DNA from: Candidatus Cloacimonadia bacterium
GTDB taxonomy: Bacteria; Cloacimonadota; Cloacimonadia; JGIOTU-2; JBNGDW01
Direction: 5' to 3'
DNA length: 54,871 nt
Assembly (NCBI GenBank): GCA_049975325.1
Contig: JBNGDW010000001.1
Coordinates: forward strand, 1-54,871
The position numbers and the translations under genes were made by a program. Within the stretch, counting starts at the first letter, position 1. Each line of letters begins with the position of its first letter. Below are positions 1 through 54,871 of this stretch, piece by piece. A model generated the notes under the pieces. The model had not been told where the DNA came from. It was given only the letters and a program-made list of their open reading frames with translations, and made no database searches.

Positions 1-1
1 G

Positions 2-310
2 TATAGGTATATGTATATGAATCAAGGGGTGAAAGTTTCGGAAAAATGTTTTGATAAAATACATACTGAGGCTGTCTTGGGTGATGTGGTCGATTTTGAC
101 AACATTGAACCAACATATTCCGGCATAGATTCAGTCCAGGTCGGGGATGTGTGGTATATATTCAATATACATACTCATTATACTGATGAGTCTGGAAATG
201 ATGTAGCAGGTCCAAGCGACTATCAGCGGGTTGATGTAAAAGTCTGGACTAACCCTTTTGTTATAATTGATACACTTAGATTTGATAACCTTTTTAAGAG
301 ATCTTCATAG
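2..310 (+). CDS. Hypothetical protein, probably the C-terminal part of a gene that starts upstream of the window (first ATG at 11). Its position suggests a pilus-operon or minor-pilin gene.
   Basis: The frame is open from nt 2 to the stop at 308-310. The next pseudopilin-like gene starts 9 nt downstream. No recognisable motif. Confidence 0.3.
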   Translation, partial: YRYMYMNQGVKVSEKCFDKIHTEAVLGDVVDFDNIEPTYSGIDSVQVGDVWYIFNIHTHYTDESGNDVAGPSDYQRVDVKVWTNPFVIIDTLRFDNLFKRSS

Positions 311-319
311 GATTATAAA

Positions 320-895
320 ATGGGAAGCCTTTTAGAAGCAATTTTTACATTATCGGTTGGAGGATTATTCCTTATTGCAATGATGACATCGCTTGTCAAC
401 CTTCAGGCATCAGCCCAGGATACCAGCTTTCAAGCCACGCTTAACAGTGTGGCAGAAGTTCAGTATCGAGAAATTTATGACCATCTCGGGAAAGTAGGTG
501 TCTTGATCGAAGACCAGCCGATATTGGCTGCTGAACCTGATAATTTCGTATTTCAAACTAAGTGGGATATAGTTGGTGACAGTTTGAGTAGCGATACAAA
601 CAGAGTAAGTATATCTCTGGGTGATAGTACCGATACGGGCTATCCGGTTGTAACTAAGCAGAATGGTAACCCTTTACCCAAGTCAGATGCTCCTATCTGG
701 TTAAAAGATATGACATTTACATATTTTGATATTAATGAAAATAGAATTGTTACACCAGATGATTCTTTAGATTTTATTCGCTCTGTAAGAGTCGATCTTG
801 AATTTTTCTGGCAAGGTAGTTATACAGGACCGGGAGAAAGGAGAGTTGGTACATTTCTTACTTTTTGGAAGTATTTTACAAATTTATATCTATAG
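320..895 (+). CDS. Prepilin-like (pseudopilin/minor pilin) protein
   Basis: The N-terminus MGSLLEAIFTLSVGGLFLIAMM has a very short leader, a Glu, then a ~20 aa hydrophobic helix, as in type IV pilin-like proteins. The gene is tightly packed in the pilus operon. The leader is atypically short. Confidence 0.45.
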   Translation: MGSLLEAIFTLSVGGLFLIAMMTSLVNLQASAQDTSFQATLNSVAEVQYREIYDHLGKVGVLIEDQPILAAEPDNFVFQTKWDIVGDSLSSDTNRVSISLGDSTDTGYPVVTKQNGNPLPKSDAPIWLKDMTFTYFDINENRIVTPDDSLDFIRSVRVDLEFFWQGSYTGPGERRVGTFLTFWKYFTNLYL

Positions 896-904
896 GAGGT
901 AAAA

Positions 905-2101
905 ATGGCAAGAACAATGTTAATAGGCGTAATAGTTATTGCTGTTATATTAACAGGAGTAGCCGTCAATATGCAAAAGCGGGTTTCTTCTTTACCTGAG
1001 AGGCTAACAGAAAATGTCGATTTGGCAAGGTCGAAAAATCTGAGAGATTTCGTTCTACAATATGCAGTGGAAGAGGCGCGCTCTCTGGAGGAAGAGGAAA
1101 GCTGGGTAAGCGAAGGAATCTTTCATAAAATAATTGATAGCGATTTCAAAGAAAGACTGTCTGAGTACTATGGTGGTACTGTAGATACTATTAGATATTT
1201 TGCGCTTGATACTGAAAAGGATAGCATTAGAATAAGTATGACTATAAAGCGAAGGATAGGCTCACGATTGTTCTCTGAGAAAGCACAAACTGAGATAGTA
1301 TACAAACTTAATGAGCATCCTGAGGAAGAACAGGTTGGGTATAGTTTTGATGAAGCTCACCCTGATAGTGTATTTGATAGTTCAGGAAAGGGCAATCACG
1401 GCATACTCGGGGATGGAAATCCGGATTATTATCCTGAGAGAACTGAACATGGTAAGAATAATTCTGCACTTGACTTTGATGGAGACAATGATTATGTAAA
1501 TGCTGGAACAGGAATTTTATCAGAAGATGACGAAGGATTAACAGTCGCGACCTGGGTGAACTTCGGTGATATTGGTACTGATTGGGGTGTTATAGCTGCT
1601 GAATTTAAATCCCCAGGTGATCCTTATCCTGTTTGGGCAATCAGGGCTCGAAAGACGGAGTCCTTCCTTTTTCTTCCTGCTACAATTAAACTGGCATTTG
1701 ATGTGTGTGATGAAAGTGGATTTTTCCCCTATAGTGAGGTTAGTGTTACGAAAACTGAGTACTCAATGGATTTCAATGCCTGGAACTATGTAGTTGCAAC
1801 TTATGAAGAAAAATTTGGGTCTGATGACGCGGTGATTACCATTTCTGTACTTTCAGCAGATGGAGCGGAGATAGGCTCGGATAAAAAGACAATAGATACT
1901 TGGAAAGGCAGAACTGAAGATAGCTATGTGACAATTGGAGGTAAAAGAACACGTATACCACTTATTGGTAAGTTGTTCTGTACTAATGCTCGAGTAGATG
2001 AAGTAAAAATCTTAAACAGAGCGGTGAATGCTAATGAAATTAAAGACCTGTGTCTGTATAATGGGATAAAGGAATCAAGGATAGCATACTGGATCTATTA
2101 G
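905..2101 (+). CDS. Membrane-anchored LamG (concanavalin A-like lectin) domain protein with a PilX-like N-terminal helix; candidate pilus-associated adhesin
   Basis: GGAGG RBS upstream. N-terminal hydrophobic helix MLIGVIVIAVILTGVAV. The block GYSFDE..DSSGKGNHG..NSALDFDGDNDYV..LTVATWV is typical of the Laminin_G_3 family. Confidence 0.6.
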   Translation: MARTMLIGVIVIAVILTGVAVNMQKRVSSLPERLTENVDLARSKNLRDFVLQYAVEEARSLEEEESWVSEGIFHKIIDSDFKERLSEYYGGTVDTIRYFALDTEKDSIRISMTIKRRIGSRLFSEKAQTEIVYKLNEHPEEEQVGYSFDEAHPDSVFDSSGKGNHGILGDGNPDYYPERTEHGKNNSALDFDGDNDYVNAGTGILSEDDEGLTVATWVNFGDIGTDWGVIAAEFKSPGDPYPVWAIRARKTESFLFLPATIKLAFDVCDESGFFPYSEVSVTKTEYSMDFNAWNYVVATYEEKFGSDDAVITISVLSADGAEIGSDKKTIDTWKGRTEDSYVTIGGKRTRIPLIGKLFCTNARVDEVKILNRAVNANEIKDLCLYNGIKESRIAYWIY

Positions 2102-2177
2102 CAATATCCTGTTCCTTGAAGAATTGATTTAACTTTTAAATATTGAAAGCAGTGTGATGTTTTAAGAGGGTTACATT

Positions 2178-2471
2178 ATGAATAGTCAGGAAGATTTGGT
2201 TCGCAAATATGAAGAGGTGGTTGAAGTGGCTGCTTCAATTGCGGGTATTGACCATGACATCAATAATCAGTTAACCGTATTTTCACTTTTACAGAGAAGA
2301 TTACAAAAGGCAGGTGAAGAATATAATGATGAGAAATTGTTAAGAAGCAGTAAGCAGGTGGCTGAAGCGCTGGAAAATATTGAAAATATCTTGAGCAGGT
2401 TACAGGATTTAAAGAGATTAGAATTAATAAAGGAAAAAAGAGGAAAATTAAGAATTAAGGATAAAAAGTAA
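2178..2471 (+). CDS. Stand-alone DHp (HisKA-like) helical-hairpin protein with an H-box and no ATPase domain
   Basis: AGIDHDINNQLTV closely resembles the H-box GGIAHDFNNMLTV of the hybrid kinase at 15990..21056. The rest of the protein looks coiled-coil. Its stop overlaps the next gene's start (TAATG at 2469-2473). Confidence 0.55.
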   Translation: MNSQEDLVRKYEEVVEVAASIAGIDHDINNQLTVFSLLQRRLQKAGEEYNDEKLLRSSKQVAEALENIENILSRLQDLKRLELIKEKRGKLRIKDKK

Positions 2472-3322
2472 TGGAGAATCATATTTTAGTTGTTGACGAC
2501 GAAGAGAATATAAGAACCCTGTGTAAGGAAATCCTTGAAGAGGAGGGATATAAAGCTACATTAGCAGCAGATGGCAAGGATGCTCTTGCAAAGATGAACC
2601 GCGATTATTTCGATCTATATTTAGTTGATATGGTTATGCCTTATATGGATGGTCTTGAACTTATCAAACGAATTAAAGAAAGGCAACCACTTGCTGTAAT
2701 TATAGTCACAACAGGATACTCAAGTATTGAAGGGGCTGTAAAGGCTGTGCATGCTGGAGCATTTCAATATATTGCTAAACCTATCAATCCACAAGAACTT
2801 CTTGAAACGGTAAGCAGAGGATTACAATATGGAGAAGAGCTATATGGACCTTTTCAAAAAATAACTGCGACTGAGAGGCCAAAAACGGCAGACCCTATTT
2901 TGCTTCATGGTTTCTCTGCTCGGGAAAGGGGGGAGTTCCTCGCTCTCGGAATTGTAAAAGAATACAATGGCGGAGATACTATTCCTATCCAAAATAACGA
3001 GCCAGGTCCTATTATAATGGTAGAAGAAGGCGAGATCTCTGTCTGGCTTAGCAATACTTCAATTGACTCTCTTGGAAAGACAGATTCCTGGGGCGAAGAG
3101 GCTTTCGTTCTTGCAGACCCTATCACGGCAACTTTACGAGCCGAGCTTCCTACTAAAGTACGCCATTTTACTCCTCAAAAGCTAACCGAATTCTTTAACT
3201 CCCAAAAGGATCGTCTGAAGAATCAGTTTATGGCAAATATAATTAGTTCAATATTTTATAAGTGGAGAAAATCTGTGCAAAGAATTGTAATGCTAAAACT
3301 TATTACCGGGGAAAATAGATGA
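2471..3322 (+). CDS. Response regulator: receiver domain fused to a cyclic-nucleotide-binding-like (CAP effector) domain
   Basis: REC motifs VVDDEE, LVDMVMPYMDG, IVTTGYSS and YIAKP. The C-terminal half has the pattern GDTI..EEGEISVW..SWGEEAFV..TATLRA, which matches the cNMP-binding beta-barrel layout. Confidence 0.8.
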   Translation: MENHILVVDDEENIRTLCKEILEEEGYKATLAADGKDALAKMNRDYFDLYLVDMVMPYMDGLELIKRIKERQPLAVIIVTTGYSSIEGAVKAVHAGAFQYIAKPINPQELLETVSRGLQYGEELYGPFQKITATERPKTADPILLHGFSARERGEFLALGIVKEYNGGDTIPIQNNEPGPIIMVEEGEISVWLSNTSIDSLGKTDSWGEEAFVLADPITATLRAELPTKVRHFTPQKLTEFFNSQKDRLKNQFMANIISSIFYKWRKSVQRIVMLKLITGENR

Positions 3323-3376
3323 CATGGTCTTGTTTTGAAAATAGGATATCATTATTGTAGAAAAGGAGAATAGAAG

Positions 3377-4591
3377 ATGGGTCTTTCTTTTACATCTGAA
3401 ATGCGGATAACCCTTCCTGAATACCTTTCTGGTACCAATCGCTTCCAAAACATCAACAAGATGTTAACATATAATTTGAATTGGAAGCAAGAGGCGTTTG
3501 ATCATCTGCGGCGCCTTCTAAAACATATGAGAGATATAGATGCCTCGGATATAGACTTCGGTGGACCTGGTTCAAATGGCAAAATATGGTATAGAGTATA
3601 TGGGCAGAAAAAACCTGACGATACTATGCCTCAATATAATTCTGATGAGGTTGTAGCAATATTACTCAGTGCTCTTTCTGATGAACAAAAGATCACCCTC
3701 TTCCAAAATAAAAATGTAGATTTCTCTTTCTCTATTTCGTTTGATGAAAAATCAATTCAAAGTCGTTTTCGGGGTGATATTTATTATGAATCAAATACAC
3801 TTGCCGTAAATTTTAGACGGATAAATGAGAAAATTTTCCCCATAGATAGCCTCGGTTTTCCACCTCCAATTATAAAACGACTTGATTTACAATATGAAAA
3901 AGCAGGCCTTGTTTTAGTAACCGGCATCACTGGTTCAGGGAAAAGTACTACTTTAGATTCCATAGTTGACATGAATAACCATAATAATCATGCGCATATT
4001 GTTATTATTGGGGATCCCATTGAATATATCCATAAATCAGACAAATCTGTTATCAGACATCGTGAAGTTGGTCAAGATGTATTAGGGTTCCGTGATGGTA
4101 CTATTCAAGCACTCAGACAAGACCCGGATATAATTGTGGTGGGAGAGATGAGGGATGCACCGACTATTGCAGCTGTGCTGGAAGCGACAGATGCCGGCCA
4201 TAAAGTATTTACAACCTTACATACAAACTCCGCAGTAGAGAGTCTACATAGAATAATTGCTGAGTTTCCACCAAACGAGCAAGATCGTGTAAGGATGAGA
4301 TTGGCTGATATAGTTAAGGTAATTATATCACAAAAATTGGTGCCAAATCGGGAAGGACAACTAACTCTGGCAAAGGAAATCCTCTCATCCAATGCTTCAA
4401 TCCAGGCCGCAATCCGGAATAAAAATATAAATGAAATCTACCAGATGATTACCCAAGGGAAAAAAGATGGAATGATAACCATGGAACAGGACCTTGCAAA
4501 TCTTGCTCAAAAGGGAATTATAACCACGAATACAGCCCTTAACTATGCAAACAGCAGGAAACGCGTGGAAAGCATTATATCTTATCAATAA
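3377..4591 (+). CDS. pilT: Type IV pilus retraction ATPase, PilT/PilU family (N-terminally extended)
   Basis: Walker A GITGSGKST, Asp box GDPIEY, Walker B DPDIIVVGEMRD, His box TLHTNSA, and an AAIRN motif. GGAG RBS upstream. Confidence 0.85.
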   Translation: MGLSFTSEMRITLPEYLSGTNRFQNINKMLTYNLNWKQEAFDHLRRLLKHMRDIDASDIDFGGPGSNGKIWYRVYGQKKPDDTMPQYNSDEVVAILLSALSDEQKITLFQNKNVDFSFSISFDEKSIQSRFRGDIYYESNTLAVNFRRINEKIFPIDSLGFPPPIIKRLDLQYEKAGLVLVTGITGSGKSTTLDSIVDMNNHNNHAHIVIIGDPIEYIHKSDKSVIRHREVGQDVLGFRDGTIQALRQDPDIIVVGEMRDAPTIAAVLEATDAGHKVFTTLHTNSAVESLHRIIAEFPPNEQDRVRMRLADIVKVIISQKLVPNREGQLTLAKEILSSNASIQAAIRNKNINEIYQMITQGKKDGMITMEQDLANLAQKGIITTNTALNYANSRKRVESIISYQ

Positions 4592-4594
4592 CTA

Positions 4595-6673
4595 ATGATG
4601 AAATCAAAACAAAAACGATTGGCTTACGGACTCTATCAAGATGGGCTTTCAATTAAGCTCGCAGAGTTGACACTTAGCAATAATAAAGTAACCATAAAGC
4701 GACTTGCTCGAGCCATGCTACCAGCAGCATTATATGAAGAGGTAGCAGAACTTCCTCCAGATTTAGAAAGTATAGAGGAAAATCTTGAAATTCCCGCTAT
4801 AACTGATATAGTTGAACCAGAATCCAGTGAACACCCCCAAAAGGGAGAAGAAGAAAGACCTAAAACAGCCAAAGCCGCTTTACAAGAATTTCTCTTGCCC
4901 TTTTCTCTCGAACGAGGGAGAATAGCACTTAATGCAAAAGAAGAAAATGTCTCCTACCATACCCTTACCCTTGAGCCCATAACTACCAACCCCAAAAGTA
5001 TCAAGAAACAAATCCAACGGGAATTATTGGAAGAGCCAGATGTGCATTTGAATAACACCACCTTTGATTATGTCCATGATGTAGAGGGAAATATAACTGC
5101 GATTTTACACCGAGGAAAATGCGAACTTCTTAATGCGTTGCGGGAAATTAATAAAATTATAGCAAAGAAGAAATTTTTCTTCAGCTCAATGGTCCCAAAC
5201 GAAATAGCCCTTATGAATCTTGTCCGAAGAAGCTATGTACCGAAGGATGAAGAATATACCTGGATTGTGTATGTTGACAAAGAGTATAAAGCCTGCATCG
5301 TTATGAAAGGAAGAGATTATGTAAGGTCTTTCCCAATTATCATTACCGGGATAAGCGAGAATAGAGGAATAAAAGAGATTGTATTCTCAAAATTGATGAT
5401 GGAACAGGATGTCTCAAATTTTCCACTTCCTCAATATCTCTTACTTGGCGGCGATAATGTATCTGAGGAGATTGCACAATTTTTCCAGGAAAAATATCCA
5501 AAGGCTTTGGTGGAAATACTCAGCATACAGAATGCTGAGGTCCATGTAAATAATGGCGAGATAACCAAAGCGCAGATAGGAGAATATGCGATTCCGATAG
5601 CCTTGGCTTGGCAGACCCTGGAACCGCAAAATGAAGACTTTTTCCAGATAAATCTACTATCTGAAAACATAGTAGAAGAGCAGAAGCATTTCAAGATTGC
5701 CTGGCATGGATTCCTTGTTATGGGAGCAATATTTTTCTTTGCATTTACGGGCACGTGGCAATATGAAACCAATATACAGCAAATAAACGAAGCAAGATCA
5801 CGCAACCTCGCAAAGGAAACCGAACTCATTCAATACAAAGGTTTAGCAAACCAAATTGAAAAACTTCAAAAAGAAATTGCCATTCAGGAACAAAGGATGG
5901 AGAAAACCAAAAATCTTACAGAAGATAGAAACCTCTGGTATTATATTCTATACCAAATAGCAGATTCAATTACAACTGCTCAGCTTACCTGGCTAAACGA
6001 TATAAGGGCAGAGGAGAACGGGTTTAGAGTAAATGGATACACTGGAGAGCGTTCAAATATTCTTGGCTTTTCAAAATTTTTTCCAAACGGGAAAATCAAC
6101 TATTTTAACAACCTTGAAATACTTGATGTCCCTATATATGAGTTTAGTTTAAATTTCTCGTATCCCACCAGTGAATCCGCAAAGATAAATCTCCCAAAAA
6201 CTATTTCTACAGTTGTAAACTATCAAGTGGATAAACCGACAATTAAACAGAAACAGGAAGTAATGGCTCTCCTATCCGAAGACGCAACCAAAGATTTAGA
6301 TGAAATTGAAGGGTATTACCTTAGTATTTCCCAAAAATATCTAGAGGGAGGAGATATTAATGAAGTTTACAACAGCCTGGTGCAATTTGTGAAAGATTAC
6401 CCTGAACACCCGCTTGCATATAATGCTCAATATCTTATGGGAGAATGCTTATATCAATTAGGTGGAATTGACGAGGCTATCACTCAATTTGAACTTGTGT
6501 TGCAATATGAGGGCCCGAAACTCCCCGATGCACTTATGATGCTTGGAAATTGTTACATGAAAAAGAATCTCCCTAATATGGCTCTAGTTTATTGGAATCA
6601 ACTAATACAAAATTTCCCTGAAAATAACTTGGCATCTATAGCCAAAACTAAAGTCGATGCACTAAAACATTAG
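4595..6673 (+). CDS. Fusion protein: PilM-like cytoplasmic domain, single TM plus PilN-like coiled-coil region, and C-terminal TPR (YbgF/PilF-like) domain
   Basis: PilM-like start (YGLYQDGLSIKLAEL). TM segment FLVMGAIFFFAFTGTW at nt ~5699-5758. A coiled coil and a PilN-like block follow. C-terminal TPR repeats (AQYLMGECLYQLGGIDEAITQFE.., ALMMLGNCYMKKN..). Confidence 0.55.
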   Translation: MMKSKQKRLAYGLYQDGLSIKLAELTLSNNKVTIKRLARAMLPAALYEEVAELPPDLESIEENLEIPAITDIVEPESSEHPQKGEEERPKTAKAALQEFLLPFSLERGRIALNAKEENVSYHTLTLEPITTNPKSIKKQIQRELLEEPDVHLNNTTFDYVHDVEGNITAILHRGKCELLNALREINKIIAKKKFFFSSMVPNEIALMNLVRRSYVPKDEEYTWIVYVDKEYKACIVMKGRDYVRSFPIIITGISENRGIKEIVFSKLMMEQDVSNFPLPQYLLLGGDNVSEEIAQFFQEKYPKALVEILSIQNAEVHVNNGEITKAQIGEYAIPIALAWQTLEPQNEDFFQINLLSENIVEEQKHFKIAWHGFLVMGAIFFFAFTGTWQYETNIQQINEARSRNLAKETELIQYKGLANQIEKLQKEIAIQEQRMEKTKNLTEDRNLWYYILYQIADSITTAQLTWLNDIRAEENGFRVNGYTGERSNILGFSKFFPNGKINYFNNLEILDVPIYEFSLNFSYPTSESAKINLPKTISTVVNYQVDKPTIKQKQEVMALLSEDATKDLDEIEGYYLSISQKYLEGGDINEVYNSLVQFVKDYPEHPLAYNAQYLMGECLYQLGGIDEAITQFELVLQYEGPKLPDALMMLGNCYMKKNLPNMALVYWNQLIQNFPENNLASIAKTKVDALKH

Positions 6674-6683
6674 GGAAAATAAA

Positions 6684-7556
6684 ATGTCATATAAAGTAAG
6701 GAATACTGTAGTACTGCTTGTTTTACTTGTAATTGTTATTATTGGCAGTATTGCGGTCAACATAGGTAATGAGAGAACCCTTTCTGCACTTAATAAAGAA
6801 TATGAAAATATTACAAAAGATCTAGAGCAACTGCAGAACTTCATGAGACAGGCAAAAAGTGAAGCTGAGATGAAAGAGATTTTGAGGGAACTTCAAGAAG
6901 AGGCAATAAGAATTCGCAAAGTTATTCCAAAATACAATGACCCCACCCAAACATACCAATATTTAATTCGAATCTCCGAATTATATGCTCCAGATATAAC
7001 CTTTGATTTCAGAACTATGACGGGCGGAGGTGAAAATGAGACATCGTATAACGAATATTCTATTTCGGGCACATCCACATTTGAATCGCTTTACAACTTA
7101 ATCTACCAACTTGAAAATCAACCCCTATTATACACTGTTGAGTCTCTTACTATTACAGGAGCCGCATCTCAGGAGCCTGAGTTAATTAGATTTTCTTTTG
7201 CTATTCGTGCATACTACGATAATCAAAATGGAACAGAACTAAATGAAATCCCACTTCACAATCTCATAATTCCGCTGGTGAATTCTGATCCATTTTATCC
7301 CAAGATTCACGCACCTCATGAAGAACCACAACCAAGTTTACTCGATATCGACAATATTACAATTATCGGTCTCTCCCCAGATATGGCGTTTGTCCAAGAT
7401 GCTGGGGGGAGAATTCATGTATTAGAACCACAAGATAGGGTCTCCTATGGCTACCTTGATTATATAGACTGGGAAAGACAAGCAGCTGTTTTTACGATTA
7501 ACAAAATCGGTATACCACAAGAGATTACACTCTATTTAGATAAGGCAAAACTATGA
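6684..7556 (+). CDS. PilO-like protein (TM plus coiled coil plus alpha/beta domain) with a PilP-like C-terminal beta domain
   Basis: N-terminal TM VVLLVLLVIVIIGSIAV followed by a coiled coil. The C-terminal part has SDPFYP, then ITIIGLSPDMAFVQDAGGRIHVLEPQDRV..GYLDYI, which resembles the PilP core pattern. Confidence 0.5.
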   Translation: MSYKVRNTVVLLVLLVIVIIGSIAVNIGNERTLSALNKEYENITKDLEQLQNFMRQAKSEAEMKEILRELQEEAIRIRKVIPKYNDPTQTYQYLIRISELYAPDITFDFRTMTGGGENETSYNEYSISGTSTFESLYNLIYQLENQPLLYTVESLTITGAASQEPELIRFSFAIRAYYDNQNGTELNEIPLHNLIIPLVNSDPFYPKIHAPHEEPQPSLLDIDNITIIGLSPDMAFVQDAGGRIHVLEPQDRVSYGYLDYIDWERQAAVFTINKIGIPQEITLYLDKAKL

Positions 7557-8785
7557 AAAGATATACTATACTTAAAGATAACAGAATTTACTTTATTGTA
7601 AATAGTTTTGTCCTTTTTTTGCTTTTATTGCAAATTTCCTGGGCAAACACTACTTACTCTCCTACGGAATTGATAACAATCTCAAAGGAGACAAGCCTTC
7701 CTGCAGCTCTGACAGCGCTTGAAGCCAAGTCTCAACAGTTTGAAAATCGGAAAATTCTTAATCTTAGCAGTTATAAAGGGCCAATTGAAATTCCCATTAA
7801 TCAAGTATACTGGAAAGAGGCTCTGAGCACTATCACCAAGTTTCATGAACTCGACATGGAAGTTAAACCCGGGGTATATATAATAAAAGACTATATACCA
7901 CCTGAGATTGAGGTTGAAGAAGAGGAGATAACCCCGGACACTAAGCAGGTTAAAATAAGCGCTATATTTTTTAAAGCTGATAAGTCTGCTCTAAATAGCC
8001 TGGGAATTGATTGGTCTACATTTTCAAATGGTGATGTAGTTATATCAGCGGAGTTCAAGGGTGCAAGCCGGGTGGCTGATGATATATTAAGTATTAGTGG
8101 TTCCACCACAGTTGAGTCAGGTAATATAACCGTTGATGTAAATGCCCTTTTACGTGTATTAGAAGCAAACCAGGTAGGCACAATTATGGCCAGACCGAAC
8201 ATAACAGTAATGTCCGGGAAGAAAGGTTATGTGCAAGTTGGTGAAGATTTTTCAGTAAAAACACTGGATGAAGCTGGAAATATTACAGAAGAGTTCTTTT
8301 CTGCTGGCATAATACTCGAAGTCACGCCTACAGTCGTAAAAAAAGGAGATACAGAGGCAATACATCTCGTTACTCGTGTAGAAAGGAGCTCAGCTACACC
8401 TGGAGAAATAAGTACTATTATAGCAAAAAGCCAGTCTACAACAGAAGTTGTACTATTTGATGGTGAGGAAACCGTTATAGCAGGCCTATATAATACTGAA
8501 GACAAGGTTATGAGAAGCGGCATACCATTCCTGAAAGATCTCCCCTGGTGGGTATTTGGCATACGATATCTCTCAGGATATGATAGAGTAGAAAAAGTTA
8601 CCAGTGAAATGATTATCATCCTTAAAGCCGAGATAGTAGAACCTATTGAGGTACGAAAAGAAAGAGGCATATCTACTCAGGAAAAAATCAGAAAAATGCG
8701 AGAAGATAGAGGCTATATAGATACTTTATTTAATGAGGAGACAAAACCGCCAAATGAAGAAGCTAAAGATAAAGATAGAAAATAA
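7553..8785 (+). CDS. pilQ: Secretin family outer-membrane channel (short PilQ-like)
   Basis: ARPNITVMSGKKGYVQVGEDFS and the C-terminal SGIPFLKDLPWWVFGIRYL are hallmark secretin-domain motifs. ATGA start/stop overlap with the upstream gene. Confidence 0.8.
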   Translation: MKRYTILKDNRIYFIVNSFVLFLLLLQISWANTTYSPTELITISKETSLPAALTALEAKSQQFENRKILNLSSYKGPIEIPINQVYWKEALSTITKFHELDMEVKPGVYIIKDYIPPEIEVEEEEITPDTKQVKISAIFFKADKSALNSLGIDWSTFSNGDVVISAEFKGASRVADDILSISGSTTVESGNITVDVNALLRVLEANQVGTIMARPNITVMSGKKGYVQVGEDFSVKTLDEAGNITEEFFSAGIILEVTPTVVKKGDTEAIHLVTRVERSSATPGEISTIIAKSQSTTEVVLFDGEETVIAGLYNTEDKVMRSGIPFLKDLPWWVFGIRYLSGYDRVEKVTSEMIIILKAEIVEPIEVRKERGISTQEKIRKMREDRGYIDTLFNEETKPPNEEAKDKDRK

Positions 8786-10583
8786 TTCTGTGAGAATATT
8801 ACTTTGGGGCATAATCTTTTCATGCCTTTTTATACTTTTACTGGGATGTGGTGCAAAAATTACTTCTCCTGATGCTTATAATGTGCCTACTAATCTTGAA
8901 ATAGAAAAGGTAGCAGAAGGAAGAATAAAACTCACCTGGAATTACCTCTCAAATATCGATGACACACTTTATTTTGTGATTGCTAGAAAAATTGGTGAGC
9001 AAAATTGGAATGAAAACTATGGTTCTATTCCTTCTGATAACCCACGAATCTTCTATGATGATATATCGACAACTGATAGCACTATCTACGCCTATAAAAT
9101 ACGCGTTCATAATATAGAAATGGATGAATATTCCTCGTTTTCAGAAGCTGTTGCGTATTTTTCGGAACTTACCACACCAAGTGAGTTGACAATTCAGCAG
9201 GTCTCCCAGAATAAAGTTCGTCTTACCTGGCAAGACCATTGTGTTGGAGAAGAAGGCTATCGTATAGATAAAAAGGTCGAAAATGGTGATTGGATCAATA
9301 AATATAAATTACTTAATGCAAACACAACTTCATTCGAAGACGAAACGACCCTATTCAGCACTCACTCTTATCGGATAACTGCCTATTTGGGGAATTCCAG
9401 CTCAAGCGCAATTATAGATTCTATTCTACCTACACTTATTGCGCCTTCAGAACTTACATTCACAAAACTTGATCCGCGTAAAATTAAGCTGAGTTGGCAG
9501 GACAATAGTGAGGAAGAACAAGGATTCTATATTGATAGAAAAATAGGCGACCAAGAATGGGTTGCACCGTATGATTCGGTAGCAAGCAATACAACCTCAT
9601 GGATAGATGATATAGAATTTCCATGCGGCACCTTTGCCTACAGAGTACGAGCATTTAATAATTCATTCTCTTCTCCGTATAGCAATGTTGTTCAAACAAA
9701 TGTATTTTTAGAAAAAACCAGTTTTATAGCAACTCCAGGCAACGCAGTAGATGTACACCTCAAAGATTGGTATGCCTTTGTAGCCGATTCATATGAGGGT
9801 TTAAACATTATTAATTGGATAAATCCGAATAATCCACTGCAACTTGCCAGTCTGCCTTTACCTGACAGAACGCTTTCTGTATATGTAAAATCTAACTTTG
9901 CCTATGTGCTGAATCATACAGGTGGATTTAATCTACTCGATATAAGCCTGCCTAACAATCCTACAATTATAGGTAGTTGTAGCATTTCACCCGGCGGTGT
10001 GCCTTATGATGTCTGTGGCGATGAAAATTATGCCTATATTGCAAATGGAAATGAAGGTCTGGCGATCATTACTACCACTGGTCCTCCGCATCAGGCTGCT
10101 TCAATTTCTACCCAAGGAGAGGCAAGAGCCGTTACTATTCAAGATAACTATGCATTCATCGCAAATGGACTTAACGGTGGAGTAACAATTATTGAAGTAG
10201 CAGACCCATTAAATCCAGAATTTGTCTCATCCTTACCTATTACTGGATTAGCCAATGATATATATGTTTCGGGAAGCTATTGTTACATTGCGAATGGAGA
10301 AAATGGGATAGCCCTTGTGAATATTGCTGATCCCAATAATCCAGAACTCCTTGCAGAGATCTCTACAAAAGGATTTGCTTGCGGTATCCACCCAAAGGAC
10401 AACTATATATACATTGCAGATAAGGAACGCGGACTTGTTGTGGTGGATGCTTCTGACCTGAGACCTCCTTATGTCCTTGGCTTCGTAGAGCTATCTTCAC
10501 CTCCTAATTCCATATATGTCTCTGGGAGTTATGCTGTTGTAACAGATGATGATGGATTAAACATTATACAGATTATACAATAA
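8733..10583 (+). CDS. Lipoprotein with three FN3-like domains and a LVIVD-repeat beta-propeller
   Basis: Lipobox LLLLGC (a start at 8754, MKKLKIKI.., is equally possible). Three W-containing FN3 repeats (KLTWNY, RLTWQD, KLSWQD). About seven repeats of the type YAYIANG.EGLAII....P..P, typical of LVIVD (PF08309). Confidence 0.75.
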   Translation: MRRQNRQMKKLKIKIENNSVRILLWGIIFSCLFILLLGCGAKITSPDAYNVPTNLEIEKVAEGRIKLTWNYLSNIDDTLYFVIARKIGEQNWNENYGSIPSDNPRIFYDDISTTDSTIYAYKIRVHNIEMDEYSSFSEAVAYFSELTTPSELTIQQVSQNKVRLTWQDHCVGEEGYRIDKKVENGDWINKYKLLNANTTSFEDETTLFSTHSYRITAYLGNSSSSAIIDSILPTLIAPSELTFTKLDPRKIKLSWQDNSEEEQGFYIDRKIGDQEWVAPYDSVASNTTSWIDDIEFPCGTFAYRVRAFNNSFSSPYSNVVQTNVFLEKTSFIATPGNAVDVHLKDWYAFVADSYEGLNIINWINPNNPLQLASLPLPDRTLSVYVKSNFAYVLNHTGGFNLLDISLPNNPTIIGSCSISPGGVPYDVCGDENYAYIANGNEGLAIITTTGPPHQAASISTQGEARAVTIQDNYAFIANGLNGGVTIIEVADPLNPEFVSSLPITGLANDIYVSGSYCYIANGENGIALVNIADPNNPELLAEISTKGFACGIHPKDNYIYIADKERGLVVVDASDLRPPYVLGFVELSSPPNSIYVSGSYAVVTDDDGLNIIQIIQ

Positions 10584-10598
10584 AAAATTAAAAAATAA

Positions 10599-10614
10599 TT
10601 CGCCAGTTGGCGGA
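10599..10614. repeat. GC-rich 16-nt palindromic motif, copy 1 (TTCGCCAGTTGGCGGA), abutting the SD of the 1130 aa adhesin gene
   Basis: Read directly. In the intergenic region between 10583 and 10624. The right arm runs into GGAGGAG-N5-ATG. Confidence 0.8.
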
Positions 10615-10623
10615 GGAGTAAAG

Positions 10624-13600
10624 ATGAAAACTTCAACACTTTGTTTAGTAAGAGGAAAAATGAAGACCCTGATACTTTGTCTTCTTTTGGTTATACTGTT
10701 TTCAATCTCTCTCTATGCAGAGACTCATGTCAGTGGAGAGGTAAGTGGAGAATGGACAAGCGGAGGAAGTCCCTATATTGTAGATGGAGATATCGTAATC
10801 CAGGAAAATGATTCTCTTTATATTGAGCCTTCTGTATCTGTGATATTCTCTGATCATTATATCTTTGATATCTATGGGAGGATAATTGCGGATGGTACTG
10901 AAGATGGAACTATCACATTTGCCTCAGAGGATACTGAAACTGGGTGGGGAGGAGTGCGATTTCATAATACAAATGATAATGGCCAGGAACCTTCCCATCT
11001 TAAGCATTGTATATTGGAATATGGAAAGGCGACCTCTCCTGAACCGGATGGAGGCGCCATTTCTCTTGAAAATTCGAATGTAACCCTTGAATTTCTGACA
11101 TTACAAAATAACTCTGCTACCGGTTACGGTGGAGCACTGTATATTCACAGCTCAACCCCAACTCTCTATCATGTTAGAATAATCAATAACTCAGCAATAT
11201 TTGATGGAGGAGGAATCTTTTGCTTTTCTGCAGAACCAACCCTGGAGAGAGTAACCCTTGCAGGTAATACTACGGAATGGAATGGAGGGGGAATCACATG
11301 CTATAATAACTCTACTCTAAACCTTGTTAATGCGACAATTTCACAGAACACAGCATGGCAAAACGGAAGTGGCATTGCCTGCCTATTCGGCTCTTCTATA
11401 GAAATTCTAAACAGTATCATATGGAACAATGGCTCTGAAGAAATCTATGCTGTATCTACCAGTGAAGTCTCTATTGAATATTCTGATATTATGGGCGGTA
11501 TCAATGGAATCAATGCTGATCAAAGTGCGACTGTTAACTGGCTGGAAGGGAATATAAATATAGACCCTGTTTTTGTGGATCCAAATGTTCATGACTACAA
11601 TCTTCAGGCAACCTCACCCTGTATAGATGCAGGAGATCCAAATCCGATTTATAATGACCCAGATGGCTCCAGAAATGATATGGGCGCATATTACTTTACC
11701 CAAACAGGACTACGAGGTACTGTTAGTTTTGCACCCGGTATAACTGGAAATGTTGAGGATGTACTTATTGCAGCTAAAGTAGATACCACTGTGATTGCTA
11801 CAGTCCACCCATGGGCAACCGGAGACTATTTTATTGGGATTGACCCAGGAACCTATACTATAACTGCCGCATTAGAGGGATACTATCCCAATCCGCCCTC
11901 TTACCCAGACATACAAGTCGAGGAAGGGGAATTAGTCTCAGGACTTGACTTTGAGATGGATATAATCCATCCTGGAAATGTTAAGGGCAGAGTCTCTTTA
12001 GGAGGCGACTCTCTGCATCCTGAAATTCCAGATGTAGAAATTTTTGCTAACGATACAGATTATTCCACACATCCATACCTCGTTGGAGACTCCATAGAAG
12101 GACATTATGAATACGATCTTGAATTACCCCCAGGAACATACGATATAACCGCTCATCTTTCTGGATATTATGATTCAACACACACAGATATCTATGTACT
12201 TCCCAATCAAACCATAACCGATATAGATTTTGATCTGCAGCCTATGACCTATGACGGCTATGTTTCTGGAAAAGTAACTCTAAGAAATGGTGAAGGAAAT
12301 ATGGAAGATGTAATAATAAGCGCCCCTGGTGCCGATCCTGTTCATCCTGATGCCAACGGAAACTATTTACTTACAATTGCAAGTGGAACACATAATATAA
12401 CGGCTTCTCTTGAAGGCTATGCGTCCGTAACCATCCGAAATGTACAAGTGTTGCCTGATCAAACAACAACCGGGATAGATATGATTCTGCTTAATTGGGA
12501 TGTGATAGACGGAACTCAATATTCTATGATAGTTTTTGCTACAGTTTCAGCTGAAGGAGGATTTGCACAAGGAGTGGAAAGTAATCAGTTAGGCGTATTC
12601 GGTACAGAAGATGATTGTCGAGGCGTAGGTCAATGGCAACTTGGCAATCATCCACTCTGGGATACTGACCACTATTATTGGGATCTCCCTGGGTATTGGT
12701 ATATTACAGTGGTAAGCAACAACAATAGCGGCACAGATTCCCTTCAATTTAAATTCTATGATACTAATACAGATTCAATCTATATATGCAATGAAATCAT
12801 GATATTTGAAGATTGTGCCACAAATTCGATAGAACTAACTGCCCCCTCAAACCCACAGACCCAGGAATTTGACTTAACTCAGGATTGGAACTGGATTTCA
12901 TTCTATCTTTCCCCTGAGAATAACCTTATTGACAGCCTTTTTAGCGAATTAACCCCAAATGACATTTATCAAATAAAAAATCAAAACCAGATATCCACCT
13001 ACTTCTCTCCAGGTGGCTGGACGGGTGACCTTGAATACATTTCCCCTGGTGAAGGATATCTGGCTTATATGATAAACCCTGTAAATGATTTTACTATCAC
13101 TGGTTTCCCAATTAATCCTATTATTAACCCAATTGACCTATATCAAAACTGGACATGGATTGGCTATTTATTACCTGACCCCCTACCCCTTACCCTGGCA
13201 CTGGAAAGCGTTGCAGGAAATGCAACTTGTATTAAAACGCAGGCAAATTCAGCAATATATTACTCCGGAGAATGGATTGGAGATTTATCAATGTTAGAGC
13301 CAGGAAAAGGATATAAGATCTTTACGCAAGAAGAAGATAATCTTGTATACCCTCTTATCGATTCTGAAACTACTCGTAGATGGATATCCCGGTCAAATAA
13401 AACTGCTAAGGTTTCCCCGGATTGGCAGATAATTACCGGGACACAAGAAAACCTGATTATCATAGCAAAGATTTGCTTAGATGACAAATCTATCATCGGT
13501 AGCCAGGATTATGCTGTAGGAATATTTGATGAATATGATAATTGCCGTTCTATTGGGTATCCTATTAATGACTTTTGGTATTTCACTGTAGTTGGTAATG

Positions 13601-14016
13601 AGACTGGTGACAAACTTCATTGTAAGTTGTATGATAAACATACGGAAACAGTCCTGGAGAGTGAAAACTTCATAACATTTGAACCAGATATAATTGTGGG
13701 AAAGCCTCAATCCCCTATCAAAATTAATATTGGTGATACTCACTCTAACGCTACTTTCAGACTCAATCCAATATATCCCAATCCTGGTAGAGATTTGGTC
13801 ACTATAAACTATACTATTCCAGCGCAAGGAAATATAGAATTAGCAGTTTACAACATTAAGGGTCAGCGCGTGGAAACACTTGTTAAGTCTACGCAAGACG
13901 AAGCAAGAGAATATACAGTACTCTGGAATACAGAAAGATTCGCTTCCGGAATCTACTTCGTTAAACTAACATGGCAGGGAAACAGTTTAATACGGAAAGT
14001 AGTCCTAATACGATAA
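10624..14016 (+). CDS. Large secreted surface protein: right-handed beta-helix, three CarboxypepD_reg-like domains, uncharacterised repeated modules, and a T9SS C-terminal sorting domain
   Basis: Signal peptide. Parallel beta-helix repeats (NNSATGYGGALY, NNSAIFDGGGIF, GNTTEWNGGGIT). Three repeats of G.V....G......PG.Y.ITA.LEGY. The C-terminus NPIYPNPGRD..INYTIP..LAVYNIKGQRV..SGIYFVKL..KVVLIR is a T9SS type A tail. Confidence 0.8.
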   Translation: MKTSTLCLVRGKMKTLILCLLLVILFSISLYAETHVSGEVSGEWTSGGSPYIVDGDIVIQENDSLYIEPSVSVIFSDHYIFDIYGRIIADGTEDGTITFASEDTETGWGGVRFHNTNDNGQEPSHLKHCILEYGKATSPEPDGGAISLENSNVTLEFLTLQNNSATGYGGALYIHSSTPTLYHVRIINNSAIFDGGGIFCFSAEPTLERVTLAGNTTEWNGGGITCYNNSTLNLVNATISQNTAWQNGSGIACLFGSSIEILNSIIWNNGSEEIYAVSTSEVSIEYSDIMGGINGINADQSATVNWLEGNINIDPVFVDPNVHDYNLQATSPCIDAGDPNPIYNDPDGSRNDMGAYYFTQTGLRGTVSFAPGITGNVEDVLIAAKVDTTVIATVHPWATGDYFIGIDPGTYTITAALEGYYPNPPSYPDIQVEEGELVSGLDFEMDIIHPGNVKGRVSLGGDSLHPEIPDVEIFANDTDYSTHPYLVGDSIEGHYEYDLELPPGTYDITAHLSGYYDSTHTDIYVLPNQTITDIDFDLQPMTYDGYVSGKVTLRNGEGNMEDVIISAPGADPVHPDANGNYLLTIASGTHNITASLEGYASVTIRNVQVLPDQTTTGIDMILLNWDVIDGTQYSMIVFATVSAEGGFAQGVESNQLGVFGTEDDCRGVGQWQLGNHPLWDTDHYYWDLPGYWYITVVSNNNSGTDSLQFKFYDTNTDSIYICNEIMIFEDCATNSIELTAPSNPQTQEFDLTQDWNWISFYLSPENNLIDSLFSELTPNDIYQIKNQNQISTYFSPGGWTGDLEYISPGEGYLAYMINPVNDFTITGFPINPIINPIDLYQNWTWIGYLLPDPLPLTLALESVAGNATCIKTQANSAIYYSGEWIGDLSMLEPGKGYKIFTQEEDNLVYPLIDSETTRRWISRSNKTAKVSPDWQIITGTQENLIIIAKICLDDKSIIGSQDYAVGIFDEYDNCRSIGYPINDFWYFTVVGNETGDKLHCKLYDKHTETVLESENFITFEPDIIVGKPQSPIKINIGDTHSNATFRLNPIYPNPGRDLVTINYTIPAQGNIELAVYNIKGQRVETLVKSTQDEAREYTVLWNTERFASGIYFVKLTWQGNSLIRKVVLIR

Positions 14017-14032
14017 CAAGTTTTGAGGATTT

Positions 14033-14749
14033 ATGCGAAGAAAATATACTTTAATCTTCATAATCTGCCTGCTAACTGCCACATTATCTAATGCTGATCC
14101 TCCAGAATGGGAGCCGATTACAGGAGCGGAATTTTCCATGCTTCTCATTGCACAAATATCTTGTGGAAATGAAATGTTTGGTCCCGAACAAGAGAATATG
14201 GCTGTAGCATTTGGTCCAGGAGGAACAGGGGACTGCCGTGCTATTGCAACCTGGCAGGAAGCCAACCCTCCCTATTTTGATGGATTCTGGCATTTTGTAA
14301 TTGTAGGAAATACAAATGGAGAGCTAATAAACTTCAAAATTTATCATGCAACTTCTGATTCGGTTTATACTTGCACAAACACAATACCTTTTGAAGATAA
14401 CGCAACAATCGGTACTCCATATGCACCTTATGTATTAACTGTAGGGAATATGTCAATCGAAACATCTGAGTCAGAAAATCTTAGAAGATGCACCCTCTAC
14501 CAGAATGTCCCTAATCCATTTTCTGCTCAAACCTCAATAAGCTTTTACCTTCCCACTCCAGATTATATTACTCTGCAAATTTTTAATATTAGGGGCCAGC
14601 TTATAAAGACGATAGAAAAAGATTATAAAGAAAGCGGTATGCACACTGCATACTGGAATGCCAAAGAAATGGTCTCAAATGTTTATATTTATAAACTAAC
14701 TACCAGCACCTCTATCCAAACGAAAAAATGTATCCATCTACAGCAGTGA
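14033..14749 (+). CDS. Small secreted protein: one copy of the uncharacterised module of the upstream giant protein, plus a T9SS C-terminal sorting domain
   Basis: Signal peptide. The module W..ITG......IA...CRAIA.W....FWHFVIVGN..G..INFKIYH is paralogous to two segments of 10624..14016. The C-terminus is LYQNVPNPFS..ISFYLP..LQIFNIRGQLI..VYIYKL. Confidence 0.75.
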   Translation: MRRKYTLIFIICLLTATLSNADPPEWEPITGAEFSMLLIAQISCGNEMFGPEQENMAVAFGPGGTGDCRAIATWQEANPPYFDGFWHFVIVGNTNGELINFKIYHATSDSVYTCTNTIPFEDNATIGTPYAPYVLTVGNMSIETSESENLRRCTLYQNVPNPFSAQTSISFYLPTPDYITLQIFNIRGQLIKTIEKDYKESGMHTAYWNAKEMVSNVYIYKLTTSTSIQTKKCIHLQQ

Positions 14750-14981
14750 ATACTAAAGACAGTTGCCCTATGACTAGGCATACCTAAGAAGAAAGTATTT
14801 CTTGCGCCTTATCAATATATAAAATATTATTTGAGGCTCCATTCTAAATAAGATTTTAAATTTATAAAATAGCCGAAGGCTCAGTTTTACTAAAGTGTAT
14901 TGCATAGAAATATATAAATATTGACAACAATATCTTATACTAACAATTAAAGGTAATGGACTTTAGGCAAAAGAGCTAACT

Positions 14982-15941
14982 ATGAAAAAGTATTTTATAG
15001 AGAACCTGGATGAATATCTGGGTAAGGAAATCACTGATTTCTTCGCGATTAGTGAGAAGTCTTTGCGTACAAGTAAAGCGGGCAAATCATATCTCCGTCT
15101 TACCTGCGTTGATAAATCAGGTGTAATTACAGGCAACATCTGGGAGAATGCTGGAAAAGTGGCAAAAAATTTTACCACTTCTAATATTGCCAAAATACGT
15201 GCCACAGTGGAGTTTTATGAAGGACAGCTCCAGCTTAATATTAGTAATATAAGAAGGGCAAAAGCCGAAGAATATAATCTTACTGATTTTTATCCCACTA
15301 CTGAAAAAGACCTTGACCTTTTCATTACCCAATTATTCGAATTTATTGACTCAGTTAGTAATACCTATCTAAATGACTTATTACATAGTATTTTTGACGA
15401 TAAAGAATTTCTAAAGAAATTTACTTCTGCACCAGCCGCCAAGAACTGGCATCATAATATCTTAGGTGGACTGCTTCATCATACAATAAATGTAACAATA
15501 ATCTGCAACCATGTTTCTGGCCTATACGAGAGCATCAATAGAGATCTTTTGATTACAGCTGCAATCTTGCATGATATCGGAAAGGTGAAAGAATACCATT
15601 GGGACCCTTTTATTGATTTTACTGACCAGGGCAAACTCATTGGTCATATTGTGTTGGGGGATGAGCTGGTTTCAGAAAAATGTAAAAAGATTGATAATTT
15701 TCCCCCAAAACTCATGATTATGCTTAGGCATTTACTTCTTAGCCATCACGGAGAAATGGAAAAAGGCGCGGCAACACTACCAAAAACCAGAGAGGCTTTG
15801 CTCCTCCACTATGCAGATAGCCTGGATGCACATCTGGTAGGAGCCCAAGAACTCATTGAAGATGCAAAGAAACTCGACAAAAAATGGACAGACTTTGATA
15901 ATCTAACAAAAAGAAAATATTATACAGAAGATGAGTCTTAA
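14982..15941 (+). CDS. yhaM: OB-fold plus HD-domain phosphohydrolase, YhaM-like 3'-5' exoribonuclease family
   Basis: N-terminal OB-fold pattern (GKSYLRLTCVDKSGVITGNIWE..). HD motifs HHNILGGLLHH, ILHDIGK and LLSHHG. The length (~319 aa) fits YhaM. Confidence 0.7.
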   Translation: MKKYFIENLDEYLGKEITDFFAISEKSLRTSKAGKSYLRLTCVDKSGVITGNIWENAGKVAKNFTTSNIAKIRATVEFYEGQLQLNISNIRRAKAEEYNLTDFYPTTEKDLDLFITQLFEFIDSVSNTYLNDLLHSIFDDKEFLKKFTSAPAAKNWHHNILGGLLHHTINVTIICNHVSGLYESINRDLLITAAILHDIGKVKEYHWDPFIDFTDQGKLIGHIVLGDELVSEKCKKIDNFPPKLMIMLRHLLLSHHGEMEKGAATLPKTREALLLHYADSLDAHLVGAQELIEDAKKLDKKWTDFDNLTKRKYYTEDES

Positions 15942-15989
15942 AAAAGACATTATATAAAGTAATTTTAACCGGGAGGGAAAGGCACAAAT

Positions 15990-18900
15990 ATGCTTAAGAA
16001 AACAAATATTCTATTTATCGAAGGCTCCAGGCATGATTATATTTTAATAAAACAAACCCTACAACATTCAGATAAAATAAAATGTATTATTCATCAGGTC
16101 TCAGATGGGGAAAAGGCAATAAAACTCCTTAAAACTGATAAATCCTATGATCTTATAATTCTTGATTATGAATTGTCGGGGAAAAACGGCTTGGAAGTAT
16201 TGCAGAAGATAAAAAATACCGATATAGATATACCTGTACTCTTCATTGCTGCATCTGACAACGAACCCGTGGCTAACCAGTCCTTAACACTGGGAGCCCA
16301 AGAATATCTTATGAAAGATCGACTTGGAAAATTTCTCGATGTGCTACCAAATATGATAAAAAAAATGCGGCAAGAGTGGGAAAGCGGTAAGAAATATAAA
16401 TCTGCGATAGAAAATCTACAGAAAAGCGAAGAACGATATCAGATATTTATCCAGAATAGTTCCGAGGGTATCTGGTGTTTCGAGGCAAAAGAACCCATTC
16501 CTATAAACCTTGAGGAAGACGAGATTATTAATCGTATCTACGCCAACGGTATTCTGGTAGAATGCAACGATACTATGGCACAAATGTATGGATTCAAAAA
16601 AAGAGAAGATATAATTGGCACCCCTCTGAAAAATTTCCTTGTCCCTAATAAACAAAATATTGAATACCTCAAAAATTTTATTCGGCACGATTTTGTCCTG
16701 CGAGATGGAGAATCTTGGGAACCCGATAACACAGGAAAGGTTCATATATATCTTAATAATTTAACAGGAATTATCAAAGATGGCTGCCTGTTACAAGCAT
16801 GGGGAACCCAAAGAGATATAACCTCACAAAAACGGGAACAGCAAATAAGAGAAACCCTTTATAACATATCAAAAGCCCTGATTACGAGTGATTCTTTGGA
16901 AGAGCTTTTTAAGGCTATTCACAAGGAGATTAGCAATATTATTGATACTACAAATTTTTACATTACACTTTATGATGAGAAAAGTAATATTATCACTGCT
17001 CCTTACTATTTTTACCAGACAAAAAATACAGTACCTCCTCCCCAGACATTGAGAAATGGCTTAACCGCCTATGTAATTCGTTCAAAAAAGCCTCTTTACC
17101 TAACAGTAGAAAAAAGAGAACAGTTAATGAAAGAGGGTAAAATAGCACAGGCTGACTGGAAAAGCAAAATCTGGCTCGGGGTACCACTCAAAGTAAAAGA
17201 AAAAGTAATAGGTGCAATAGCTGTGCAAAGCTATACAGATGCGAATGCATACACTGAGGATGACTTAAAACTCATGGAAATGGTATCAGACCAGATAGCA
17301 CTGGCTATATCCCATAAACAGCAAGAGGAAGCGACTAAATTGAGCGAAAAATATTATAAAGATACTATCAACTCTATGGTAGACGCCATCCTTGTCGTAG
17401 ATAAAGATCTAAATATTACCCTCGCTAACGCTCCCCTGCTTAATCTATCTAAAGAATTGGGATTACCCACCAATTTAATGGGAAGAAATTTATTTGAAGC
17501 ATTTCCTTTCCTCTCTGAAAAAGTACAAAAAGAGTACAAACAAATCTTTGCGACACCGAAAACTCTCACTGCTGAGAGAACATACCAAATTAATAATCAG
17601 ACATTCATAATGTATATACAAAAAATCCCCTTTCTTCAAAACGAGAAACCAACGGAAGTGATTACTGTCTTGCGAGACCTTACTAAAGAGCGTGAAATAC
17701 AAACAAGGTATCAAAACCAGCTTCGGAATCTTCTTGATATCGGAATGAGTATCCGCAGTGAACTGGGGCTTAATGAACTTACTCAAAAAGTCTGTAATAT
17801 AATCGTACAATCTCTCGGCTGGCGCCAGGTTATACTCTCATTAAGGGACTACGATAAAGGCACATCCAGACCTGTGGCTATGGCTGGCTACGAGAAAGAA
17901 AAAGTGAGAGAAATGCTCAACTCTTCTCCTGTACCTATTGAAAAAACTGAAAGGTTTCTTCGCGATGAATTCAAAATAAGCAAATCATTTTACATCGATC
18001 ATACACACTGGGAGGAGATACAGGGATACCCGGGAGGTTATATAATAACCCCGGTAAAAGAGCAGACACCAGAAGGATGGCATGAACATGATGTATTGCT
18101 TATACCAATATATGGGAAAGAAAAAATCCTGGGCTTTTTATCTCCAGATAATCCGATAAACGGCAAAAAACCATCTGTAGATGACATACAAGCACTTGAA
18201 ATATTTGCAGATCAGGTAGGAGTGGCTCTTGAAAATGCTCAAATCTATGAAAAATTAGAGCACGCCCAAAGACGACTCCAGGATATTTTAGCAAACATCG
18301 AAGAAATGATATGGGAAATAGATAATGAAGGAAGAATCATCTACTCCAGTAGCATTGCTGAAAAAATCCTTGAATATAAACCAGAAGAGATTATAGGAAA
18401 ATCCTTTTACGAAATTCTTTCTCCAGACAATGGGAAAAGGTTAAAAAAATTGTATAGCCGTATTAAAAGAACAAAACGCTCCTTTAAAGATATTGTCATA
18501 CAAGCCAAAACCAAAAATGGCAAAGAGATTATTTGTTCATTAAGTGGCATCCCTACTATAGACAAGAGAGAAAACCTTACCGGTTATATGGGTAGCGCAC
18601 GGGACATTACTTTAGAAAAAATTGCACAGGATAAATTAAAAGCAAGTGAAGAAAAATACAAAACGCTCATAACAAATGCAGTAGATGGTGTTTATATGCA
18701 TGACTTAGATGGCAATTTTACCCTTGTTAATCCAGCGGTATGTAAAATATTGAGATATTCTGCTAAGGAACTTTTGCATATGAATATCTCTGATATACTT
18801 ACTCCAGAGGGGCTGAGGCTGGCAAAAGAAAAAACAGAATACAAAATAATAACACAGAAACCCACCTCTCCCTATGAACTTTCCATCATCAATAAAGAAG

Positions 18901-21056
18901 GCCTTACCATCCCGGTAGAAATCAACAGCGCTCCGATTATAAAAAACCAAAAAGTGGTAGCAGTACAGGGAATTGTACGAGATATGCGAACACAAAAGCG
19001 TATAGAAAAACAAATCCGTGACTCACTGCGTGTAAAAGAGATGCTCTATAATATCGCAACAGCAGCAGCCACATTAAATACTGTAGAAGAACTTCTTGCT
19101 TTGGTTCGAGAAGAGCTTGGTCGTTTTATAGATGTTACGAACTTTTATGTTGGGCTTCTCGATAAGGAGCACAATATCATAACACTCCCCTATGAAATTG
19201 ATCAAAAAGACAAAATACCCATAATACCTGTGGATACCTCTTTGACAGGTTATGTAGTGAGAACAGGCAAGACATTGGTTGCTAATCAAGACTGTATAAA
19301 TGAGCTGAAACAAAAAGGTGAAATAGAGATAATTGGTGAACCTTCAAAAATCTGGGTTGGTGTCCCCTTAAAACTCGAGAAGGAAGTTATAGGTACGATA
19401 GTTGTCCAGAGTTATACAGCTGAAAATGCATATTCAGAAGAGGATATACGACTTCTTGAATTTGTAGCCAATCAAACAGCTCTCATAATTGACCGAAAGC
19501 AGCAGGATTACGAGCTCCAGAAGACGAAATCACAACTTCAAGACCTTTTTGATAACGCAAATGACATGATCTGGACATCTGATAAAGATAAAAAATTCCT
19601 TATGGTAAATCATTCCTTAGAAACGCTTCTGGGTTATGCCAAAAAGGATCTGCTGGGACAGGATTTCACCGAGATTGTTAAAACAGAAGAGCGGGAGAAA
19701 GCTATCACTGCTTTTCAAAAAGCCATATCAGGGAAACAGTCAGAATCTGAAGTCTCTTTTATGACAAAAGAGGGAGAGGAAAGAACCTTCTGGCTAAAAT
19801 TGCGTCCTCTAAAAGAGGATAATAAAATTGTAGTTGTCCATTGTATAGGCCGGGATATAACAGAATGGCGCCAAGCAGAAGAAGAGCTACGAAAAAAGAA
19901 TGAGGAACTCTTACAAATCCAGAAAATGGAGTCTATCGGCAGACTGACTGGTGGTATTGCACATGATTTTAACAATATGCTTACTGTAATCAATGGTAGA
20001 TGTAGCAACCTCCTCCAAAAGATGCCTACTAACGACCCTTTCCGGCGAGAAGTGGAGAAAATTCTAAATGCAGGGACACAAGCCGCAAATATTACCAATC
20101 AACTCCTTATCTTTGGGCGCAAAAAGGCATGGCAACCGACCAATATTGATGTTAATAAAGTGATAAAAGAAATGTATGATATTCTTCGCCACTTACTTAG
20201 AGAGAATGTTGAAATAGAAACCTATATGCAGGAACAATCAGCAATTGTAAAAAGTGATCCTGCTCAACTGGAACAGGTTATAATGAATCTCTGTATTAAT
20301 GCATCTGACGCAATGCCAGAAGGCGGCAAGTTAACAATAACCACTGAGACTATAAATCTTAATGGTGATTATGCTAAGAGCCATATTGAACGAAAACCAG
20401 GAAAATATCTAAAAATAACAGTTTCAGATACTGGCGTAGGCATGGATGATAATGTTTGTTCCCATATCTTTGAGCCGTTTTATACTACTAAGAAAGGAGG
20501 CGAAAGAACTGGACTCGGATTAACAACCGTATATGCCATTGTACAACAAAGTAATGGCTTTATTAATGCTTATAGCCAGGTTGGGAAAGGCTCTACATTT
20601 GAGGTCTTCCTTCCAATATCACAGGAAGAAATTCCAGAAATGCAAAAGCCTGTGGAATTACAAAAAGAAATTGAATCTCAACATCTCGCCAATGAGACCA
20701 TTCTCCTTGTTGAAGATCAGGATATGGTGAGAGAACTAACATATGAAATATTGGCCGATCGAGGTTATATGGTGCTCCTTGCTCGTACTGGGAATGAGGC
20801 ATACTCGATTTGTCAAAATTACAATGAAGATATAGATTTAATGATTACTGATGTTATAATCCCGGATATGAATGGCTATGAGTTATACCAAAAAGTCTCT
20901 ACTATTCAACCCAAAATGAAAATTCTCTTTATCTCCGGTTACATAGAGGGAGATACTTTGGAAAAAGGAACCGCAGAAAAATTGACTCCTTTCCTGCAAA
21001 AACCATTTTCTCCTCAAAAATTACTTTTAACGGTTCAAAAAATTTTAACCGAATAA
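15990..21056 (+). CDS. Giant hybrid sensor histidine kinase: REC, multiple PAS and GAF domains, HisKA, HATPase, REC
   Basis: N-terminal REC (DLIILDYELSGKNG). Two clearly paralogous GAF domains (..IWLGVPLKVKEKVIGAIAVQSY.. and ..IWVGVPLKLEKEVIGTIVVQSY..). H-box GIAHDFNNMLTV, N box NLCINASDAM, G boxes DTGVGM and GLGL. C-terminal REC (LMITDVIIPDMNG, QKPF). Confidence 0.9.
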   Translation: MLKKTNILFIEGSRHDYILIKQTLQHSDKIKCIIHQVSDGEKAIKLLKTDKSYDLIILDYELSGKNGLEVLQKIKNTDIDIPVLFIAASDNEPVANQSLTLGAQEYLMKDRLGKFLDVLPNMIKKMRQEWESGKKYKSAIENLQKSEERYQIFIQNSSEGIWCFEAKEPIPINLEEDEIINRIYANGILVECNDTMAQMYGFKKREDIIGTPLKNFLVPNKQNIEYLKNFIRHDFVLRDGESWEPDNTGKVHIYLNNLTGIIKDGCLLQAWGTQRDITSQKREQQIRETLYNISKALITSDSLEELFKAIHKEISNIIDTTNFYITLYDEKSNIITAPYYFYQTKNTVPPPQTLRNGLTAYVIRSKKPLYLTVEKREQLMKEGKIAQADWKSKIWLGVPLKVKEKVIGAIAVQSYTDANAYTEDDLKLMEMVSDQIALAISHKQQEEATKLSEKYYKDTINSMVDAILVVDKDLNITLANAPLLNLSKELGLPTNLMGRNLFEAFPFLSEKVQKEYKQIFATPKTLTAERTYQINNQTFIMYIQKIPFLQNEKPTEVITVLRDLTKEREIQTRYQNQLRNLLDIGMSIRSELGLNELTQKVCNIIVQSLGWRQVILSLRDYDKGTSRPVAMAGYEKEKVREMLNSSPVPIEKTERFLRDEFKISKSFYIDHTHWEEIQGYPGGYIITPVKEQTPEGWHEHDVLLIPIYGKEKILGFLSPDNPINGKKPSVDDIQALEIFADQVGVALENAQIYEKLEHAQRRLQDILANIEEMIWEIDNEGRIIYSSSIAEKILEYKPEEIIGKSFYEILSPDNGKRLKKLYSRIKRTKRSFKDIVIQAKTKNGKEIICSLSGIPTIDKRENLTGYMGSARDITLEKIAQDKLKASEEKYKTLITNAVDGVYMHDLDGNFTLVNPAVCKILRYSAKELLHMNISDILTPEGLRLAKEKTEYKIITQKPTSPYELSIINKEGLTIPVEINSAPIIKNQKVVAVQGIVRDMRTQKRIEKQIRDSLRVKEMLYNIATAAATLNTVEELLALVREELGRFIDVTNFYVGLLDKEHNIITLPYEIDQKDKIPIIPVDTSLTGYVVRTGKTLVANQDCINELKQKGEIEIIGEPSKIWVGVPLKLEKEVIGTIVVQSYTAENAYSEEDIRLLEFVANQTALIIDRKQQDYELQKTKSQLQDLFDNANDMIWTSDKDKKFLMVNHSLETLLGYAKKDLLGQDFTEIVKTEEREKAITAFQKAISGKQSESEVSFMTKEGEERTFWLKLRPLKEDNKIVVVHCIGRDITEWRQAEEELRKKNEELLQIQKMESIGRLTGGIAHDFNNMLTVINGRCSNLLQKMPTNDPFRREVEKILNAGTQAANITNQLLIFGRKKAWQPTNIDVNKVIKEMYDILRHLLRENVEIETYMQEQSAIVKSDPAQLEQVIMNLCINASDAMPEGGKLTITTETINLNGDYAKSHIERKPGKYLKITVSDTGVGMDDNVCSHIFEPFYTTKKGGERTGLGLTTVYAIVQQSNGFINAYSQVGKGSTFEVFLPISQEEIPEMQKPVELQKEIESQHLANETILLVEDQDMVRELTYEILADRGYMVLLARTGNEAYSICQNYNEDIDLMITDVIIPDMNGYELYQKVSTIQPKMKILFISGYIEGDTLEKGTAEKLTPFLQKPFSPQKLLLTVQKILTE

Positions 21057-21172
21057 ACATACAACAATCAATCTTCGAGAAGTCATCCTTTACATTGGCA
21101 AAAGAGTAGAAGATTTTCTTGACATAACATATCCCTTCAAAACTTCTTCTGAAAATTCAGATTGGTGGGTAA

Positions 21173-22429
21173 ATGGCTCTTATACCAAATATTCTTAAAT
21201 GGCTTCAGGGGGCTGCGGAAAGCCATATTCTCTTTGCAATAGGAATCCTCCTGATCGCTGGTTATCTGTTTGGGAAATTGGCTGAAAAGGTCAGGCTGCC
21301 AGCAATTACAGGTTATATTATTGCAGGGATACTTCTGGGTGAATCTATCGGATCGGTTATTGGATTATACATTGTAGAATCATTACGCCCTATTACAGAG
21401 GTTGCACTGGGTATTATCGCTTTAGCTATAGGTGCTGAATTTTCCAGAGCAAAGTTGAAAATAATGGGTAAAAGCATTTTTATTATAACTGTTTCTCAAA
21501 TTATTCTCACCTTTGTTTTAGTAAGTATCGCCCTGATAATTACTGGTTTTAATCCTGAGTTTGCACTCATCCTTGGGGCTATAGCCACTGCAACTGCACC
21601 GGCAGCCACAGTTGTCGTGGTCCAGAGCTTACGGGCTCGTGGAAAATTTGTAGATTATCTATACGGACTTGTGGCACTTGATGATGCAGGGTCTGTAATC
21701 ATTTTTTCTATTGTGCTTGCATTTGTAGGTACTCTCATATCAAGAGCAAATGGGGTTGCAGCTTCTACTCTGAGTATGATTTTGCAGGGTTTTGGAGAAG
21801 TTCTGCTCTCACTTGTTGTGGGTTTTATAGGGGGATATATTCTCCATAAAATTACCTATAAGAAACAAAATACCAGTGAAATAATGATTTTCTCTTTAGG
21901 GATAATATTTCTCCTTATAGGACTTGCACATCCGCTTCACCTTTCACCTCTGCTAACAAATATGATGGTTGGTGCCACAGTAGTAAACCTTTCGCCAAGG
22001 AATGAGAGAATCTCTCGCATATTAGAGCCACTCACTCCCCCAATCTATGCTGCATTCTTTGCAATTGCGGGCACAGAGCTTCAGCTTGGTGTATTCGCAC
22101 AACCGGGAATTCTGCTTTTTGGCATAGTATTTGTTATCGCAAGAATTATTGGGAAATATTTTGGGGTTTACCTCGGTGCATTAGGCATGCGCGAAGATAG
22201 AAATATCCGAAATTATTTAGGGGCTTGTATGTTTCCTCAAGCAGGTGTAGCAATAGGTCTTGTATTGATGGTCCAAGCCTCTCCTATTATTATGCAAATC
22301 TCTGAAGAACTTAAACTCCTTGCCGTCACAATGGTGAATATTGTACTCTTCTCTGTATTTGTAAATGAACTGATTGGTCCCTCCCTATCAAAATGGGGAA
22401 TTATAAAAGGTGCAAAATTAGAGGAATAA
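21173..22429 (+). CDS. Cation:proton antiporter (Na+/H+ exchanger, Kef-like CPA family)
   Basis: Polytopic membrane protein of roughly 12 TM segments. The N-terminal pattern LLIAGYLFGKLAEKVRLPAITGYIIAGILLG is typical of Na_H_Exchanger family members. Confidence 0.75.
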   Translation: MALIPNILKWLQGAAESHILFAIGILLIAGYLFGKLAEKVRLPAITGYIIAGILLGESIGSVIGLYIVESLRPITEVALGIIALAIGAEFSRAKLKIMGKSIFIITVSQIILTFVLVSIALIITGFNPEFALILGAIATATAPAATVVVVQSLRARGKFVDYLYGLVALDDAGSVIIFSIVLAFVGTLISRANGVAASTLSMILQGFGEVLLSLVVGFIGGYILHKITYKKQNTSEIMIFSLGIIFLLIGLAHPLHLSPLLTNMMVGATVVNLSPRNERISRILEPLTPPIYAAFFAIAGTELQLGVFAQPGILLFGIVFVIARIIGKYFGVYLGALGMREDRNIRNYLGACMFPQAGVAIGLVLMVQASPIIMQISEELKLLAVTMVNIVLFSVFVNELIGPSLSKWGIIKGAKLEE

Positions 22430-22449
22430 TCGTCGATATTCTATAAATT

Positions 22450-23697
22450 ATGCTCATCTACCAATTTTTCATTTCACTAATCTCTATTTGTCTTACCCCT
22501 GTATTTATCGTTCTTTTACTCACCCGCAAGGATGTATGGATATGGCGGTTGGGCATTGAAACACCTACTCACTACAATAAAAGGAAAATATGGCTTCATG
22601 CTGCATCTGTTGGTGAAATAAATGCAATTAAGTCTTTGATTGGACGGATATTTGAACATCATCCAGATATCGCAATCTATCTTTCTACAATGACGGAAAC
22701 AGGCTTTGCTCAAGCAAAAAATATCGCCAGAGATTCAAAGGGAAAGGTTATCCCGTTTATCTTACCTATTGATACGCCGTGGACAGTTAAACGAACTTTA
22801 CGCACGATCCAACCAGATATTCTTTTGATAACAGAAACAGAGATATGGCCAAATCTTATATATTTTGTAAAAAGGCAGGGCGCACCTATACTTCTGATAA
22901 ATGCTCGCCTTTCTGAAAAATCACTGGCAAGATATAAGAAATTTAAACGATTCTTTTCTTATATCATCAGCTTAATAGATATCATTTCTACCCAATCTGA
23001 GATTGATAAGAGACGATTTGCAGAATTTGGCCATTCTCATATCAGGGTGGATGGAAATCTTAAATTTGCAATCTCTTTACCACAACTTGATGTAAATCAG
23101 ATACGAAAAGTATGGAAGGTACAAGCCCCCTTTGTCATTACATTCGGTAGCAGCAGACCAGGAGAAGAAGAGCTGGCAGTCAAGCTTCACTCCTTTCTTA
23201 AATTTCATAAGATAGAACACCAGATTGTCCTTGCTCCGCGTCACCTCAAAAGATTACCGAAAGTAGAGAACCTTCTCCTCTCTCATCAGATAAATTACGC
23301 TAAATTGTCGAATTTGCAGTCTCACAACTGTTATTCTATTCTTCTGCTTGATAGGATGGGAGAGTTAACTCGAGCATATTCAATTGCGGATATTGCTATA
23401 ATTGGTGGTAGTTTCTATGATTTTGGTGGACATAATCCCCTCGAAGCCGCCTACTTCGGCAAGCCAACCCTCATGGGACCGTTTCACAAAAGCTGCCAAA
23501 AAAGCGTTGAAATACTAAGAGAGCATGATGCAATTGAGATTGTCGATAAGAAAGAATTAAACGAAAAAGTTCTCTTCCTATATCGCAATCCAGAATACAG
23601 AGATAAAATGGGCAAAAAAGCAAAGATGGTAATGGAGCAGAACAGCTCCTCGCTTGAGAAAATCCTCAACCTCATTTTCAGGAATGTTAAATTGTAA
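22450..23697 (+). CDS. waaA: 3-deoxy-D-manno-octulosonic acid (Kdo) transferase
   Basis: N-terminal TM segment, the WLHAASVGEINA motif and a C-terminal GGSF..GGHNPLEAA motif, all characteristic of WaaA/KdtA. Confidence 0.85.
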   Translation: MLIYQFFISLISICLTPVFIVLLLTRKDVWIWRLGIETPTHYNKRKIWLHAASVGEINAIKSLIGRIFEHHPDIAIYLSTMTETGFAQAKNIARDSKGKVIPFILPIDTPWTVKRTLRTIQPDILLITETEIWPNLIYFVKRQGAPILLINARLSEKSLARYKKFKRFFSYIISLIDIISTQSEIDKRRFAEFGHSHIRVDGNLKFAISLPQLDVNQIRKVWKVQAPFVITFGSSRPGEEELAVKLHSFLKFHKIEHQIVLAPRHLKRLPKVENLLLSHQINYAKLSNLQSHNCYSILLLDRMGELTRAYSIADIAIIGGSFYDFGGHNPLEAAYFGKPTLMGPFHKSCQKSVEILREHDAIEIVDKKELNEKVLFLYRNPEYRDKMGKKAKMVMEQNSSSLEKILNLIFRNVKL

Positions 23698-23744
23698 ATT
23701 GAAAATTTAAAAATAGGTAGTAAACCAGCTTCACAGTAAAATCT

Positions 23745-23773
23745 TTGACATTAAATTTTGAAACGCTTAATTG
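23745..23773 (+). promoter_or_regulatory. Candidate promoter upstream of the radical SAM gene (TTGACA, 17 nt spacer, TAATTG)
   Basis: -35 at 23745-50 and a -10-like hexamer at 23768-73, about 75 nt before the ATG at 23849. Confidence 0.3.
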
Positions 23774-23848
23774 AGTGATTTAAATTGGACAGGATTTGAA
23801 AAATTAACAAAAATTATTCTTATATAAGGCACGGAACAAAGAGAAGTT

Positions 23849-24844
23849 ATGATAAAGGCTAAATTTTATAAGAAATTGGGAAATGGTAAAATAAAGTGTG
23901 AGCTCTGTCCGCAATCATGTGTAATTCCGGAAGGTAAAACAGGTATATGCTTTGGCAGAAAAAATATTGACGGTGAGCTTTATGCCATAAATTATGGCAA
24001 AACTATTTCTATCTCGATGGATCCGATTGAGAAAAAACCTCTCTATCACTGGTATCCTGGTAAGGATATCCTCTCTATCGGTCCAAATGGCTGCAATCTA
24101 AGATGCAAATTCTGTCAGAACTATCATATTTCCCAGAAGATCAGCCCAACAAAAGAAATTACTCCTCAAGAACTATTAGAATACTGTTTGCAAACAAACT
24201 CTATCGGAGTGGCATACACATATACAGAGCCGCTTATCTGGTATGAATTCATTCAGGACTCAGGCACGCTTTTGCACCAGTATAATAAAAAAGTTGTGCT
24301 GGTAACAAATGGATATATCAATGAACCTCCATTGAGAGAAATTCTGCCTATCGTGGACGCGATGAATATAGACCTCAAGGCTTTCAATGACGAATTTTAC
24401 AGAAAATACTGTGCTGGAGACATCGAAACCGTAAAAAATACTATCAGAATATCAGCCTCACATACGCATATCGAAGTAACAAACCTGATTATTCCTGGCT
24501 TGAATGATAGTGAAGCAGAGATTGAAAGGCTGACAGAATTTATTGCAGAAATTGATGATGAAATACCCTTACACCTTTCCCGATATTTTCCAGTGTATAA
24601 ATTTGATCACCCTCCAACACCAGCGAGCACATTGGAAAGAGCGTATCAAATAGCAAAGAAAAGATTAAAATATGTTTATGTAGGCAATATTAACCTCCCC
24701 AGAATGTCTGATACATATTGTCCAAATTGCAACACACATCTGATTCGGCGAGCTGGATTTTATACCGAGATACTTAATGTTAACGAAGAAAATCGCTGTA
24801 CAAGCTGCAACTACTGCATAAAGGGAGTACATTTATTTGAATAG
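23849..24844 (+). CDS. AmmeMemoRadiSam-system-type radical SAM enzyme (PFL-activase-like)
   Basis: N-terminal Cys cluster C.LCPQSC...G..GIC, radical SAM motif CNLRCKFCQN, and a C-terminal CPNC....C.SC cluster. Confidence 0.75.
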   Translation: MIKAKFYKKLGNGKIKCELCPQSCVIPEGKTGICFGRKNIDGELYAINYGKTISISMDPIEKKPLYHWYPGKDILSIGPNGCNLRCKFCQNYHISQKISPTKEITPQELLEYCLQTNSIGVAYTYTEPLIWYEFIQDSGTLLHQYNKKVVLVTNGYINEPPLREILPIVDAMNIDLKAFNDEFYRKYCAGDIETVKNTIRISASHTHIEVTNLIIPGLNDSEAEIERLTEFIAEIDDEIPLHLSRYFPVYKFDHPPTPASTLERAYQIAKKRLKYVYVGNINLPRMSDTYCPNCNTHLIRRAGFYTEILNVNEENRCTSCNYCIKGVHLFE

Positions 24845-25220
24845 TAGTAAATGGCTGAAACGTCACCTTACGAAAGCTGATATAGCTCTGATTGGTATAG
24901 TGGTAGTAGTAGCCTTGGCCTCAAGTACTATTATTATTTCTGGCAGTCCGAACAATTCTATATCCGCAATTTGTGAGATTGATGGAAAAGTTGTAAAAAG
25001 AATCGAATTAAATACGGAACAAATAGTCGATCTACAAAACGGTATGAAGTTGGAAATTATGCCAGGCAAGATTCGTGTAGTACAATCTGATTGCCCAAAT
25101 CAGATATGCGTGAGTCATGGCTGGGTAAAAGGACCTCATGATGTTATTGTTTGCGTGCCTAATAAAACGATTATTTATCTTGAGCAGCAAGAAGACTCGA
25201 TCGATTTTATTACCAGATGA
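24837..25220 (+). CDS. NusG domain II-containing protein (DUF1312 family)
   Basis: N-terminal TM segment, then the C-terminal motif CPNQICVSHGWVKGPHDVIVCVPNK, typical of this family. Usually paired with a Gx transporter. The start is TTG at 24837 and is uncertain. Confidence 0.6.
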   Translation: MNSSKWLKRHLTKADIALIGIVVVVALASSTIIISGSPNNSISAICEIDGKVVKRIELNTEQIVDLQNGMKLEIMPGKIRVVQSDCPNQICVSHGWVKGPHDVIVCVPNKTIIYLEQQEDSIDFITR

Positions 25221-25290
25221 ATTCCAAATATAAAAATTATGCAGACGGGATTAAAATAATGTCATTGAATAGCTACAATGAGACATTGGT

Positions 25291-25806
25291 ATGAAATACA
25301 ATAAGGTATTGATTTTAGCAGCCTGCTCGGTTATGGCAGTCTTGCTTTTCATGCTGGAAAACATTTTACCAAAGCCATTCCCTTTCTTCAGGATAGGACT
25401 TGCGAATGTATTTATATTGCTTATATTGGTTAACATGGATTTTAAATCTGCGATTATAATTGCATTAACTAAAGTTGTTCTTGGCAACCTGTTTTCTGGT
25501 TTACTTTTTACCCCTATTGTGTTACTTTCTCTTCTGGGCAGTGTGGCTGCATGTATCATAATGTATATCGGAATAAAGGCAAGGCTTGGTTTGAGTTTAG
25601 TCGGTCTTAGTATTCTGGGAGCAGTATTTCATAACTTGGTACAGCTAACCGTAGCATATTTTATTCTAATAAAAAGTGTAAGACTGTTCTCACTTGTACC
25701 TGTGATGCTGGTGCTGGCATTGATTACAGGAATTATTACAGGTAGTATCGCCTCACTTTTAAAAGATAAATTTATCTTGGTTGCAGCCCCTAAGGTAGCG
25801 AAATAA
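25291..25806 (+). CDS. Gx transporter family membrane protein (Hpre_diP_synt_I family)
   Basis: LENILPKPFPFFRIGLANVFILL signature, about 5 TM segments, and the canonical neighbour of a NusG-II protein. Confidence 0.7.
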   Translation: MKYNKVLILAACSVMAVLLFMLENILPKPFPFFRIGLANVFILLILVNMDFKSAIIIALTKVVLGNLFSGLLFTPIVLLSLLGSVAACIIMYIGIKARLGLSLVGLSILGAVFHNLVQLTVAYFILIKSVRLFSLVPVMLVLALITGIITGSIASLLKDKFILVAAPKVAK

Positions 25807-25835
25807 TGATTTGAAGTATATCGGAATTAAAAATT

Positions 25836-28034
25836 ATGGCAAAATTAAGAGAGAGAGAGCAAGAGAAGGCTAAAAAGAGGACGGGCTTTTTTAAAGTATT
25901 CTTTATTTTATGCTGTATAGCAGTTTTCCTTCTTGGCGCTGTGATAGGCGTTTTGCATGACTTTAGCAAAGAGCTTCCACCTCTTTCTTTTCTTGAAGAA
26001 TATAAACTTCTCACAGGGACAAAAATTTTTGATAAGAGCAATGAACTGGTAAAGATTTTTGCCAGTGAAAGGCGTCGCAGAGTATCTATCAATGAAGTGC
26101 CTGATACACTTATACATGCATTGATTGCGATAGAGGATAATAATTTTTATGAACATTACGGAATTGACTTTAAGGCTATAATAAGAGCACTTTGGGCGAA
26201 TATTTCTGCTGGGACAATTGCGCAGGGGGCAAGCACGATAACTCAGCAACTGGCTCGTAATATGTTCCTTACCCCAGAACAGACTATCGAAAGAAAGGTC
26301 AAAGAGATGCTCCTCGCTCTTAGAATTGAACGCACATTCTCTAAAGACCAAATCATGGAGATATATCTGAATAAGACATATTTTGGGGGAGGAAACTATG
26401 GTATAGAATCTGCTGCAAATAACTTCTTTGGTAAGACAGTGGCTGAACTCACATTACCTGAATGCGCTCTTGTCGCAAGGTTACCTCAAGCACCCACCTA
26501 TCTAAATCCACTTGTAAATTACGATGAAGCCGTAAGAAGAAGCAAGCATGTCCTTGACCGAATGTATGAACTGAATTATATAACCGAAGAAGAGTACAAG
26601 CGAGCCTACAATGATACTATTGTTATAAGGCAAAGAAAGACACCACAAAATCCTGCGGACTACTTTTTGGAATACATACGGCAATATATTGAAACTAATT
26701 ACGGCACAGCTGCCTTATATACTGGTGGGCTTAATGTATATACAACTCTGGACTTAGACTTGACGAACTACGCTGATTCAGTATTTAACAATCACCTTCG
26801 CTCATTGGAAAATCGTCTTGATTATGAAGTAAAATATGACGATTTCCCGCCAGATACAGTAGATATTGAGACAAAGTATGTGCAAGGGGGTATATTTGCG
26901 ATAGACCCTAATACAGGCTATGTGCCTGTTATGATTGGAGGAAGAAATTTTAACCACAGCAAATTTAATCGAGTCCTCCAGGCAAAAAGACAACCTGGGT
27001 CAGCATTTAAACCTTTTTTATATACAGCTGCCCTTGCTAATGGCTATACGCCAGCCTCAATGATAAACGATCAGCCAATCGTCTTCATTCAGGGAGATTC
27101 TGTTTTTTGGAAACCCACGAACTACTCTGATGAATTTTATGGGCTGACCCGACTCCGTACAGCTCTGAAGCATTCAAGAAATATCCCTTCTGTCAAGATG
27201 ATTTATGATATAGGTCCTGAAGAGGTAATTCGCTATGCCAGACTGCTGGGGATTGAAAGTCCTCTTTATCCCAATTTTTCCCTTGCTCTCGGCACTGCTG
27301 AAGTTTATCCGGCAGAACTCATCACTGCATATTGCCCATTCGCAAACGGCGGTGAAAGAGTCGAACCTATTTATATAAAAAGAATTGAAGATGAATCTGG
27401 CAATGTGTTGGAAAATCATACACCGCTACGCTCCCGAGTGCTCGGTAAGCAGATTGCCTATGTTATGACAAGCCTGATGGAGTCAGTTGTCAATGGTGGA
27501 ACTGCTGCCGGCATCCGCTCACGAGGATTTACACTTCCAGCAGCTGCAAAAACAGGCACAACCGATAATTTTCAGGACGGGTGGTGTATTGGATATACTA
27601 CACAATTAGTTTTGGGTATCTGGGTGGGATTTGACGATAATACTACTCTTGGAAAAGGCCAGGCAGGCGCCTATGTCGCAGTCCCTCCATGGCCATATAT
27701 AATGGATAGAGCCGTCTACAATGACTCACCTAAGGATTCGACCGGCAAGCCTATAATAGACAGAAAGCTCTATGAATTTCCTCGGCCTGAGGGAATAAAA
27801 ACCATGCCAATCTGTGATACAACAGGACTCCTTGCCCAACCATTTTGTCAGGATGTCTATGAAGAAGTCTTTATCGAGGGTACTGAGCCTACTATACTCT
27901 CTGATAGTCTAGGATATAACTTCGAACCCATCGGGTACCAAGGACTCACCCAGGATACCTTATATATCTATCTGGATAAACACATAGTAACAACAACTCC
28001 ATATAACCGCATGAAAACAGAAGAAGAAAACTAA
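25836..28034 (+). CDS. mrcA: Bifunctional class A penicillin-binding protein (PBP1A: glycosyltransferase plus transpeptidase)
   Basis: GT51 motifs EDNNFYEHYGID, GASTITQQLARN and RKVKE. Transpeptidase motifs SAFKP, SRN and KTGTT. Confidence 0.9.
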   Translation: MAKLREREQEKAKKRTGFFKVFFILCCIAVFLLGAVIGVLHDFSKELPPLSFLEEYKLLTGTKIFDKSNELVKIFASERRRRVSINEVPDTLIHALIAIEDNNFYEHYGIDFKAIIRALWANISAGTIAQGASTITQQLARNMFLTPEQTIERKVKEMLLALRIERTFSKDQIMEIYLNKTYFGGGNYGIESAANNFFGKTVAELTLPECALVARLPQAPTYLNPLVNYDEAVRRSKHVLDRMYELNYITEEEYKRAYNDTIVIRQRKTPQNPADYFLEYIRQYIETNYGTAALYTGGLNVYTTLDLDLTNYADSVFNNHLRSLENRLDYEVKYDDFPPDTVDIETKYVQGGIFAIDPNTGYVPVMIGGRNFNHSKFNRVLQAKRQPGSAFKPFLYTAALANGYTPASMINDQPIVFIQGDSVFWKPTNYSDEFYGLTRLRTALKHSRNIPSVKMIYDIGPEEVIRYARLLGIESPLYPNFSLALGTAEVYPAELITAYCPFANGGERVEPIYIKRIEDESGNVLENHTPLRSRVLGKQIAYVMTSLMESVVNGGTAAGIRSRGFTLPAAAKTGTTDNFQDGWCIGYTTQLVLGIWVGFDDNTTLGKGQAGAYVAVPPWPYIMDRAVYNDSPKDSTGKPIIDRKLYEFPRPEGIKTMPICDTTGLLAQPFCQDVYEEVFIEGTEPTILSDSLGYNFEPIGYQGLTQDTLYIYLDKHIVTTTPYNRMKTEEEN

Positions 28035-28047
28035 ATTTTTGATTCAC

Positions 28048-29181
28048 ATGATAATTGGGATAACTATCTGCTTTTTTGCCTTTTTTTTATATTATGCCTG
28101 GTATGAACGCCTCTTTTATATGGGACTAAAAAGGCGTTACTTTCATTCCTCGGACAGAATGCCATATGTCTCTGTAGTGGTTGCTGCACGAAATGAAGAA
28201 CACAATATACCTTACCTTCTTACAACTTTGCTCAATCAGGACTATCCAGATAATCTCTATGAGGTTATTATCGCAAATGATGAATCCACTGACCGCACAG
28301 AAGAGATTGTGACAAGTTTCCAGAAAAAATTTTCAAACCTTAAACTGATCGATGTAAAGGTTACAAACAAAGTAATATCTCGAAAAAAGAATGCCCTTTC
28401 TCAGGCAATTGCTGCTGCAAAAGGAGAACTTATTTTAACTACTGATGCAGATTGTCTGGTTAAGCCAACCTGGGTATCAGGTATGATTCGTTATTTTGGT
28501 CCCGGGATAGACTCGGTTGCAGGGCTGTCTTTACCTAAGATTGTGGACTGGAAACACTCAAGATTTATTGAAAAATATGAATACCTTGATACCTTAGCCC
28601 TATTTTCAGCTGGAGCAGGGGCTATTGGCTATGAGAAAGTATTCTCAGGCAGTGGGCAAAATTTCGCTTATACACATGATGCATACTTACAGGTGAATGG
28701 ATTCGAAAAAATAAATAAATATATATCTGGTGATGATGTGCTTCTTATGCAACTGATTCGTAGGGCTGGCTACAAAATAAGATTTGCTTTTGGCAAGGAG
28801 ACCCACAATCAGACTCGCTCACAAAAAAGCATCAAGCAATTCCTAAATCAACGAATCCGCTGGGCATCAAACGGACGGGTGCAGGTAAGGTTAAATATTG
28901 AGTTCTACATCTTTCTTCTTATTACATTTTTACTCAATCTAACTATCGTACTATCACTATTTTTCTTCCCAATACTTTTTTTAGTCTTTCTTTTGATTAA
29001 AGGAACTTCTGAGTGGTTTGTTGTAAAACAAGGTGCCAACAGATTCAAAATTGAGCAGGGGAGATTAAATTTTTTCCCTATCTGGGCTTTACTTCAACCT
29101 TTTTATATAATTATCGTGGGAATAGCTGGTCAGTTCAGACTGTTTAAATGGAACAAAAAACCATTAATTTCAGCAAAATAA
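28048..29181 (+). CDS. Family 2 glycosyltransferase, membrane-integrated, processive type
   Basis: VSVVVAARNEE, TDADC (DxD) and QRIRWA (QxxRW) motifs, plus C-terminal TM helices. An alternative TTG start lies at 28039. Confidence 0.8.
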   Translation: MIIGITICFFAFFLYYAWYERLFYMGLKRRYFHSSDRMPYVSVVVAARNEEHNIPYLLTTLLNQDYPDNLYEVIIANDESTDRTEEIVTSFQKKFSNLKLIDVKVTNKVISRKKNALSQAIAAAKGELILTTDADCLVKPTWVSGMIRYFGPGIDSVAGLSLPKIVDWKHSRFIEKYEYLDTLALFSAGAGAIGYEKVFSGSGQNFAYTHDAYLQVNGFEKINKYISGDDVLLMQLIRRAGYKIRFAFGKETHNQTRSQKSIKQFLNQRIRWASNGRVQVRLNIEFYIFLLITFLLNLTIVLSLFFFPILFLVFLLIKGTSEWFVVKQGANRFKIEQGRLNFFPIWALLQPFYIIIVGIAGQFRLFKWNKKPLISAK

Positions 29182-29209
29182 AAAAGGCCCATCTAAAAAT
29201 GATAGACCT
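29175..29209 (-). terminator. Rho-independent terminator for the - strand T9SS cargo operon
   Basis: On the - strand: AGGUCUAUC-auuuuua-GAUGGGCCU (9 bp including 2 G-U pairs) followed by UUUUUAUUUU. On the + strand the same stem has C-A mismatches, so it is strand-specific. It lies between convergent genes. Confidence 0.5.
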
Positions 29210-29237
29210 TGAGTCGCATCTAGGGCATTGATCTGTG

Positions 29238-31961
29238 TTAGCGTAAAAGTAGAAGCTTCCTCGTTATCGCTGTTCCACCTGCCTGTAATTTATAGAAATA
29301 GATACCACTTGGTAGCAGATTTCCATTTATATCTGTCCCATCCCAGAGAACATAAGTCTCTCCACGGGGAATACGAATTTCCTGCACCAACTCACCCTTG
29401 ATATTATAAATAGAAAGTTGAGCAGCATTAGCATCTCGAGGCAAGGAAAAACTGATTCTGGTAGAATTTTGCATTGGATTGGGATAGTTTTGTGAAAGAG
29501 AAAATCTACCGGTCTCTGGCTCATCCTCAGCGATACCCACGCCATATATAGGATCGAAATCAACAATACCATATTCTGGATTATCATTTCCATCAATAAT
29601 TGTCTCGGCTATTATGTCATAATCCTCGCTATCCCATATATTATTTTCCGCTTTTATATTCTGAGCAGACATATTGTAAACGCTGTATGTGTTTCCGCTC
29701 TCATCCACATTTTCATAGATATGATTGGCGCCATCATCATTCGGATCAGAATTTCCTATATCTCCCAAATTAGATGTAGCATCTTCCATAATATAGAAGC
29801 CACAGAAGTTCCCTGTAACTTCATTTCCCACAAATGTCGCATTTGTGCCAGAGCCATACAGCATAACGCCTGCACCAGAATTTGGATCCCCGATAATAAA
29901 GTTATATCTTACTACATTATCTTTATAGTAACCTTGCGCATTATAGAGATATATTCCCGTGAGATTATATTCTATGACATTATTCTCCACATGGGGAGCC
30001 ATAGAGCCGTAGTTAAAGAGATTTGCCATAGTTATACCTTGCTTGCCATTATGGTGAATCCAGTTATTTGTGATTGTGGGACTGCACTCACCATCCGAAG
30101 TTTGGATTGAGAGCTGTATTCCAGGCCAATAAGATGTTCCAGTACCGCATCCTGTAATCTCACAGCTATCAACAAGGGCATTAGAATTTTCAGTGATTTG
30201 GATACCATATTGGGTGCAATTTGCAATCTTCGAAGTGATTATCTCCATACTTGCTGGATCATCCTCGCCTATTGCAGAAAAATGGACCGCCTTTCTATGC
30301 TGGTCTATAAAGCAGTCTGAGATAAGTACTGGACTATTTAATGCATGTATTGCATACGCATTTATATCATCAGTATGAGAGATACGGCAGTATCTAAATA
30401 TACTCTGATTATTCTCGTCTTCCAATCGTATGCCAAACCAGGGCTCACTATTTTGTCCGTAAAAATATATAGAATCTGATTCCGTTCCTTCTGCAATTAT
30501 ATGACCCTGGGCGGTGATTTGGAATTCTCCCTGCACCTCAACTACTACACCTGGTTCAACCTCTAACATTTCTCCGGCTGGCACGGTAATATCGCCGACA
30601 ACAAAATATGGACTATTTTCAGCCGTCCATGTTCCATACTGCTCTCCCGAAACCTCTGTACCTGGAAATCCTTCGCATCCATCTGCAAGCGCATATAGCC
30701 AACCATCATGAAGTCCTCCCAAAAGGTCTGGATAACCATTACCATCAATATCCTCTATCCAATATGCAGACTCAACATTATCTGCCATATTCTTTTGCCA
30801 TAATATAGCGCCTGTTTCGCCATCAATAGCATAAAATACACAAGTTGTATATCCTGTACCACCCGCAATATCCCAGATTCCATCTCCTGTAATATCCGAA
30901 ACAGCAACTGATGTAAATACCTGATCCGCTGCTGGGGTTGACCATAATATCTCACCATTAGAGGCATCTATACAATAGAAGGAATTCAGCCCTGTTCCAG
31001 ATGGGAGAAGCTCTGGAAATCCATTATCGTTAATATCTGGGAGAAGAGAAAGGTCGGTTATCTGTGAACTTATACTTCCAAGTGTATTTATCCATAAAGG
31101 CATTCCATTTACCCCGGAATACCCAATAATCTTTCCATCACCTGTACTTACCGCAACATCAGGGGTTCCATCTGAGTTTATATCACCGATAGGTACACCT
31201 GTCCAACCGGTGAAAGCAAGGTCCACACTCCACAATTGGGCTCCACTGTCCCCATCCAGGGCTATCACCATGTGTGTTCCCGGATCAGTATCGCCTGTAG
31301 TTACAATAACATCAGGGATAGCATCATCATTCAAATCACCTACTTCCCGAATTCCATATACAGCGGCGCGTACTCCAAGAGGATATGTCCATATTTTTGT
31401 ACCAGTAGAACCATCAAATAAATAGGCACAAGAAGCCTCTATGCCAGAACCTGAGAGAATCTCTGGCACGCCATCTCCGGTTATATCAGTCATCACACTT
31501 ACCTCATGAATCCTGCCACCACTCGGATGATCCATATGGCTATCATAATCCCAGATTAAACTGCCATCATTTCCTGATATTGCATACACAGTCTTAGTAT
31601 TATACCCAGCCAAGAGAATATCCTGAACAGAATCGCCGTTTAAGTCCGGAACTGATATAAGTCCCCTTTCAAGAAAACATACATCATATTCAACTCCCCA
31701 GATCACTTCTCCATCTATACCTGAAAGACAGTATACGGTATCATTTTCAGCCACTGTAATAACATCTTCATGCCCATCACCATCTATGTCTTCTATTGTT
31801 TTGACTGACCTGATATGATGCCAATCCCAGGGATCATTTGGAGCATAAAAGCTCCAGATAACATCCCCACCATCCTTTGCCTGCATATCTGCAGTGAGAC
31901 TTGTAGCAAGGCATAAGGTTGAAATCATTATGAAGAAAGCTATTCTTTTTGAGTTTTTCAT
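29238..31961 (-). CDS. Secreted protein: FG-GAP/PQQ-like beta-propeller, right-handed beta-helix, and T9SS C-terminal sorting domain
   Basis: Signal peptide. About eight D(I/L)(D/N/T)GDG.PD repeats with G..(I/L)W blades. Beta-helix section (NN.I..N...GI). C-terminus FSLSQNYPNPMQNSTRISFSLP..SIYNIKGELV..SGIYFYKL..KLLLLR. Confidence 0.8.
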   Translation of the reverse strand: MKNSKRIAFFIMISTLCLATSLTADMQAKDGGDVIWSFYAPNDPWDWHHIRSVKTIEDIDGDGHEDVITVAENDTVYCLSGIDGEVIWGVEYDVCFLERGLISVPDLNGDSVQDILLAGYNTKTVYAISGNDGSLIWDYDSHMDHPSGGRIHEVSVMTDITGDGVPEILSGSGIEASCAYLFDGSTGTKIWTYPLGVRAAVYGIREVGDLNDDAIPDVIVTTGDTDPGTHMVIALDGDSGAQLWSVDLAFTGWTGVPIGDINSDGTPDVAVSTGDGKIIGYSGVNGMPLWINTLGSISSQITDLSLLPDINDNGFPELLPSGTGLNSFYCIDASNGEILWSTPAADQVFTSVAVSDITGDGIWDIAGGTGYTTCVFYAIDGETGAILWQKNMADNVESAYWIEDIDGNGYPDLLGGLHDGWLYALADGCEGFPGTEVSGEQYGTWTAENSPYFVVGDITVPAGEMLEVEPGVVVEVQGEFQITAQGHIIAEGTESDSIYFYGQNSEPWFGIRLEDENNQSIFRYCRISHTDDINAYAIHALNSPVLISDCFIDQHRKAVHFSAIGEDDPASMEIITSKIANCTQYGIQITENSNALVDSCEITGCGTGTSYWPGIQLSIQTSDGECSPTITNNWIHHNGKQGITMANLFNYGSMAPHVENNVIEYNLTGIYLYNAQGYYKDNVVRYNFIIGDPNSGAGVMLYGSGTNATFVGNEVTGNFCGFYIMEDATSNLGDIGNSDPNDDGANHIYENVDESGNTYSVYNMSAQNIKAENNIWDSEDYDIIAETIIDGNDNPEYGIVDFDPIYGVGIAEDEPETGRFSLSQNYPNPMQNSTRISFSLPRDANAAQLSIYNIKGELVQEIRIPRGETYVLWDGTDINGNLLPSGIYFYKLQAGGTAITRKLLLLR

Positions 31962-31989
31962 TGTAACTCCTTCCTTGGTATTTAATTTT

Positions 31990-34329
31990 TTAATTGTCTC
32001 TTAGTAGCAACAGCTTATATACAGGCAATTCACTATAAACAGAGCCATTAGCAGAATTTTTTGCTACGAGTTTGTAGAAGTAAATCCCATTTCCTACCGG
32101 CACACCAGAATTGTCCAGCCCATCCCAGACAACTTCTTTAATCGCAGCCTGGCTATAACTATCGTCAGCATCTAATTCCCGTACTAGTTGACCCTTAGTA
32201 TTGTAAATTTTTATCTTGGGCTCAACAAAGTTGTGGGGAATGGAGAATGCAATTTTTGTTTTGTCCTGCATAGGATTAGGATAGTTCTGATATAGAAAAA
32301 ACCTTGCTGTATCTTCATTTTCAGCATCAATCCCAGCAATGGTTTTATCACCGATGGCGAATTCTCCCAACGAACAGGTAACACAGGAAATACGATGATG
32401 CTGAGGCATAATAGTTGATTGGCATGGTATCCAAGGAGCTGAATTATCTGGCCTGAAATATATAGCAAGAGAATCCAAATTCATGCCAGCCACTTCATCA
32501 GCAGTATAATGAATAGTAATCTCTGTTGATTCCAGTCCATCAGGATTTCCTGGGGAGGTTACTTTCCAGAGAGTAGGAACAAAGCCTTCTGTATGGTAGG
32601 CCCGCGTAATTTCTACATCTATCCAATCTGAATTTCCGGCTGAATCATTGATATCGAGCTCGAGCCTTGTGCTGGCAAATTCAATAGGCGGAGAATCTCC
32701 TCCTCTATAATATCGTCGTCTCTTTCCATAATCCTCACCCTCAGAATAGAAGAGATAAGTTTTGCCAGCTAAAGAAAGTCCTGATAATGAGTCACCGTAA
32801 GCATGAGCACTGCAAAGAAGGTCAAAAAAGCCACTTTCCTTGATATCGCCATAACCTAAAGCCCAGGCAAATTGATCTTCTGCATTTTCACCCCATATGA
32901 CAAAGAAATTTACCCGCTCGGAAAGATCAACAATTTCAGGTGGAAGCGAGGAACCATACACTATATAAGTTTCGCCTTGTAAATTATTACAATTGCATGG
33001 TCCACTCCCTGCAGGAACGCCAACGATAAGTTCATCTATTCCATCTCCATCCAGATCGGCTGATAAAATCGAGTGTCCCGCCACATCTCCTTCATCAGCA
33101 CCAATAACTCTTGTCATTGCCCCATCATAAGATTCTACCTCAATAATATCTACTTCGGATATAGATTCATGGCCATATAGTACAAATACTTCTCCACAAT
33201 CTGGACGATTATTATCAATTCCATCAGCCCATTTTGCCACTACTACAGCATCATAATAGCCATCACCATTTATATCTCCAGAGGCACAAGCAAAGCCGAG
33301 CTGATCATGCGCATCGGTTCCTATGATCCTTGTATATGGCCATGAAGTGACAAGCATATCCATCTGGTATTGATTGCGGATAGTAGAATTACCATATATG
33401 ATGTATGCTTCGCCACAAACTTCTGCAGGCTTACTACTCTTTAATGTGCCACTTGTTAATGTGCCACTTGCTTGTTCAGCGCCTATCACAAGATCAGCAT
33501 AGCCATCGCCGTTTATATCCCCGGAGCAGATGCTACTTCCAAGGTGGTCATCGGCATGCATGCCATAGATAATGGTATGGGTTACAGTTGTCAGTATAAG
33601 GTCTATCTCACGGATATCTGGAAGCCCTTCGTCTCCGTAAATAACATATATTTCTCCTGAGCCAATTCTATTTTCACCTGGACCGCAGGCTGGTGGTGCA
33701 CCTATTATTATATCATCAATTCCATCTCCATCAATATCTCCAGATCCAAGAGAACTGCCGAGAAAGTCCCCATAATTTTTCCCAAGTATTCGGGTAAATC
33801 TCGGATTGTCTTCCCCGAACCATATTGAGGGGACAGATGAGAGGTCTTGGCTCCCCCATACTACATAAGTCTTGCCGGCATAAAGGCGTGTGCTTGAGAC
33901 AGAGGCAAAATTCGCACCAATAAGAGCATCGTCAAATCCATCATTATTAAAGTCCCCTACTGCAACTACGCCACCACAATGGTCGGTATCATCTTCTCCA
34001 TAGAGAAAGGTGGTGGGTATCTGTGGATTAGAAAGGCTTATCAAGGCGATTGACTCAATATTTGCTCCGCCATACACAATAACTGCCTCACCAGTGGCAT
34101 TTCCAGAATTAGAGATTCCATCAGCATTAAACGCGCCGATAATTATATCTTCATATCCGTCACCATTAAAATCTCCTGCGGCGATACTCTGTCCTGAATA
34201 ATCTCCTGAATCTGCACCAACTATACCCGTGGTGTCTGGAAAACTGACCGCCTTATGCGGGTAACTTGCTCCACAGAGAGTTAATGGGATTATAACAAAT
34301 GCTAAGATTAACCAGCTAATTTTTTTCAT
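31990..34329 (-). CDS. Secreted FG-GAP repeat (integrin-alpha-like) protein with a T9SS C-terminal sorting domain
   Basis: Signal peptide. At least seven repeats of GDFNGDGYEDIIIGA/GDINGDGY.D..V type. C-terminus LYQNYPNPMQDKTKIAFSIP..KIYNTKGQLV..NGIYFYKL..KLLLLR. Confidence 0.8.
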   Translation of the reverse strand: MKKISWLILAFVIIPLTLCGASYPHKAVSFPDTTGIVGADSGDYSGQSIAAGDFNGDGYEDIIIGAFNADGISNSGNATGEAVIVYGGANIESIALISLSNPQIPTTFLYGEDDTDHCGGVVAVGDFNNDGFDDALIGANFASVSSTRLYAGKTYVVWGSQDLSSVPSIWFGEDNPRFTRILGKNYGDFLGSSLGSGDIDGDGIDDIIIGAPPACGPGENRIGSGEIYVIYGDEGLPDIREIDLILTTVTHTIIYGMHADDHLGSSICSGDINGDGYADLVIGAEQASGTLTSGTLKSSKPAEVCGEAYIIYGNSTIRNQYQMDMLVTSWPYTRIIGTDAHDQLGFACASGDINGDGYYDAVVVAKWADGIDNNRPDCGEVFVLYGHESISEVDIIEVESYDGAMTRVIGADEGDVAGHSILSADLDGDGIDELIVGVPAGSGPCNCNNLQGETYIVYGSSLPPEIVDLSERVNFFVIWGENAEDQFAWALGYGDIKESGFFDLLCSAHAYGDSLSGLSLAGKTYLFYSEGEDYGKRRRYYRGGDSPPIEFASTRLELDINDSAGNSDWIDVEITRAYHTEGFVPTLWKVTSPGNPDGLESTEITIHYTADEVAGMNLDSLAIYFRPDNSAPWIPCQSTIMPQHHRISCVTCSLGEFAIGDKTIAGIDAENEDTARFFLYQNYPNPMQDKTKIAFSIPHNFVEPKIKIYNTKGQLVRELDADDSYSQAAIKEVVWDGLDNSGVPVGNGIYFYKLVAKNSANGSVYSELPVYKLLLLRDN

Positions 34330-34367
34330 CTTATCCCCTTCCGATTATACTTTTCTGTTATTACTTC

Positions 34368-36155
34368 TTATAGATTAAAGTATTTGCTTCGCCAATCCTT
34401 CACCTTTGCTTCTGCCTTTGCTTTGCGATACCACTCGTTATATATTCGGTTTTCTTTTTGCCGCAACAGCTTAGCTCTTAACTCTTCCTTTTCTTCCTCG
34501 AAATTTTGCATATCAGGAACTTGATATTCGAGAATTTTCGCCACATAATATCCATTCGTACCGGGGATAAGTCCTGTAATTCCCCCCTCTTCTTTTACTG
34601 CAAGAATAGCATTAACAAGTCTATCTTCTCTACCTATACCTGATATATAACTTTCCTTTTTAAGGAAATCGGTAGTTTTAATTTCCAAACCATATTGTTC
34701 TGCAATATCGTAGAAATTTTCTGGAGTTATTTTAGTAGCTATACTATCAGCCATTTCTCCAACCCGTCGCAGTTTCTTCTTTTTTTCTATTTCTGATACA
34801 ATTCTGTCTCTCACTTTCTCAATATCTTCATAATGTTCACCAATCTTGTAAGATACCATTGCAATGATGTAATCTCCGTTATCAGTTTGAAATGGTTCTG
34901 CCACGCTGCCAACCTTATTGGAAAAGGCAAAATCAATCAGCATTTTGGCCCTCCCAATATCAGGAAGATAGCTGCTTTCTTTTTCAAATTCAGGAGTTTC
35001 TTGCACTTCATATCCCATATCTTTTGCCACTTTTTCAAAATCCTCTTCTTGGCAGAGATTATATAGGTTAAACGCAGCTTGTTCCAGATTCTGTCGGGTT
35101 GCAGCACTCGGAGCCTCTCTTATCAAAATATGACTTGCTTTAACCTCTTTTTCACCCTGATCATTGTATCGTATATCTGTAACTTTTATAATATGCCACC
35201 CAAATCGTGACTTAATTGGCTCGCTTATTTCACCCACATTTAGAGCAAAAGCCGCTTCTTCAAATTCAGGCACCATTCTTCCTCTGCCAAAGAATCCCAG
35301 ATCTCCACCCCTCTCGGCTGAAGGGTCTTCTGAATACTCCAAAGCCAAATCTTCAAATTTTTCACCCTGCTGCAGCATCTCATAAATCTCATTGATTCGT
35401 TCCTCAGCCGCCTTTCTGTCTGCAGGAGTCGGCTCTAAAGGGAGTCGTACATATTTAAGTTTACGCTGAGGAGGTTTTTTATATTCCTCCAAGTGCTGCT
35501 CATAATATCTCACTATTTCTGCTTCTGTTACCTCCACCGAATCAATCATTTCAGGGGAAAAAACCATAATATCTGCCTTTGCTTTGGTGTTTTCATCGAT
35601 ATAATGTTCTCGTAGTTCGTAATCGGTGATAACAGCAGTAGACCTGATAATATTTACAAGTTTCTCATAAGGTAAACTCTGAAAATAATAGTCTTCTAAC
35701 CAACTCCAGTCATAGGATGGGTTCTGAAGTGCGCTAAGATATTTCTGCTGGTCAAATTGCCCCTCTGTTTGGAAGACTTCTGATTGTTTTATCATTGGCA
35801 GGGGTTCATTTATCATCTTATTTGCCACTTCTCTTGCAGATACCTCAATACCATATCGTTCAATAGCTTTATTCAAGATTATCATATCCACAAGTTGCTC
35901 CCATGTTTGATCATTCAGTCTTCTTATTGTAGTTTCATCCAGTTCAGCATCAGAATTACTTTGTAGATAATTAGAATAGGCATTTTGAAGCATCTGGTAA
36001 TATTCTTCATAGCGGATTTTCTCTCCAGCAATCTCACCTACATAAGGCTTTTCGCGAAAGATTTCGCTGATTCCCATAGTTGCCATTCCAACGACGAATA
36101 TAATCGCAATTATCCAGATAATAGGACGAGCCATTTTACGCATCTTATCAAGCAT
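34368..36155 (-). CDS. ppiD: Periplasmic chaperone/peptidyl-prolyl isomerase PpiD (SurA-N plus parvulin domain), membrane-anchored
   Basis: N-terminal [16 protein letters not shown]. Parvulin motif [41 protein letters not shown]. Length ~600 aa. Confidence 0.8.
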
Positions 36156-36321
36156 ATCAACTCCTTAAAAAGTTTTTCTATAATTAAGGGACAATTTTAG
36201 ATCCTAAAAAATTTATGCAAGTTTTTTGCTAGAACTTTTTTACAATTTAAGCTTGACAAACTTTTTGCCAACTTTTTCTGATTTGATCAATTAAAATTCA
36301 AATCCTCTTTAAGGGATAGTT

Positions 36322-36690
36322 ATGGCAACAGATAAAGATAAGCTTTTTTACCGTATTTTCAAAGAAGATGCTGAAGAGATGGGCATGGATATGAAGGAAT
36401 TCTATCGCAAGAGAAGAAAGGGACTTTATCCATTTCTTACTCCGGAAAAAAAGGTAGTGTGGCTAAAAAGGGAAATGTTTAAAATTGCAGCAGCAAAGAA
36501 AATTTCAGAAACATCCAGCTCTACTCTCAAAAGAAAAAGTCACAGGGGACACAGTCATAAAAACGATATAGATATAGACCTTACAAATATACTTCCACAA
36601 GGTAGCTTTAAATATTTCTTCTTAGGTGTTGGGGCTATGCTCATATTGTACCTTGTGGTCAAATTAATTGAAGCGATAATATTGGGTTAA
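36322..36690 (+). CDS. Hypothetical small basic protein with a C-terminal TM anchor
   Basis: ORF with ATG start, a Lys/Arg-rich middle and the C-terminal helix FFLGVGAMLILYLVVKLIEAIILG. No recognisable family. Confidence 0.4.
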   Translation: MATDKDKLFYRIFKEDAEEMGMDMKEFYRKRRKGLYPFLTPEKKVVWLKREMFKIAAAKKISETSSSTLKRKSHRGHSHKNDIDIDLTNILPQGSFKYFFLGVGAMLILYLVVKLIEAIILG

Positions 36691-37313
36691 AATGATATTC
36701 TTTTGCCAAGATTAGTCAGCACCTGTTTAAGTTGTTTGCCAGCATTGCTCATCTGTTCCGCTGACTTCACAAGAATCGGTTCACCATAAATCACCCGGGC
36801 ATGAGAAAATGGTAATGGAAGAATAAAATTATCCCATGTTGGAAGTATCAACTTTCTTTTTGCGTCGGCTGACATCGGGATTATCGGTTTTCCTGCTTTA
36901 TAAGCAAGATATAAAACCCCCTCATGAATATGCTCTTTAGGCCCTCGCGGTCCATCTGGAGTAATCCCAATATCATATTTGTTGATCTTTGAAATCAGCT
37001 CTCTCGTGGCTACCGCTCCCCCTCTTGTAGTAGACCCCCGTATTGCGCCATAACCTAATTTTGATAAAGCAAGTGCAATATATTCTCCATCCCGGTGGCG
37101 TGAAATCAGCACCTGGATATCCTCAAAGCTATGCTGATAAGCCAAAATAAGCATTCTGTTGTGCCAAAAAGCATAAATAACTGTTTTGTACCTAGATTTT
37201 GCCTCATCTACAATATGTTTGTTAATTGTTTGGATACGGAGGCTCCCTATTAGCAATTTAATCAGGTAAGGACCGAATAATTTAACCAGTTTCTTCTTTG
37301 TCTTCTGTTTCAT
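36687..37313 (-). CDS. DUF374-family lysophospholipid acyltransferase-like protein (commonly linked to lpx/waaA genes)
   Basis: Motifs FWHNRML, SRHRDGEYIA, GAIRGSTTRGG and ITPDGPRGP. Overlaps the lpxB 3' end by 32 nt. Confidence 0.7.
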   Translation of the reverse strand: MKQKTKKKLVKLFGPYLIKLLIGSLRIQTINKHIVDEAKSRYKTVIYAFWHNRMLILAYQHSFEDIQVLISRHRDGEYIALALSKLGYGAIRGSTTRGGAVATRELISKINKYDIGITPDGPRGPKEHIHEGVLYLAYKAGKPIIPMSADAKRKLILPTWDNFILPLPFSHARVIYGEPILVKSAEQMSNAGKQLKQVLTNLGKRISF

Positions 37314-38430
37314 TCAAAAAGGAGTGTATAATTTCTGTAACTCTATACGATGCTTTCTTTTCTCCCAGCCCTTTTTTTATTTTCTGCAGATTATTCTGCA
37401 TCTTGATATAAAGACGAGGATTATCCAAAATTTTTTGTATTTCTGAAACTATCTTTTTGGTACTTGCATGGTGTTGAATCAATTCTGGCACAATCTTCTC
37501 TCCCACGATTATATTGGGAAGGGCAATCATATCCACGCGCACCAGCCAGCGAGCAATTAAATAGGAAATCCATGAGGTTTTATACACCGCAATCAAGGGC
37601 GTCCCAATGTATGCAGTTTCTAAGCTGGATGTACCAGATTTGCATACAACAAGATCACTGTATTGCATCAATTCATAAGTATCTTCAACAATGGCTACAG
37701 AATCACCAACTGGCGAAATAATGCTATTATACAAGGAGTGTGACACGGTATCTACATAAGAGAAAAGAAACTCATATTGACCTCCCTGCAGCTGCTGGAC
37801 AGTCTCTGTCATAACCGGTAAGATGCGATGGATCTCAATATCTCTACTACCGGGGATGAATCCTAACCACCTCTTTTGTGGATCCAGGTTATATTTTTCC
37901 GCAAAGCTCTGTTTAGAAAGCTTCACATCTATCTCTTCTACGATTGGATGGCCTACAAATTCAGCTTCACCTCCCATTGATTCATATATTTTTTTTTCAA
38001 ATGGAAGTATTGTAGCAATCTTATCAGTGTACTTGATGATTTTGTGAATTCGATTTTTTTTCCAAGCCCATATCTGGGGAGAAATATAATAAAGGACCGA
38101 GAAGCCATATTGTTTTGCAATTTTTGCTATGCGTAGATTTAATCCTGGATAATCTACAAGCAAAACAAGATTGGGCTTGCGTAGGATTAATTCCTGTTTT
38201 ATACGAGACATTACTTTATAGAAGAAGCCTCCATGTTGCAGAACCTCTGCAAATCCCATCACTGCAAAACGCTCAAAGGGATACAAGGTTTCGAATCCTA
38301 GCTCTTGCATCTTTGGACCTCCAATGCCCCAAAATTGTATATGAGGTTCAGTTTCTGCAAAGCGTTTTAGCACCTCTGCAGTGTGAATATCTGCTGAACG
38401 TTCCCCTACAAGCACAAAAATATTTGGCAT
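37282..38430 (-). CDS. lpxB: Lipid-A-disaccharide synthase
   Basis: N-terminal IFVLVGERSADIH.., YYISPQIWAWKKNR and the C-terminal ALPNII.GE.IVPELIQ pattern, all typical of LpxB. ~380 aa. Confidence 0.85.
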   Translation of the reverse strand: MPNIFVLVGERSADIHTAEVLKRFAETEPHIQFWGIGGPKMQELGFETLYPFERFAVMGFAEVLQHGGFFYKVMSRIKQELILRKPNLVLLVDYPGLNLRIAKIAKQYGFSVLYYISPQIWAWKKNRIHKIIKYTDKIATILPFEKKIYESMGGEAEFVGHPIVEEIDVKLSKQSFAEKYNLDPQKRWLGFIPGSRDIEIHRILPVMTETVQQLQGGQYEFLFSYVDTVSHSLYNSIISPVGDSVAIVEDTYELMQYSDLVVCKSGTSSLETAYIGTPLIAVYKTSWISYLIARWLVRVDMIALPNIIVGEKIVPELIQHHASTKKIVSEIQKILDNPRLYIKMQNNLQKIKKGLGEKKASYRVTEIIHSFLNETEDKEETG

Positions 38431-38559
38431 AGAGGAGTTTTTAAAAAAGAGTATTTATGTCGTCAAGTTAATTGGGGGATATATAGGCCACAGAGTAAAT
38501 TATCTTTCTCATATTACTAAAAAATTTTATTTTATAATAAAAATTAAAGGGAGTATAGA

Positions 38560-38823
38560 ATGGATGAAGATTGGGTAATAATATTTCACGCAAGCGGAGA
38601 GACAGAAGGGTACCTAGTAAAAGGAAAACTTGAAGATAGCGGCATCCCTGTAAGACTGTCTCAAGAGGCTATTGGAAAAATTTCTGGTCTAACATTGAAC
38701 GGTTTAGGAGATGTAAAAGTCCTTGTTCCTGCTGACTACAAAGAGAAGGCAAAAAATATATTAGAAAAAGCAATGAATAATGAAAAGGGAAAAGGGAAAA
38801 GGGAAAAGGGAAATGAGGAATAA
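38560..38823 (+). CDS. DUF2007-like small protein (putative signal-transducing fold) with a repeat-encoded Lys/Gly/Glu tail
   Basis: GGGAG RBS upstream. The pattern ..EGYLVKGKLEDSGIPVRL....VKVLVPADYKEKAKNILE fits DUF2007. The last ~14 codons lie in the (AAAAGGG)4 repeat. Confidence 0.5.
   Translation: MDEDWVIIFHASGETEGYLVKGKLEDSGIPVRLSQEAIGKISGLTLNGLGDVKVLVPADYKEKAKNILEKAMNNEKGKGKREKGNEE
38783..38810 (+). repeat. Perfect tandem heptanucleotide repeat (AAAAGGG) x4, plus a partial copy, inside the 3' end of the DUF2007 CDS
   Basis: Read directly: aaaaggg aaaaggg aaaaggg aaaaggg aaa. Confidence 0.95.
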
Positions 38824-38885
38824 ACCACAAGCACCAATGCCCGAAATGCAAAACAGTCAAGCCAAAAAATGTTGGGAACTTGTAT

Positions 38886-39047
38886 GGAGTGCAACAACCG
38901 TGTTGTTGCATGCAAAATCACCCAGTAGAATAAGAAATCAGATTCTACAGGGCAAGCGGATTTTGCACTCCAAAAGGCGGATAGAATTTTGGACAAATTT
39001 GCCTGCCCCGTAAGGAGTGAAGCGACTGTACGGGGAAATTTGTTTGT
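38886..39047 (+). ncRNA. Candidate structured RNA (3'-UTR-derived or independent): four or five consecutive or nested helices ending in a terminator-like hairpin
   Basis: Helices: GGAG 38886-89 with CTCC 38968-71. TGCAACAAC 38890-98 with GTTGTTGCA 38902-10. TGCAAAATC 38911-19 with GATTTTGCA 38959-67. GTAGAAT 38925-31 with ATTCTAC 38942-48. CCAAAA 38970-75 with TTTTGG 38987-92. CCCCGTA 39006-12 with TACGGGG 39029-35. Confidence 0.3.
39006..39047 (+). terminator. Terminator-like hairpin (7 bp GC-rich stem, 16 nt loop) followed by a T-rich run
   Basis: ccccgta-N16-tacgggg followed by aaatttgtttgtt. The loop is long and the U-tract is interrupted, so this is weak. Confidence 0.3.
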
Positions 39048-39084
39048 TAGAATTTGTTTATTATTTGATATTTGTTATTTGCGA

Positions 39085-39100
39085 TCCGCCAGTTGGCGGA
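39085..39100. repeat. GC-rich 16-nt palindromic motif, copy 2 (TCCGCCAGTTGGCGGA)
   Basis: Read directly. 7-nt inverted arms around a GT centre, in AT-rich non-coding DNA. Confidence 0.8.
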
Positions 39101-39106
39101 GAATTG

Positions 39107-39204
39107 TTTCCTGTCTCCTGTTTCCTGTCTCCTTTTCTCCTTTTCTCCTTTTTTCCCTTTCTTCCAGTCTCCCCGTCTCATCTTTTTTCCTGCTTCCATT
39201 TTCC
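39107..39204 (+). repeat. ~100 nt polypyrimidine tract built from short direct repeats (TTTCCTGTCTCC x2, TTTTCTCC x2, and others); purine-rich with 12 GGA motifs on the - strand
   Basis: Read directly. It is immediately followed by a polypurine stretch (39207-39250), centred on the TTCC-GT-GGAA palindrome at 39201-39210. Confidence 0.9.
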
Positions 39205-39273
39205 GTGGAAAGAAAAAAATTGAAGAAAAAACTTGAGAGGGAACTTTGGGAATGATAAATTTGGTTTCAAATC

Positions 39274-39303
39274 TTGACATGATTTAAAGGCAGTATTTAA
39301 AGT
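39274..39303 (+). promoter_or_regulatory. Candidate sigma70-type promoter (TTGACA, ~17-18 nt spacer, TTAAAG/TAAAGT)
   Basis: Perfect -35 hexamer at 39274-39279, but the -10 is weak. Confidence 0.25.
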
Positions 39304-39318
39304 TGACTATAGAAATAG

Positions 39319-39344
39319 TTTCGTGCTTTTTCGTGTGTTTCGTG
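39319..39344 (+). promoter_or_regulatory. Three direct TTTCGTG repeats at 9-10 nt phasing, just upstream of a TTGACA box; candidate activator or response-regulator binding array
   Basis: TTTCGTG at 39319-25, 39329-35 and 39338-44. The -35 box starts at 39359. Confidence 0.35.
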
Positions 39345-39358
39345 GAAAAATAAAAAAC

Positions 39359-39386
39359 TTGACAAGAAATCTTTACAGAGTTCAAT
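39359..39386 (+). promoter_or_regulatory. Candidate sigma70-type promoter (TTGACA, 16 nt spacer, TTCAAT)
   Basis: Perfect -35 at 39359-64 and a 4/6 -10 at 39381-86. An ATG follows 10 nt downstream, at 39396. Confidence 0.3.
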
Positions 39387-39459
39387 TTGTTTATTATGAA
39401 AAAACAAAGAAAAGGATTAAAATTGAATGTACAGAGGATAATCTCTAAATGGGATTCTT

Positions 39460-39475
39460 TCCGCCGGCTGGCGGA
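39460..39475. repeat. GC-rich 16-nt palindromic motif, copy 3 (TCCGCCGGCTGGCGGA)
   Basis: Read directly. Differs from copy 2 only at the two positions flanking the centre. Confidence 0.8.
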
Positions 39476-39493
39476 TAAAATCATTTTTCCTTA

Positions 39494-39509
39494 TCCAGCG
39501 GTTGGCGAA
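39494..39509. repeat. Degenerate copy 4 of the palindromic motif (TCCAGCGGTTGGCGAA)
   Basis: Shares TCC and GTTGGCG with copies 1 and 2. Lies 34 nt centre-to-centre from copy 3. Confidence 0.5.
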
Positions 39510-39528
39510 TTTAATCTTTCATTTGTAG

Positions 39529-39544
39529 CCCCCCCCACACACAC
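39529..39544. repeat. Simple-sequence tract C8(AC)4
   Basis: Read directly: cccccccc acacacac. Conspicuous in AT-rich non-coding DNA. Confidence 0.95.
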
Positions 39545-39844
39545 GGATACAATTTATCACAAGTAAGCAAGTTACATAAATTTTACTTTTTATTATTCCC
39601 TATTCAGGGAAAATATCTCACAAAAGTTGGAAAGAATAAATTCACTCAGAGCCTGCCTTTCTATTTTTCTTCCCGTAATAGAGAGGCATATGCGGATGGA
39701 AGAAACTCCCTTTTGTTTATGCCAGCCCAGAGATGAATGTTCATTATCATAGTTGAGGGAATACTTCTCATCTTATACCGAAAGGTAAATATATGCCCGG
39801 GTGAGAGGGAAAAGTAGAAAGCGGGAAAAATTTGGAGGAATAAA

Positions 39845-40429
39845 ATGAGGGGAAAAAGGTTCTTTGTAGGTATAATACTTATCTCTTTAGTATTGTTACC
39901 TGCATTAGGTCAAAGTGTAGAGATTGGCGAAGGAGACCTGGATAAGATTGCGGAATACTTCCAGATCAGTTTTTTACCTACCGAGGGGAGGGTCTACTAT
40001 TGTGAAATAATCAGCGATAATGTACATCTACTTCAGTTAGCAACTGAAAGCCAAAGCGAGTTAATCAATGAGTTGGATGCTACACTGGCTATAGCAGATG
40101 CTAATGATTGGAAAGCTGTCATAGATAAGATAAATAACCAGCTATTACCTCTTGCAGATAGTATTGAAGATTCAAAGCAAAAGCAAATGATAAAAGATTT
40201 ATTGGAGTTGCAGAAATATATATGTGAAATGGAGATAGACTATGTAGGAATTCCTAAGGACTTTGAATCTAATATTACTGATCACTTGACTGGCGATGGG
40301 GAATACACCTTGAAGGGCGTATCAGTACATATTTCAGATTGTTCTATTATTACGATTGGTGATACCTCTATACATCTATCAGGTTGTACCAAGCTAACTT
40401 TTAGTTATACTCTGCCGAAGATATTCTAA
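39845..40429 (+). CDS. Hypothetical secreted protein
   Basis: GGAGG RBS upstream. Signal peptide MRGKRFFVGIILISLVLLPALGQ. No recognisable family. Confidence 0.55.
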   Translation: MRGKRFFVGIILISLVLLPALGQSVEIGEGDLDKIAEYFQISFLPTEGRVYYCEIISDNVHLLQLATESQSELINELDATLAIADANDWKAVIDKINNQLLPLADSIEDSKQKQMIKDLLELQKYICEMEIDYVGIPKDFESNITDHLTGDGEYTLKGVSVHISDCSIITIGDTSIHLSGCTKLTFSYTLPKIF

Positions 40430-40522
40430 CCGCTATCAATTCCTGCAGAATGATTCATAACTAACTCATAAGGGAGCAATACTAAGCATTCTAGTATTGC
40501 CCCTTAACAATTTGGGGAAACT

Positions 40523-42250
40523 ATGAAAAATGTTTCTGGGGTATCAGCATTGATTCTTACGATATTTTTCTACGCCTGTGTAACACAAAATCCCTGCCAG
40601 GATATCACTATATACAGCAGTAACTCTCTCCCTCAGGCCGGTGGCGTTCTGAATAAGGCTACTCAAAACCAGACTGAACTTGTATTACCTGATTCTATTT
40701 CAATTCCTATGCTATCGAGTGATATGATTGAAAGTATGAAAACTTTGCAAGGTGATGCGGTAACAATTTATTATACACCTGATTTATATACGACTGCAAA
40801 AAAATGTTCAGAAACCCTGAATAAAGGTGATAGCATAATAACTGAGATCACAGGTATCCAGGCTCCTAACTTTAATATTGTAATTTGCAATGAAGAGGGA
40901 TTAGTATGGAGTGAATTGCTTGCATCTTGTACGCTCTCTGCCAAGATGGATCCGATGTTTTTTAATGAGCTTCTTTTTGCAGTATTCCACGAACAGGTTG
41001 AATATGCAATGGCTACTCCTCCCATAAATCTCTATTCGGATGTCAGAAACAGATTTATAGGAGATGGTATCGCCAATTATGTAATGTGGGGCTGTTATGA
41101 GAAACTATATCCTGAAAATTTCTATAAACTTTCACAAATGATACACGATAAATTCTCTAGCAATGAAGAAATATTTGATCTAAAGAAATGGGAGCTTGAT
41201 ACAAGTAGCGTTTCCAACATGATGCCTGAATTTGATCAATTGTGTTACTATGTAGCGCCTTACTTCTGGGCAAAAGTAGTTAGTAAATCTGGCAAAACTG
41301 ACTTAATAAAAGAATTTATTATGGAATTCACCAACCTACCAGAGAAAGATAAGACACAGGAAAAGGCAGTAGAAATATTAGAAAAGCTAACAAATTTGGA
41401 TATTCACAAAGAATTGGTGATATCCGCAAAAGAAATACTGGAAAATATCTCAAAATATTGGTTATTTTTTGATGTGCCTGAGGAGATGATTGTGGTATAT
41501 GGACTTCCTACTGACTCAATATGTTTATCTCTTTATAGTGAAAAAAAGTGCGTTATAGATTATTATTACCTCATCGATAAGTACGAAGTTTCAAATAATC
41601 AATTTTGTGAGTTTCTAAACAACTGCGGAAACCAGAAGGAAGGGGGTGAATATTGGATCGCACTTGATTCCTACCCTGAAATCCAAAAAACGGAAGAGGC
41701 CTTTATAGTTAAAGAAGGATACGAAAATTATCCTGTAAGATGGGTCAGCTGGTATGGTGCCAATGCATATGCAAAATGGGCAGGAAAGCGATTGCCCACA
41801 GAAGCAGAATGGAAAAAGGCAGCTCAGGGGAGAAACTGGCGGTGTAAATATCCATGGCAAAGAATATATATAGAAAATGATGATGCCTGGGACCCAACTC
41901 GTTGTAATTGGGATGAGAGTGGGAAGATTGATGGATATGAATTTACAGCCCCGGTAAATGAGTTTGAAAATGGCAAATCTGTCTATGGATGTTATAATAT
42001 GGTAGGTAATGTATTTGAATGGGTGCAAGACTGGTCAGTTCCCATAGAAAACCTCCCTGTCATAAATCCAGTTGGTGATAAGGGTATTTATAAAATCCAT
42101 GTAGGTGGATGTTTTAAATACGGAAAATCATGGCAAAATACTTATTCGCGGATAATGGGCTTGCCAAATGCTACTTATTCATGTGTTGGGTTCAGGTGTG
42201 CTAAGGATTTGCCAGGCATAGAAGAGTTGCAAAATATTAAACACTTATAA
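40523..42250 (+). CDS. Lipoprotein with an uncharacterised N-terminal domain and a C-terminal FGE-sulfatase (SUMF1/C-type-lectin-fold) domain
   Basis: Lipobox-like ..IFFYAC. C-terminal motifs YLIDKYEVSNNQF, YPVRWVSWYGANAYAKWAGKRLPTEAEWKKAA, GNVFEWVQDW and VGFRCAKD, typical of PF03781. Confidence 0.8.
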   Translation: MKNVSGVSALILTIFFYACVTQNPCQDITIYSSNSLPQAGGVLNKATQNQTELVLPDSISIPMLSSDMIESMKTLQGDAVTIYYTPDLYTTAKKCSETLNKGDSIITEITGIQAPNFNIVICNEEGLVWSELLASCTLSAKMDPMFFNELLFAVFHEQVEYAMATPPINLYSDVRNRFIGDGIANYVMWGCYEKLYPENFYKLSQMIHDKFSSNEEIFDLKKWELDTSSVSNMMPEFDQLCYYVAPYFWAKVVSKSGKTDLIKEFIMEFTNLPEKDKTQEKAVEILEKLTNLDIHKELVISAKEILENISKYWLFFDVPEEMIVVYGLPTDSICLSLYSEKKCVIDYYYLIDKYEVSNNQFCEFLNNCGNQKEGGEYWIALDSYPEIQKTEEAFIVKEGYENYPVRWVSWYGANAYAKWAGKRLPTEAEWKKAAQGRNWRCKYPWQRIYIENDDAWDPTRCNWDESGKIDGYEFTAPVNEFENGKSVYGCYNMVGNVFEWVQDWSVPIENLPVINPVGDKGIYKIHVGGCFKYGKSWQNTYSRIMGLPNATYSCVGFRCAKDLPGIEELQNIKHL

Positions 42251-43958
42251 CTTTTGTTCCAGTTCTACCCCAAGCTGGATCTTTTGCTTGCAAGTTCACG
42301 GGATTAACAAACAAGGTCTTATGGTTTTTATACACCACCATCCCAGGAGGTGCTTTTCGAGGTTTTGATACATATCTAATCTGAGTGTAATCAACAGGCA
42401 CTTTGGTGGAATGCTTCGCCTTACTATAGTAGGCTGCCAGACTTGCCGCTGCCTCAATCACCTGCTCTGGTAAATTCTCTCGCTTTTCTGGATTTTGTAC
42501 AACTACATGGGCTCCATGATATATTCTGCTATGAAAGAACCAATCATAAGGTCTTGCAAATCTGATAGTAAGTTCATCATTTTGCCTACTCGTTTTTCCT
42601 ACCAGAATTTTCCATTTTGTCTTTCCCACCTGAATGGAAAAATTTCGGAAGGGCAAACTCTCACTCTTACCATGCTTCTTCTTATCTTCATGAAACTCAT
42701 CTCGAAACTCATTAATCTCCTCCAAAGAGGCTGCTTCTTTTACTCTTTCTATCTTGTCTAAGACAGCTTTCAATTCCACCCTTATACGAGAAATGTATGC
42801 ATCAAGCTTCTTGCCGCCAGACTTCGCTTTTTGGTATTTTTTAAAATAGTGTTGCATATTTTCCTGAGGCGTCCATTCTGGCTGAAGTGGGATGATAACA
42901 TAAGGAGCCGTATCAACAAAATAGTTTTTTACCCGTACTTCTTTCTGCCCTTTTTCTATTTCACCGAGGTGTATCTTCAAGAGTTCTCCATAAACCTTCC
43001 ACTTTTCAGCATCCTTCATCTTCCCAAGTTTATTTTCATGCGTTTGAATTTTCTCTTTGAGGTGCTCAGCTTTCTTTTCTAATCCCCTTATTATTTGTGA
43101 TTTTACTTGCTTAAGCTGGAGTCTCACACATTTGTGTTCATAATAATATATAAAAGCCTCATTTACGGTTGAGAAAGGGGCTGCTGCCGGGGTTTCAATA
43201 ATTAAAGATAGACATTCCTGCTTTTCATCATAGAAGAGATTTTTACCACCCGTAGCAATGGCTGTTTTTAGCGAAGTTATCTTCTGTTTAACATCACTTA
43301 TGATGGACCAAAATTCTTCAGTGGGCGTTTCAGGAGCAAAGCGAGATGAAAGAAATTTTGGTACCTGGCTGAAAAGTCTGATAAATTCCTGCCAGGTTTC
43401 AGGAAGTTTCTCGCCCACACGCTCCATAAATTCTTCCTTTGATAAAGCAAAAATATATGGCTTCTCTCTCAGTGGTGGAGGAAAATAGGGAATTCCAGGA
43501 AATATTTGTCTGTAACGAGTCTGGCTAAAGGTAACTCTTTTATGGCTATCAATAATCTGCAGCTTTTCATCAGAATTCTTAAAGGCAAGGATAATGTTTT
43601 CATATCGAGGGATAAGTTCACAAATGAGAAGATAATGTCTTTTACCACTGTAACCACTTGCTTTTTCAAATGTGAAGTAAATCACTTTATCTTTATCTGC
43701 AATCTCAATCTTTATAAGTGTGCTTTTCAATAGATGCTGGCTTATAGTTTTGGTAAAGGACGAAGTTTTACCGGATTCCAAGTTGGTGTTTGTCAAAAAG
43801 CAAAGAGGGTCACCAGAAAATAAACTGAAAAAAAGATTACTATGAGGGGTAAACCCCAAAATATATTTATCTCTATCCTTTTTCAGGGAGTTCAATCTCT
43901 GATTTAAAAGGAATTTTTGTGCTTCAGCAGTCCATATGTCTAAGAATACAAAGTCCAT
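42237..43958 (-). CDS. rqcH: NFACT-family ribosome quality control protein (RqcH/FbpA-like)
   Basis: NFACT-N-like N-terminus, a central coiled coil, and the NFACT-R/DUF814 motif ILVGKTSRQNDELT..ARPYDWFFHSRIYHGAHVVV. Confidence 0.75.
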   Translation of the reverse strand: MDFVFLDIWTAEAQKFLLNQRLNSLKKDRDKYILGFTPHSNLFFSLFSGDPLCFLTNTNLESGKTSSFTKTISQHLLKSTLIKIEIADKDKVIYFTFEKASGYSGKRHYLLICELIPRYENIILAFKNSDEKLQIIDSHKRVTFSQTRYRQIFPGIPYFPPPLREKPYIFALSKEEFMERVGEKLPETWQEFIRLFSQVPKFLSSRFAPETPTEEFWSIISDVKQKITSLKTAIATGGKNLFYDEKQECLSLIIETPAAAPFSTVNEAFIYYYEHKCVRLQLKQVKSQIIRGLEKKAEHLKEKIQTHENKLGKMKDAEKWKVYGELLKIHLGEIEKGQKEVRVKNYFVDTAPYVIIPLQPEWTPQENMQHYFKKYQKAKSGGKKLDAYISRIRVELKAVLDKIERVKEAASLEEINEFRDEFHEDKKKHGKSESLPFRNFSIQVGKTKWKILVGKTSRQNDELTIRFARPYDWFFHSRIYHGAHVVVQNPEKRENLPEQVIEAAASLAAYYSKAKHSTKVPVDYTQIRYVSKPRKAPPGMVVYKNHKTLFVNPVNLQAKDPAWGRTGTKVISV

Positions 43959-44080
43959 AAAGTCTCTTAAAAGGGAGAAAATCTGAGGCGTTACCTCTTA
44001 ATTATCAAAAGATCTCAAAAAACCATGATAAAACACTGAATTTACAATTGATAGGATATAGTAAATTATATTTAATAGGT

Positions 44081-45199
44081 TTATATTCCCAGAATTCCCA
44101 AGAGCACCCCAGCAGCCACAGCTGATCCAATCACACCCGCCACATTTGGAGCCATAGCATGCATAAGAAGATAATTATTTTTATTATATTTTTGCCCTAC
44201 TTGTTGGACTACTCTTGCAGAGTCAGGAACTGCGGATACACCTGCAGCACCAATTAGGGGATTGATTTTTTCTTTTAAGAAAAGATTCATCAGTTTAGCA
44301 AATAGAATACCGGCAGCTGTAGCTATACAAAAAGCCAAGGCTCCTAGGAGAAAAATTTTAGGTGCAGCTGATGTAAGGAAGACATCCGCCTGCGTGCTGG
44401 CGCCGACAGCGACTCCCAATAGTATGGTAACAATATCTATTATAGCATTTCGCGAAACGCTCGCAAGGCGTTCAGTTACTCCGCATTCCTTCAAAAGATT
44501 CCCCAAAAATAGCATACCGAGTAGGGCTATAGCCCGTGGAGCAATACTTGCAGTCACCAAAAAGGCTACAATTGGAAAGATAATCTTCTCCTTTTTGCTC
44601 ACTATGCGCTGCGATTTCATCTGGATTTTACGTTCGGCTTTTGTTGTGAGAAGCCGCATTATTGGCGGCTGAATTATAGGGACAAGTGCCATATATGAAT
44701 ATGCTGCTATAGCAATAGGTCCTAAAAGGTTGGGGGCAAGTTCTGAAGCAAGGAAAATCGATGTTGGGCCATCAGCCCCACCAATTATCCCGATAGAACC
44801 TGCTTCTGGCAATGAGAAACCCAGCAAAACCGCGCCTATAAATGTAGCAAATATACCAACTTGAGCAGCAGCACCAAGCAAAATCAGCTTTGGATTAGAA
44901 ATAAGGGTGCTAAAATCAGTCATAGCACCGATACCTAAAAATATTAGAGGAGGGAATAAGCCATTTCTTACACCAAAATAGATATAACTCATTACCGAGC
45001 CTTCATCATAGACCCCCCCAAAGGTAGCAGGAATGTTGCCCAATATTATCCCAAATCCAATTGGAATAAGAAGAAGCGGCTCATAATGCTTCACAATACC
45101 AAGTGTGATTAACAAAATGCCAATACCTATCATGATTAGATTTGTATAATGAAAGTGTGCAAAGCCAGTAGTCTCTAAAAAACTAAGTAATTCGCTCAT
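44081..45199 (-). CDS. mmdB: Na+-translocating decarboxylase beta subunit (OadB/MmdB/GcdB family)
   Basis: Polytopic membrane protein with the EPLLLIPIGFG..LGNIP and GIIGGADGPT motifs typical of OAD_beta. Confidence 0.9.
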   Translation of the reverse strand: MSELLSFLETTGFAHFHYTNLIMIGIGILLITLGIVKHYEPLLLIPIGFGIILGNIPATFGGVYDEGSVMSYIYFGVRNGLFPPLIFLGIGAMTDFSTLISNPKLILLGAAAQVGIFATFIGAVLLGFSLPEAGSIGIIGGADGPTSIFLASELAPNLLGPIAIAAYSYMALVPIIQPPIMRLLTTKAERKIQMKSQRIVSKKEKIIFPIVAFLVTASIAPRAIALLGMLFLGNLLKECGVTERLASVSRNAIIDIVTILLGVAVGASTQADVFLTSAAPKIFLLGALAFCIATAAGILFAKLMNLFLKEKINPLIGAAGVSAVPDSARVVQQVGQKYNKNNYLLMHAMAPNVAGVIGSAVAAGVLLGILGI

Positions 45200-45214
45200 C
45201 CTTTACCTACCAGA

Positions 45215-45646
45215 TTATTCTTCTGATATTTCTACGAGTATCTGATCCTCTGCTACGGATTCTCCCTTTTTCACATTTATCTTATTTACAATTCCAGAGA
45301 CAGGAGCAGCAATCTCTGACTCCATTTTCATTGCTTCGAGGATCACAACTACATCTCCTGCATTAACTTTATCTCCTTCTTTTACAGGCAGATCGACAAT
45401 GAATCCAGGAAGCGGGGCTTTAACTTTTCCTGGATTAAGCATATCGCTTAATTTTCCACTCAATGTGGGGGGCATAGTTAAAACTCTCTTGGGCTGCTCA
45501 AACTTTTCCGGTATACTCCTAAACTCAGGTTCCATTTTGACATTATAGACAATTCCATTAATTTCCACTTTTGCTTCAGTGCCCGTGTATTCGATAACTC
45601 TGCCTTCAAACTTTTTCCCATTAATTTGCATCTTGTATGTTTTCAT
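45215..45646 (-). CDS. mmdC: Biotin carboxyl carrier subunit of the decarboxylase
   Basis: C-terminal biotinyl domain with the EAMKME attachment motif (VVILEAMKMESEIAAP). Confidence 0.85.
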   Translation of the reverse strand: MKTYKMQINGKKFEGRVIEYTGTEAKVEINGIVYNVKMEPEFRSIPEKFEQPKRVLTMPPTLSGKLSDMLNPGKVKAPLPGFIVDLPVKEGDKVNAGDVVVILEAMKMESEIAAPVSGIVNKINVKKGESVAEDQILVEISEE

Positions 45647-45687
45647 ATAGTACTAAATCCTTTTAACCTTTTTGGGGTTCAATATAT

Positions 45688-46173
45688 TTAACCCTTTTTC
45701 CTATAGACTAAGTTCGGCATAAAAAATTTTGCGGATTGTTTCCATGAACTTATTTTTGCTCTTTGCATAGTTAGCAAAACCCTGCTTTGATTTTCCACTT
45801 CACTTTCATAAAGAAAAATCGTTGTAATAATCGCTGATAAAACTTCTTGGTCCACTGACTGGCTTGCATACTTTGTCCCCCCAGTAACTGATGTAATGCG
45901 ATTATGTATAGCCTTCTTGGTATTTTTTTGAATTTCGTTCTTCTTTGAGGAAGGCTTTGCAAAGTATTTAAATAAACTTATTATTGCTGTCACAATAGAT
46001 AAACTGATAAAAACTACTACTATGCCAGTAATAACAATATCCAATGGAGTTGTATTTGTTGCAGAAACTGTTCTTGCCGCAGATTCAGCAGCTTCAGCTC
46101 TACAGGTAAACAAAGAGATAAAAAGCCAAGAGCCTAAAAAGCCAAAAAGGGGTGACAGTTTATTTTTTATCAT
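45688..46173 (-). CDS. Small membrane subunit of the decarboxylase (OadG/MmdD-like)
   Basis: TM helix [23 protein letters not shown], as in OadG-like subunits. Start/stop overlap with the alpha subunit gene. Sits between the alpha and biotin-carrier genes. Confidence 0.5.
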
Positions 46174-47720
46174 AAAGGAATATTACCATGCTTTCTGGGA
46201 GGATTTGTATCTCGCTTTGTGGCTATCATTTCGAGACTGCGAATAAGACGAGCCCTGGTTTTTGCAGGTTCTATAATATCATCGATGTATCCTCTTGAGG
46301 CTGCTCTAAAGGGGTTTGCAAACTTTTCTCTATACTCTTCTTCAACTTTAGTTAAATATTCTTCTGGATTTTCCGCCTTTTCTACTTCTCTTCGAAAGGT
46401 AATCTCAACAGCCCCTTTAGGTCCCATAACAGCGATCTCTGCCGTGGGCCAGGCATACATAACATCAGCTCGAACATGTCTGCTATTAAAAACACAATAT
46501 GCACCACCATAGGCTTTTCTAATTATGACAGTGACCTTGGGTACAGTTGCCTCAGCAAACGCATAAAGTATCTTTGCCCCTTCTTTAATAATACCACCAT
46601 GTTCCTGGGAAAGTCCGGGCAAAAAACCCGGCACATCTTCCAAACAAACCAGTGGTATATGGAAAGCATCACAAAAGCGAACGAATCTTGCTCCCTTTTT
46701 TGAAGCATTAATATCAAGGCACCCTGCAAGATATTTCGGTTGATTTGCAACAATCCCAACTGAATGGCCATTCAAATGTGCAAAGCCAATCACTATATTG
46801 GGTGCAAAGTAGCGAGCAACTTCTAAAAATTCCCCATTGTCAACAATACTTTTAATAATATCTGTTACATCATAAGGTTTATTGGGATTGTCGGGTACAA
46901 TATGATTAAGGTCCTCGCAATATCTATCAATAGGATCTGAGCAGGTTTCAACTGGAGCTTCTTCAAGATTGTTATTCGGGATATAACGTAAAAGGTCGCG
47001 GATAAGTTTAATTGTTTCCTCTTCATTTTCAGTCACAAAATGTGCAACTCCGCTTCTTTGACCATGCACCATTGCACCACCAAGTGTTTCTGTATCCACA
47101 TCCTCATTTGTGACGGTTTTCACCACCTTGGGACCTGTCACAAACATATAGCTGGTCTTCTTGGTCATTATAATGAAATCTGTAATAGCAGGAGAATAGA
47201 CAGCACCACCAGCACAAGGACCAAGTATTGCGGAAATTTGTGGAACCACTCCAGATGCCATGACATTCTTAAGAAAGATATCTGCATAACCAGCGAGGGA
47301 ATCTACTCCTTCTTGAATACGTGCTCCTCCTGAGTCATTCAAACCAATTATAGGTGCACCCATTTTCATCGCCATATCCATAATTTTGCATATTTTTTCT
47401 GAAACTGTCTTTGAAAGAGAGCCTCCAAAAACCGTGAAGTCCTGGGCAAAAACATAAACAAGACGGCCACTAATTGTGCCACACCCTGTAACAACACCAT
47501 CTCCAAGGAATTTCTGCTTATCCATACCAAAGTCTGTGCATCTATGTGTAACAAACATATCATATTCTTCAAAACTATCAGGGTCGAGAAGCAACTGAAT
47601 CCGTTCTCGCGCAGTTAGCTTGCCTTTTTTGTGCTGAGCCATGATTCTCTTTTCACCGCCGCCCAGAAGTGCTTCTGCCCGTTTTGCCTTTAAACTTGCT
47701 AATGATTCTTCTTTAGTCAT
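46170..47720 (-). CDS. mmdA: Methylmalonyl-CoA decarboxylase alpha subunit (carboxyltransferase, PccB/12S family)
   Basis: Full-length carboxyl_trans pattern ([49 protein letters not shown]). 516 aa. Confidence 0.9.
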
Positions 47721-47796
47721 AATTATCCTTCTATTTATAATGTTAGCTTTGTTAAAGCCATTTTTCAGTGGTTAGTTTATTTTATTATGTAAACAA

Positions 47797-48195
47797 TTAG
47801 TGCGGATACATACAAAGTTCCACAAGCACCCCATTTAGTGCTTTCGGATGTACAAATGCAACTTTAGTACCACGAGAGCCTTTGCGCGGTTTCTCGTCAA
47901 TTAGTCTGATTCTGTTGCGTTTTAACATACCAAGTTTTTCTTCTATATCTTCTACTTCTATTGCAATATGATGTATCCCTTCCCCCCGCTTCTCTAAAAA
48001 TTTTGCAATAGGACTTTCTGCGTCTGTAGGTTCAAGAAGTTCAATATGGCTTTCACCGATTGTGATAAATGCTACTTTTACCTTTTGTTCCGGGACCTCT
48101 TCCCTACTCTCAATCAGGAAACCAAAATCAGAATAACGGGCAGTCGCATCTCCAAGGTCTCTTACTGCTATACCGATATGATCAAGTTTATACAT
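47797..48195 (-). CDS. mce: Methylmalonyl-CoA epimerase (VOC/glyoxalase fold)
   Basis: [17 protein letters not shown]....[21 protein letters not shown] and VAFVHPK..NGVLVEL, typical of MCE. 132 aa. Confidence 0.85.
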
Positions 48196-48209
48196 ATTAC
48201 TTCGCTCTC

Positions 48210-48788
48210 CTATTCATATTCCAGGTTAGGGGATGACATTCTCGTTTGAAGATCATATTCTTCGCCTGCTAATGATTCTCCTAACTTTAAAGCCTTTAAG
48301 TTAAGTGGTACGTATTTTTCTCTTACTCGTTTTTTGACTGCCTCACTGAGAGAATCCATTGTAACGATTCCTGTAGATTTGCACAAAAATGATAAAGCAA
48401 TAATGTTTGTAACGATGGCATTTTTAATATGTTTTATCGCCAATTCAGTAAAAGGCAGGCCTATACTTTCCCCCTCAATCGGATTCACATGGTCAATATT
48501 AGTGGTATCGTAAATAAATATACCGTTTGGTTTTAAAAAAGGTAGGAACTTATCAGTCGCTTCTTGAGTAAGGCATAGTAGTATATCAAGATTAATTGCG
48601 CGTGGGAAATAAATTTCCTTATCACTTATTATTACATCAGCTCTGCTAGAGCCTCCACGAGATTCTGGACCATAACTTTGAGACTGTAAAGCCTTTTTAC
48701 CATCAAGTATAGCAGCTTCTGCCAGGATAATTCCTGCCAATATTAAACCCTGTCCCCCGCTTCCACTTAACCTTACTTCTACCTTCAT
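48210..48788 (-). CDS. korC: 2-oxoacid:ferredoxin oxidoreductase gamma subunit
   Basis: The start (R.SG.GGQG...AG.ILA.AA) and the SYGPE.RGG motif match the POR gamma family. Start/stop overlap with the beta gene. Confidence 0.85.
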
Positions 48789-49687
48789 GTATTCTCCTTA
48801 TCGGTATCTAATTTAGAGATAGTTTCTTTTGTCTGGGATTTTTGCTGGCTTTGAGCACTCTCCTGTCTAATTTTCTCGACTAATTGGGCATATTTTTCTG
48901 TAAACTCAGGCTTATCTTCATCATATAGAATACCCCTGATAATTTTCCCTTCCTTCTTTTCAGGGGGTAACTTCTCATACGCTTGAATTGGAATAGTATT
49001 GTTTTTTTGCCATTCCAACATTTCTACAGGAGACGACTGATTATTTAGTCTGCCAAAGGCTATAGGGCACTGTGAGAGGACTTCCACCACAGAGAACCCT
49101 TTTTTCTGAATAGCCTTTTCAAATATTTGGCGGGCTTCAATGGTGTGAAATGCAGTAGTGCGTGCAACAAAGCTTGCGCCTGCACAGTGGGAAAGCTCTG
49201 CTAAATCAAAAATTTGCTCAAGTGCTCCGTATGGAGCTGTTGTAGCACGACTTCCTGGTGGGGTCGTAGGGGATACCTGCCCTCCTGTCATCCCATAAAT
49301 ATTATTATTAATTATGATTACCGTAAGATCAATATTTCTCCTTGCCGCATGAATGAGATGATTACCACCAATGGCTGCAGCATCACCATCTCCTGTAATA
49401 ACAATAACATTAAGTTCAGGCTTTGCGAATTTAATTCCAGTCGCATAGGTAATTGCGCGTCCATGAGTGGTATGCAAGGTATTAAAATCTACATAAACAG
49501 GCATCCTGCTGGAACAACCAATTCCAGAGACCATAACAATATCATCCTTTTCAATACCGAGATTGTAAATCGCTCGTAGTAGGTCACCAAGAATAATACC
49601 ATTACCGCATCCCGGACACCATACATGGGGAAACTTCTTATGATGGCGTAGATATTGATGTATTACTTTCTGCGGTATATTTTTCAT
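48785..49687 (-). CDS. korB: 2-oxoacid:ferredoxin oxidoreductase beta subunit (TPP-binding)
   Basis: WCPGCGNG, GIGCSS, GDGD..AIGGNH and NN.IYGMTGGQ motifs. Confidence 0.9.
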   Translation of the reverse strand: MKNIPQKVIHQYLRHHKKFPHVWCPGCGNGIILGDLLRAIYNLGIEKDDIVMVSGIGCSSRMPVYVDFNTLHTTHGRAITYATGIKFAKPELNVIVITGDGDAAAIGGNHLIHAARRNIDLTVIIINNNIYGMTGGQVSPTTPPGSRATTAPYGALEQIFDLAELSHCAGASFVARTTAFHTIEARQIFEKAIQKKGFSVVEVLSQCPIAFGRLNNQSSPVEMLEWQKNNTIPIQAYEKLPPEKKEGKIIRGILYDEDKPEFTEKYAQLVEKIRQESAQSQQKSQTKETISKLDTDKENT

Positions 49688-50832
49688 AATACCTCATCAA
49701 TCTTATGGAGAATTTCAGAAGGTGTAATGATCTCTCCATTATACTTCTGGAGCTTAATAAACTTTGAATGCTGACCATACTTTGTTACTCGTTTCACCTC
49801 GTTTATGAGTTGGCCTTGATTTAACTCTGCAATAACAACTGCCTTTGTGTTTTCTAACATCATTTCAACATCATAATCAGGGAAGGGCCATATTGTAAGA
49901 GGCCTGATTAATCCTATCTTTATCCCCTTTTTGCGTGCTTCAATAACTGCTTCTTTGGCAGCACGAGCCACAACTCCAGCCGCAAAGATAGCAATATCTG
50001 CATCATCCATCTTAAACGATTCTACCTGAATAATATCATCAAGATTGTCAACTATCTTCTTTCGCAATCTTTCCATCATTTCTTCCACTTCCCATGGAAC
50101 CTGTGTAGGAAAACCATTCTCATCATGGGCAAGTCCAGTTACATGAAAGCGATATCCTTCCCCAAAATTGGCAAGTGGAGATATATATTTCGGATTTTTT
50201 TTATAATGTTTGTACCACTCGGGAGGTACACTTGGCTTTATTCGGTTAATAATACGAAGTTGATCTTTCGGTGGTAACAGGACCGAATCTCTCATATGAG
50301 CTATTACTTCATCAAGGAGTAATATAACAGGTGTACGATACTTTTCTGCCAGATTAAATGCACGAATAGTTAATGTATAACACTCACGAACTGAGTCGGG
50401 GTAGAGTGCAATAACCGGATGGTCACCATGAGTGCCCCATCGTGCTTGCATGAGGTCTCCCTGGGCAGGACTTGTAGGCAATCCAGTACTGGGACCGCCA
50501 CGCTGTACATTTACAACCACACATGGGATTTCCGCCATCATACCAAATCCCAAATTTTCCTGCATAAGTGAAAACCCGGGACCACTCGTGGCTGTCATTG
50601 ATTTTAATCCAGCAAGACTTGCCCCGAGAATACATCCCATACTTGAGAGCTCATCTTCCATCTGGATAAATTTACCCCCTATTCTGGGAAGTTCTTGAGA
50701 TAATATCTCGGCAATTTCAGTGGATGGGGTGATAGGATATCCTGCAAAAAAGCGCATACCTGCATCCATCGCTCCTAAGGCAACTGCAGCATTCCCTTGA
50801 AGTAGTTGCGGAGACTGCTCACTTTTTGACAC
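49684..50832 (-). CDS. korA: 2-oxoacid:ferredoxin oxidoreductase alpha subunit
   Basis: The pattern GN.A.A.GA..AG..FFAGYPITPS.EI...., TATSGPGFSLM.E is typical of KorA/PorA. I prefer the GTG start at 50832, which is preceded by AGGAGAGGAGGAAAA. The longest ORF starts at a GTG at 50859. Confidence 0.88.
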   Translation of the reverse strand: MSKSEQSPQLLQGNAAVALGAMDAGMRFFAGYPITPSTEIAEILSQELPRIGGKFIQMEDELSSMGCILGASLAGLKSMTATSGPGFSLMQENLGFGMMAEIPCVVVNVQRGGPSTGLPTSPAQGDLMQARWGTHGDHPVIALYPDSVRECYTLTIRAFNLAEKYRTPVILLLDEVIAHMRDSVLLPPKDQLRIINRIKPSVPPEWYKHYKKNPKYISPLANFGEGYRFHVTGLAHDENGFPTQVPWEVEEMMERLRKKIVDNLDDIIQVESFKMDDADIAIFAAGVVARAAKEAVIEARKKGIKIGLIRPLTIWPFPDYDVEMMLENTKAVVIAELNQGQLINEVKRVTKYGQHSKFIKLQKYNGEIITPSEILHKIDEVL

Positions 50833-51139
50833 TTTTCCTCCTCTCCTCTTGTGCTGCACCAGTTATTGCATAATCAGGACAAAGCATATCACATTTCTCA
50901 CAATGGATACATTTCTCCGGGTACTTAACATATGGGGCACCATCAGGAAGGGTGCCTAAAACACCTGTCGGACAGATCGCAACACAAATGCCACATCTTT
51001 TACACCAGTCATAGTATATGTAAACCGGAGATTCTTCATAATCTTCAGGTTTTTCTATCTTTCTTTCTTTCACATTGGTGAGGTTGACTGAATCTGCCTC
51101 ACTTTCTTTAATTATCTTGCCTTGAAAGTTCTTTTTCAT
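50819..51139 (-). CDS. korD: 2-oxoacid:ferredoxin oxidoreductase delta subunit (2x[4Fe-4S] ferredoxin)
   Basis: Two clusters, CKRCGICVAICP and CIHCEKCDMLCP. AGGAGG RBS upstream. Confidence 0.85.
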   Translation of the reverse strand: MKKNFQGKIIKESEADSVNLTNVKERKIEKPEDYEESPVYIYYDWCKRCGICVAICPTGVLGTLPDGAPYVKYPEKCIHCEKCDMLCPDYAITGAAQEERRKSVKK

Positions 51140-51313
51140 GTGCCTCCTGTAAAGAACCCAAAATTACTTGTCAAAAAAAAGTAAATTTTTATCGAAACTT
51201 TTAATACAATAATCTGTTATAGAAGCTCTCAACACTCAATCCATCCCTTGCTACCTGAGTTATCCTGTTGTGAAAGGTTTTGATACACGACCGCAATTTC
51301 CCACATAAATCCT

Positions 51314-52858
51314 TCACCTACTTTCAATCTTTATGCTAATTATCTGAATTCCTTTATAATAGTGCTTAAGAATATCTTCAGCTTTGTAACCGGATTCTGC
51401 CATTTGAAGGGCGCCAATCTGACACATACCTACTCCATGCCCAGAACCTTTACCTTGAAAGAGGAGACTATCACCCTGATCTTCTACAATAAACAATGAT
51501 GAAGGAAGATTATCAAAGGTATTTCTAATATTGAGCTCGCCATCAAATACTAATTTACCACTGGTACCGCATAATTCTATTGCCAGGGCTCTACCTGAAA
51601 CCCCTCGAGATAAAATATTAATTCCCTCATATCGCCCAAAATCTATAATCGAATTACAATAATTTTCCACTGCTTTTTTCGAAATCGTTTTCTGCCATGA
51701 GTATGTATTTTTTATCCAACCAGTTGTCTCCTCTGTATTACAAAATACTTGCTGGGAAGATTCAATCCATGAAGCCACATTCCTCTCTTTGGTGAGATCT
51801 ACAGATCTTTGGGTTGTACCATCATAAGTCCCCGCAAGGTAGGGCACATCTTCCCCTCCCCACACATTGCTGCTCGACTCTGTATGCCCTCCACAATTTG
51901 TTGAATAGACTGCATTGATTATTTCATCTTGATATGTTCCAACTTGATAGGCAGTGGCTCTTACCGCCAGATTGACCTGTTCAGAAATATCAGAAATACC
52001 TGAGAAAACCTGGCAATGGGTACTGGCGCACAAATCAAAAGCATCATCTTTATGATGACCATGAAGAATTTTGTACAGCGCTTCAGCGCGGGCAGCTATT
52101 GCCTGGGCTTTAAGCACCTCCAAAGGTGCATCAGCACCAATTTCATTTGGCAGAACCCCTGCAATATAGTCTTCTAACTCGACCGAAGAAATAAGATGAA
52201 GAGTGCCAGCAGGATTAAGATCTACTTTAAGCTTGCCTCTGTAAGACCGGGTTACGAATTCCTTCGGGTTCCAGAAATTGGTACGGGGAACCTGAAATAC
52301 GGTAATTGGTTGGTCTGAAATAAGATAAAGTGGAGGAGAGAAGAAATAACTTTTCCCATCTTTTGCGTTATACACCTGAACATTTGCATTTGAGAATGCA
52401 TATTCTTCTATCACCCAACCATCAGGCTCGCATACATTTTGGGCAGATTCATAGGTCAAAAACCTTTCCTTTAAAAATACAGCATAACCAGTAATTACCT
52501 CTAAAATCCCATCTTCATAGTGAAGTTCGGTATAAGGCTCTGCATAGCATTCTGGAAAGTTTTGGATAAATGCTTCTGCTTCTCTGCGAGTGGGAAATCG
52601 ATCTACACCAACTCGCCAATAAGGTGAAACTTCAAGCGGCTTTTCTATTTCTATGAAAAGCTCTGGCTGATAAAAATCTATTCTGAAGGGTGAGCCGCTT
52701 TCAACAATAGTAAGGTCACCCGGGGCTGTTAGATGAATTTGGGTGGTATTCGGGACAATCTCTACATCTATGTAAAGCTGATTGTCCTCAACTGATAGAG
52801 CGTGCAGCAGAACGGGCAATAATAGTATGAATATGCTGTAAAAAAATCGTTTCAACAT
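51314..52858 (-). CDS. SpoIID/LytB domain-containing protein (peptidoglycan-remodelling amidase enhancer or lytic transglycosylase family)
   Basis: Signal peptide. Motifs LEDYIAGVLPNE, KAQAIAAR, AVYSTNCGGHTE and GHGVGMCQIGA, typical of SpoIID. Confidence 0.8.
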   Translation of the reverse strand: MLKRFFYSIFILLLPVLLHALSVEDNQLYIDVEIVPNTTQIHLTAPGDLTIVESGSPFRIDFYQPELFIEIEKPLEVSPYWRVGVDRFPTRREAEAFIQNFPECYAEPYTELHYEDGILEVITGYAVFLKERFLTYESAQNVCEPDGWVIEEYAFSNANVQVYNAKDGKSYFFSPPLYLISDQPITVFQVPRTNFWNPKEFVTRSYRGKLKVDLNPAGTLHLISSVELEDYIAGVLPNEIGADAPLEVLKAQAIAARAEALYKILHGHHKDDAFDLCASTHCQVFSGISDISEQVNLAVRATAYQVGTYQDEIINAVYSTNCGGHTESSSNVWGGEDVPYLAGTYDGTTQRSVDLTKERNVASWIESSQQVFCNTEETTGWIKNTYSWQKTISKKAVENYCNSIIDFGRYEGINILSRGVSGRALAIELCGTSGKLVFDGELNIRNTFDNLPSSLFIVEDQGDSLLFQGKGSGHGVGMCQIGALQMAESGYKAEDILKHYYKGIQIISIKIESR

Positions 52859-54871
52859 TATGAAACTTTAGTGCCAGCAGGAATGTCCTTATCAGTAGTA
52901 AGCAGAGTTAGGTTTGAATTATCCGCTGCAGCAAGTAACATCCCCTCAGACTTTTCTCCTCTAATAATAGCAGTCTCGAGATTATTCACCACAACTATAT
53001 TCTTGCCTATAAGCTCCTCCGGTGAATAATATTCTGCAATGCCTGCCACAATCTGTTTCTCTTGATTATCTAAATTTAGTTGCAACTTCAGGAGCTTATC
53101 AGCACCCCTGATTTTCTCTGCTTTTATGATTTTTGCTACGCGTAGGTCTAATTTTTGAAATGTACTGATATCGATATTTTCGCTCATAATAATCCTCTCT
53201 TTTTTAGTAGATTGTTCACTGACTTTGCTTTCTGTTTTCAATTTTTCTATCTGCCTTTCAATAAGTTTATCCGGAATTTTTTTAAACGCAGGTTCTATTT
53301 TACCAATTTTTATAGACTCCTTTAATGGTTGTGAAAGCCATCTCCAGCCATATTCCTCTATAGAGCGAGAGAAGCCCATCATTTTCCAGATTTTCTCTGC
53401 AGAAGAGGGAATAATCGGATATAATATTACCACAAGATTCCGAATAAGTTCACCACAGATATACATCGTTTCGGCAGTTTTTAATGGCTCAGTTTTAATC
53501 GTATGCCATGGACTCTCACTATCAAAATATTGATTACCAAAGCGAGCAAGATCAACAGCATATCGTGCTGCCTTGCGTACTTTAAATGTTTGATAACATT
53601 CTTTTATGGTATTACTTCTGTTTGCGATCTCCTGGAGAATAAGTTTTCCTTTTGGAGATATTTCTTTAACATATGGAATCTCATGTCTGAAATGAGCGCT
53701 GGAAAATTTAAGCACGCGATTCACAAAATTGCCAAAGACATCTGCCATATCAGAATTGTATTGTAGCTGAAATTCTTTCCATACAAAATCTGCATCTTTA
53801 TTTTCTGGGGCATTACTTGCCAGATAATATCTAAGTGAATCAGCAGAAAAGTTATCTAAAAAGTCAAGTATCCATACTGCCCAATCTTTGCTTGTGGATA
53901 TTTTTCTCCCTTCAAGGTTAAGATATTCATTTGCAGGCACATCATAAGGTAAGACATAATTTTCATCCTGTCCCATGAGCACTGCTGGCCAGATGATCGT
54001 ATGAAATGGAATATTATCTTTGCCAATGAAATGAATTAGTTTAGTTTCCGGGTCTAACCAGTATTCTTTCCATTTCTCAGGTTCCCCTATCTTTTGTGCC
54101 CATTCTACTGTAGAGGAAAGATATCCAATTGGGGCTTCAAACCATACATAAAGCACCTTACCTTTTGCTTCTTCAAGCGGCACAGGTATTCCCCAATCAA
54201 GGTCACGAGTTATTGCTCTTTCTCTAACTCCGCTATCCAGCCAGCCAAGAATAAACCTTTTCACATTATCCTTCCACTCTACTTTACTTTCAACCCAGGA
54301 GCGAAGCCGCGGTTCAAACTTTGGAAGATCCAAAAACCAGTTTTTAGTTTCTCGCACTTCAGGAGTGCTACCACAGTTAATACAAACTGGATTAATCAGT
54401 TCGATCGCATCGATAAGCTTACCACAAACATCACACTGATCACCACGTGCCCCAGGAGCATGACAATATGGGCACTCTCCTTCTATATAACGATCAGGGA
54501 GAAAACGTTTACAATGTGGACAATACAACTGCTTGGTAAGATGCGATGTTATATAGCCATTTTTTAGAAGTTGTAAAAAAAATTGCTGAGATATTTTGTA
54601 ATGGATAGGTCTGTCAGTTTCTGAATAATTATCAAAAGAAAAGTTCAAGCCCTGAAATGCATCGACAATCCTTTTGTGGTATTTTGCAACAATTTCTTTG
54701 GGCGAAACATTTTCTTGGCTGGCTTTTATTGAAATGGGGGCTCCATGCTCATCTGAACCGCAGATATAAATCACATCATTTCCGCACAATTTTTGAAATC
54801 GAACGAATATATCAGCAGGAAGATACGCTCCTGCAATATGTCCTATATGCAGATCTCCATTTGCATAGGGT
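52858..54871 (-). CDS. metG: Methionine--tRNA ligase with a C-terminal tRNA-binding (EMAP/Trbp111-like) domain. The 5' end lies beyond the window edge.
   Basis: The frame is open to nt 54871, where it encodes PYANGDLHIGHIAGAYLPAD (HIGH motif). Zn knuckles CPYC/CDVCG..CINCG, KISTS (KMSKS variant), and C-terminal LDLRVAKIIKAEKIRGADKLLKLQL. Confidence 0.92.
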   Translation of the reverse strand, partial: PYANGDLHIGHIAGAYLPADIFVRFQKLCGNDVIYICGSDEHGAPISIKASQENVSPKEIVAKYHKRIVDAFQGLNFSFDNYSETDRPIHYKISQQFFLQLLKNGYITSHLTKQLYCPHCKRFLPDRYIEGECPYCHAPGARGDQCDVCGKLIDAIELINPVCINCGSTPEVRETKNWFLDLPKFEPRLRSWVESKVEWKDNVKRFILGWLDSGVRERAITRDLDWGIPVPLEEAKGKVLYVWFEAPIGYLSSTVEWAQKIGEPEKWKEYWLDPETKLIHFIGKDNIPFHTIIWPAVLMGQDENYVLPYDVPANEYLNLEGRKISTSKDWAVWILDFLDNFSADSLRYYLASNAPENKDADFVWKEFQLQYNSDMADVFGNFVNRVLKFSSAHFRHEIPYVKEISPKGKLILQEIANRSNTIKECYQTFKVRKAARYAVDLARFGNQYFDSESPWHTIKTEPLKTAETMYICGELIRNLVVILYPIIPSSAEKIWKMMGFSRSIEEYGWRWLSQPLKESIKIGKIEPAFKKIPDKLIERQIEKLKTESKVSEQSTKKERIIMSENIDISTFQKLDLRVAKIIKAEKIRGADKLLKLQLNLDNQEKQIVAGIAEYYSPEELIGKNIVVVNNLETAIIRGEKSEGMLLAAADNSNLTLLTTDKDIPAGTKVS

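Follow-up and report, generated by a model that had tools for sequence, protein, structure and literature searches.

Cloacimonadota are abundant in anaerobic digesters and anoxic waters, where they live, so far uncultured, as syntrophs and fermenters. Cell–cell contact, and even electron transfer, have been ascribed to pili in this phylum, without a look at the locus (PMC8892533). A stretch of 54,871 nucleotides from a Cloacimonadota bacterium (contig JBNGDW010000001.1; hereafter referred to as the window) opens inside a pilus operon, covering the downstream two-thirds of the cluster, and its pilus genes run directly into genes for a lipoprotein and two T9SS cargo proteins. The initial annotation knew of no described operon that combines type IV pilus components with T9SS cargo, and we found no such arrangement in the literature searched. 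The question raised by this locus is whether the pilus and the surface proteins belong together, or are merely neighbours.

The layout proposed in that annotation, with twelve open reading frames on the + strand, gaps of 3–76 nt and three overlaps, was borne out by the open-reading-frame listing, and profile searches returned the same identities and order for the LamG protein, the REC–cNMP regulator, PilT, the secretin, the FN3+LVIVD lipoprotein and the two TIGR04183 cargo proteins. These genes, and two that lie beyond them, are as follows.

2..310 (listed as 11(2)–310), +, minor-pilin-like protein, C-terminal 102 aa, truncated where the window starts; corresponds to the last part of L001:5303-5713
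320..895, +, minor-pilin-like protein, 191 aa, with an N-terminal hydrophobic helix
905..2101, +, membrane-anchored pilin-like protein with a LamG (concanavalin-A-like lectin) module (Laminin_G_3 39.5 bits, residues 192–380)
2178..2471, +, DHp (HisKA-like) protein, 97 aa (HisKA 17.6 bits, sub-threshold)
2471..3322, +, response regulator with receiver and cyclic-nucleotide-binding domains (Response_reg 108.7 bits; cNMP_binding 26.8 bits)
3377..4591, +, PilT-family retraction ATPase, 404 aa (TIGR01420 326.2 bits, cut-off 319.1, full model; T2SSE 136 bits)
4595..6673, +, PilM–PilN–TPR fusion, 692 aa (AlphaFold model, Foldseek)
6684..7556, +, putative PilO/PilP-like fusion, 290 aa (position and topology only)
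7553..8785, +, short secretin, PilQ-like, 410 aa (PF00263 90.7 bits, cut-off 27.5)
8733..10583 (likely start 8754), +, lipoprotein with three FN3 domains and an LVIVD beta-propeller (LVIVD 112.7 bits; fn3)
10624..14016, +, beta-helix T9SS cargo, about 1118–1130 aa (Pfam; TIGR04183 50.4 bits, cut-off 23)
14033..14749, +, small T9SS cargo, 238 aa, with a signal peptide, one domain X and a type A CTD (TIGR04183 33.8 bits, cut-off 23)
14982..15941, +, HD-domain protein (HD 61.5 bits)
15990..21056, +, PAS/GAF hybrid histidine kinase, 1688 aa, with two receiver domains (Pfam)

Within the twelve-gene string the intergenic gaps are 9, 9, 76, 54, 3, 10, 40 and 16 nt, with overlaps at 2471, 7553 and 8733, and the first sizeable gap (232 nt) comes directly after 14749. 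The HD-domain gene, which sits past this gap, was found among the loci compared only in L001, the window's own lineage, and is probably not part of the module. The + strand run extends through unrelated housekeeping genes to 29181, so co-directionality alone is weak evidence of a unit. Promoter and terminator scans of the window, with a consensus that does not cover FCB-type promoters, returned what shuffled sequences would give. What exceeds chance is the conservation of gene order and spacing across species.

The L001 contig is 95–99% identical to the window and carries sequence upstream of window position 1. Directly upstream of that position lie a 143-aa candidate major pilin (L001:1538-1969), PilC (T2SSF 87.5 bits) and a 592-aa PilB (T2SSE 324.8 bits; best NCBIfam match TIGR02538 PilB, 399 bits, below the equivalog cut-off), and the three genes are also present upstream in the other loci that reach that far. 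The initial annotation had noted that PilB, PilC and a pilin are missing from the window, as they are, and had suggested either that they lie upstream, as they do in L001, or that the machine is a reduced one, with a PilT-like protein as its sole ATPase and with no PilB, PilC or major pilin. The latter reading draws on their absence from the window and is almost certainly wrong, since the window begins mid-operon and both L001 and other loci carry the missing genes. A prepilin peptidase (PilD) was seen neither in the window nor in the 10-kb flanking sequence of those loci for which gene maps were inspected. Judged from sequence, the region corresponds to the downstream portion of a type IVa pilus (T4aP) operon on the chromosome, the completeness of which is seen in close relatives, in the gene maps of L001 and L002 and in a tblastn matrix over 63 loci.

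The alignment complex is fused to an unusual degree. The 692-aa product of 4595..6673 has no Pfam match for PilM and a weak match to PilM-like Amuc_1101. In its AlphaFold model (pLDDT 77), however, all top 10 Foldseek matches are PilM, among them 5eou (E = 5e-14), 2ych and 3jc8_Ma (E values of 5e-14 to 6e-10, target TM 0.59–0.65), and the PilM part is confirmed at the level of the modelled fold. The model continues with a long helix (residues 364–461) and an alpha/beta domain (residues 465–522), a PilN-like topology following PilM, and its C terminus matches the YbgF TPR structure 2xev (TM 0.86), in line with a CpoB/YbgF profile match. Among the matches found, this family is nearly confined to Cloacimonadota. 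The following protein, with an N-terminal membrane helix and a coiled coil, has a counterpart of about 290 aa in 59 loci; it gave weak, sub-threshold matches only (GspM, E = 1.6e-4; PilN, E = 0.054), and a profile search of the PDB returned no match. The PilN and PilO/PilP assignments are putative, and are based on position, topology and sub-threshold matches. The best NCBIfam match of the secretin is TIGR02515 PilQ, with a score of 83 bits, below its cut-off of 284.

The pilin-like proteins depart from the canonical form. Because the window starts inside the gene, the frame at 2..310 holds only the C-terminal 102 aa of a protein whose full-length form has 136–144 aa (136 aa in L001:5303-5713); its orthologues start with M-G-x-G-Q-M-L-L followed by a hydrophobic helix, and its product has no Pfam or NCBIfam match. 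The 320..895 product, whose 38 orthologues share the N terminus M-x-S-L-L-D/E-A-I-G-A with Asp or Glu at residue 6 in most, showed no family match even at E ≤ 1. The LamG protein begins with MARTMLIGVIVIAVIL and occupies a slot that varies among species, being filled by proteins of 296–1196 aa or by DUF7305 proteins instead. The candidate major pilin and its 19 orthologues begin with MGTQQ(I/L)L(L/M)IVL, with no Glu5; it matched neither PF07963 (N_methyl), even at E ≤ 1, nor any NCBIfam model, and a class III signal peptide (Gly-1, hydrophobic +1, Glu+5) is absent. The minor-pilin-like proteins likewise start directly at the helix. The earlier label of pseudopilin-like genes needs the qualification that the canonical prepilin motif is missing, and since the candidate pilins lack this motif, the pilus filament itself remains putative.

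The signalling genes also differ from their best-known counterparts. The 97-aa protein, previously described as DHp-only, is so in the window, but represents a lineage-specific truncation of a PilS-like 6TM+HisKA protein of about 300 aa: its orthologues have this length in most loci, and the short form (92–119 aa) occurs in four lineages only. The L002 orthologue carries 6TM_PilS (29.1 bits) and HisKA with no HATPase, and the other orthologues of about 300 aa are too short to hold one. The REC–cNMP gene is kept at its position in nearly all loci that reach it. PilS consists of 6TM, HisKA and HATPase domains, and PilR of a receiver, a sigma-54 AAA+ and an HTH domain; the window pair is not such a PilS–PilR system, as the DHp protein lacks a HATPase and the regulator combines REC with cNMP_binding. 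The hybrid kinase at 15990..21056 is a candidate kinase for the two proteins, and a PAS–HisKA–HATPase–REC gene is also found downstream of the cargo genes in L002, L013, L017, L022, L024, L026 and L030.

The lipoprotein gene, the first of the accessory trio, overlaps the 3′ end of the secretin gene. Its lipobox is LLLGC, with the Cys nearly invariant in 27 orthologues, all 27 of which have the LVIVD domain. The beta-helix cargo comprises, in order, a beta-helix, three CarboxypepD_reg domains, a domain X (residues 624–733), two W-N-W-I-S-F repeats, a second domain X (residues 931–1044) and a type A CTD. By eye, its Sec signal peptide likely runs from Met13 (MKTLILCLLLVILFSISLYA/E), and that of the small cargo is MRRKYTLIFIICLLTATLSNA/D. 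PF18962 CTD scores are 44.9 bits for the beta-helix and 29.7 bits for the small cargo, against a cut-off of 27. The beta-helix cargo is 34–47% identical to its orthologues, has no sequence relative in the PDB, and carries, like 22 of 22 orthologues, Por_Secre_tail. Domain X, an unannotated beta-sandwich of about 120 aa, occurs in both cargo proteins and so ties the two genes together. In the small cargo it scores 246 bits with the domain X HMM, and the AlphaFold model consists of two beta-sandwiches (pLDDT 78); orthologues of this third gene have one to three copies, with a T9SS CTD in 15 of 17. The domain also recurs in giant proteins, alongside Big_9, cadherin-like, dockerin and CTD domains, which, together with the Cohesin domains of the third gene in L021 and L045, points to an adhesin-like character of the module. 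An identification of domain X with cohesin was rejected, as hhalign against the Cohesin domain of L021 gave a probability of 0.3%, and Foldseek found only generic Ig-like sandwiches.

T9SS cargo genes are frequent in the window (4 of roughly 36 predicted genes), so that adjacency within one genome means little. No T9SS machinery gene (SprA, PorV, PorU, GldKLMN) was found within the 54.9-kb window; the literature goes no further than that a T9SS 'may be present' in Cloacimonadota (PMC11285876). We compared 61 species-level genome loci, with a tblastn matrix over 63 loci. The order of the core pilus genes is unchanged in every one of the 61, as far as each contig reaches. The adjacency of pilus and cargo genes is not peculiar to one genome: the secretin, the FN3/LVIVD lipoprotein, the beta-helix cargo and one or more domain-X cargo proteins follow each other in that order in 25 loci, and in six more that are cut by contig ends. 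Loci with the trio span PilMN identities of 28–41%. The secretin and LVIVD genes overlap in 20 of 31 loci, and overlap or lie less than 35 nt apart in 30 of 31. The median gap between the LVIVD and beta-helix genes is about 33 nt, and some gaps there and before the third gene are large (304 and 617 nt). Conservation of the cargo proteins (34–47% and 37–52% identity) equals that of the pilus parts (31–44% for PilMN in the alignment set). Since 22 loci with an intact pilus core lack the trio, pilus assembly does not require it, and the link between the two may be no more than regulatory or historical; 14 of these 22 loci group in one clade, suggesting that the trio was lost once there. In L042 the lipoprotein is retained without cargo genes, whereas in 25 of 26 informative loci it travels with them. 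Among the best 80 loci of a metagenome scan, only three hold full-length beta-helix orthologues, and the two with upstream sequence have them behind PilT–PilMN–PilOP–secretin–LVIVD; the other 77 hold partial paralogues, none of them with pilus genes in the vicinity. Full-length orthologues of this cargo were thus found only next to pilus genes, in 25 genomic and two informative metagenomic loci.

We consider it probable that the locus encodes a retractile T4aP together with a conserved but dispensable accessory adhesion module that reaches the surface by lipoprotein sorting and the T9SS. The upstream candidate pilin, PilC and PilB would form one machine with the pilin-like proteins of the window, the DHp/REC–cNMP pair, PilT, the fused alignment complex and the short secretin. 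The appended module would comprise an outer-membrane lipoprotein that combines an LVIVD propeller with FN3 spacers, the beta-helix protein and the small domain-X protein or proteins, the latter two kinds being exported by Sec and then by the T9SS to be anchored on the cell surface. The pilus would make long-range contact and then retract, and the lipoprotein and T9SS-anchored proteins, which would be co-expressed with it, would act at short range on the cell surface, in binding or in processing matrix. A single phosphorelay, in which the hybrid kinase signals via the DHp protein to the REC–cNMP regulator, may set the expression or activity of both. A more intimate arrangement, which we regard as unlikely, is a composite surface organelle in which the lipoprotein docks at the short secretin, T9SS-anchored cargo around the pilus exit binds or processes the pilus or its target, and the leaderless, Glu5-less pilins may need no prepilin peptidase. 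One device for adhesion or motility would then be the joint product of two unrelated export systems.

Several of the same observations bear on whether any functional coupling exists. Ordinary surface-protein genes may have settled for good behind the pilus operon in an early ancestor of the Cloacimonadota, been passed on with it since then, and be read from their own promoters, for which the gaps of 304 and 617 nt would leave room. The loss of the trio as a block in the 14-locus clade and scattered others while the pilus core was kept, the frequency of cargo genes in this genome and the continuation of the co-directional run through unrelated genes all fit such an inherited neighbourhood. Neutral synteny, however, rarely survives such divergence in bacteria, and here order and tight spacing persist at 28–41% PilMN identity, with the secretin overlap in 20 of 31 loci and the full-length cargo orthologue never in another context; we take mere inheritance to be a rather unlikely account.

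That the lipoprotein gene begins within or right beside the end of the secretin gene in nearly all trio loci could also mean that its product is a structural accessory serving the secretin from the periplasmic side of the outer membrane, either as a pilotin or as an assembly or docking factor of the BamB kind, with the cargo genes as passengers. Beta-propeller lipoproteins such as BamB aid outer-membrane protein assembly, the lipobox Cys is conserved, the secretin is short and without long N-terminal domains, and L042 keeps the lipoprotein alone. Yet 22 loci have an intact secretin with no such lipoprotein downstream, LVIVD and 'choice-of-anchor B' domains typically mark surface proteins, and the lipoprotein accompanies cargo genes in all but one of the 26 informative loci, which makes this role improbable. 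The machine itself could conceivably be a type II secretion-like exporter that has the adjacent lipoprotein for a substrate, much as the Pul system exports pullulanase PulA. Such a reading would fit the homology of T2SS and T4aP, the frequent location of T2SS substrate genes (that of the lipoprotein PulA among them) beside the machine, and the non-canonical form of the pilin-like proteins. Against it stand a retraction ATPase that exceeds the PilT family cut-off, a fold closer to PilM than to GspL, a secretin scoring higher against PilQ than GspD, and the lack of GspC- or GspL-specific matches, which leave this reading with very little probability.

The machine resembles the T4aP of Pseudomonas aeruginosa and Myxococcus xanthus (PilA, PilBCD, PilT, PilMNOPQ) in its extension and retraction ATPases, platform protein and secretin. 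It further shares with diderm T4aP an actin-like PilM with the fold of solved PilM structures, minor-pilin-like genes upstream and, in most species, a PilS-type membrane sensor domain. Unlike diderm T4aP, the Cloacimonadota version combines PilM, PilN and a YbgF-like TPR in one chain, has a PilO/PilP not recognizable by sequence, a secretin of only about 400 aa, a sensor without an ATPase domain and a REC–cNMP regulator rather than PilR; its pilin candidates, which lack a leader, Glu5 and an N_methyl match, start with M-G-T-Q-Q-I-L-L, and all its genes lie in one string, followed by T9SS cargo genes. Streptococcus sanguinis PilC is a modular type IV pilin with a lectin module, and the LamG protein similarly has a pilin-like N-terminal helix followed by a concanavalin-A-like/LamG module; the likeness is one of architecture, and the window protein lacks the canonical prepilin motif.

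The comparison reveals a phylum-wide, unusually fused T4aP operon with non-canonical pilins, which in more than half of the species examined carries dedicated surface proteins, two of them predicted to need a second secretion system. Should the coupling prove functional, the locus would be a clear example of an operon that coordinates two export machines for attachment, and the LVIVD lipoprotein, the beta-helix cargo and domain X would be candidates for attachment to particles or partners. The cargo proteins resemble Bacteroidota type A T9SS cargo (gingipains, SprB-class adhesins, CHU_C proteins) in their CTDs above curated cut-offs, Sec signal peptides and modular adhesin- or enzyme-like passenger regions; they differ in forming the conserved tail of a pilus operon, in a passenger with the unannotated domain X and a repeat pair, and in coming from a phylum without an experimentally studied T9SS. 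In the same phylum, a cellulosome-like cohesin/dockerin and CTD complex was proposed for Ca. Stygibacter (Williams et al. 2021, PMC8542988), a paper that does not mention pili. The window proteins have no Cohesin or Dockerin match, in contrast to that complex, but share with it the T9SS-type CTD for surface attachment, and the module's third gene has true Cohesin domains, along with a weak Dockerin match, in L021 and L045.

We scanned for homologous loci with sequence profiles, taking one genome per species, and read the gene order of the resulting 61 loci by tblastn and open reading frame (ORF) maps. Every locus, to the limits of its contig, has the same core order: pilin, PilC, PilB, two small pilin-like genes, a variable large pilin-like gene, a gene for a DHp (HisKA-like dimerization/phosphotransfer domain) or PilS-like protein, REC–cNMP, PilT, a PilMN–TPR fusion, a PilO/P-like gene and the secretin. 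On the 3′ side of the secretin gene, two states occur. In type A, the secretin gene is followed by a trio encoding an FN3/LVIVD lipoprotein (8733–10583 in the window), a β-helix T9SS cargo protein (10624–14016) and the product of a third gene (14033–14749, the small cargo), whereas in type B (22 loci) it is followed by unrelated genes, which are often convergent. The pilus–cargo adjacency described in the initial annotation is thus not confined to this genome, since the trio follows the secretin gene in 25 other loci, with six further loci partly hidden by a contig end or by gene decay.

The type A arrangement is compact. In 20 of 31 loci the lipoprotein gene overlaps that of the secretin, and elsewhere it lies at most 70 nt away; the β-helix cargo gene (1098–1156 aa) begins after a median gap of about 33 nt, and the third gene comes next. 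LVIVD is present in all 27 lipoprotein orthologues, and the T9SS type A C-terminal sorting domain (CTD) in all 22 β-helix orthologues and in 15 of 17 third-gene products. The trio proteins are 34–52% identical to those of the window, which matches the identity of the pilus parts. A neighbour-joining tree of PilMN places 14 type B loci in a single clade nested among type A lineages, which suggests one main loss of the trio, together with a few scattered losses; the most distant loci (L056, L059, L060 and L063) are without it. Conversely, among the best 80 loci inspected from a metagenome scan with the β-helix alignment, three encode full-length orthologues, and both of those with upstream sequence are preceded by PilT–PilMN–PilOP–secretin–LVIVD; the remaining 77 loci hold partial paralogues, with no pilus genes in their vicinity. 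The β-helix cargo of the single-cell genome SCGC AAA252-N17 (L024, about 16000–16600) is reduced to two pieces, 90 and 87 aa long, which lie between the LVIVD gene and the hybrid kinase gene, a state that looks like gene decay or an assembly error.

The window opens inside a gene, and its first ORF encodes the last 102 residues of a 136-aa protein. An exact-match search with the PilT of the window returned no contig. In L001, a near-identical Logan contig (95–99% protein identity), a 143-aa candidate pilin, PilC and a 592-aa PilB are encoded directly upstream, and the gene order is the same in L002, a relative that shares only 33% PilMN identity with the window. These two loci refute the earlier suggestion of a reduced machine with a single ATPase. 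By its content (PilB, PilC, PilT, a PilM fold and a secretin), the system is a type IVa pilus with phylum-specific fusions; a T2SS-like exporter is a less likely reading of a machine whose PilT belongs, above the NCBIfam cut-off, to the PilT/PilU family of ATPases. Profile searches also bore out the LamG, REC plus cNMP-binding and secretin assignments, the FN3 and LVIVD domains behind a lipobox, and the two T9SS cargo proteins, both with a CTD above the cut-off. The 692-aa protein described as PilM/N/TPR (4595–6673) has a YbgF/CpoB-type TPR C-terminus and a PilM fold in its AlphaFold model (pLDDT 77; the ten best PDB matches are PilM structures, E = 5e-14 and weaker), but its PilM part has no Pfam support, and a PDB search with the PilMN profile matched the TPR part only. 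Its homologues are essentially all in Cloacimonadota MAGs. The 290-aa protein (6684–7556) is a putative PilO/P by position; PDB sequence searches with its profile and with the pilin returned nothing useful.

The candidate major pilin (L001:1538–1969, upstream of window nucleotide 1) has the N-terminus MGTQQ(I/L)L(L/M)IVL(S/G)VI(I/V)VG..., nearly invariant in 20 species, with no leader past Met-Gly, no Glu5 and no N_methyl match. The minor-pilin-like proteins (320–895 and 905–2101) likewise have a hydrophobic helix right at the start. The pilin-like proteins therefore fail the canonical prepilin test, and their sequences suggest that pilin processing is unusual or absent.

Among the trio products, the lipoprotein orthologues share a nearly invariant lipobox cysteine and a propeller of the "choice-of-anchor B" type. 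The β-helix cargo comprises a Sec signal peptide (probably from Met13), a right-handed β-helix, three CarboxypepD_reg domains, two copies of an unannotated β-sandwich domain (domain X) with a repeat pair (W-N-W-I-S-F...G-D-L...P-G-x-G-Y) between them, and the CTD. The cargo features of the window are as follows.

12493–12822 and 13414–13755, domain X copies of the β-helix cargo
about 12886–13368, two ~75-aa repeats (W-N-W-I-S-F ... K-x-Q ... W-x-G-D-L ... P-G-x-G-Y)
about 14090–14450, domain X of the small cargo
29238–31961 and 31990–34329, minus strand, two further T9SS cargo genes (FG-GAP/β-propeller, one with a β-helix)

The ~75-aa repeats are conserved among the aligned orthologues and match no Pfam family, and a PDB sequence search with the β-helix cargo gave nothing useful. 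Domain X (~115 aa) has two conserved cysteines and the consensus DPPxW..GTQYSM..AAFGPGGExDCRS..W..WYFTIVGN..ISFKIY..C.ET..F. The third gene encodes one copy in its ~238-aa forms, as in the window, and three in its ~730-aa forms. Across all collected pilus loci, the domain X HMM matches only the β-helix cargo gene and the third gene, which marks the two as a related pair. With domain X alone as the query, a word-indexed homologue search returned two proteins; with an alignment as the query there were 29, all short and all from Cloacimonadota. An exhaustive search traced the domain to 692 representative protein clusters. Among them are giant proteins that carry several copies alongside Big_9, cadherin-like, dockerin and CTD domains, a company that points to adhesin-type surface proteins. 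The predicted model of the small cargo has two β-sandwiches, for which Foldseek returned generic tandem Ig-like matches only. We tested domain X as a divergent cohesin and rejected this assignment, as it is not detectably cohesin. In L021 (16091–18400) and L045 (14156–16519), the third gene encodes, beside domain X and the CTD, a pair of true Cohesin domains (58 and 53 bits) and a region that matches Dockerin weakly. This ties the module next to the pilus genes to the cellulosome-like systems described in the phylum.

The best reading of the trio, which is conserved, tightly spaced and exclusive to this context, is that of an accessory, dispensable module for adhesion, whose products would be carried to the surface by lipoprotein sorting and the T9SS. 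Genomic context is the evidence that the trio may be functionally coupled to the pilus. The same linkage could reflect neutral co-inheritance of the trio with the pilus operon, and T9SS cargo genes are frequent in the window, where they make up at least 4 of the roughly 36 genes predicted; alternatively, the lipoprotein alone, encoded next to the secretin, could be a secretin accessory. The initial observation is thus confirmed, and its interpretation as a coordinated adhesion or surface-motility module is partly supported. Pilus genes in Cloacimonadota (bioRxiv 10.1101/2021.10.08.463351; PMC8892533) and CTD-anchored complexes (PMC8542988) have been noted previously; our literature search found no paper on a pilus–T9SS cargo linkage.

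The signalling genes accompany the pilus core. The REC–cNMP gene follows the DHp/PilS-like gene everywhere. The protein initially described as DHp-only (2178–2471) has a HisKA match below threshold, and its 97 aa are a truncation of a ~300-aa protein kept in most species; the L002 orthologue (6942–7841) has a PilS-like six-transmembrane domain and HisKA with no ATPase domain. Only the window and L001, L045, L052 and L057 have short forms. The following gene lies after the cargo genes.

15990–21056, 1688-aa hybrid histidine kinase with three GAF, at least five PAS, HisKA–HATPase and two receiver domains

A PAS-rich hybrid kinase occupies this place in the lineage of the window and in one other clade, and in seven other species a similar kinase gene lies after the cargo genes. 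By analogy with DHp phosphotransferases of the ChpT/Spo0B type, it is reasonable to infer a relay that would start at the hybrid kinase and pass via the DHp protein to REC–cNMP.

The ORF list reproduced the layout first described for 2–14749: 12 plus-strand ORFs, with gaps of 9, 9, 76, 54, 3, 10, 40 and 16 nt. The overlaps measure 1 nt at 2471, 4 nt at 7553 and 53 nt at 8733; the last shrinks to 32 nt with a lipoprotein start at Met8 (nucleotide 8754), the start used in the L001 gene call. The first large gap (232 nt) lies 3′ of 14749. Scans for sigma-70 promoters and intrinsic terminators matched shuffled expectation and were uninformative on transcript boundaries, and the plus-strand run goes on across unrelated housekeeping genes as far as 29181, where the strand flips; neither result argues for an operon, and we rejected co-directionality as evidence of one. 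The strand bias belongs to the whole region, not to the pilus genes in particular. An origin as a mobile element or island was also rejected, as the flanks encode lipopolysaccharide, peptidoglycan and central-metabolism functions and the GC content is even (36–42%); the remainder of the window consists of chromosomal housekeeping genes. GC skew tracks the coding strand, with positive values up to about 27 kb and negative ones beyond.

Follow-up and report, generated by a model that had tools for sequence, protein, structure and literature searches.

A kinase-less PilS-like family, apparently undescribed, has its smallest member in a type IV pilus cluster of Cloacimonadota

To our knowledge, two-component theory holds the DHp domain of histidine kinases to be inseparable from the ATPase domain, save in Spo0B and ChpT, both of which have a CA-like fold. 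These two proteins are DHp-type phosphotransferases retaining a degenerate CA/ATPase-fold domain that is used in partner binding, and ChpT receives its phosphate from the hybrid kinase CckA (PMC3433190). For EnvZ and NtrB, the DHp domain by itself suffices for phosphatase activity both in vitro and in vivo; an Asn or Thr four residues after the phospho-acceptor His (H+4) is needed by HisKA proteins for phosphatase activity alone, while the Asp or Glu at H+1, which has a role in phosphoryl chemistry, is dispensable for it (PMC3510030). In the regulation of type IV pili (T4P), PilS turns into a phosphatase for PilR once pilin accumulates in the membrane (bioRxiv 10.1101/323923).

Here, we analyze a short gene in a window of 54,871 nt, i.e., the whole stretch of DNA under study, from the Candidatus Cloacimonadia bacterium contig JBNGDW010000001.1 (forward strand). 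An earlier note on this DNA had pictured its product as an isolated mini histidine kinase reduced to a DHp hairpin. The hairpin stands, but the protein is the end-member, devoid of transmembrane (TM) helices, of a large family that combines the 6TM_PilS domain with a DHp domain. The comparative data suggest that this family supplies a minimal signaling component of a new type, acting in a phosphorelay or as a phosphatase.

The DHp gene and its regulator in the pilus operon

The gene lies in an operon in which the order is PilC, PilB, two small pilin-like genes, a LamG protein, the DHp gene, a REC regulator, PilT, PilMNO-like genes, and a secretin. The features around it are as follows:

905..2101, + strand: LamG-domain pilus-associated protein (Laminin_G_3, 7.8e-10), the constant upstream neighbor in L001-L009
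2102..2177, + strand: intergenic spacer of 76 nt with a Shine-Dalgarno-like element (AGAGGG), too short for a 6-TM domain and holding no remnant of one
2178..2471, + strand: DHp gene, encoding a 97-aa HisKA-type DHp protein that lacks TM and CA domains (ORF, HisKA match, AF2 model, family alignments A1-A3)
2250..2273, + strand: H-box, D25-H26-D27-I28-N29-N30-Q31-L32, with the putative phospho-acceptor His26 (codon 2253-2255) and Asn30 at H+4, the 'phosphatase' position
2469..2473, + strand: TAATG stop/start overlap, with one A common to the end of the TAA (2469-2471) and the start of the regulator ATG (2471-2473)
2471..3322, + strand: response regulator of 283 aa, a receiver followed by a cNMP-binding-like beta-barrel and C-helix (AF2 model)
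3377..4591, + strand: PilT-like retraction ATPase (T2SSE, 1.7e-39), the next gene, with synteny in >60 loci

The extent of the 97-aa frame, the His codons here and in the hybrid kinase described below (2253-2255 and 19962-19964), and the TAATG overlap were all found as the earlier note had given them. From stop to stop, the frame of the DHp gene spans 101 codons, and a longer N-terminus of the protein is therefore impossible. His26 sits within GIDHDINNQLTV (IDHDINNQLTV), and just 71 residues remain after it. The Pfam HisKA profile (PF00512) matched the protein with an E-value of 0.0039 over profile positions 6-64 of 66, at a score of 17.6 bits that lies under the Pfam gathering score of 26.9. 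At E <= 1, the Pfam scan of the protein returned solely HisKA, HisKA_2, and one spurious match; SPOB_a (PF14689), HPTransfase (PF10090), and HPt (PF01627) were unmatched, as were HATPase_c and any sensor domain. The scan thus agrees that the protein has neither sensor nor ATPase domain, and of the two kinships that the note had thought worth searching for, that to HisKA was recovered, albeit below threshold, but that to Spo0B was not. Among NCBIfam models, only those of two kinase families matched, weakly and in their DHp regions.

Modeling with AF2 and an orthologue alignment predicted two helices (residues 2-48 and 52-96) arranged as an antiparallel hairpin, with a mean pLDDT of 85.5. A Foldseek search of this model against the PDB returned nothing significant (best E 1.4); helical hairpins are poorly discriminated by Foldseek, so the result argues neither for nor against a DHp. 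The chain stops after helix 2 and has no CA-like alpha/beta domain, indicating that autophosphorylation by the 97-aa protein is impossible.

The regulator encoded directly downstream was matched by Response_reg (2.3e-31) and by cNMP_binding (5e-6; 26.8 bits against a cut-off of 27.5). Its receiver is canonical, with D9, D10, D53, T81, and K103 invariant in 22 orthologues. Neither the Pfam scan nor the model of the regulator revealed an AAA+, HTH, or other DNA-binding domain, and a fold search of the model was swamped by receiver matches and was uninformative on the C-terminal domain. No CA-bearing kinase adjoins the regulator. Given the lack of a DNA-binding domain and the neighboring PilT gene, the regulator probably modulates pilus dynamics via protein contacts, and a PilT-like process is its probable target.

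Across the phylum, the DHp gene and its relatives occupy one constant slot in the type IV pilus cluster, between the LamG gene and the REC regulator, which is in turn followed by PilT. The regulator, 281-298 aa in size across the family loci, is directly downstream of the DHp gene in >60 loci. The translational coupling read from the TAATG overlap holds for the window only in that the overlap is present there; the overlap is not conserved, and the gap in relatives ranges from -11 to +26 nt.

Three RNA-labelled runs were considered as a source of transcript support and were rejected, as they consist of 12-100 kb contigs at flat depth, i.e., they are DNA-like. In metatranscriptome X9, short contigs cover the ORF and the DHp/regulator junction; DNA carry-over is possible in this data set, and these contigs were not counted as expression.

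A PilS-like family that lacks the CA domain

An exhaustive phmmer search with the 97-aa protein against 1.84 billion representatives returned 26 proteins only, and a scan of one genome per species yielded 78 loci, nearly all of them from Cloacimonadota MAGs. The family is present in 80 of the 151 sampled Cloacimonadota genomes, drawn from 30 of 53 genera, and occurs in exactly one copy in each of these 80, two of which hold a second fragment as well. A typical member is ~300 aa long and consists of a PilS-type 6-TM domain followed by a DHp domain at the extreme C-terminus. The N-terminal part of the long relatives, which contains five or six hydrophobic helices, corresponds to 6TM_PilS (PF25323; up to 33.8 bits, gathering score 27), and their C-terminal part scores up to 27.5 bits with HisKA. 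Among 24 diverse relatives, 21 gave a HisKA match at E <= 0.1 (best 3.2e-6); P0033, at 27.5 bits, passes the gathering score, and L025 reaches 26.6 bits. These HisKA and 6TM_PilS matches indicate that the 97-aa protein is homologous to the DHp of PilS-type kinases, and the joint presence of the two domains in its relatives provides a direct evolutionary link to PilS. A sequence search of the PDB with the broader A2 profile placed a histidine kinase on top with the H-boxes aligned (E 0.025), and the same search with the narrow alignment A1 retrieved designed helical proteins only.

The CA profile was unmatched in all family members of the 80 loci analyzed. Across these loci, 59-122 residues follow the His, which leaves no space for a CA domain anywhere in the family. 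Three weak out-group matches (L083, L085, and L086) do carry a CA match. A 571-aa 6TM-DHp/regulator fusion at L065 proved to be an in-frame read-through in a single MAG, where a one-base assembly error is possible, and it was not used as Rosetta-stone evidence.

The absence of the membrane domain is a property of the window's lineage, which comprises DHp proteins of 92-97 aa and includes L001-L005 as well as proteins named 'Candidatus Marinimicrobia' in NCBI. In relatives from the same order, the 6-TM domain is present and the open frame measures 303-325 aa. Searches by tblastn with five 6-TM domains found no remnant in positions 1-4000 of the window, in L001, L005, L025, or L079, or in the 1.70-Mb genome, and PF25323 is absent from the window's whole genome. 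Further short forms occur at L025 (120 aa) and L079 (149 aa, with one TM), and in another genus the open frames of the family are shortened to about 150-190 aa. The short form at L052 was rejected as an independent loss of the TM domain, since it is a split gene whose TM-coding part, 98% identical to L050, lies just upstream.

Alignment of 76 non-redundant family members gave the H-box consensus D-H-D-[IL]-N-[NT]-P-L. The His, the Asp at +1, the Asn at +3, the Asn or Thr at +4, and the Leu at +6 are invariant in all 76, even as overall identity among these sequences falls as low as 27-30%; the earlier note's picture would have been overturned by a His that varied among orthologues, and it does not vary. 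The Pro at +5 is found in 70 of the 76 and is a Gln in the window's lineage. A second conserved motif, L-K-x-L-x-L-I, is located near the C-terminus, beyond the H-box. In the orthologues without a TM domain, pN was 0.13-0.37 and pS was saturated at 0.77-0.91, for a pN/pS of about 0.15. Saturated pS together with low pN indicates that this short gene has long been maintained by purifying selection, and the invariance of both the H-box and the receiver residues implies that phospho-chemistry is kept in both partners.

Taken together, the HisKA matches across the family, the invariant H-box, the predicted hairpin, and the conserved adjacency uphold the view of a free-standing DHp hairpin with an intact H-box that is tied to the adjacent regulator. 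The 97-aa ORF very probably encodes a genuine HisKA-type DHp hairpin derived from a 6TM_PilS + DHp family that lacks the CA domain phylum-wide, with the 6-TM domain lost in this lineage. It is the smallest member of this kinase-less PilS-like family, which is apparently undescribed; no account of PilS-like proteins that lack the CA domain turned up in the literature searched, the coverage of which is incomplete.

The hybrid kinase and a proposed phosphorelay

A candidate phosphodonor is encoded downstream in the same window:

15990..21056, + strand: hybrid kinase of 1688 aa, with a pseudo-REC, repeated GAF/PAS domains, HisKA, HATPase_c, and a C-terminal REC at about 20694-21047 (Pfam)

The N-terminal receiver-like domain of this kinase lacks the acidic pocket, and its His1325 (codon 19962-19964) lies within GIAHDFNNMLTV (IAHDFNNMLTV). 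The H-boxes of the 97-aa protein and the hybrid kinase are identical at 9 of 12 residues. Of five HisKA H-boxes in the genome, the hybrid's comes closest to that of the mini-protein, and it is the sole other 'HD' box and the sole other one without Pro at H+5. BLASTP of the 97-aa protein to the DHp of the hybrid gave an E-value of 1e-4. Beyond the H-box, the two sequences diverge strongly, and a phmmer search of the genome with the mini-protein as query found no other kinase. The closeness of the two H-boxes that had been pointed out is thus real, but it is largely generic HisKA similarity.

The window's genome, which is 90.6% complete, encodes about five CA-bearing kinases, three of them beside or near their own regulators, and seven receiver proteins. 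It contains a single hybrid kinase, the one in the window, and one CA-less DHp protein; no HPt domain was detected anywhere in it at E <= 0.1. Over the beta5-alpha5 segment that faces the DHp, the C-terminal REC of the hybrid is the genome's receiver most similar to the REC of the regulator (8/14), and it ranks second over alpha1. This comparison of receiver interfaces is suggestive, and too weak to tell a relay from direct phosphorylation.

Linkage to hybrid kinases extends across the family. In 30 of the 80 loci, a CA-bearing kinase is encoded no more than 10 kb to either side of the DHp gene, and in 27 of these 30 it is a hybrid. Three arrangements were observed: in most of 23 Cloacimonas-type loci, a CHASE4-PAS-HisKA-CA-REC protein whose gene lies downstream at 6.2-6.6 kb, on the same strand (the outliers being L065, at 5.3 kb, and L075, at 2.0 kb); a 1484-1537-aa hybrid that is convergent at +1.5 kb (L006 and L007); and a REC-PAS-HisKA-CA-REC protein encoded 7.2 kb upstream (L037 and L038). 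For loci without a kinase inside 10 kb, whole genomes were searched with the core of the window's hybrid, and in 16 genomes the best genome-wide match shared contig and strand with the DHp gene at a distance of 9-18 kb, being situated downstream of it in the order of the window and upstream in a different family. Contig ends account for most of the remaining loci without a linked hybrid kinase. At about 25 loci the DHp gene has no kinase inside 10 kb, and the linkage is thus loose rather than operonic. At the level of whole genomes, 79 of 80 DHp-positive ones encode a hybrid kinase, as do 35 of the 71 without the DHp gene (Fisher p 7e-14, with no correction for genome size or phylogeny). The association is further qualified by the small genomes, which have neither the DHp gene nor a hybrid kinase.

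Each of the eight DHp-positive relatives checked from the same order encodes just one hybrid kinase and lacks HPt. The idea that the DHp family replaces HPt domains throughout the phylum was rejected, as no association was found (33/47 vs 27/44, OR 1.1, p 0.74), and many DHp carriers do possess HPt domains, mostly within large kinases. The argument from a missing HPt is accordingly confined to the window's own order.

The combination of a hybrid receiver in need of an acceptor, a DHp protein without CA, a regulator without a kinase, and linkage between them is the signature of an H1-D1-H2-D2 relay. We tentatively place first the reading in which the 97-aa protein is a Spo0B/ChpT-like H2 phosphotransfer node between the hybrid receiver and the pilus regulator and probably acts as a phosphatase as well. 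The linked hybrid kinase would autophosphorylate and load its own C-terminal receiver, from which the phosphoryl group would be accepted by His26 of a DHp dimer and delivered to Asp53 of the co-expressed REC-cNMP-like regulator. With the kinase off, the same DHp protein could drain the regulator via back-transfer or hydrolysis; we propose this because all aligned family members have an Asn or Thr at H+4 and His-Asp transfer is reversible. The PilS-type membrane domain of the 300-aa relatives may gate the transfer step, plausibly by sensing pilin in the membrane, and the soluble form in the window would be ungated, having dispensed with the membrane input. Homology, architecture, conservation, synteny, and linkage are observed here, and from them we infer dimerization, phosphorylation of His26, the direction of transfer, and the output.

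Weighing the alternatives, and comparison with known systems

The main rival to this relay, with which it is compatible, is a dedicated phosphatase, which we consider less probable. The DHp dimer would then dephosphorylate the regulator by means of Asn30, in effect a PilS locked in phosphatase mode, and the regulator would be charged by the hybrid kinase directly, by an orphan kinase, or by acetyl phosphate. Such a role was among those suggested for this gene earlier, and it is fully viable given the sequence, in which the residue at H+4 is an Asn or Thr in 76 of 76 members. The absence of the CA domain from every family member and the tight adjoining of the DHp and regulator genes also speak for it, as do the phosphatase activity that the EnvZ and NtrB DHp domains show on their own (PMC3510030) and the switch of PilS, the origin of the family's TM domain, to a phosphatase at high pilin (10.1101/323923). 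The invariant Asn/Thr and the PilS phosphatase mode suit a pure phosphatase as well as they suit the relay, and they count against the latter to that extent, along with the sub-threshold HisKA score, the non-association with HPt, the loose linkage, the missing CA-like domain, and the lack of a match to the Spo0B or ChpT profiles. However, the His and the Asp at H+1 are just as invariant, although an acidic residue at H+1 is dispensable for phosphatase activity, and the linked kinases are nearly always hybrids (27/30). A dedicated phosphatase would also leave the single hybrid kinase of a genome devoid of HPt without a downstream partner. Direct phosphorylation of a free regulator is not usual for a hybrid kinase. 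The invariant His and Asp(+1), the single hybrid kinase, the lack of HPt, the hybrid linkage, and the DHp precedents of Spo0B and ChpT all count for the relay; the Spo0B-like role that had been raised for the protein thereby gains comparative support from the phylum-wide linkage, the lone hybrid, and the missing HPt, although it finds none in the Spo0B profile.

Two further readings were weighed. It is improbable that another kinase lends its CA domain to phosphorylate His26 in trans, or that the hairpin heterodimerizes with the DHp of the hybrid and so blocks or redirects it. Two-domain reconstitution of EnvZ is a precedent for phosphorylation in trans, and the invariance of His and the kinase-specific Asp(+1), the H-box of the hybrid as the closest in the genome, and the BLASTP match to its DHp are in keeping with this possibility. 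Against it, there is no stand-alone CA protein in the operon or the conserved neighborhood, the sequences after the H-box differ strongly between the mini-protein and the hybrid, and the failure of phmmer to find any other kinase in the genome argues against a paralogue competent for heterodimerization. Moreover, the protein is membrane-anchored in most of the phylum, while the linked kinases vary in architecture, and the decoy role once suggested for it found no support. More improbable still is a non-catalytic coiled-coil adaptor with a fossil H-box, whose hairpin would tether the regulator to the pilus machinery or, in the long forms, to the membrane. The sub-threshold HisKA score of the 97-aa protein, the uninformative fold search, and the conserved L-K-x-L-x-L-I motif outside the H-box would fit an adaptor, but a fossil motif should drift, yet five positions of the H-box are invariant in 76 sequences with identities down to 27-30%, and the partner receiver retains every residue needed for phospho-chemistry.

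In its broadest form, our proposal is that the type IV pilus of Cloacimonadota is under the control of an unrecognized phosphorelay, in which a pilin-sensing PilS-type membrane domain gates transfer or dephosphorylation by the CA-less DHp fused to it rather than kinase activity, and of which the 97-aa protein is the minimized soluble core and the smallest known signaling protein derived from a histidine kinase; as a whole, this remains speculative and somewhat unlikely. What is new here is a natural, conserved DHp-only signaling protein, with a proposed mechanism that is testable with three small proteins. Such a protein would show that the hairpin alone is a sufficient signaling unit in vivo, as well as revealing a relay or phosphatase element whose sensor domain controls phosphotransfer rather than autophosphorylation. 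It would also give the hybrid kinases in many HPt-less genomes a candidate for their missing partner. At about 11 kDa, the 97-aa protein would be a convenient system for studying DHp-receiver specificity, and it would offer a first entry point to the control of pili in an uncultivated phylum often encountered in digesters and oil reservoirs.

Among known systems, PilS resembles the family in the PF25323 domain that directly precedes the HisKA DHp in the relatives, in the location of the gene beside a response regulator in a T4P cluster, and in an H-box of the type H-[ED]-x-x-N-P-L. In contrast with PilS, no family member has a PAS or HATPase_c domain, so that none is a kinase, the 97-aa protein has no membrane domain, and the partner is a REC + cNMP-binding-like protein instead of the sigma54 activator PilR (REC-AAA+-HTH). 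Isolated DHp domains, i.e., 'domain A' of EnvZ and the DHp of NtrB, are likewise CA-less hairpins with an H-E/D-x-x-T/N motif, and they dephosphorylate their cognate regulator and can be phosphorylated in trans; they are laboratory truncations, whereas the protein described here is a natural, conserved, stand-alone gene product. HPt proteins (PF01627), such as the HPt domain of ArcB and Ypd1, share the proposed role of a His intermediary between two receivers, but they are monomeric four-helix bundles of unrelated sequence. Spo0B of Bacillus and ChpT are dimeric four-helix-bundle DHp proteins that cannot autophosphorylate and that take phosphate from a receiver and hand it on to a terminal regulator, and in the case of ChpT, the donor receiver is the hybrid kinase's own REC (CckA-ChpT-CtrA, Caulobacter). 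Both keep a C-terminal CA-like alpha/beta domain that the 97-aa protein lacks, and they differ from most of its relatives, which are membrane-anchored. In its genomic logic the locus nevertheless resembles theirs, combining a hybrid kinase with a CA-less DHp and a regulator in a genome that lacks HPt.

The C-terminal end of the DHp protein and its variation between strains

The features considered here, in window positions, are as follows:
2178-2471, + strand, DHp gene, encoding the 97-aa HisKA-type hairpin
2400-2440, + strand, conserved L-K-x-L-x-L-I motif at the end of helix 2 of the DHp protein (residues 76-87; alignment positions 76-82)
2471-3322, + strand, REC-cNMP regulator gene, whose start overlaps the DHp gene stop (TAATG)

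Across 76 sequences of the DHp family, L76, K77, L81 and I82 of this motif are nearly invariant. The motif is not part of the H-box, and it may be a docking site. A single assembly, from a crude-oil metatranscriptome (run X9), contains a strain variant of the gene that is missing one base at window 2448. This introduces a TAA after residue 90, so both the TAATG overlap and the Lys-rich tail (residues 91-97) vary and can be dispensed with. Three runs from an oil-field metagenome (X1, X5 and X8) are labelled 'TRANSCRIPTOMIC RNA-Seq Oligo-dT'. Over window 1500-4000 they yield contigs of 12-100 kb with flat depth; these runs behave as DNA libraries and are unsuitable as expression evidence for the window organism.

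Fused and split genes in relatives, and the regulator C-terminal domain

At one relative's locus (L065:9371-11086), the 6TM_PilS-DHp protein and the REC-cNMP regulator are encoded in one frame as a single 571-aa ORF, in which 6TM_PilS, HisKA, Response_reg and cNMP_binding are all matched. This arrangement, found in one MAG only, could be a genuine gene fusion or could reflect a one-base assembly error at the point where stop and start usually overlap. The cNMP_binding match in this relative scores 33.8 bits, above threshold; the C-terminal domain of the window regulator comes only near the Pfam threshold, at 26.8 bits against 27.5. At another locus (L052:9321-10276), the 6TM-DHp gene is in two pieces: first a TM-coding part, which shares 98% identity with the unbroken gene of a further relative (L050), then a DHp ORF of its own, 85 aa long. 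The split reflects pseudogene formation, a programmed interruption or an error in the assembly.

Hybrid kinases

Two features of the window concern the hybrid kinase:
15990-21056, + strand, 1688-aa hybrid kinase
15990-16360, + strand, its N-terminal receiver-like domain (residues 1-122)

The receiver-like domain carries E-G in place of the acidic DD pocket and lacks the conserved Thr/Ser, and is probably a pseudo-receiver serving as an input domain. A CHASE4-PAS-HisKA-HATPase_c-REC hybrid kinase of ~841 aa is conserved at the end of Cloacimonas-type pilus clusters (L045:16451-18961 and 22 similar loci), where it lies on the same strand as the DHp gene, ~6.3 kb downstream. This kinase is periplasmic-sensing and appears to be dedicated to the pilus operon.

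Follow-up and report, generated by a model that had tools for sequence, protein, structure and literature searches.

The closest described relatives of the locus reported here are the palindromic repeats of Escherichia coli and Pseudomonas. In E. coli, REP units lie side by side in the intergenic mosaics named BIMEs (PMC3333891), and in Pseudomonas fluorescens SBW25 two short inverted palindromes form a REPIN, a single long hairpin with a spacer (PMC3116915, PMC3337134). Such repeats are tied to transposases of the RAYT type, and the presence of a REP type on the flanks of a RAYT gene is the defining REP-RAYT relationship (PMC2817692, PMC3333891, PMC3337134). No paper linking RAYTs or REPs with the Cloacimonadota was found in the literature searched.

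The window analysed here is a stretch of 54,871 nucleotides from a Candidatus Cloacimonadia bacterium (assembly GCA_049975325.1, contig JBNGDW010000001.1). A segment of about 160 nt downstream of its DUF2007 gene had been singled out, from the sequence alone, as a candidate novel structured RNA with a built-in alternative helix. The core of this segment is repeated, modular, intergenic and alike on both strands, its stems covary and it is associated with RAYT genes in relatives. We put the probability at roughly 0.85 that it belongs to a REP/REPIN-type repeat system, an ordinary type of DNA, selfish or domesticated, found here in an unusual lineage.

Helices and folding of the segment

Direct reading of positions 38885-39047 recovered all the helices listed in the original prediction, namely the 9-bp hairpin at 38890-38910, the 9-bp stem formed by 38911-19 and 38959-67, the 7-bp hairpin enclosed by it at 38925-48, the 6-bp hairpin at 38970-92 and the GC-rich hairpin at 39006-47 (Table 1). 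The closing stem, listed as 4 bp (GGAG/CTCC), is present and is 5 bp long (TGGAG/CTCCA). The inner hairpin stem pairs GTAGAAT (38925-31) with ATTCTAC (38942-48) and is prolonged by CCC/GGG past an A.A mismatch, while in the GC hairpin CCCCGTA (39006-12) pairs with TACGGGG (39029-35), the tail being AAATTTGTTTGTT.

Table 1. Features of the segment and its surroundings, with positions in the window.
Feature	Position	Strand	Sequence and remarks
Module A	38826..38865	+	CACAAGCACCAATGMCCGAAATGCAAAACAGTCAAGCC; 13 copies in G000, fixed order/orientation relative to PAL and CT tract
Family-1 element, long-form REPIN-like copy with insert in loop 2	38885..38972	.	Covariance model R1: 70.6 bits (+), 65.1 bits (-)
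Closing stem, 5 bp	38885-89 with 38968-72		TGGAG with CTCCA; read from sequence
Hairpin 1, 9-bp stem, REP hairpin with conserved CGT loop	38890..38910	.	TGCAACAAC-cgt-GTTGTTGCA
Hairpin 2, 9-bp stem, REP hairpin	38911..38967	.	TGCAAAATC (38911-19) with GATTTTGCA (38959-67)
Nested family-2 hairpin	38921..38957	-	Minus strand reads GCTTGCCCTGTAGAAT...ATTCTACTGGG
Small hairpin, right flank of family-1 element	38970..38992	+	CCAAAA (38970-75) with TTTTGG (38987-92)
Free-standing family-2 GC hairpin	39001..39035	+	GCCTG-CCCCGTA-(16 nt)-TACGGGG
Module T, GT-rich	39047..39084	+	TTAGAATTTGTTTRTTATTTGATATTTG; 7 copies in G000, many in relatives
PAL, 16-nt palindrome, third REP-like family	39085..39100	.	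TCCGCCAGTTGGCGGA; 30 BLAST matches in G000
CT-rich tract	39105..39200	+	74% complementary to GA-rich tract 38783-38813 (I1); 55 BLAST matches in G000

The segment folds beyond chance. RNAfold gave -57.2 kcal/mol for 38880-39055 as compared to -40.2 +/- 3.9 in 200 dinucleotide shuffles (z -4.33; 0/200 as good), and the opposite strand folded as well or better (z -5.62 against its own shuffles), so that both strands did better than the shuffled controls proposed with the original prediction. Since both strands fold well, the pairing stems from palindromes in the DNA and carries no strand specificity. Rfam searches at gathering thresholds returned 0 matches in the window, in line with the earlier failure to recognise tmRNA, RNase P, SRP or 6S signatures; at E values of up to 10 only chance-level matches appeared, the best being frnS at 20.7 bits (threshold 60).

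The family-1 element

The core of the family-1 element is 52 nt long and reads TGGAG, a 9-bp hairpin with the loop CGT, a 9-bp hairpin with the loop ACG, and CTCCA. The two REP hairpins (21 nt each) are inverted with respect to each other, their loops being mutual reverse complements, and are clamped by the conserved TGGAG/CTCCA stem; they adjoin in a three-way junction that has no unpaired junction nucleotides. In the window copy the ACG loop of hairpin 2 is split by a nested module. Another family of the same order has the same 52-nt architecture with different stems (TGAAAAAAC/GTTTTTTCA, TAAAACAAC/GTTGTTTTA, TGCAACATC/GATGTTGCA).

A covariance model (R1) built from six copies located the element in 17 of the 23 genomes of the order, with copy numbers that range from 1 to about 50. 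In most genomes the number is 1-8, and the window's own assembly (G000; 1.70 Mb in 159 contigs, 90.6% complete and broken at repeats) has about 5. One genome, G002, has about 50 (101 R1 strand-matches); many of these matches are identical to one another and many lie where contigs end, which indicates a recent burst. Across the phylum family 1 is patchy (13/91 genomes). An exact-pattern scan of 185,579 species genomes yielded many Cloacimonadota MAGs as well as other phyla, and the matches confirmed by R1 outside the phylum were in MAGs labelled Stahlbacteria, WOR-3, Marinimicrobia, Armatimonadota and Elusimicrobia; the number of pattern matches left unconfirmed by R1 is close to what chance would yield for 18 fixed bases, roughly 17. 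Everywhere looked at, the R1 scores of the two strands are near-equal, within a few bits, because the loop CGT reads as ACG on the opposite strand.

Alignment A2 comprises 130 strand-matches in 127 distinct rows, with most elements counted on both strands. Standard pairs occupy 94.0% of its cells; the share falls to 76.9% when columns are shuffled and to 35-63% when partners are slid, and both-side changes occur at 20 of the 23 pairs. The feet (TGGAG/CTCCA, paired in 90.6% of cells) and the loops are nearly constant and the stems covary. A search for homologues with compensatory mutations had been suggested as a check on the candidate RNA; related genomes do carry homologues, and their stems show many such changes. 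However, compensatory changes are equally expected for hairpins of single-stranded DNA.

Repeat modules in the genome

When compared with the window's own assembly by BLAST, the region 38826-39240 falls into modules found on more than 25 contigs. The modules recur on other contigs in differing combinations and orientations, each sub-segment giving partial matches of its own. The paralogue at G000:C9:11691-11742 is 52 nt long and consists of two 9-bp hairpins between TGGAG and CTCCA and nothing else, the inner 36-nt hairpin and the GC hairpin both being absent. A GC-type hairpin lies inverted inside the hairpin-1 loop on C154, C69 and C2, a truncated GC hairpin (family 2) stands alone on C33, and on C105 and C21 the flanking modules occur without any hairpin element. 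Flanks resembling the CCAAAA/TTTTGG hairpin also follow the copies on C9 and C4, and the exact module has 1 BLAST copy.

Six family-1 sites were found in this assembly: 4 complete or module-interrupted copies, a hairpin-2 half on C4 and a hairpin-1 half on C69. All 6, and the truncated family-2 copy on C33, are intergenic (between ORFs of at least 100 aa), and the sole ORF that overlaps a copy is a spurious one reading through the repeat. The idea of a single structured RNA of about 160 nt is not supported by this comparison, as its modules are also found apart from one another, in both orientations and in different settings that are dispersed and non-syntenic. Very probably the segment consists of small palindromic repeats of the REP/REPIN type, assembled into a BIME-like mosaic and set in a larger cassette that fills the 1-kb spacer after the DUF2007 gene. 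The original prediction is partly supported in that the structure is conserved, as a REP/REPIN-type DNA repeat mosaic.

The surrounding cassette and the DUF2007 gene

Positions 38768-39262 form one copy of a larger intergenic cassette that is present in at least 13 copies in G000 (e.g. C8:11450-11900, C154:1680-2130, C69:200-600). The order of its parts is constant: a GA-rich stretch 'gcaatgaataatgaa..gggaaa', a CA-rich stretch, module A, an optional hairpin element with module T, the palindrome TCCGCCAGCTGGCGGA, a CT-rich tract and a TTGACA promoter-like end. With the order fixed and the hairpin element optional, this census of modules makes the predicted segment an optional insert within the cassette. 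The palindrome PAL (TCCGCCAGCTGGCGGA) occurs in the window at 39460-39476 as well as at 39085-39100, and on C8 (11575-11690), C12, C41 and C52 it forms doublets around an AT-rich palindromic spacer, the classical REPIN layout. The GA-rich and CT-rich tracts form the closing helix in folds of 38770-39205; as these ends are imperfectly complementary, a single long hairpin results when the whole cassette of about 400 nt is folded.

The last ~17 codons of the DUF2007 gene (..AMNNEKGKGKREKGNEE*) and its stop codon lie inside the cassette (38768-38823), and the string 'gcaatgaataatgaaaa...gggaaatg' also precedes module A at other, non-coding copies. Judged from the sequence, the C-terminal tail of DUF2007 appears to be supplied by the repeat. 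The family-1 element lies 62 nt past the stop codon in the sense orientation of the DUF2007 gene, and the next gene starts about 870 nt downstream.

Family-2 hairpins and their nesting

Sequence comparison of 39001-39035 with the reverse complement of 38921-38957 gave the common frame GCYTGCCCYGTA...TACNGGG, and the family-2 frame can be written as GCYTG-CCCYGTA-(variable)-TACNGGG. The pattern GCYTGCCCYGT N8-38 ACRGGG matched at 39001-39035 and in 14 of the 23 genomes of the order and its reversed control in 0. The family is multi-copy and has several subfamilies with covarying inner stems. One 47-nt variant (GCTTGCCCTGTGTAATCCACGAAGTGGTGCAAAGCAATTACACAGGG) is identical or has 1-2 differences in five species-level genomes of two genera (G013, G012, G022, G005, G011).

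The 'four nested helices' on which the original prediction dwelt are the outcome of a family-2 hairpin nested in loop 2 of a family-1 element. Long-form R1 matches elsewhere carry family-2-type and other small hairpins, inserted either into the CGT/ACG loops or between hairpin 1 and hairpin 2 (L134, L126, L078 in both loops, L102, L013), and those at L134, L126, L078 and L013 have other modules at the same hairpin-2 loop position as the window insert. At least 5 different inserts are seen in family-1 loops (the window, C154, L134, both loops of L078, L013). The family-1 loops look like preferred insertion points, with survivorship bias as the alternative.

A bolder proposal, which we consider doubtful, is that family-2 hairpins are mini-elements that home into the 3-nt apical loops of family 1 (at C^G of CGT/ACG), a form of 'REP-in-REP' hyperparasitism. 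If true, such homing would imply a single-stranded DNA transposase that targets an extruded hairpin loop. No family-2 motif was found beside the RAYT gene at 20 sampled RAYT loci, and a comparison of RAYT-model matches with family-2 coordinates gave no consistent co-location.

Association with RAYT transposase genes

In a related genome, R1 copies flank a 181-aa ORF (G015:C61) at distances of 24 nt on the upstream and 27 nt on the downstream side, and the same arrangement occurs at G006:C22 and G015:C56; at all three loci (L063, L064 and L065) no more than about 35 nt separate R1 copies from one end of the ORF or from both. The R1-flanked ORFs score 93.4 and 85.5 bits against the NCBIfam model NF047646 'REP-associated tyrosine transposase' (cut-off 80) and match Pfam Y1_Tnp and the E. 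coli TnpA-REP structure (PDB 4ER8, E 2e-9). Homologues of 50-78% identity, some of them frameshifted, are bracketed by R1 at five further loci (L081, L095, L098, L110, L130), two of them from Stahlbacteria MAGs and one from an 'Armatimonadota' MAG. This brings the R1-bracketed RAYT loci to 8, MAGs of other phyla included. As a specificity control, RAYT loci of other subfamilies were inspected and the R1 element was present at 0/24; the best-scoring of these loci have different REPs of their own, e.g. GTGTCATGGA....TCCATGACAC.

G015 has two cognate RAYT copies with 78% identity. In G000, 90.6% complete and broken at repeats, tblastn found no match to the cognate RAYT; the only NF047646 match is a frameshifted or truncated pseudogene of another Y1 type, fused to a DnaA-C-terminal-like HTH region (C36:6440-7245), and an IS200-type gene is located on contig C94. 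As the assembly has no cognate RAYT and loop 2 is disrupted, the window copy is most likely an immobile relic.

Four loci, L081 (Stahlbacteria E44_bin36), L110 (Armatimonadota bin.262), L098 and L095, combine a REPIN-like element with a cognate RAYT at 56-67% identity. The occurrence of the RAYT-REPIN pair in other candidate phyla, together with its absence from most Cloacimonadota families, suggests horizontal transfer or mis-binning. As part of the bolder proposal above, the family-1 system may have passed, along with its RAYT, from one candidate phylum to another. In a separate observation, five genomes of family f3 in the same order (G012, G005, G015, G013, G018) have 11-17 RAYT-model matches each, which is unusually many; numerous f3 RAYTs are intact ORFs of 180-230 aa, and different subfamilies are flanked by different REP types.

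Alternative readings

Were the segment a structured non-coding RNA (a multi-copy sRNA or a 3'-UTR element), its three-way junction would work at the RNA level and the RAYT link would be secondary. Strong covariation, a fold better than shuffles and the position 62 nt after the stop codon in DUF2007 sense orientation would all suit this explanation, but both strands are equally good in fold and in R1 score, and the element has no promoter-like site of its own upstream, no terminator-like GC hairpin and no Rfam relative. Dispersed, non-syntenic contexts, a copy-number burst in one genome (G002) and the specific bracketing of a transposase gene are further points against an RNA gene. RNA-library contigs do cover the window element and its paralogues; they are, however, unstranded Logan contigs, many of them tens of kb and some up to 92 kb in length, which makes DNA carry-over likely in RNA-labelled runs.

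The region is contained in public oil-field runs, in which some contigs lack parts of it. One joint skips the 36 nt of the nested hairpin, which the C9 paralogue likewise lacks, and another skips 51 nt, the GC hairpin being missing from the C9, C4, C105 and C21 paralogues. Because the joints match paralogous copies without the 36-nt and 51-nt modules, they give no sign of RNA processing. In public DNA runs the contigs at the window locus end at the repeats, so that neither a transposition event nor an empty orthologous site was seen, and one 360-nt contig merely reproduces the locus. Taking both sides together, we hold the RNA gene to be improbable. In an rRNA-depleted metatranscriptome (unstranded contigs) the summed contig depth peaked over module A (38822-38863), reaching about 1300-2600 where lpxB had about 275, a pattern that fits many transcribed copies.

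The main role of the hairpins, and the one for which they were selected, might instead be to terminate the DUF2007 transcript or to stabilise its 3' end. They are positioned just downstream of the stop codon, a T-rich stretch follows the GC hairpin, and REPs are known to stabilise upstream mRNA (PMC2817692, PMC3333891). Yet a scan for intrinsic terminators (GC stem, short loop, immediate U-run of at least 5 of 8) called only 39085-39100 (+) and 38843-38828 (-) and nothing at 39006-39047, where the GC hairpin has a 16-nt loop and a tail that starts with AAA. The same modules, moreover, are found in both orientations relative to neighbouring genes, and some paralogous cassettes are wholly without them. 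Selection for this role is very improbable; under the repeat reading, any present effects on the DUF2007 mRNA (3'-end protection, pausing or termination) would be a by-product.

The switch-like behaviour proposed for the segment, in which GGAGTGCAA/TTGCACTCC would compete with hairpins 1 and 2 as in a riboswitch or attenuator, is largely refuted. The alternative 9-bp pairing does exist in the window copy (inverted-repeat search, I12), because both hairpins begin and end with TGCA; it lengthens the closing stem through the TGCA that starts hairpin 1 and the TGCA that ends hairpin 2. It is not conserved, however: over the 127 distinct A2 rows this extension is paired in 64% of cells with no compensatory change, a value under that of the column shuffles (500/500 as high), and its two variable positions are unpaired in 50/101 and 79/97 sequences. 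Since the junction has no unpaired nucleotides there is no unpaired core of the ligand-binding kind, nor is there an expression platform upstream of a regulated gene, the next gene being about 870 nt away. A regulatory switch is hardly credible on these grounds. An integron attC site, considered for its hairpin-after-gene layout, was rejected on account of the misfit to the R'/R'' consensus by eye, the core-gene neighbours and the dispersed copies.

Discussion

By analogy with E. coli TnpA-REP and the IS200/IS605 elements, the cognate RAYT would bind family-1 hairpins as single-stranded DNA. It may then cut beside the conserved foot of the element, after which copies would spread. Such a mechanism would explain covarying stems with fixed loops and feet, and equally an element that is alike on both strands and present in 1 to about 50 copies per genome.

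The REP/REPIN-RAYT system reported here is previously undescribed in Candidatus Cloacimonadota and neighbouring candidate phyla, and recognising it removes a false lead, as the segment is not a new riboswitch or sRNA. These repeats account for the fragmentation of MAGs at intergenic regions and appear to supply the 3' end of at least one gene, in the form of the DUF2007 tail. With loops and foot fixed and stems freely covarying, family 1 also offers a compact natural test case for hairpin recognition by RAYTs. We regard the nesting of hairpins across families and the cross-phylum distribution with RAYT as moderately interesting. The nesting merits specialist attention, as do the RAYT-like genes of the sister family, of which a genome can have as many as 17.

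Like the REPINs of P. fluorescens SBW25, the family-1 elements consist of two short inverted palindromes with complementary ends, are extragenic and dispersed, keep their pairing as the sequence varies and bracket a HUH/Y1 RAYT of ~180 aa, with one REP type per RAYT subfamily (PMC3116915, PMC3337134). Whereas Pseudomonas REPINs are single long hairpins with a spacer, the family-1 hairpins abut in a three-way junction held by a 5-bp clamp; their copy number is low (1-8) in most genomes, with about 5 in G000, far fewer than for classical REPs, and they span several candidate phyla. The cognate RAYT is missing from the G000 assembly, while G015 has two.

The intergenic mosaic, in which palindromic units alternate in orientation and are interspersed with other conserved motifs, resembles the E. 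coli REP/BIME arrangement (PMC3333891), and the RAYT of the relatives is homologous to TnpA-REP (PDB 4ER8, E 2e-9). The sequence itself is unrelated to E. coli REP: TGGAG/CTCCA replaces the GTAG foot and the family-1 stems are AT-rich. A GC-rich stem downstream of a stop codon with T-rich sequence near it is shared with Rho-independent terminators and 3'-UTR stem-loops, but here there is no immediate U-tract, the loop measures 16 nt, and copies of the hairpin are found in either orientation and also within other hairpins. As with the REP-targeting insertion sequences (IS1397, ISPpu9/10 and others; PMC1525189), REP hairpins receive other repeats, here at the apical loop; unlike IS1397 and ISPpu9/10, the inserts in the nested copies observed, for which survivorship bias is possible, are non-coding hairpins of 23-37 nt with no transposase. 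In E. coli BIMEs the units stand side by side, whereas in the present mosaic the loops of one hairpin family contain hairpins that belong to a different one.
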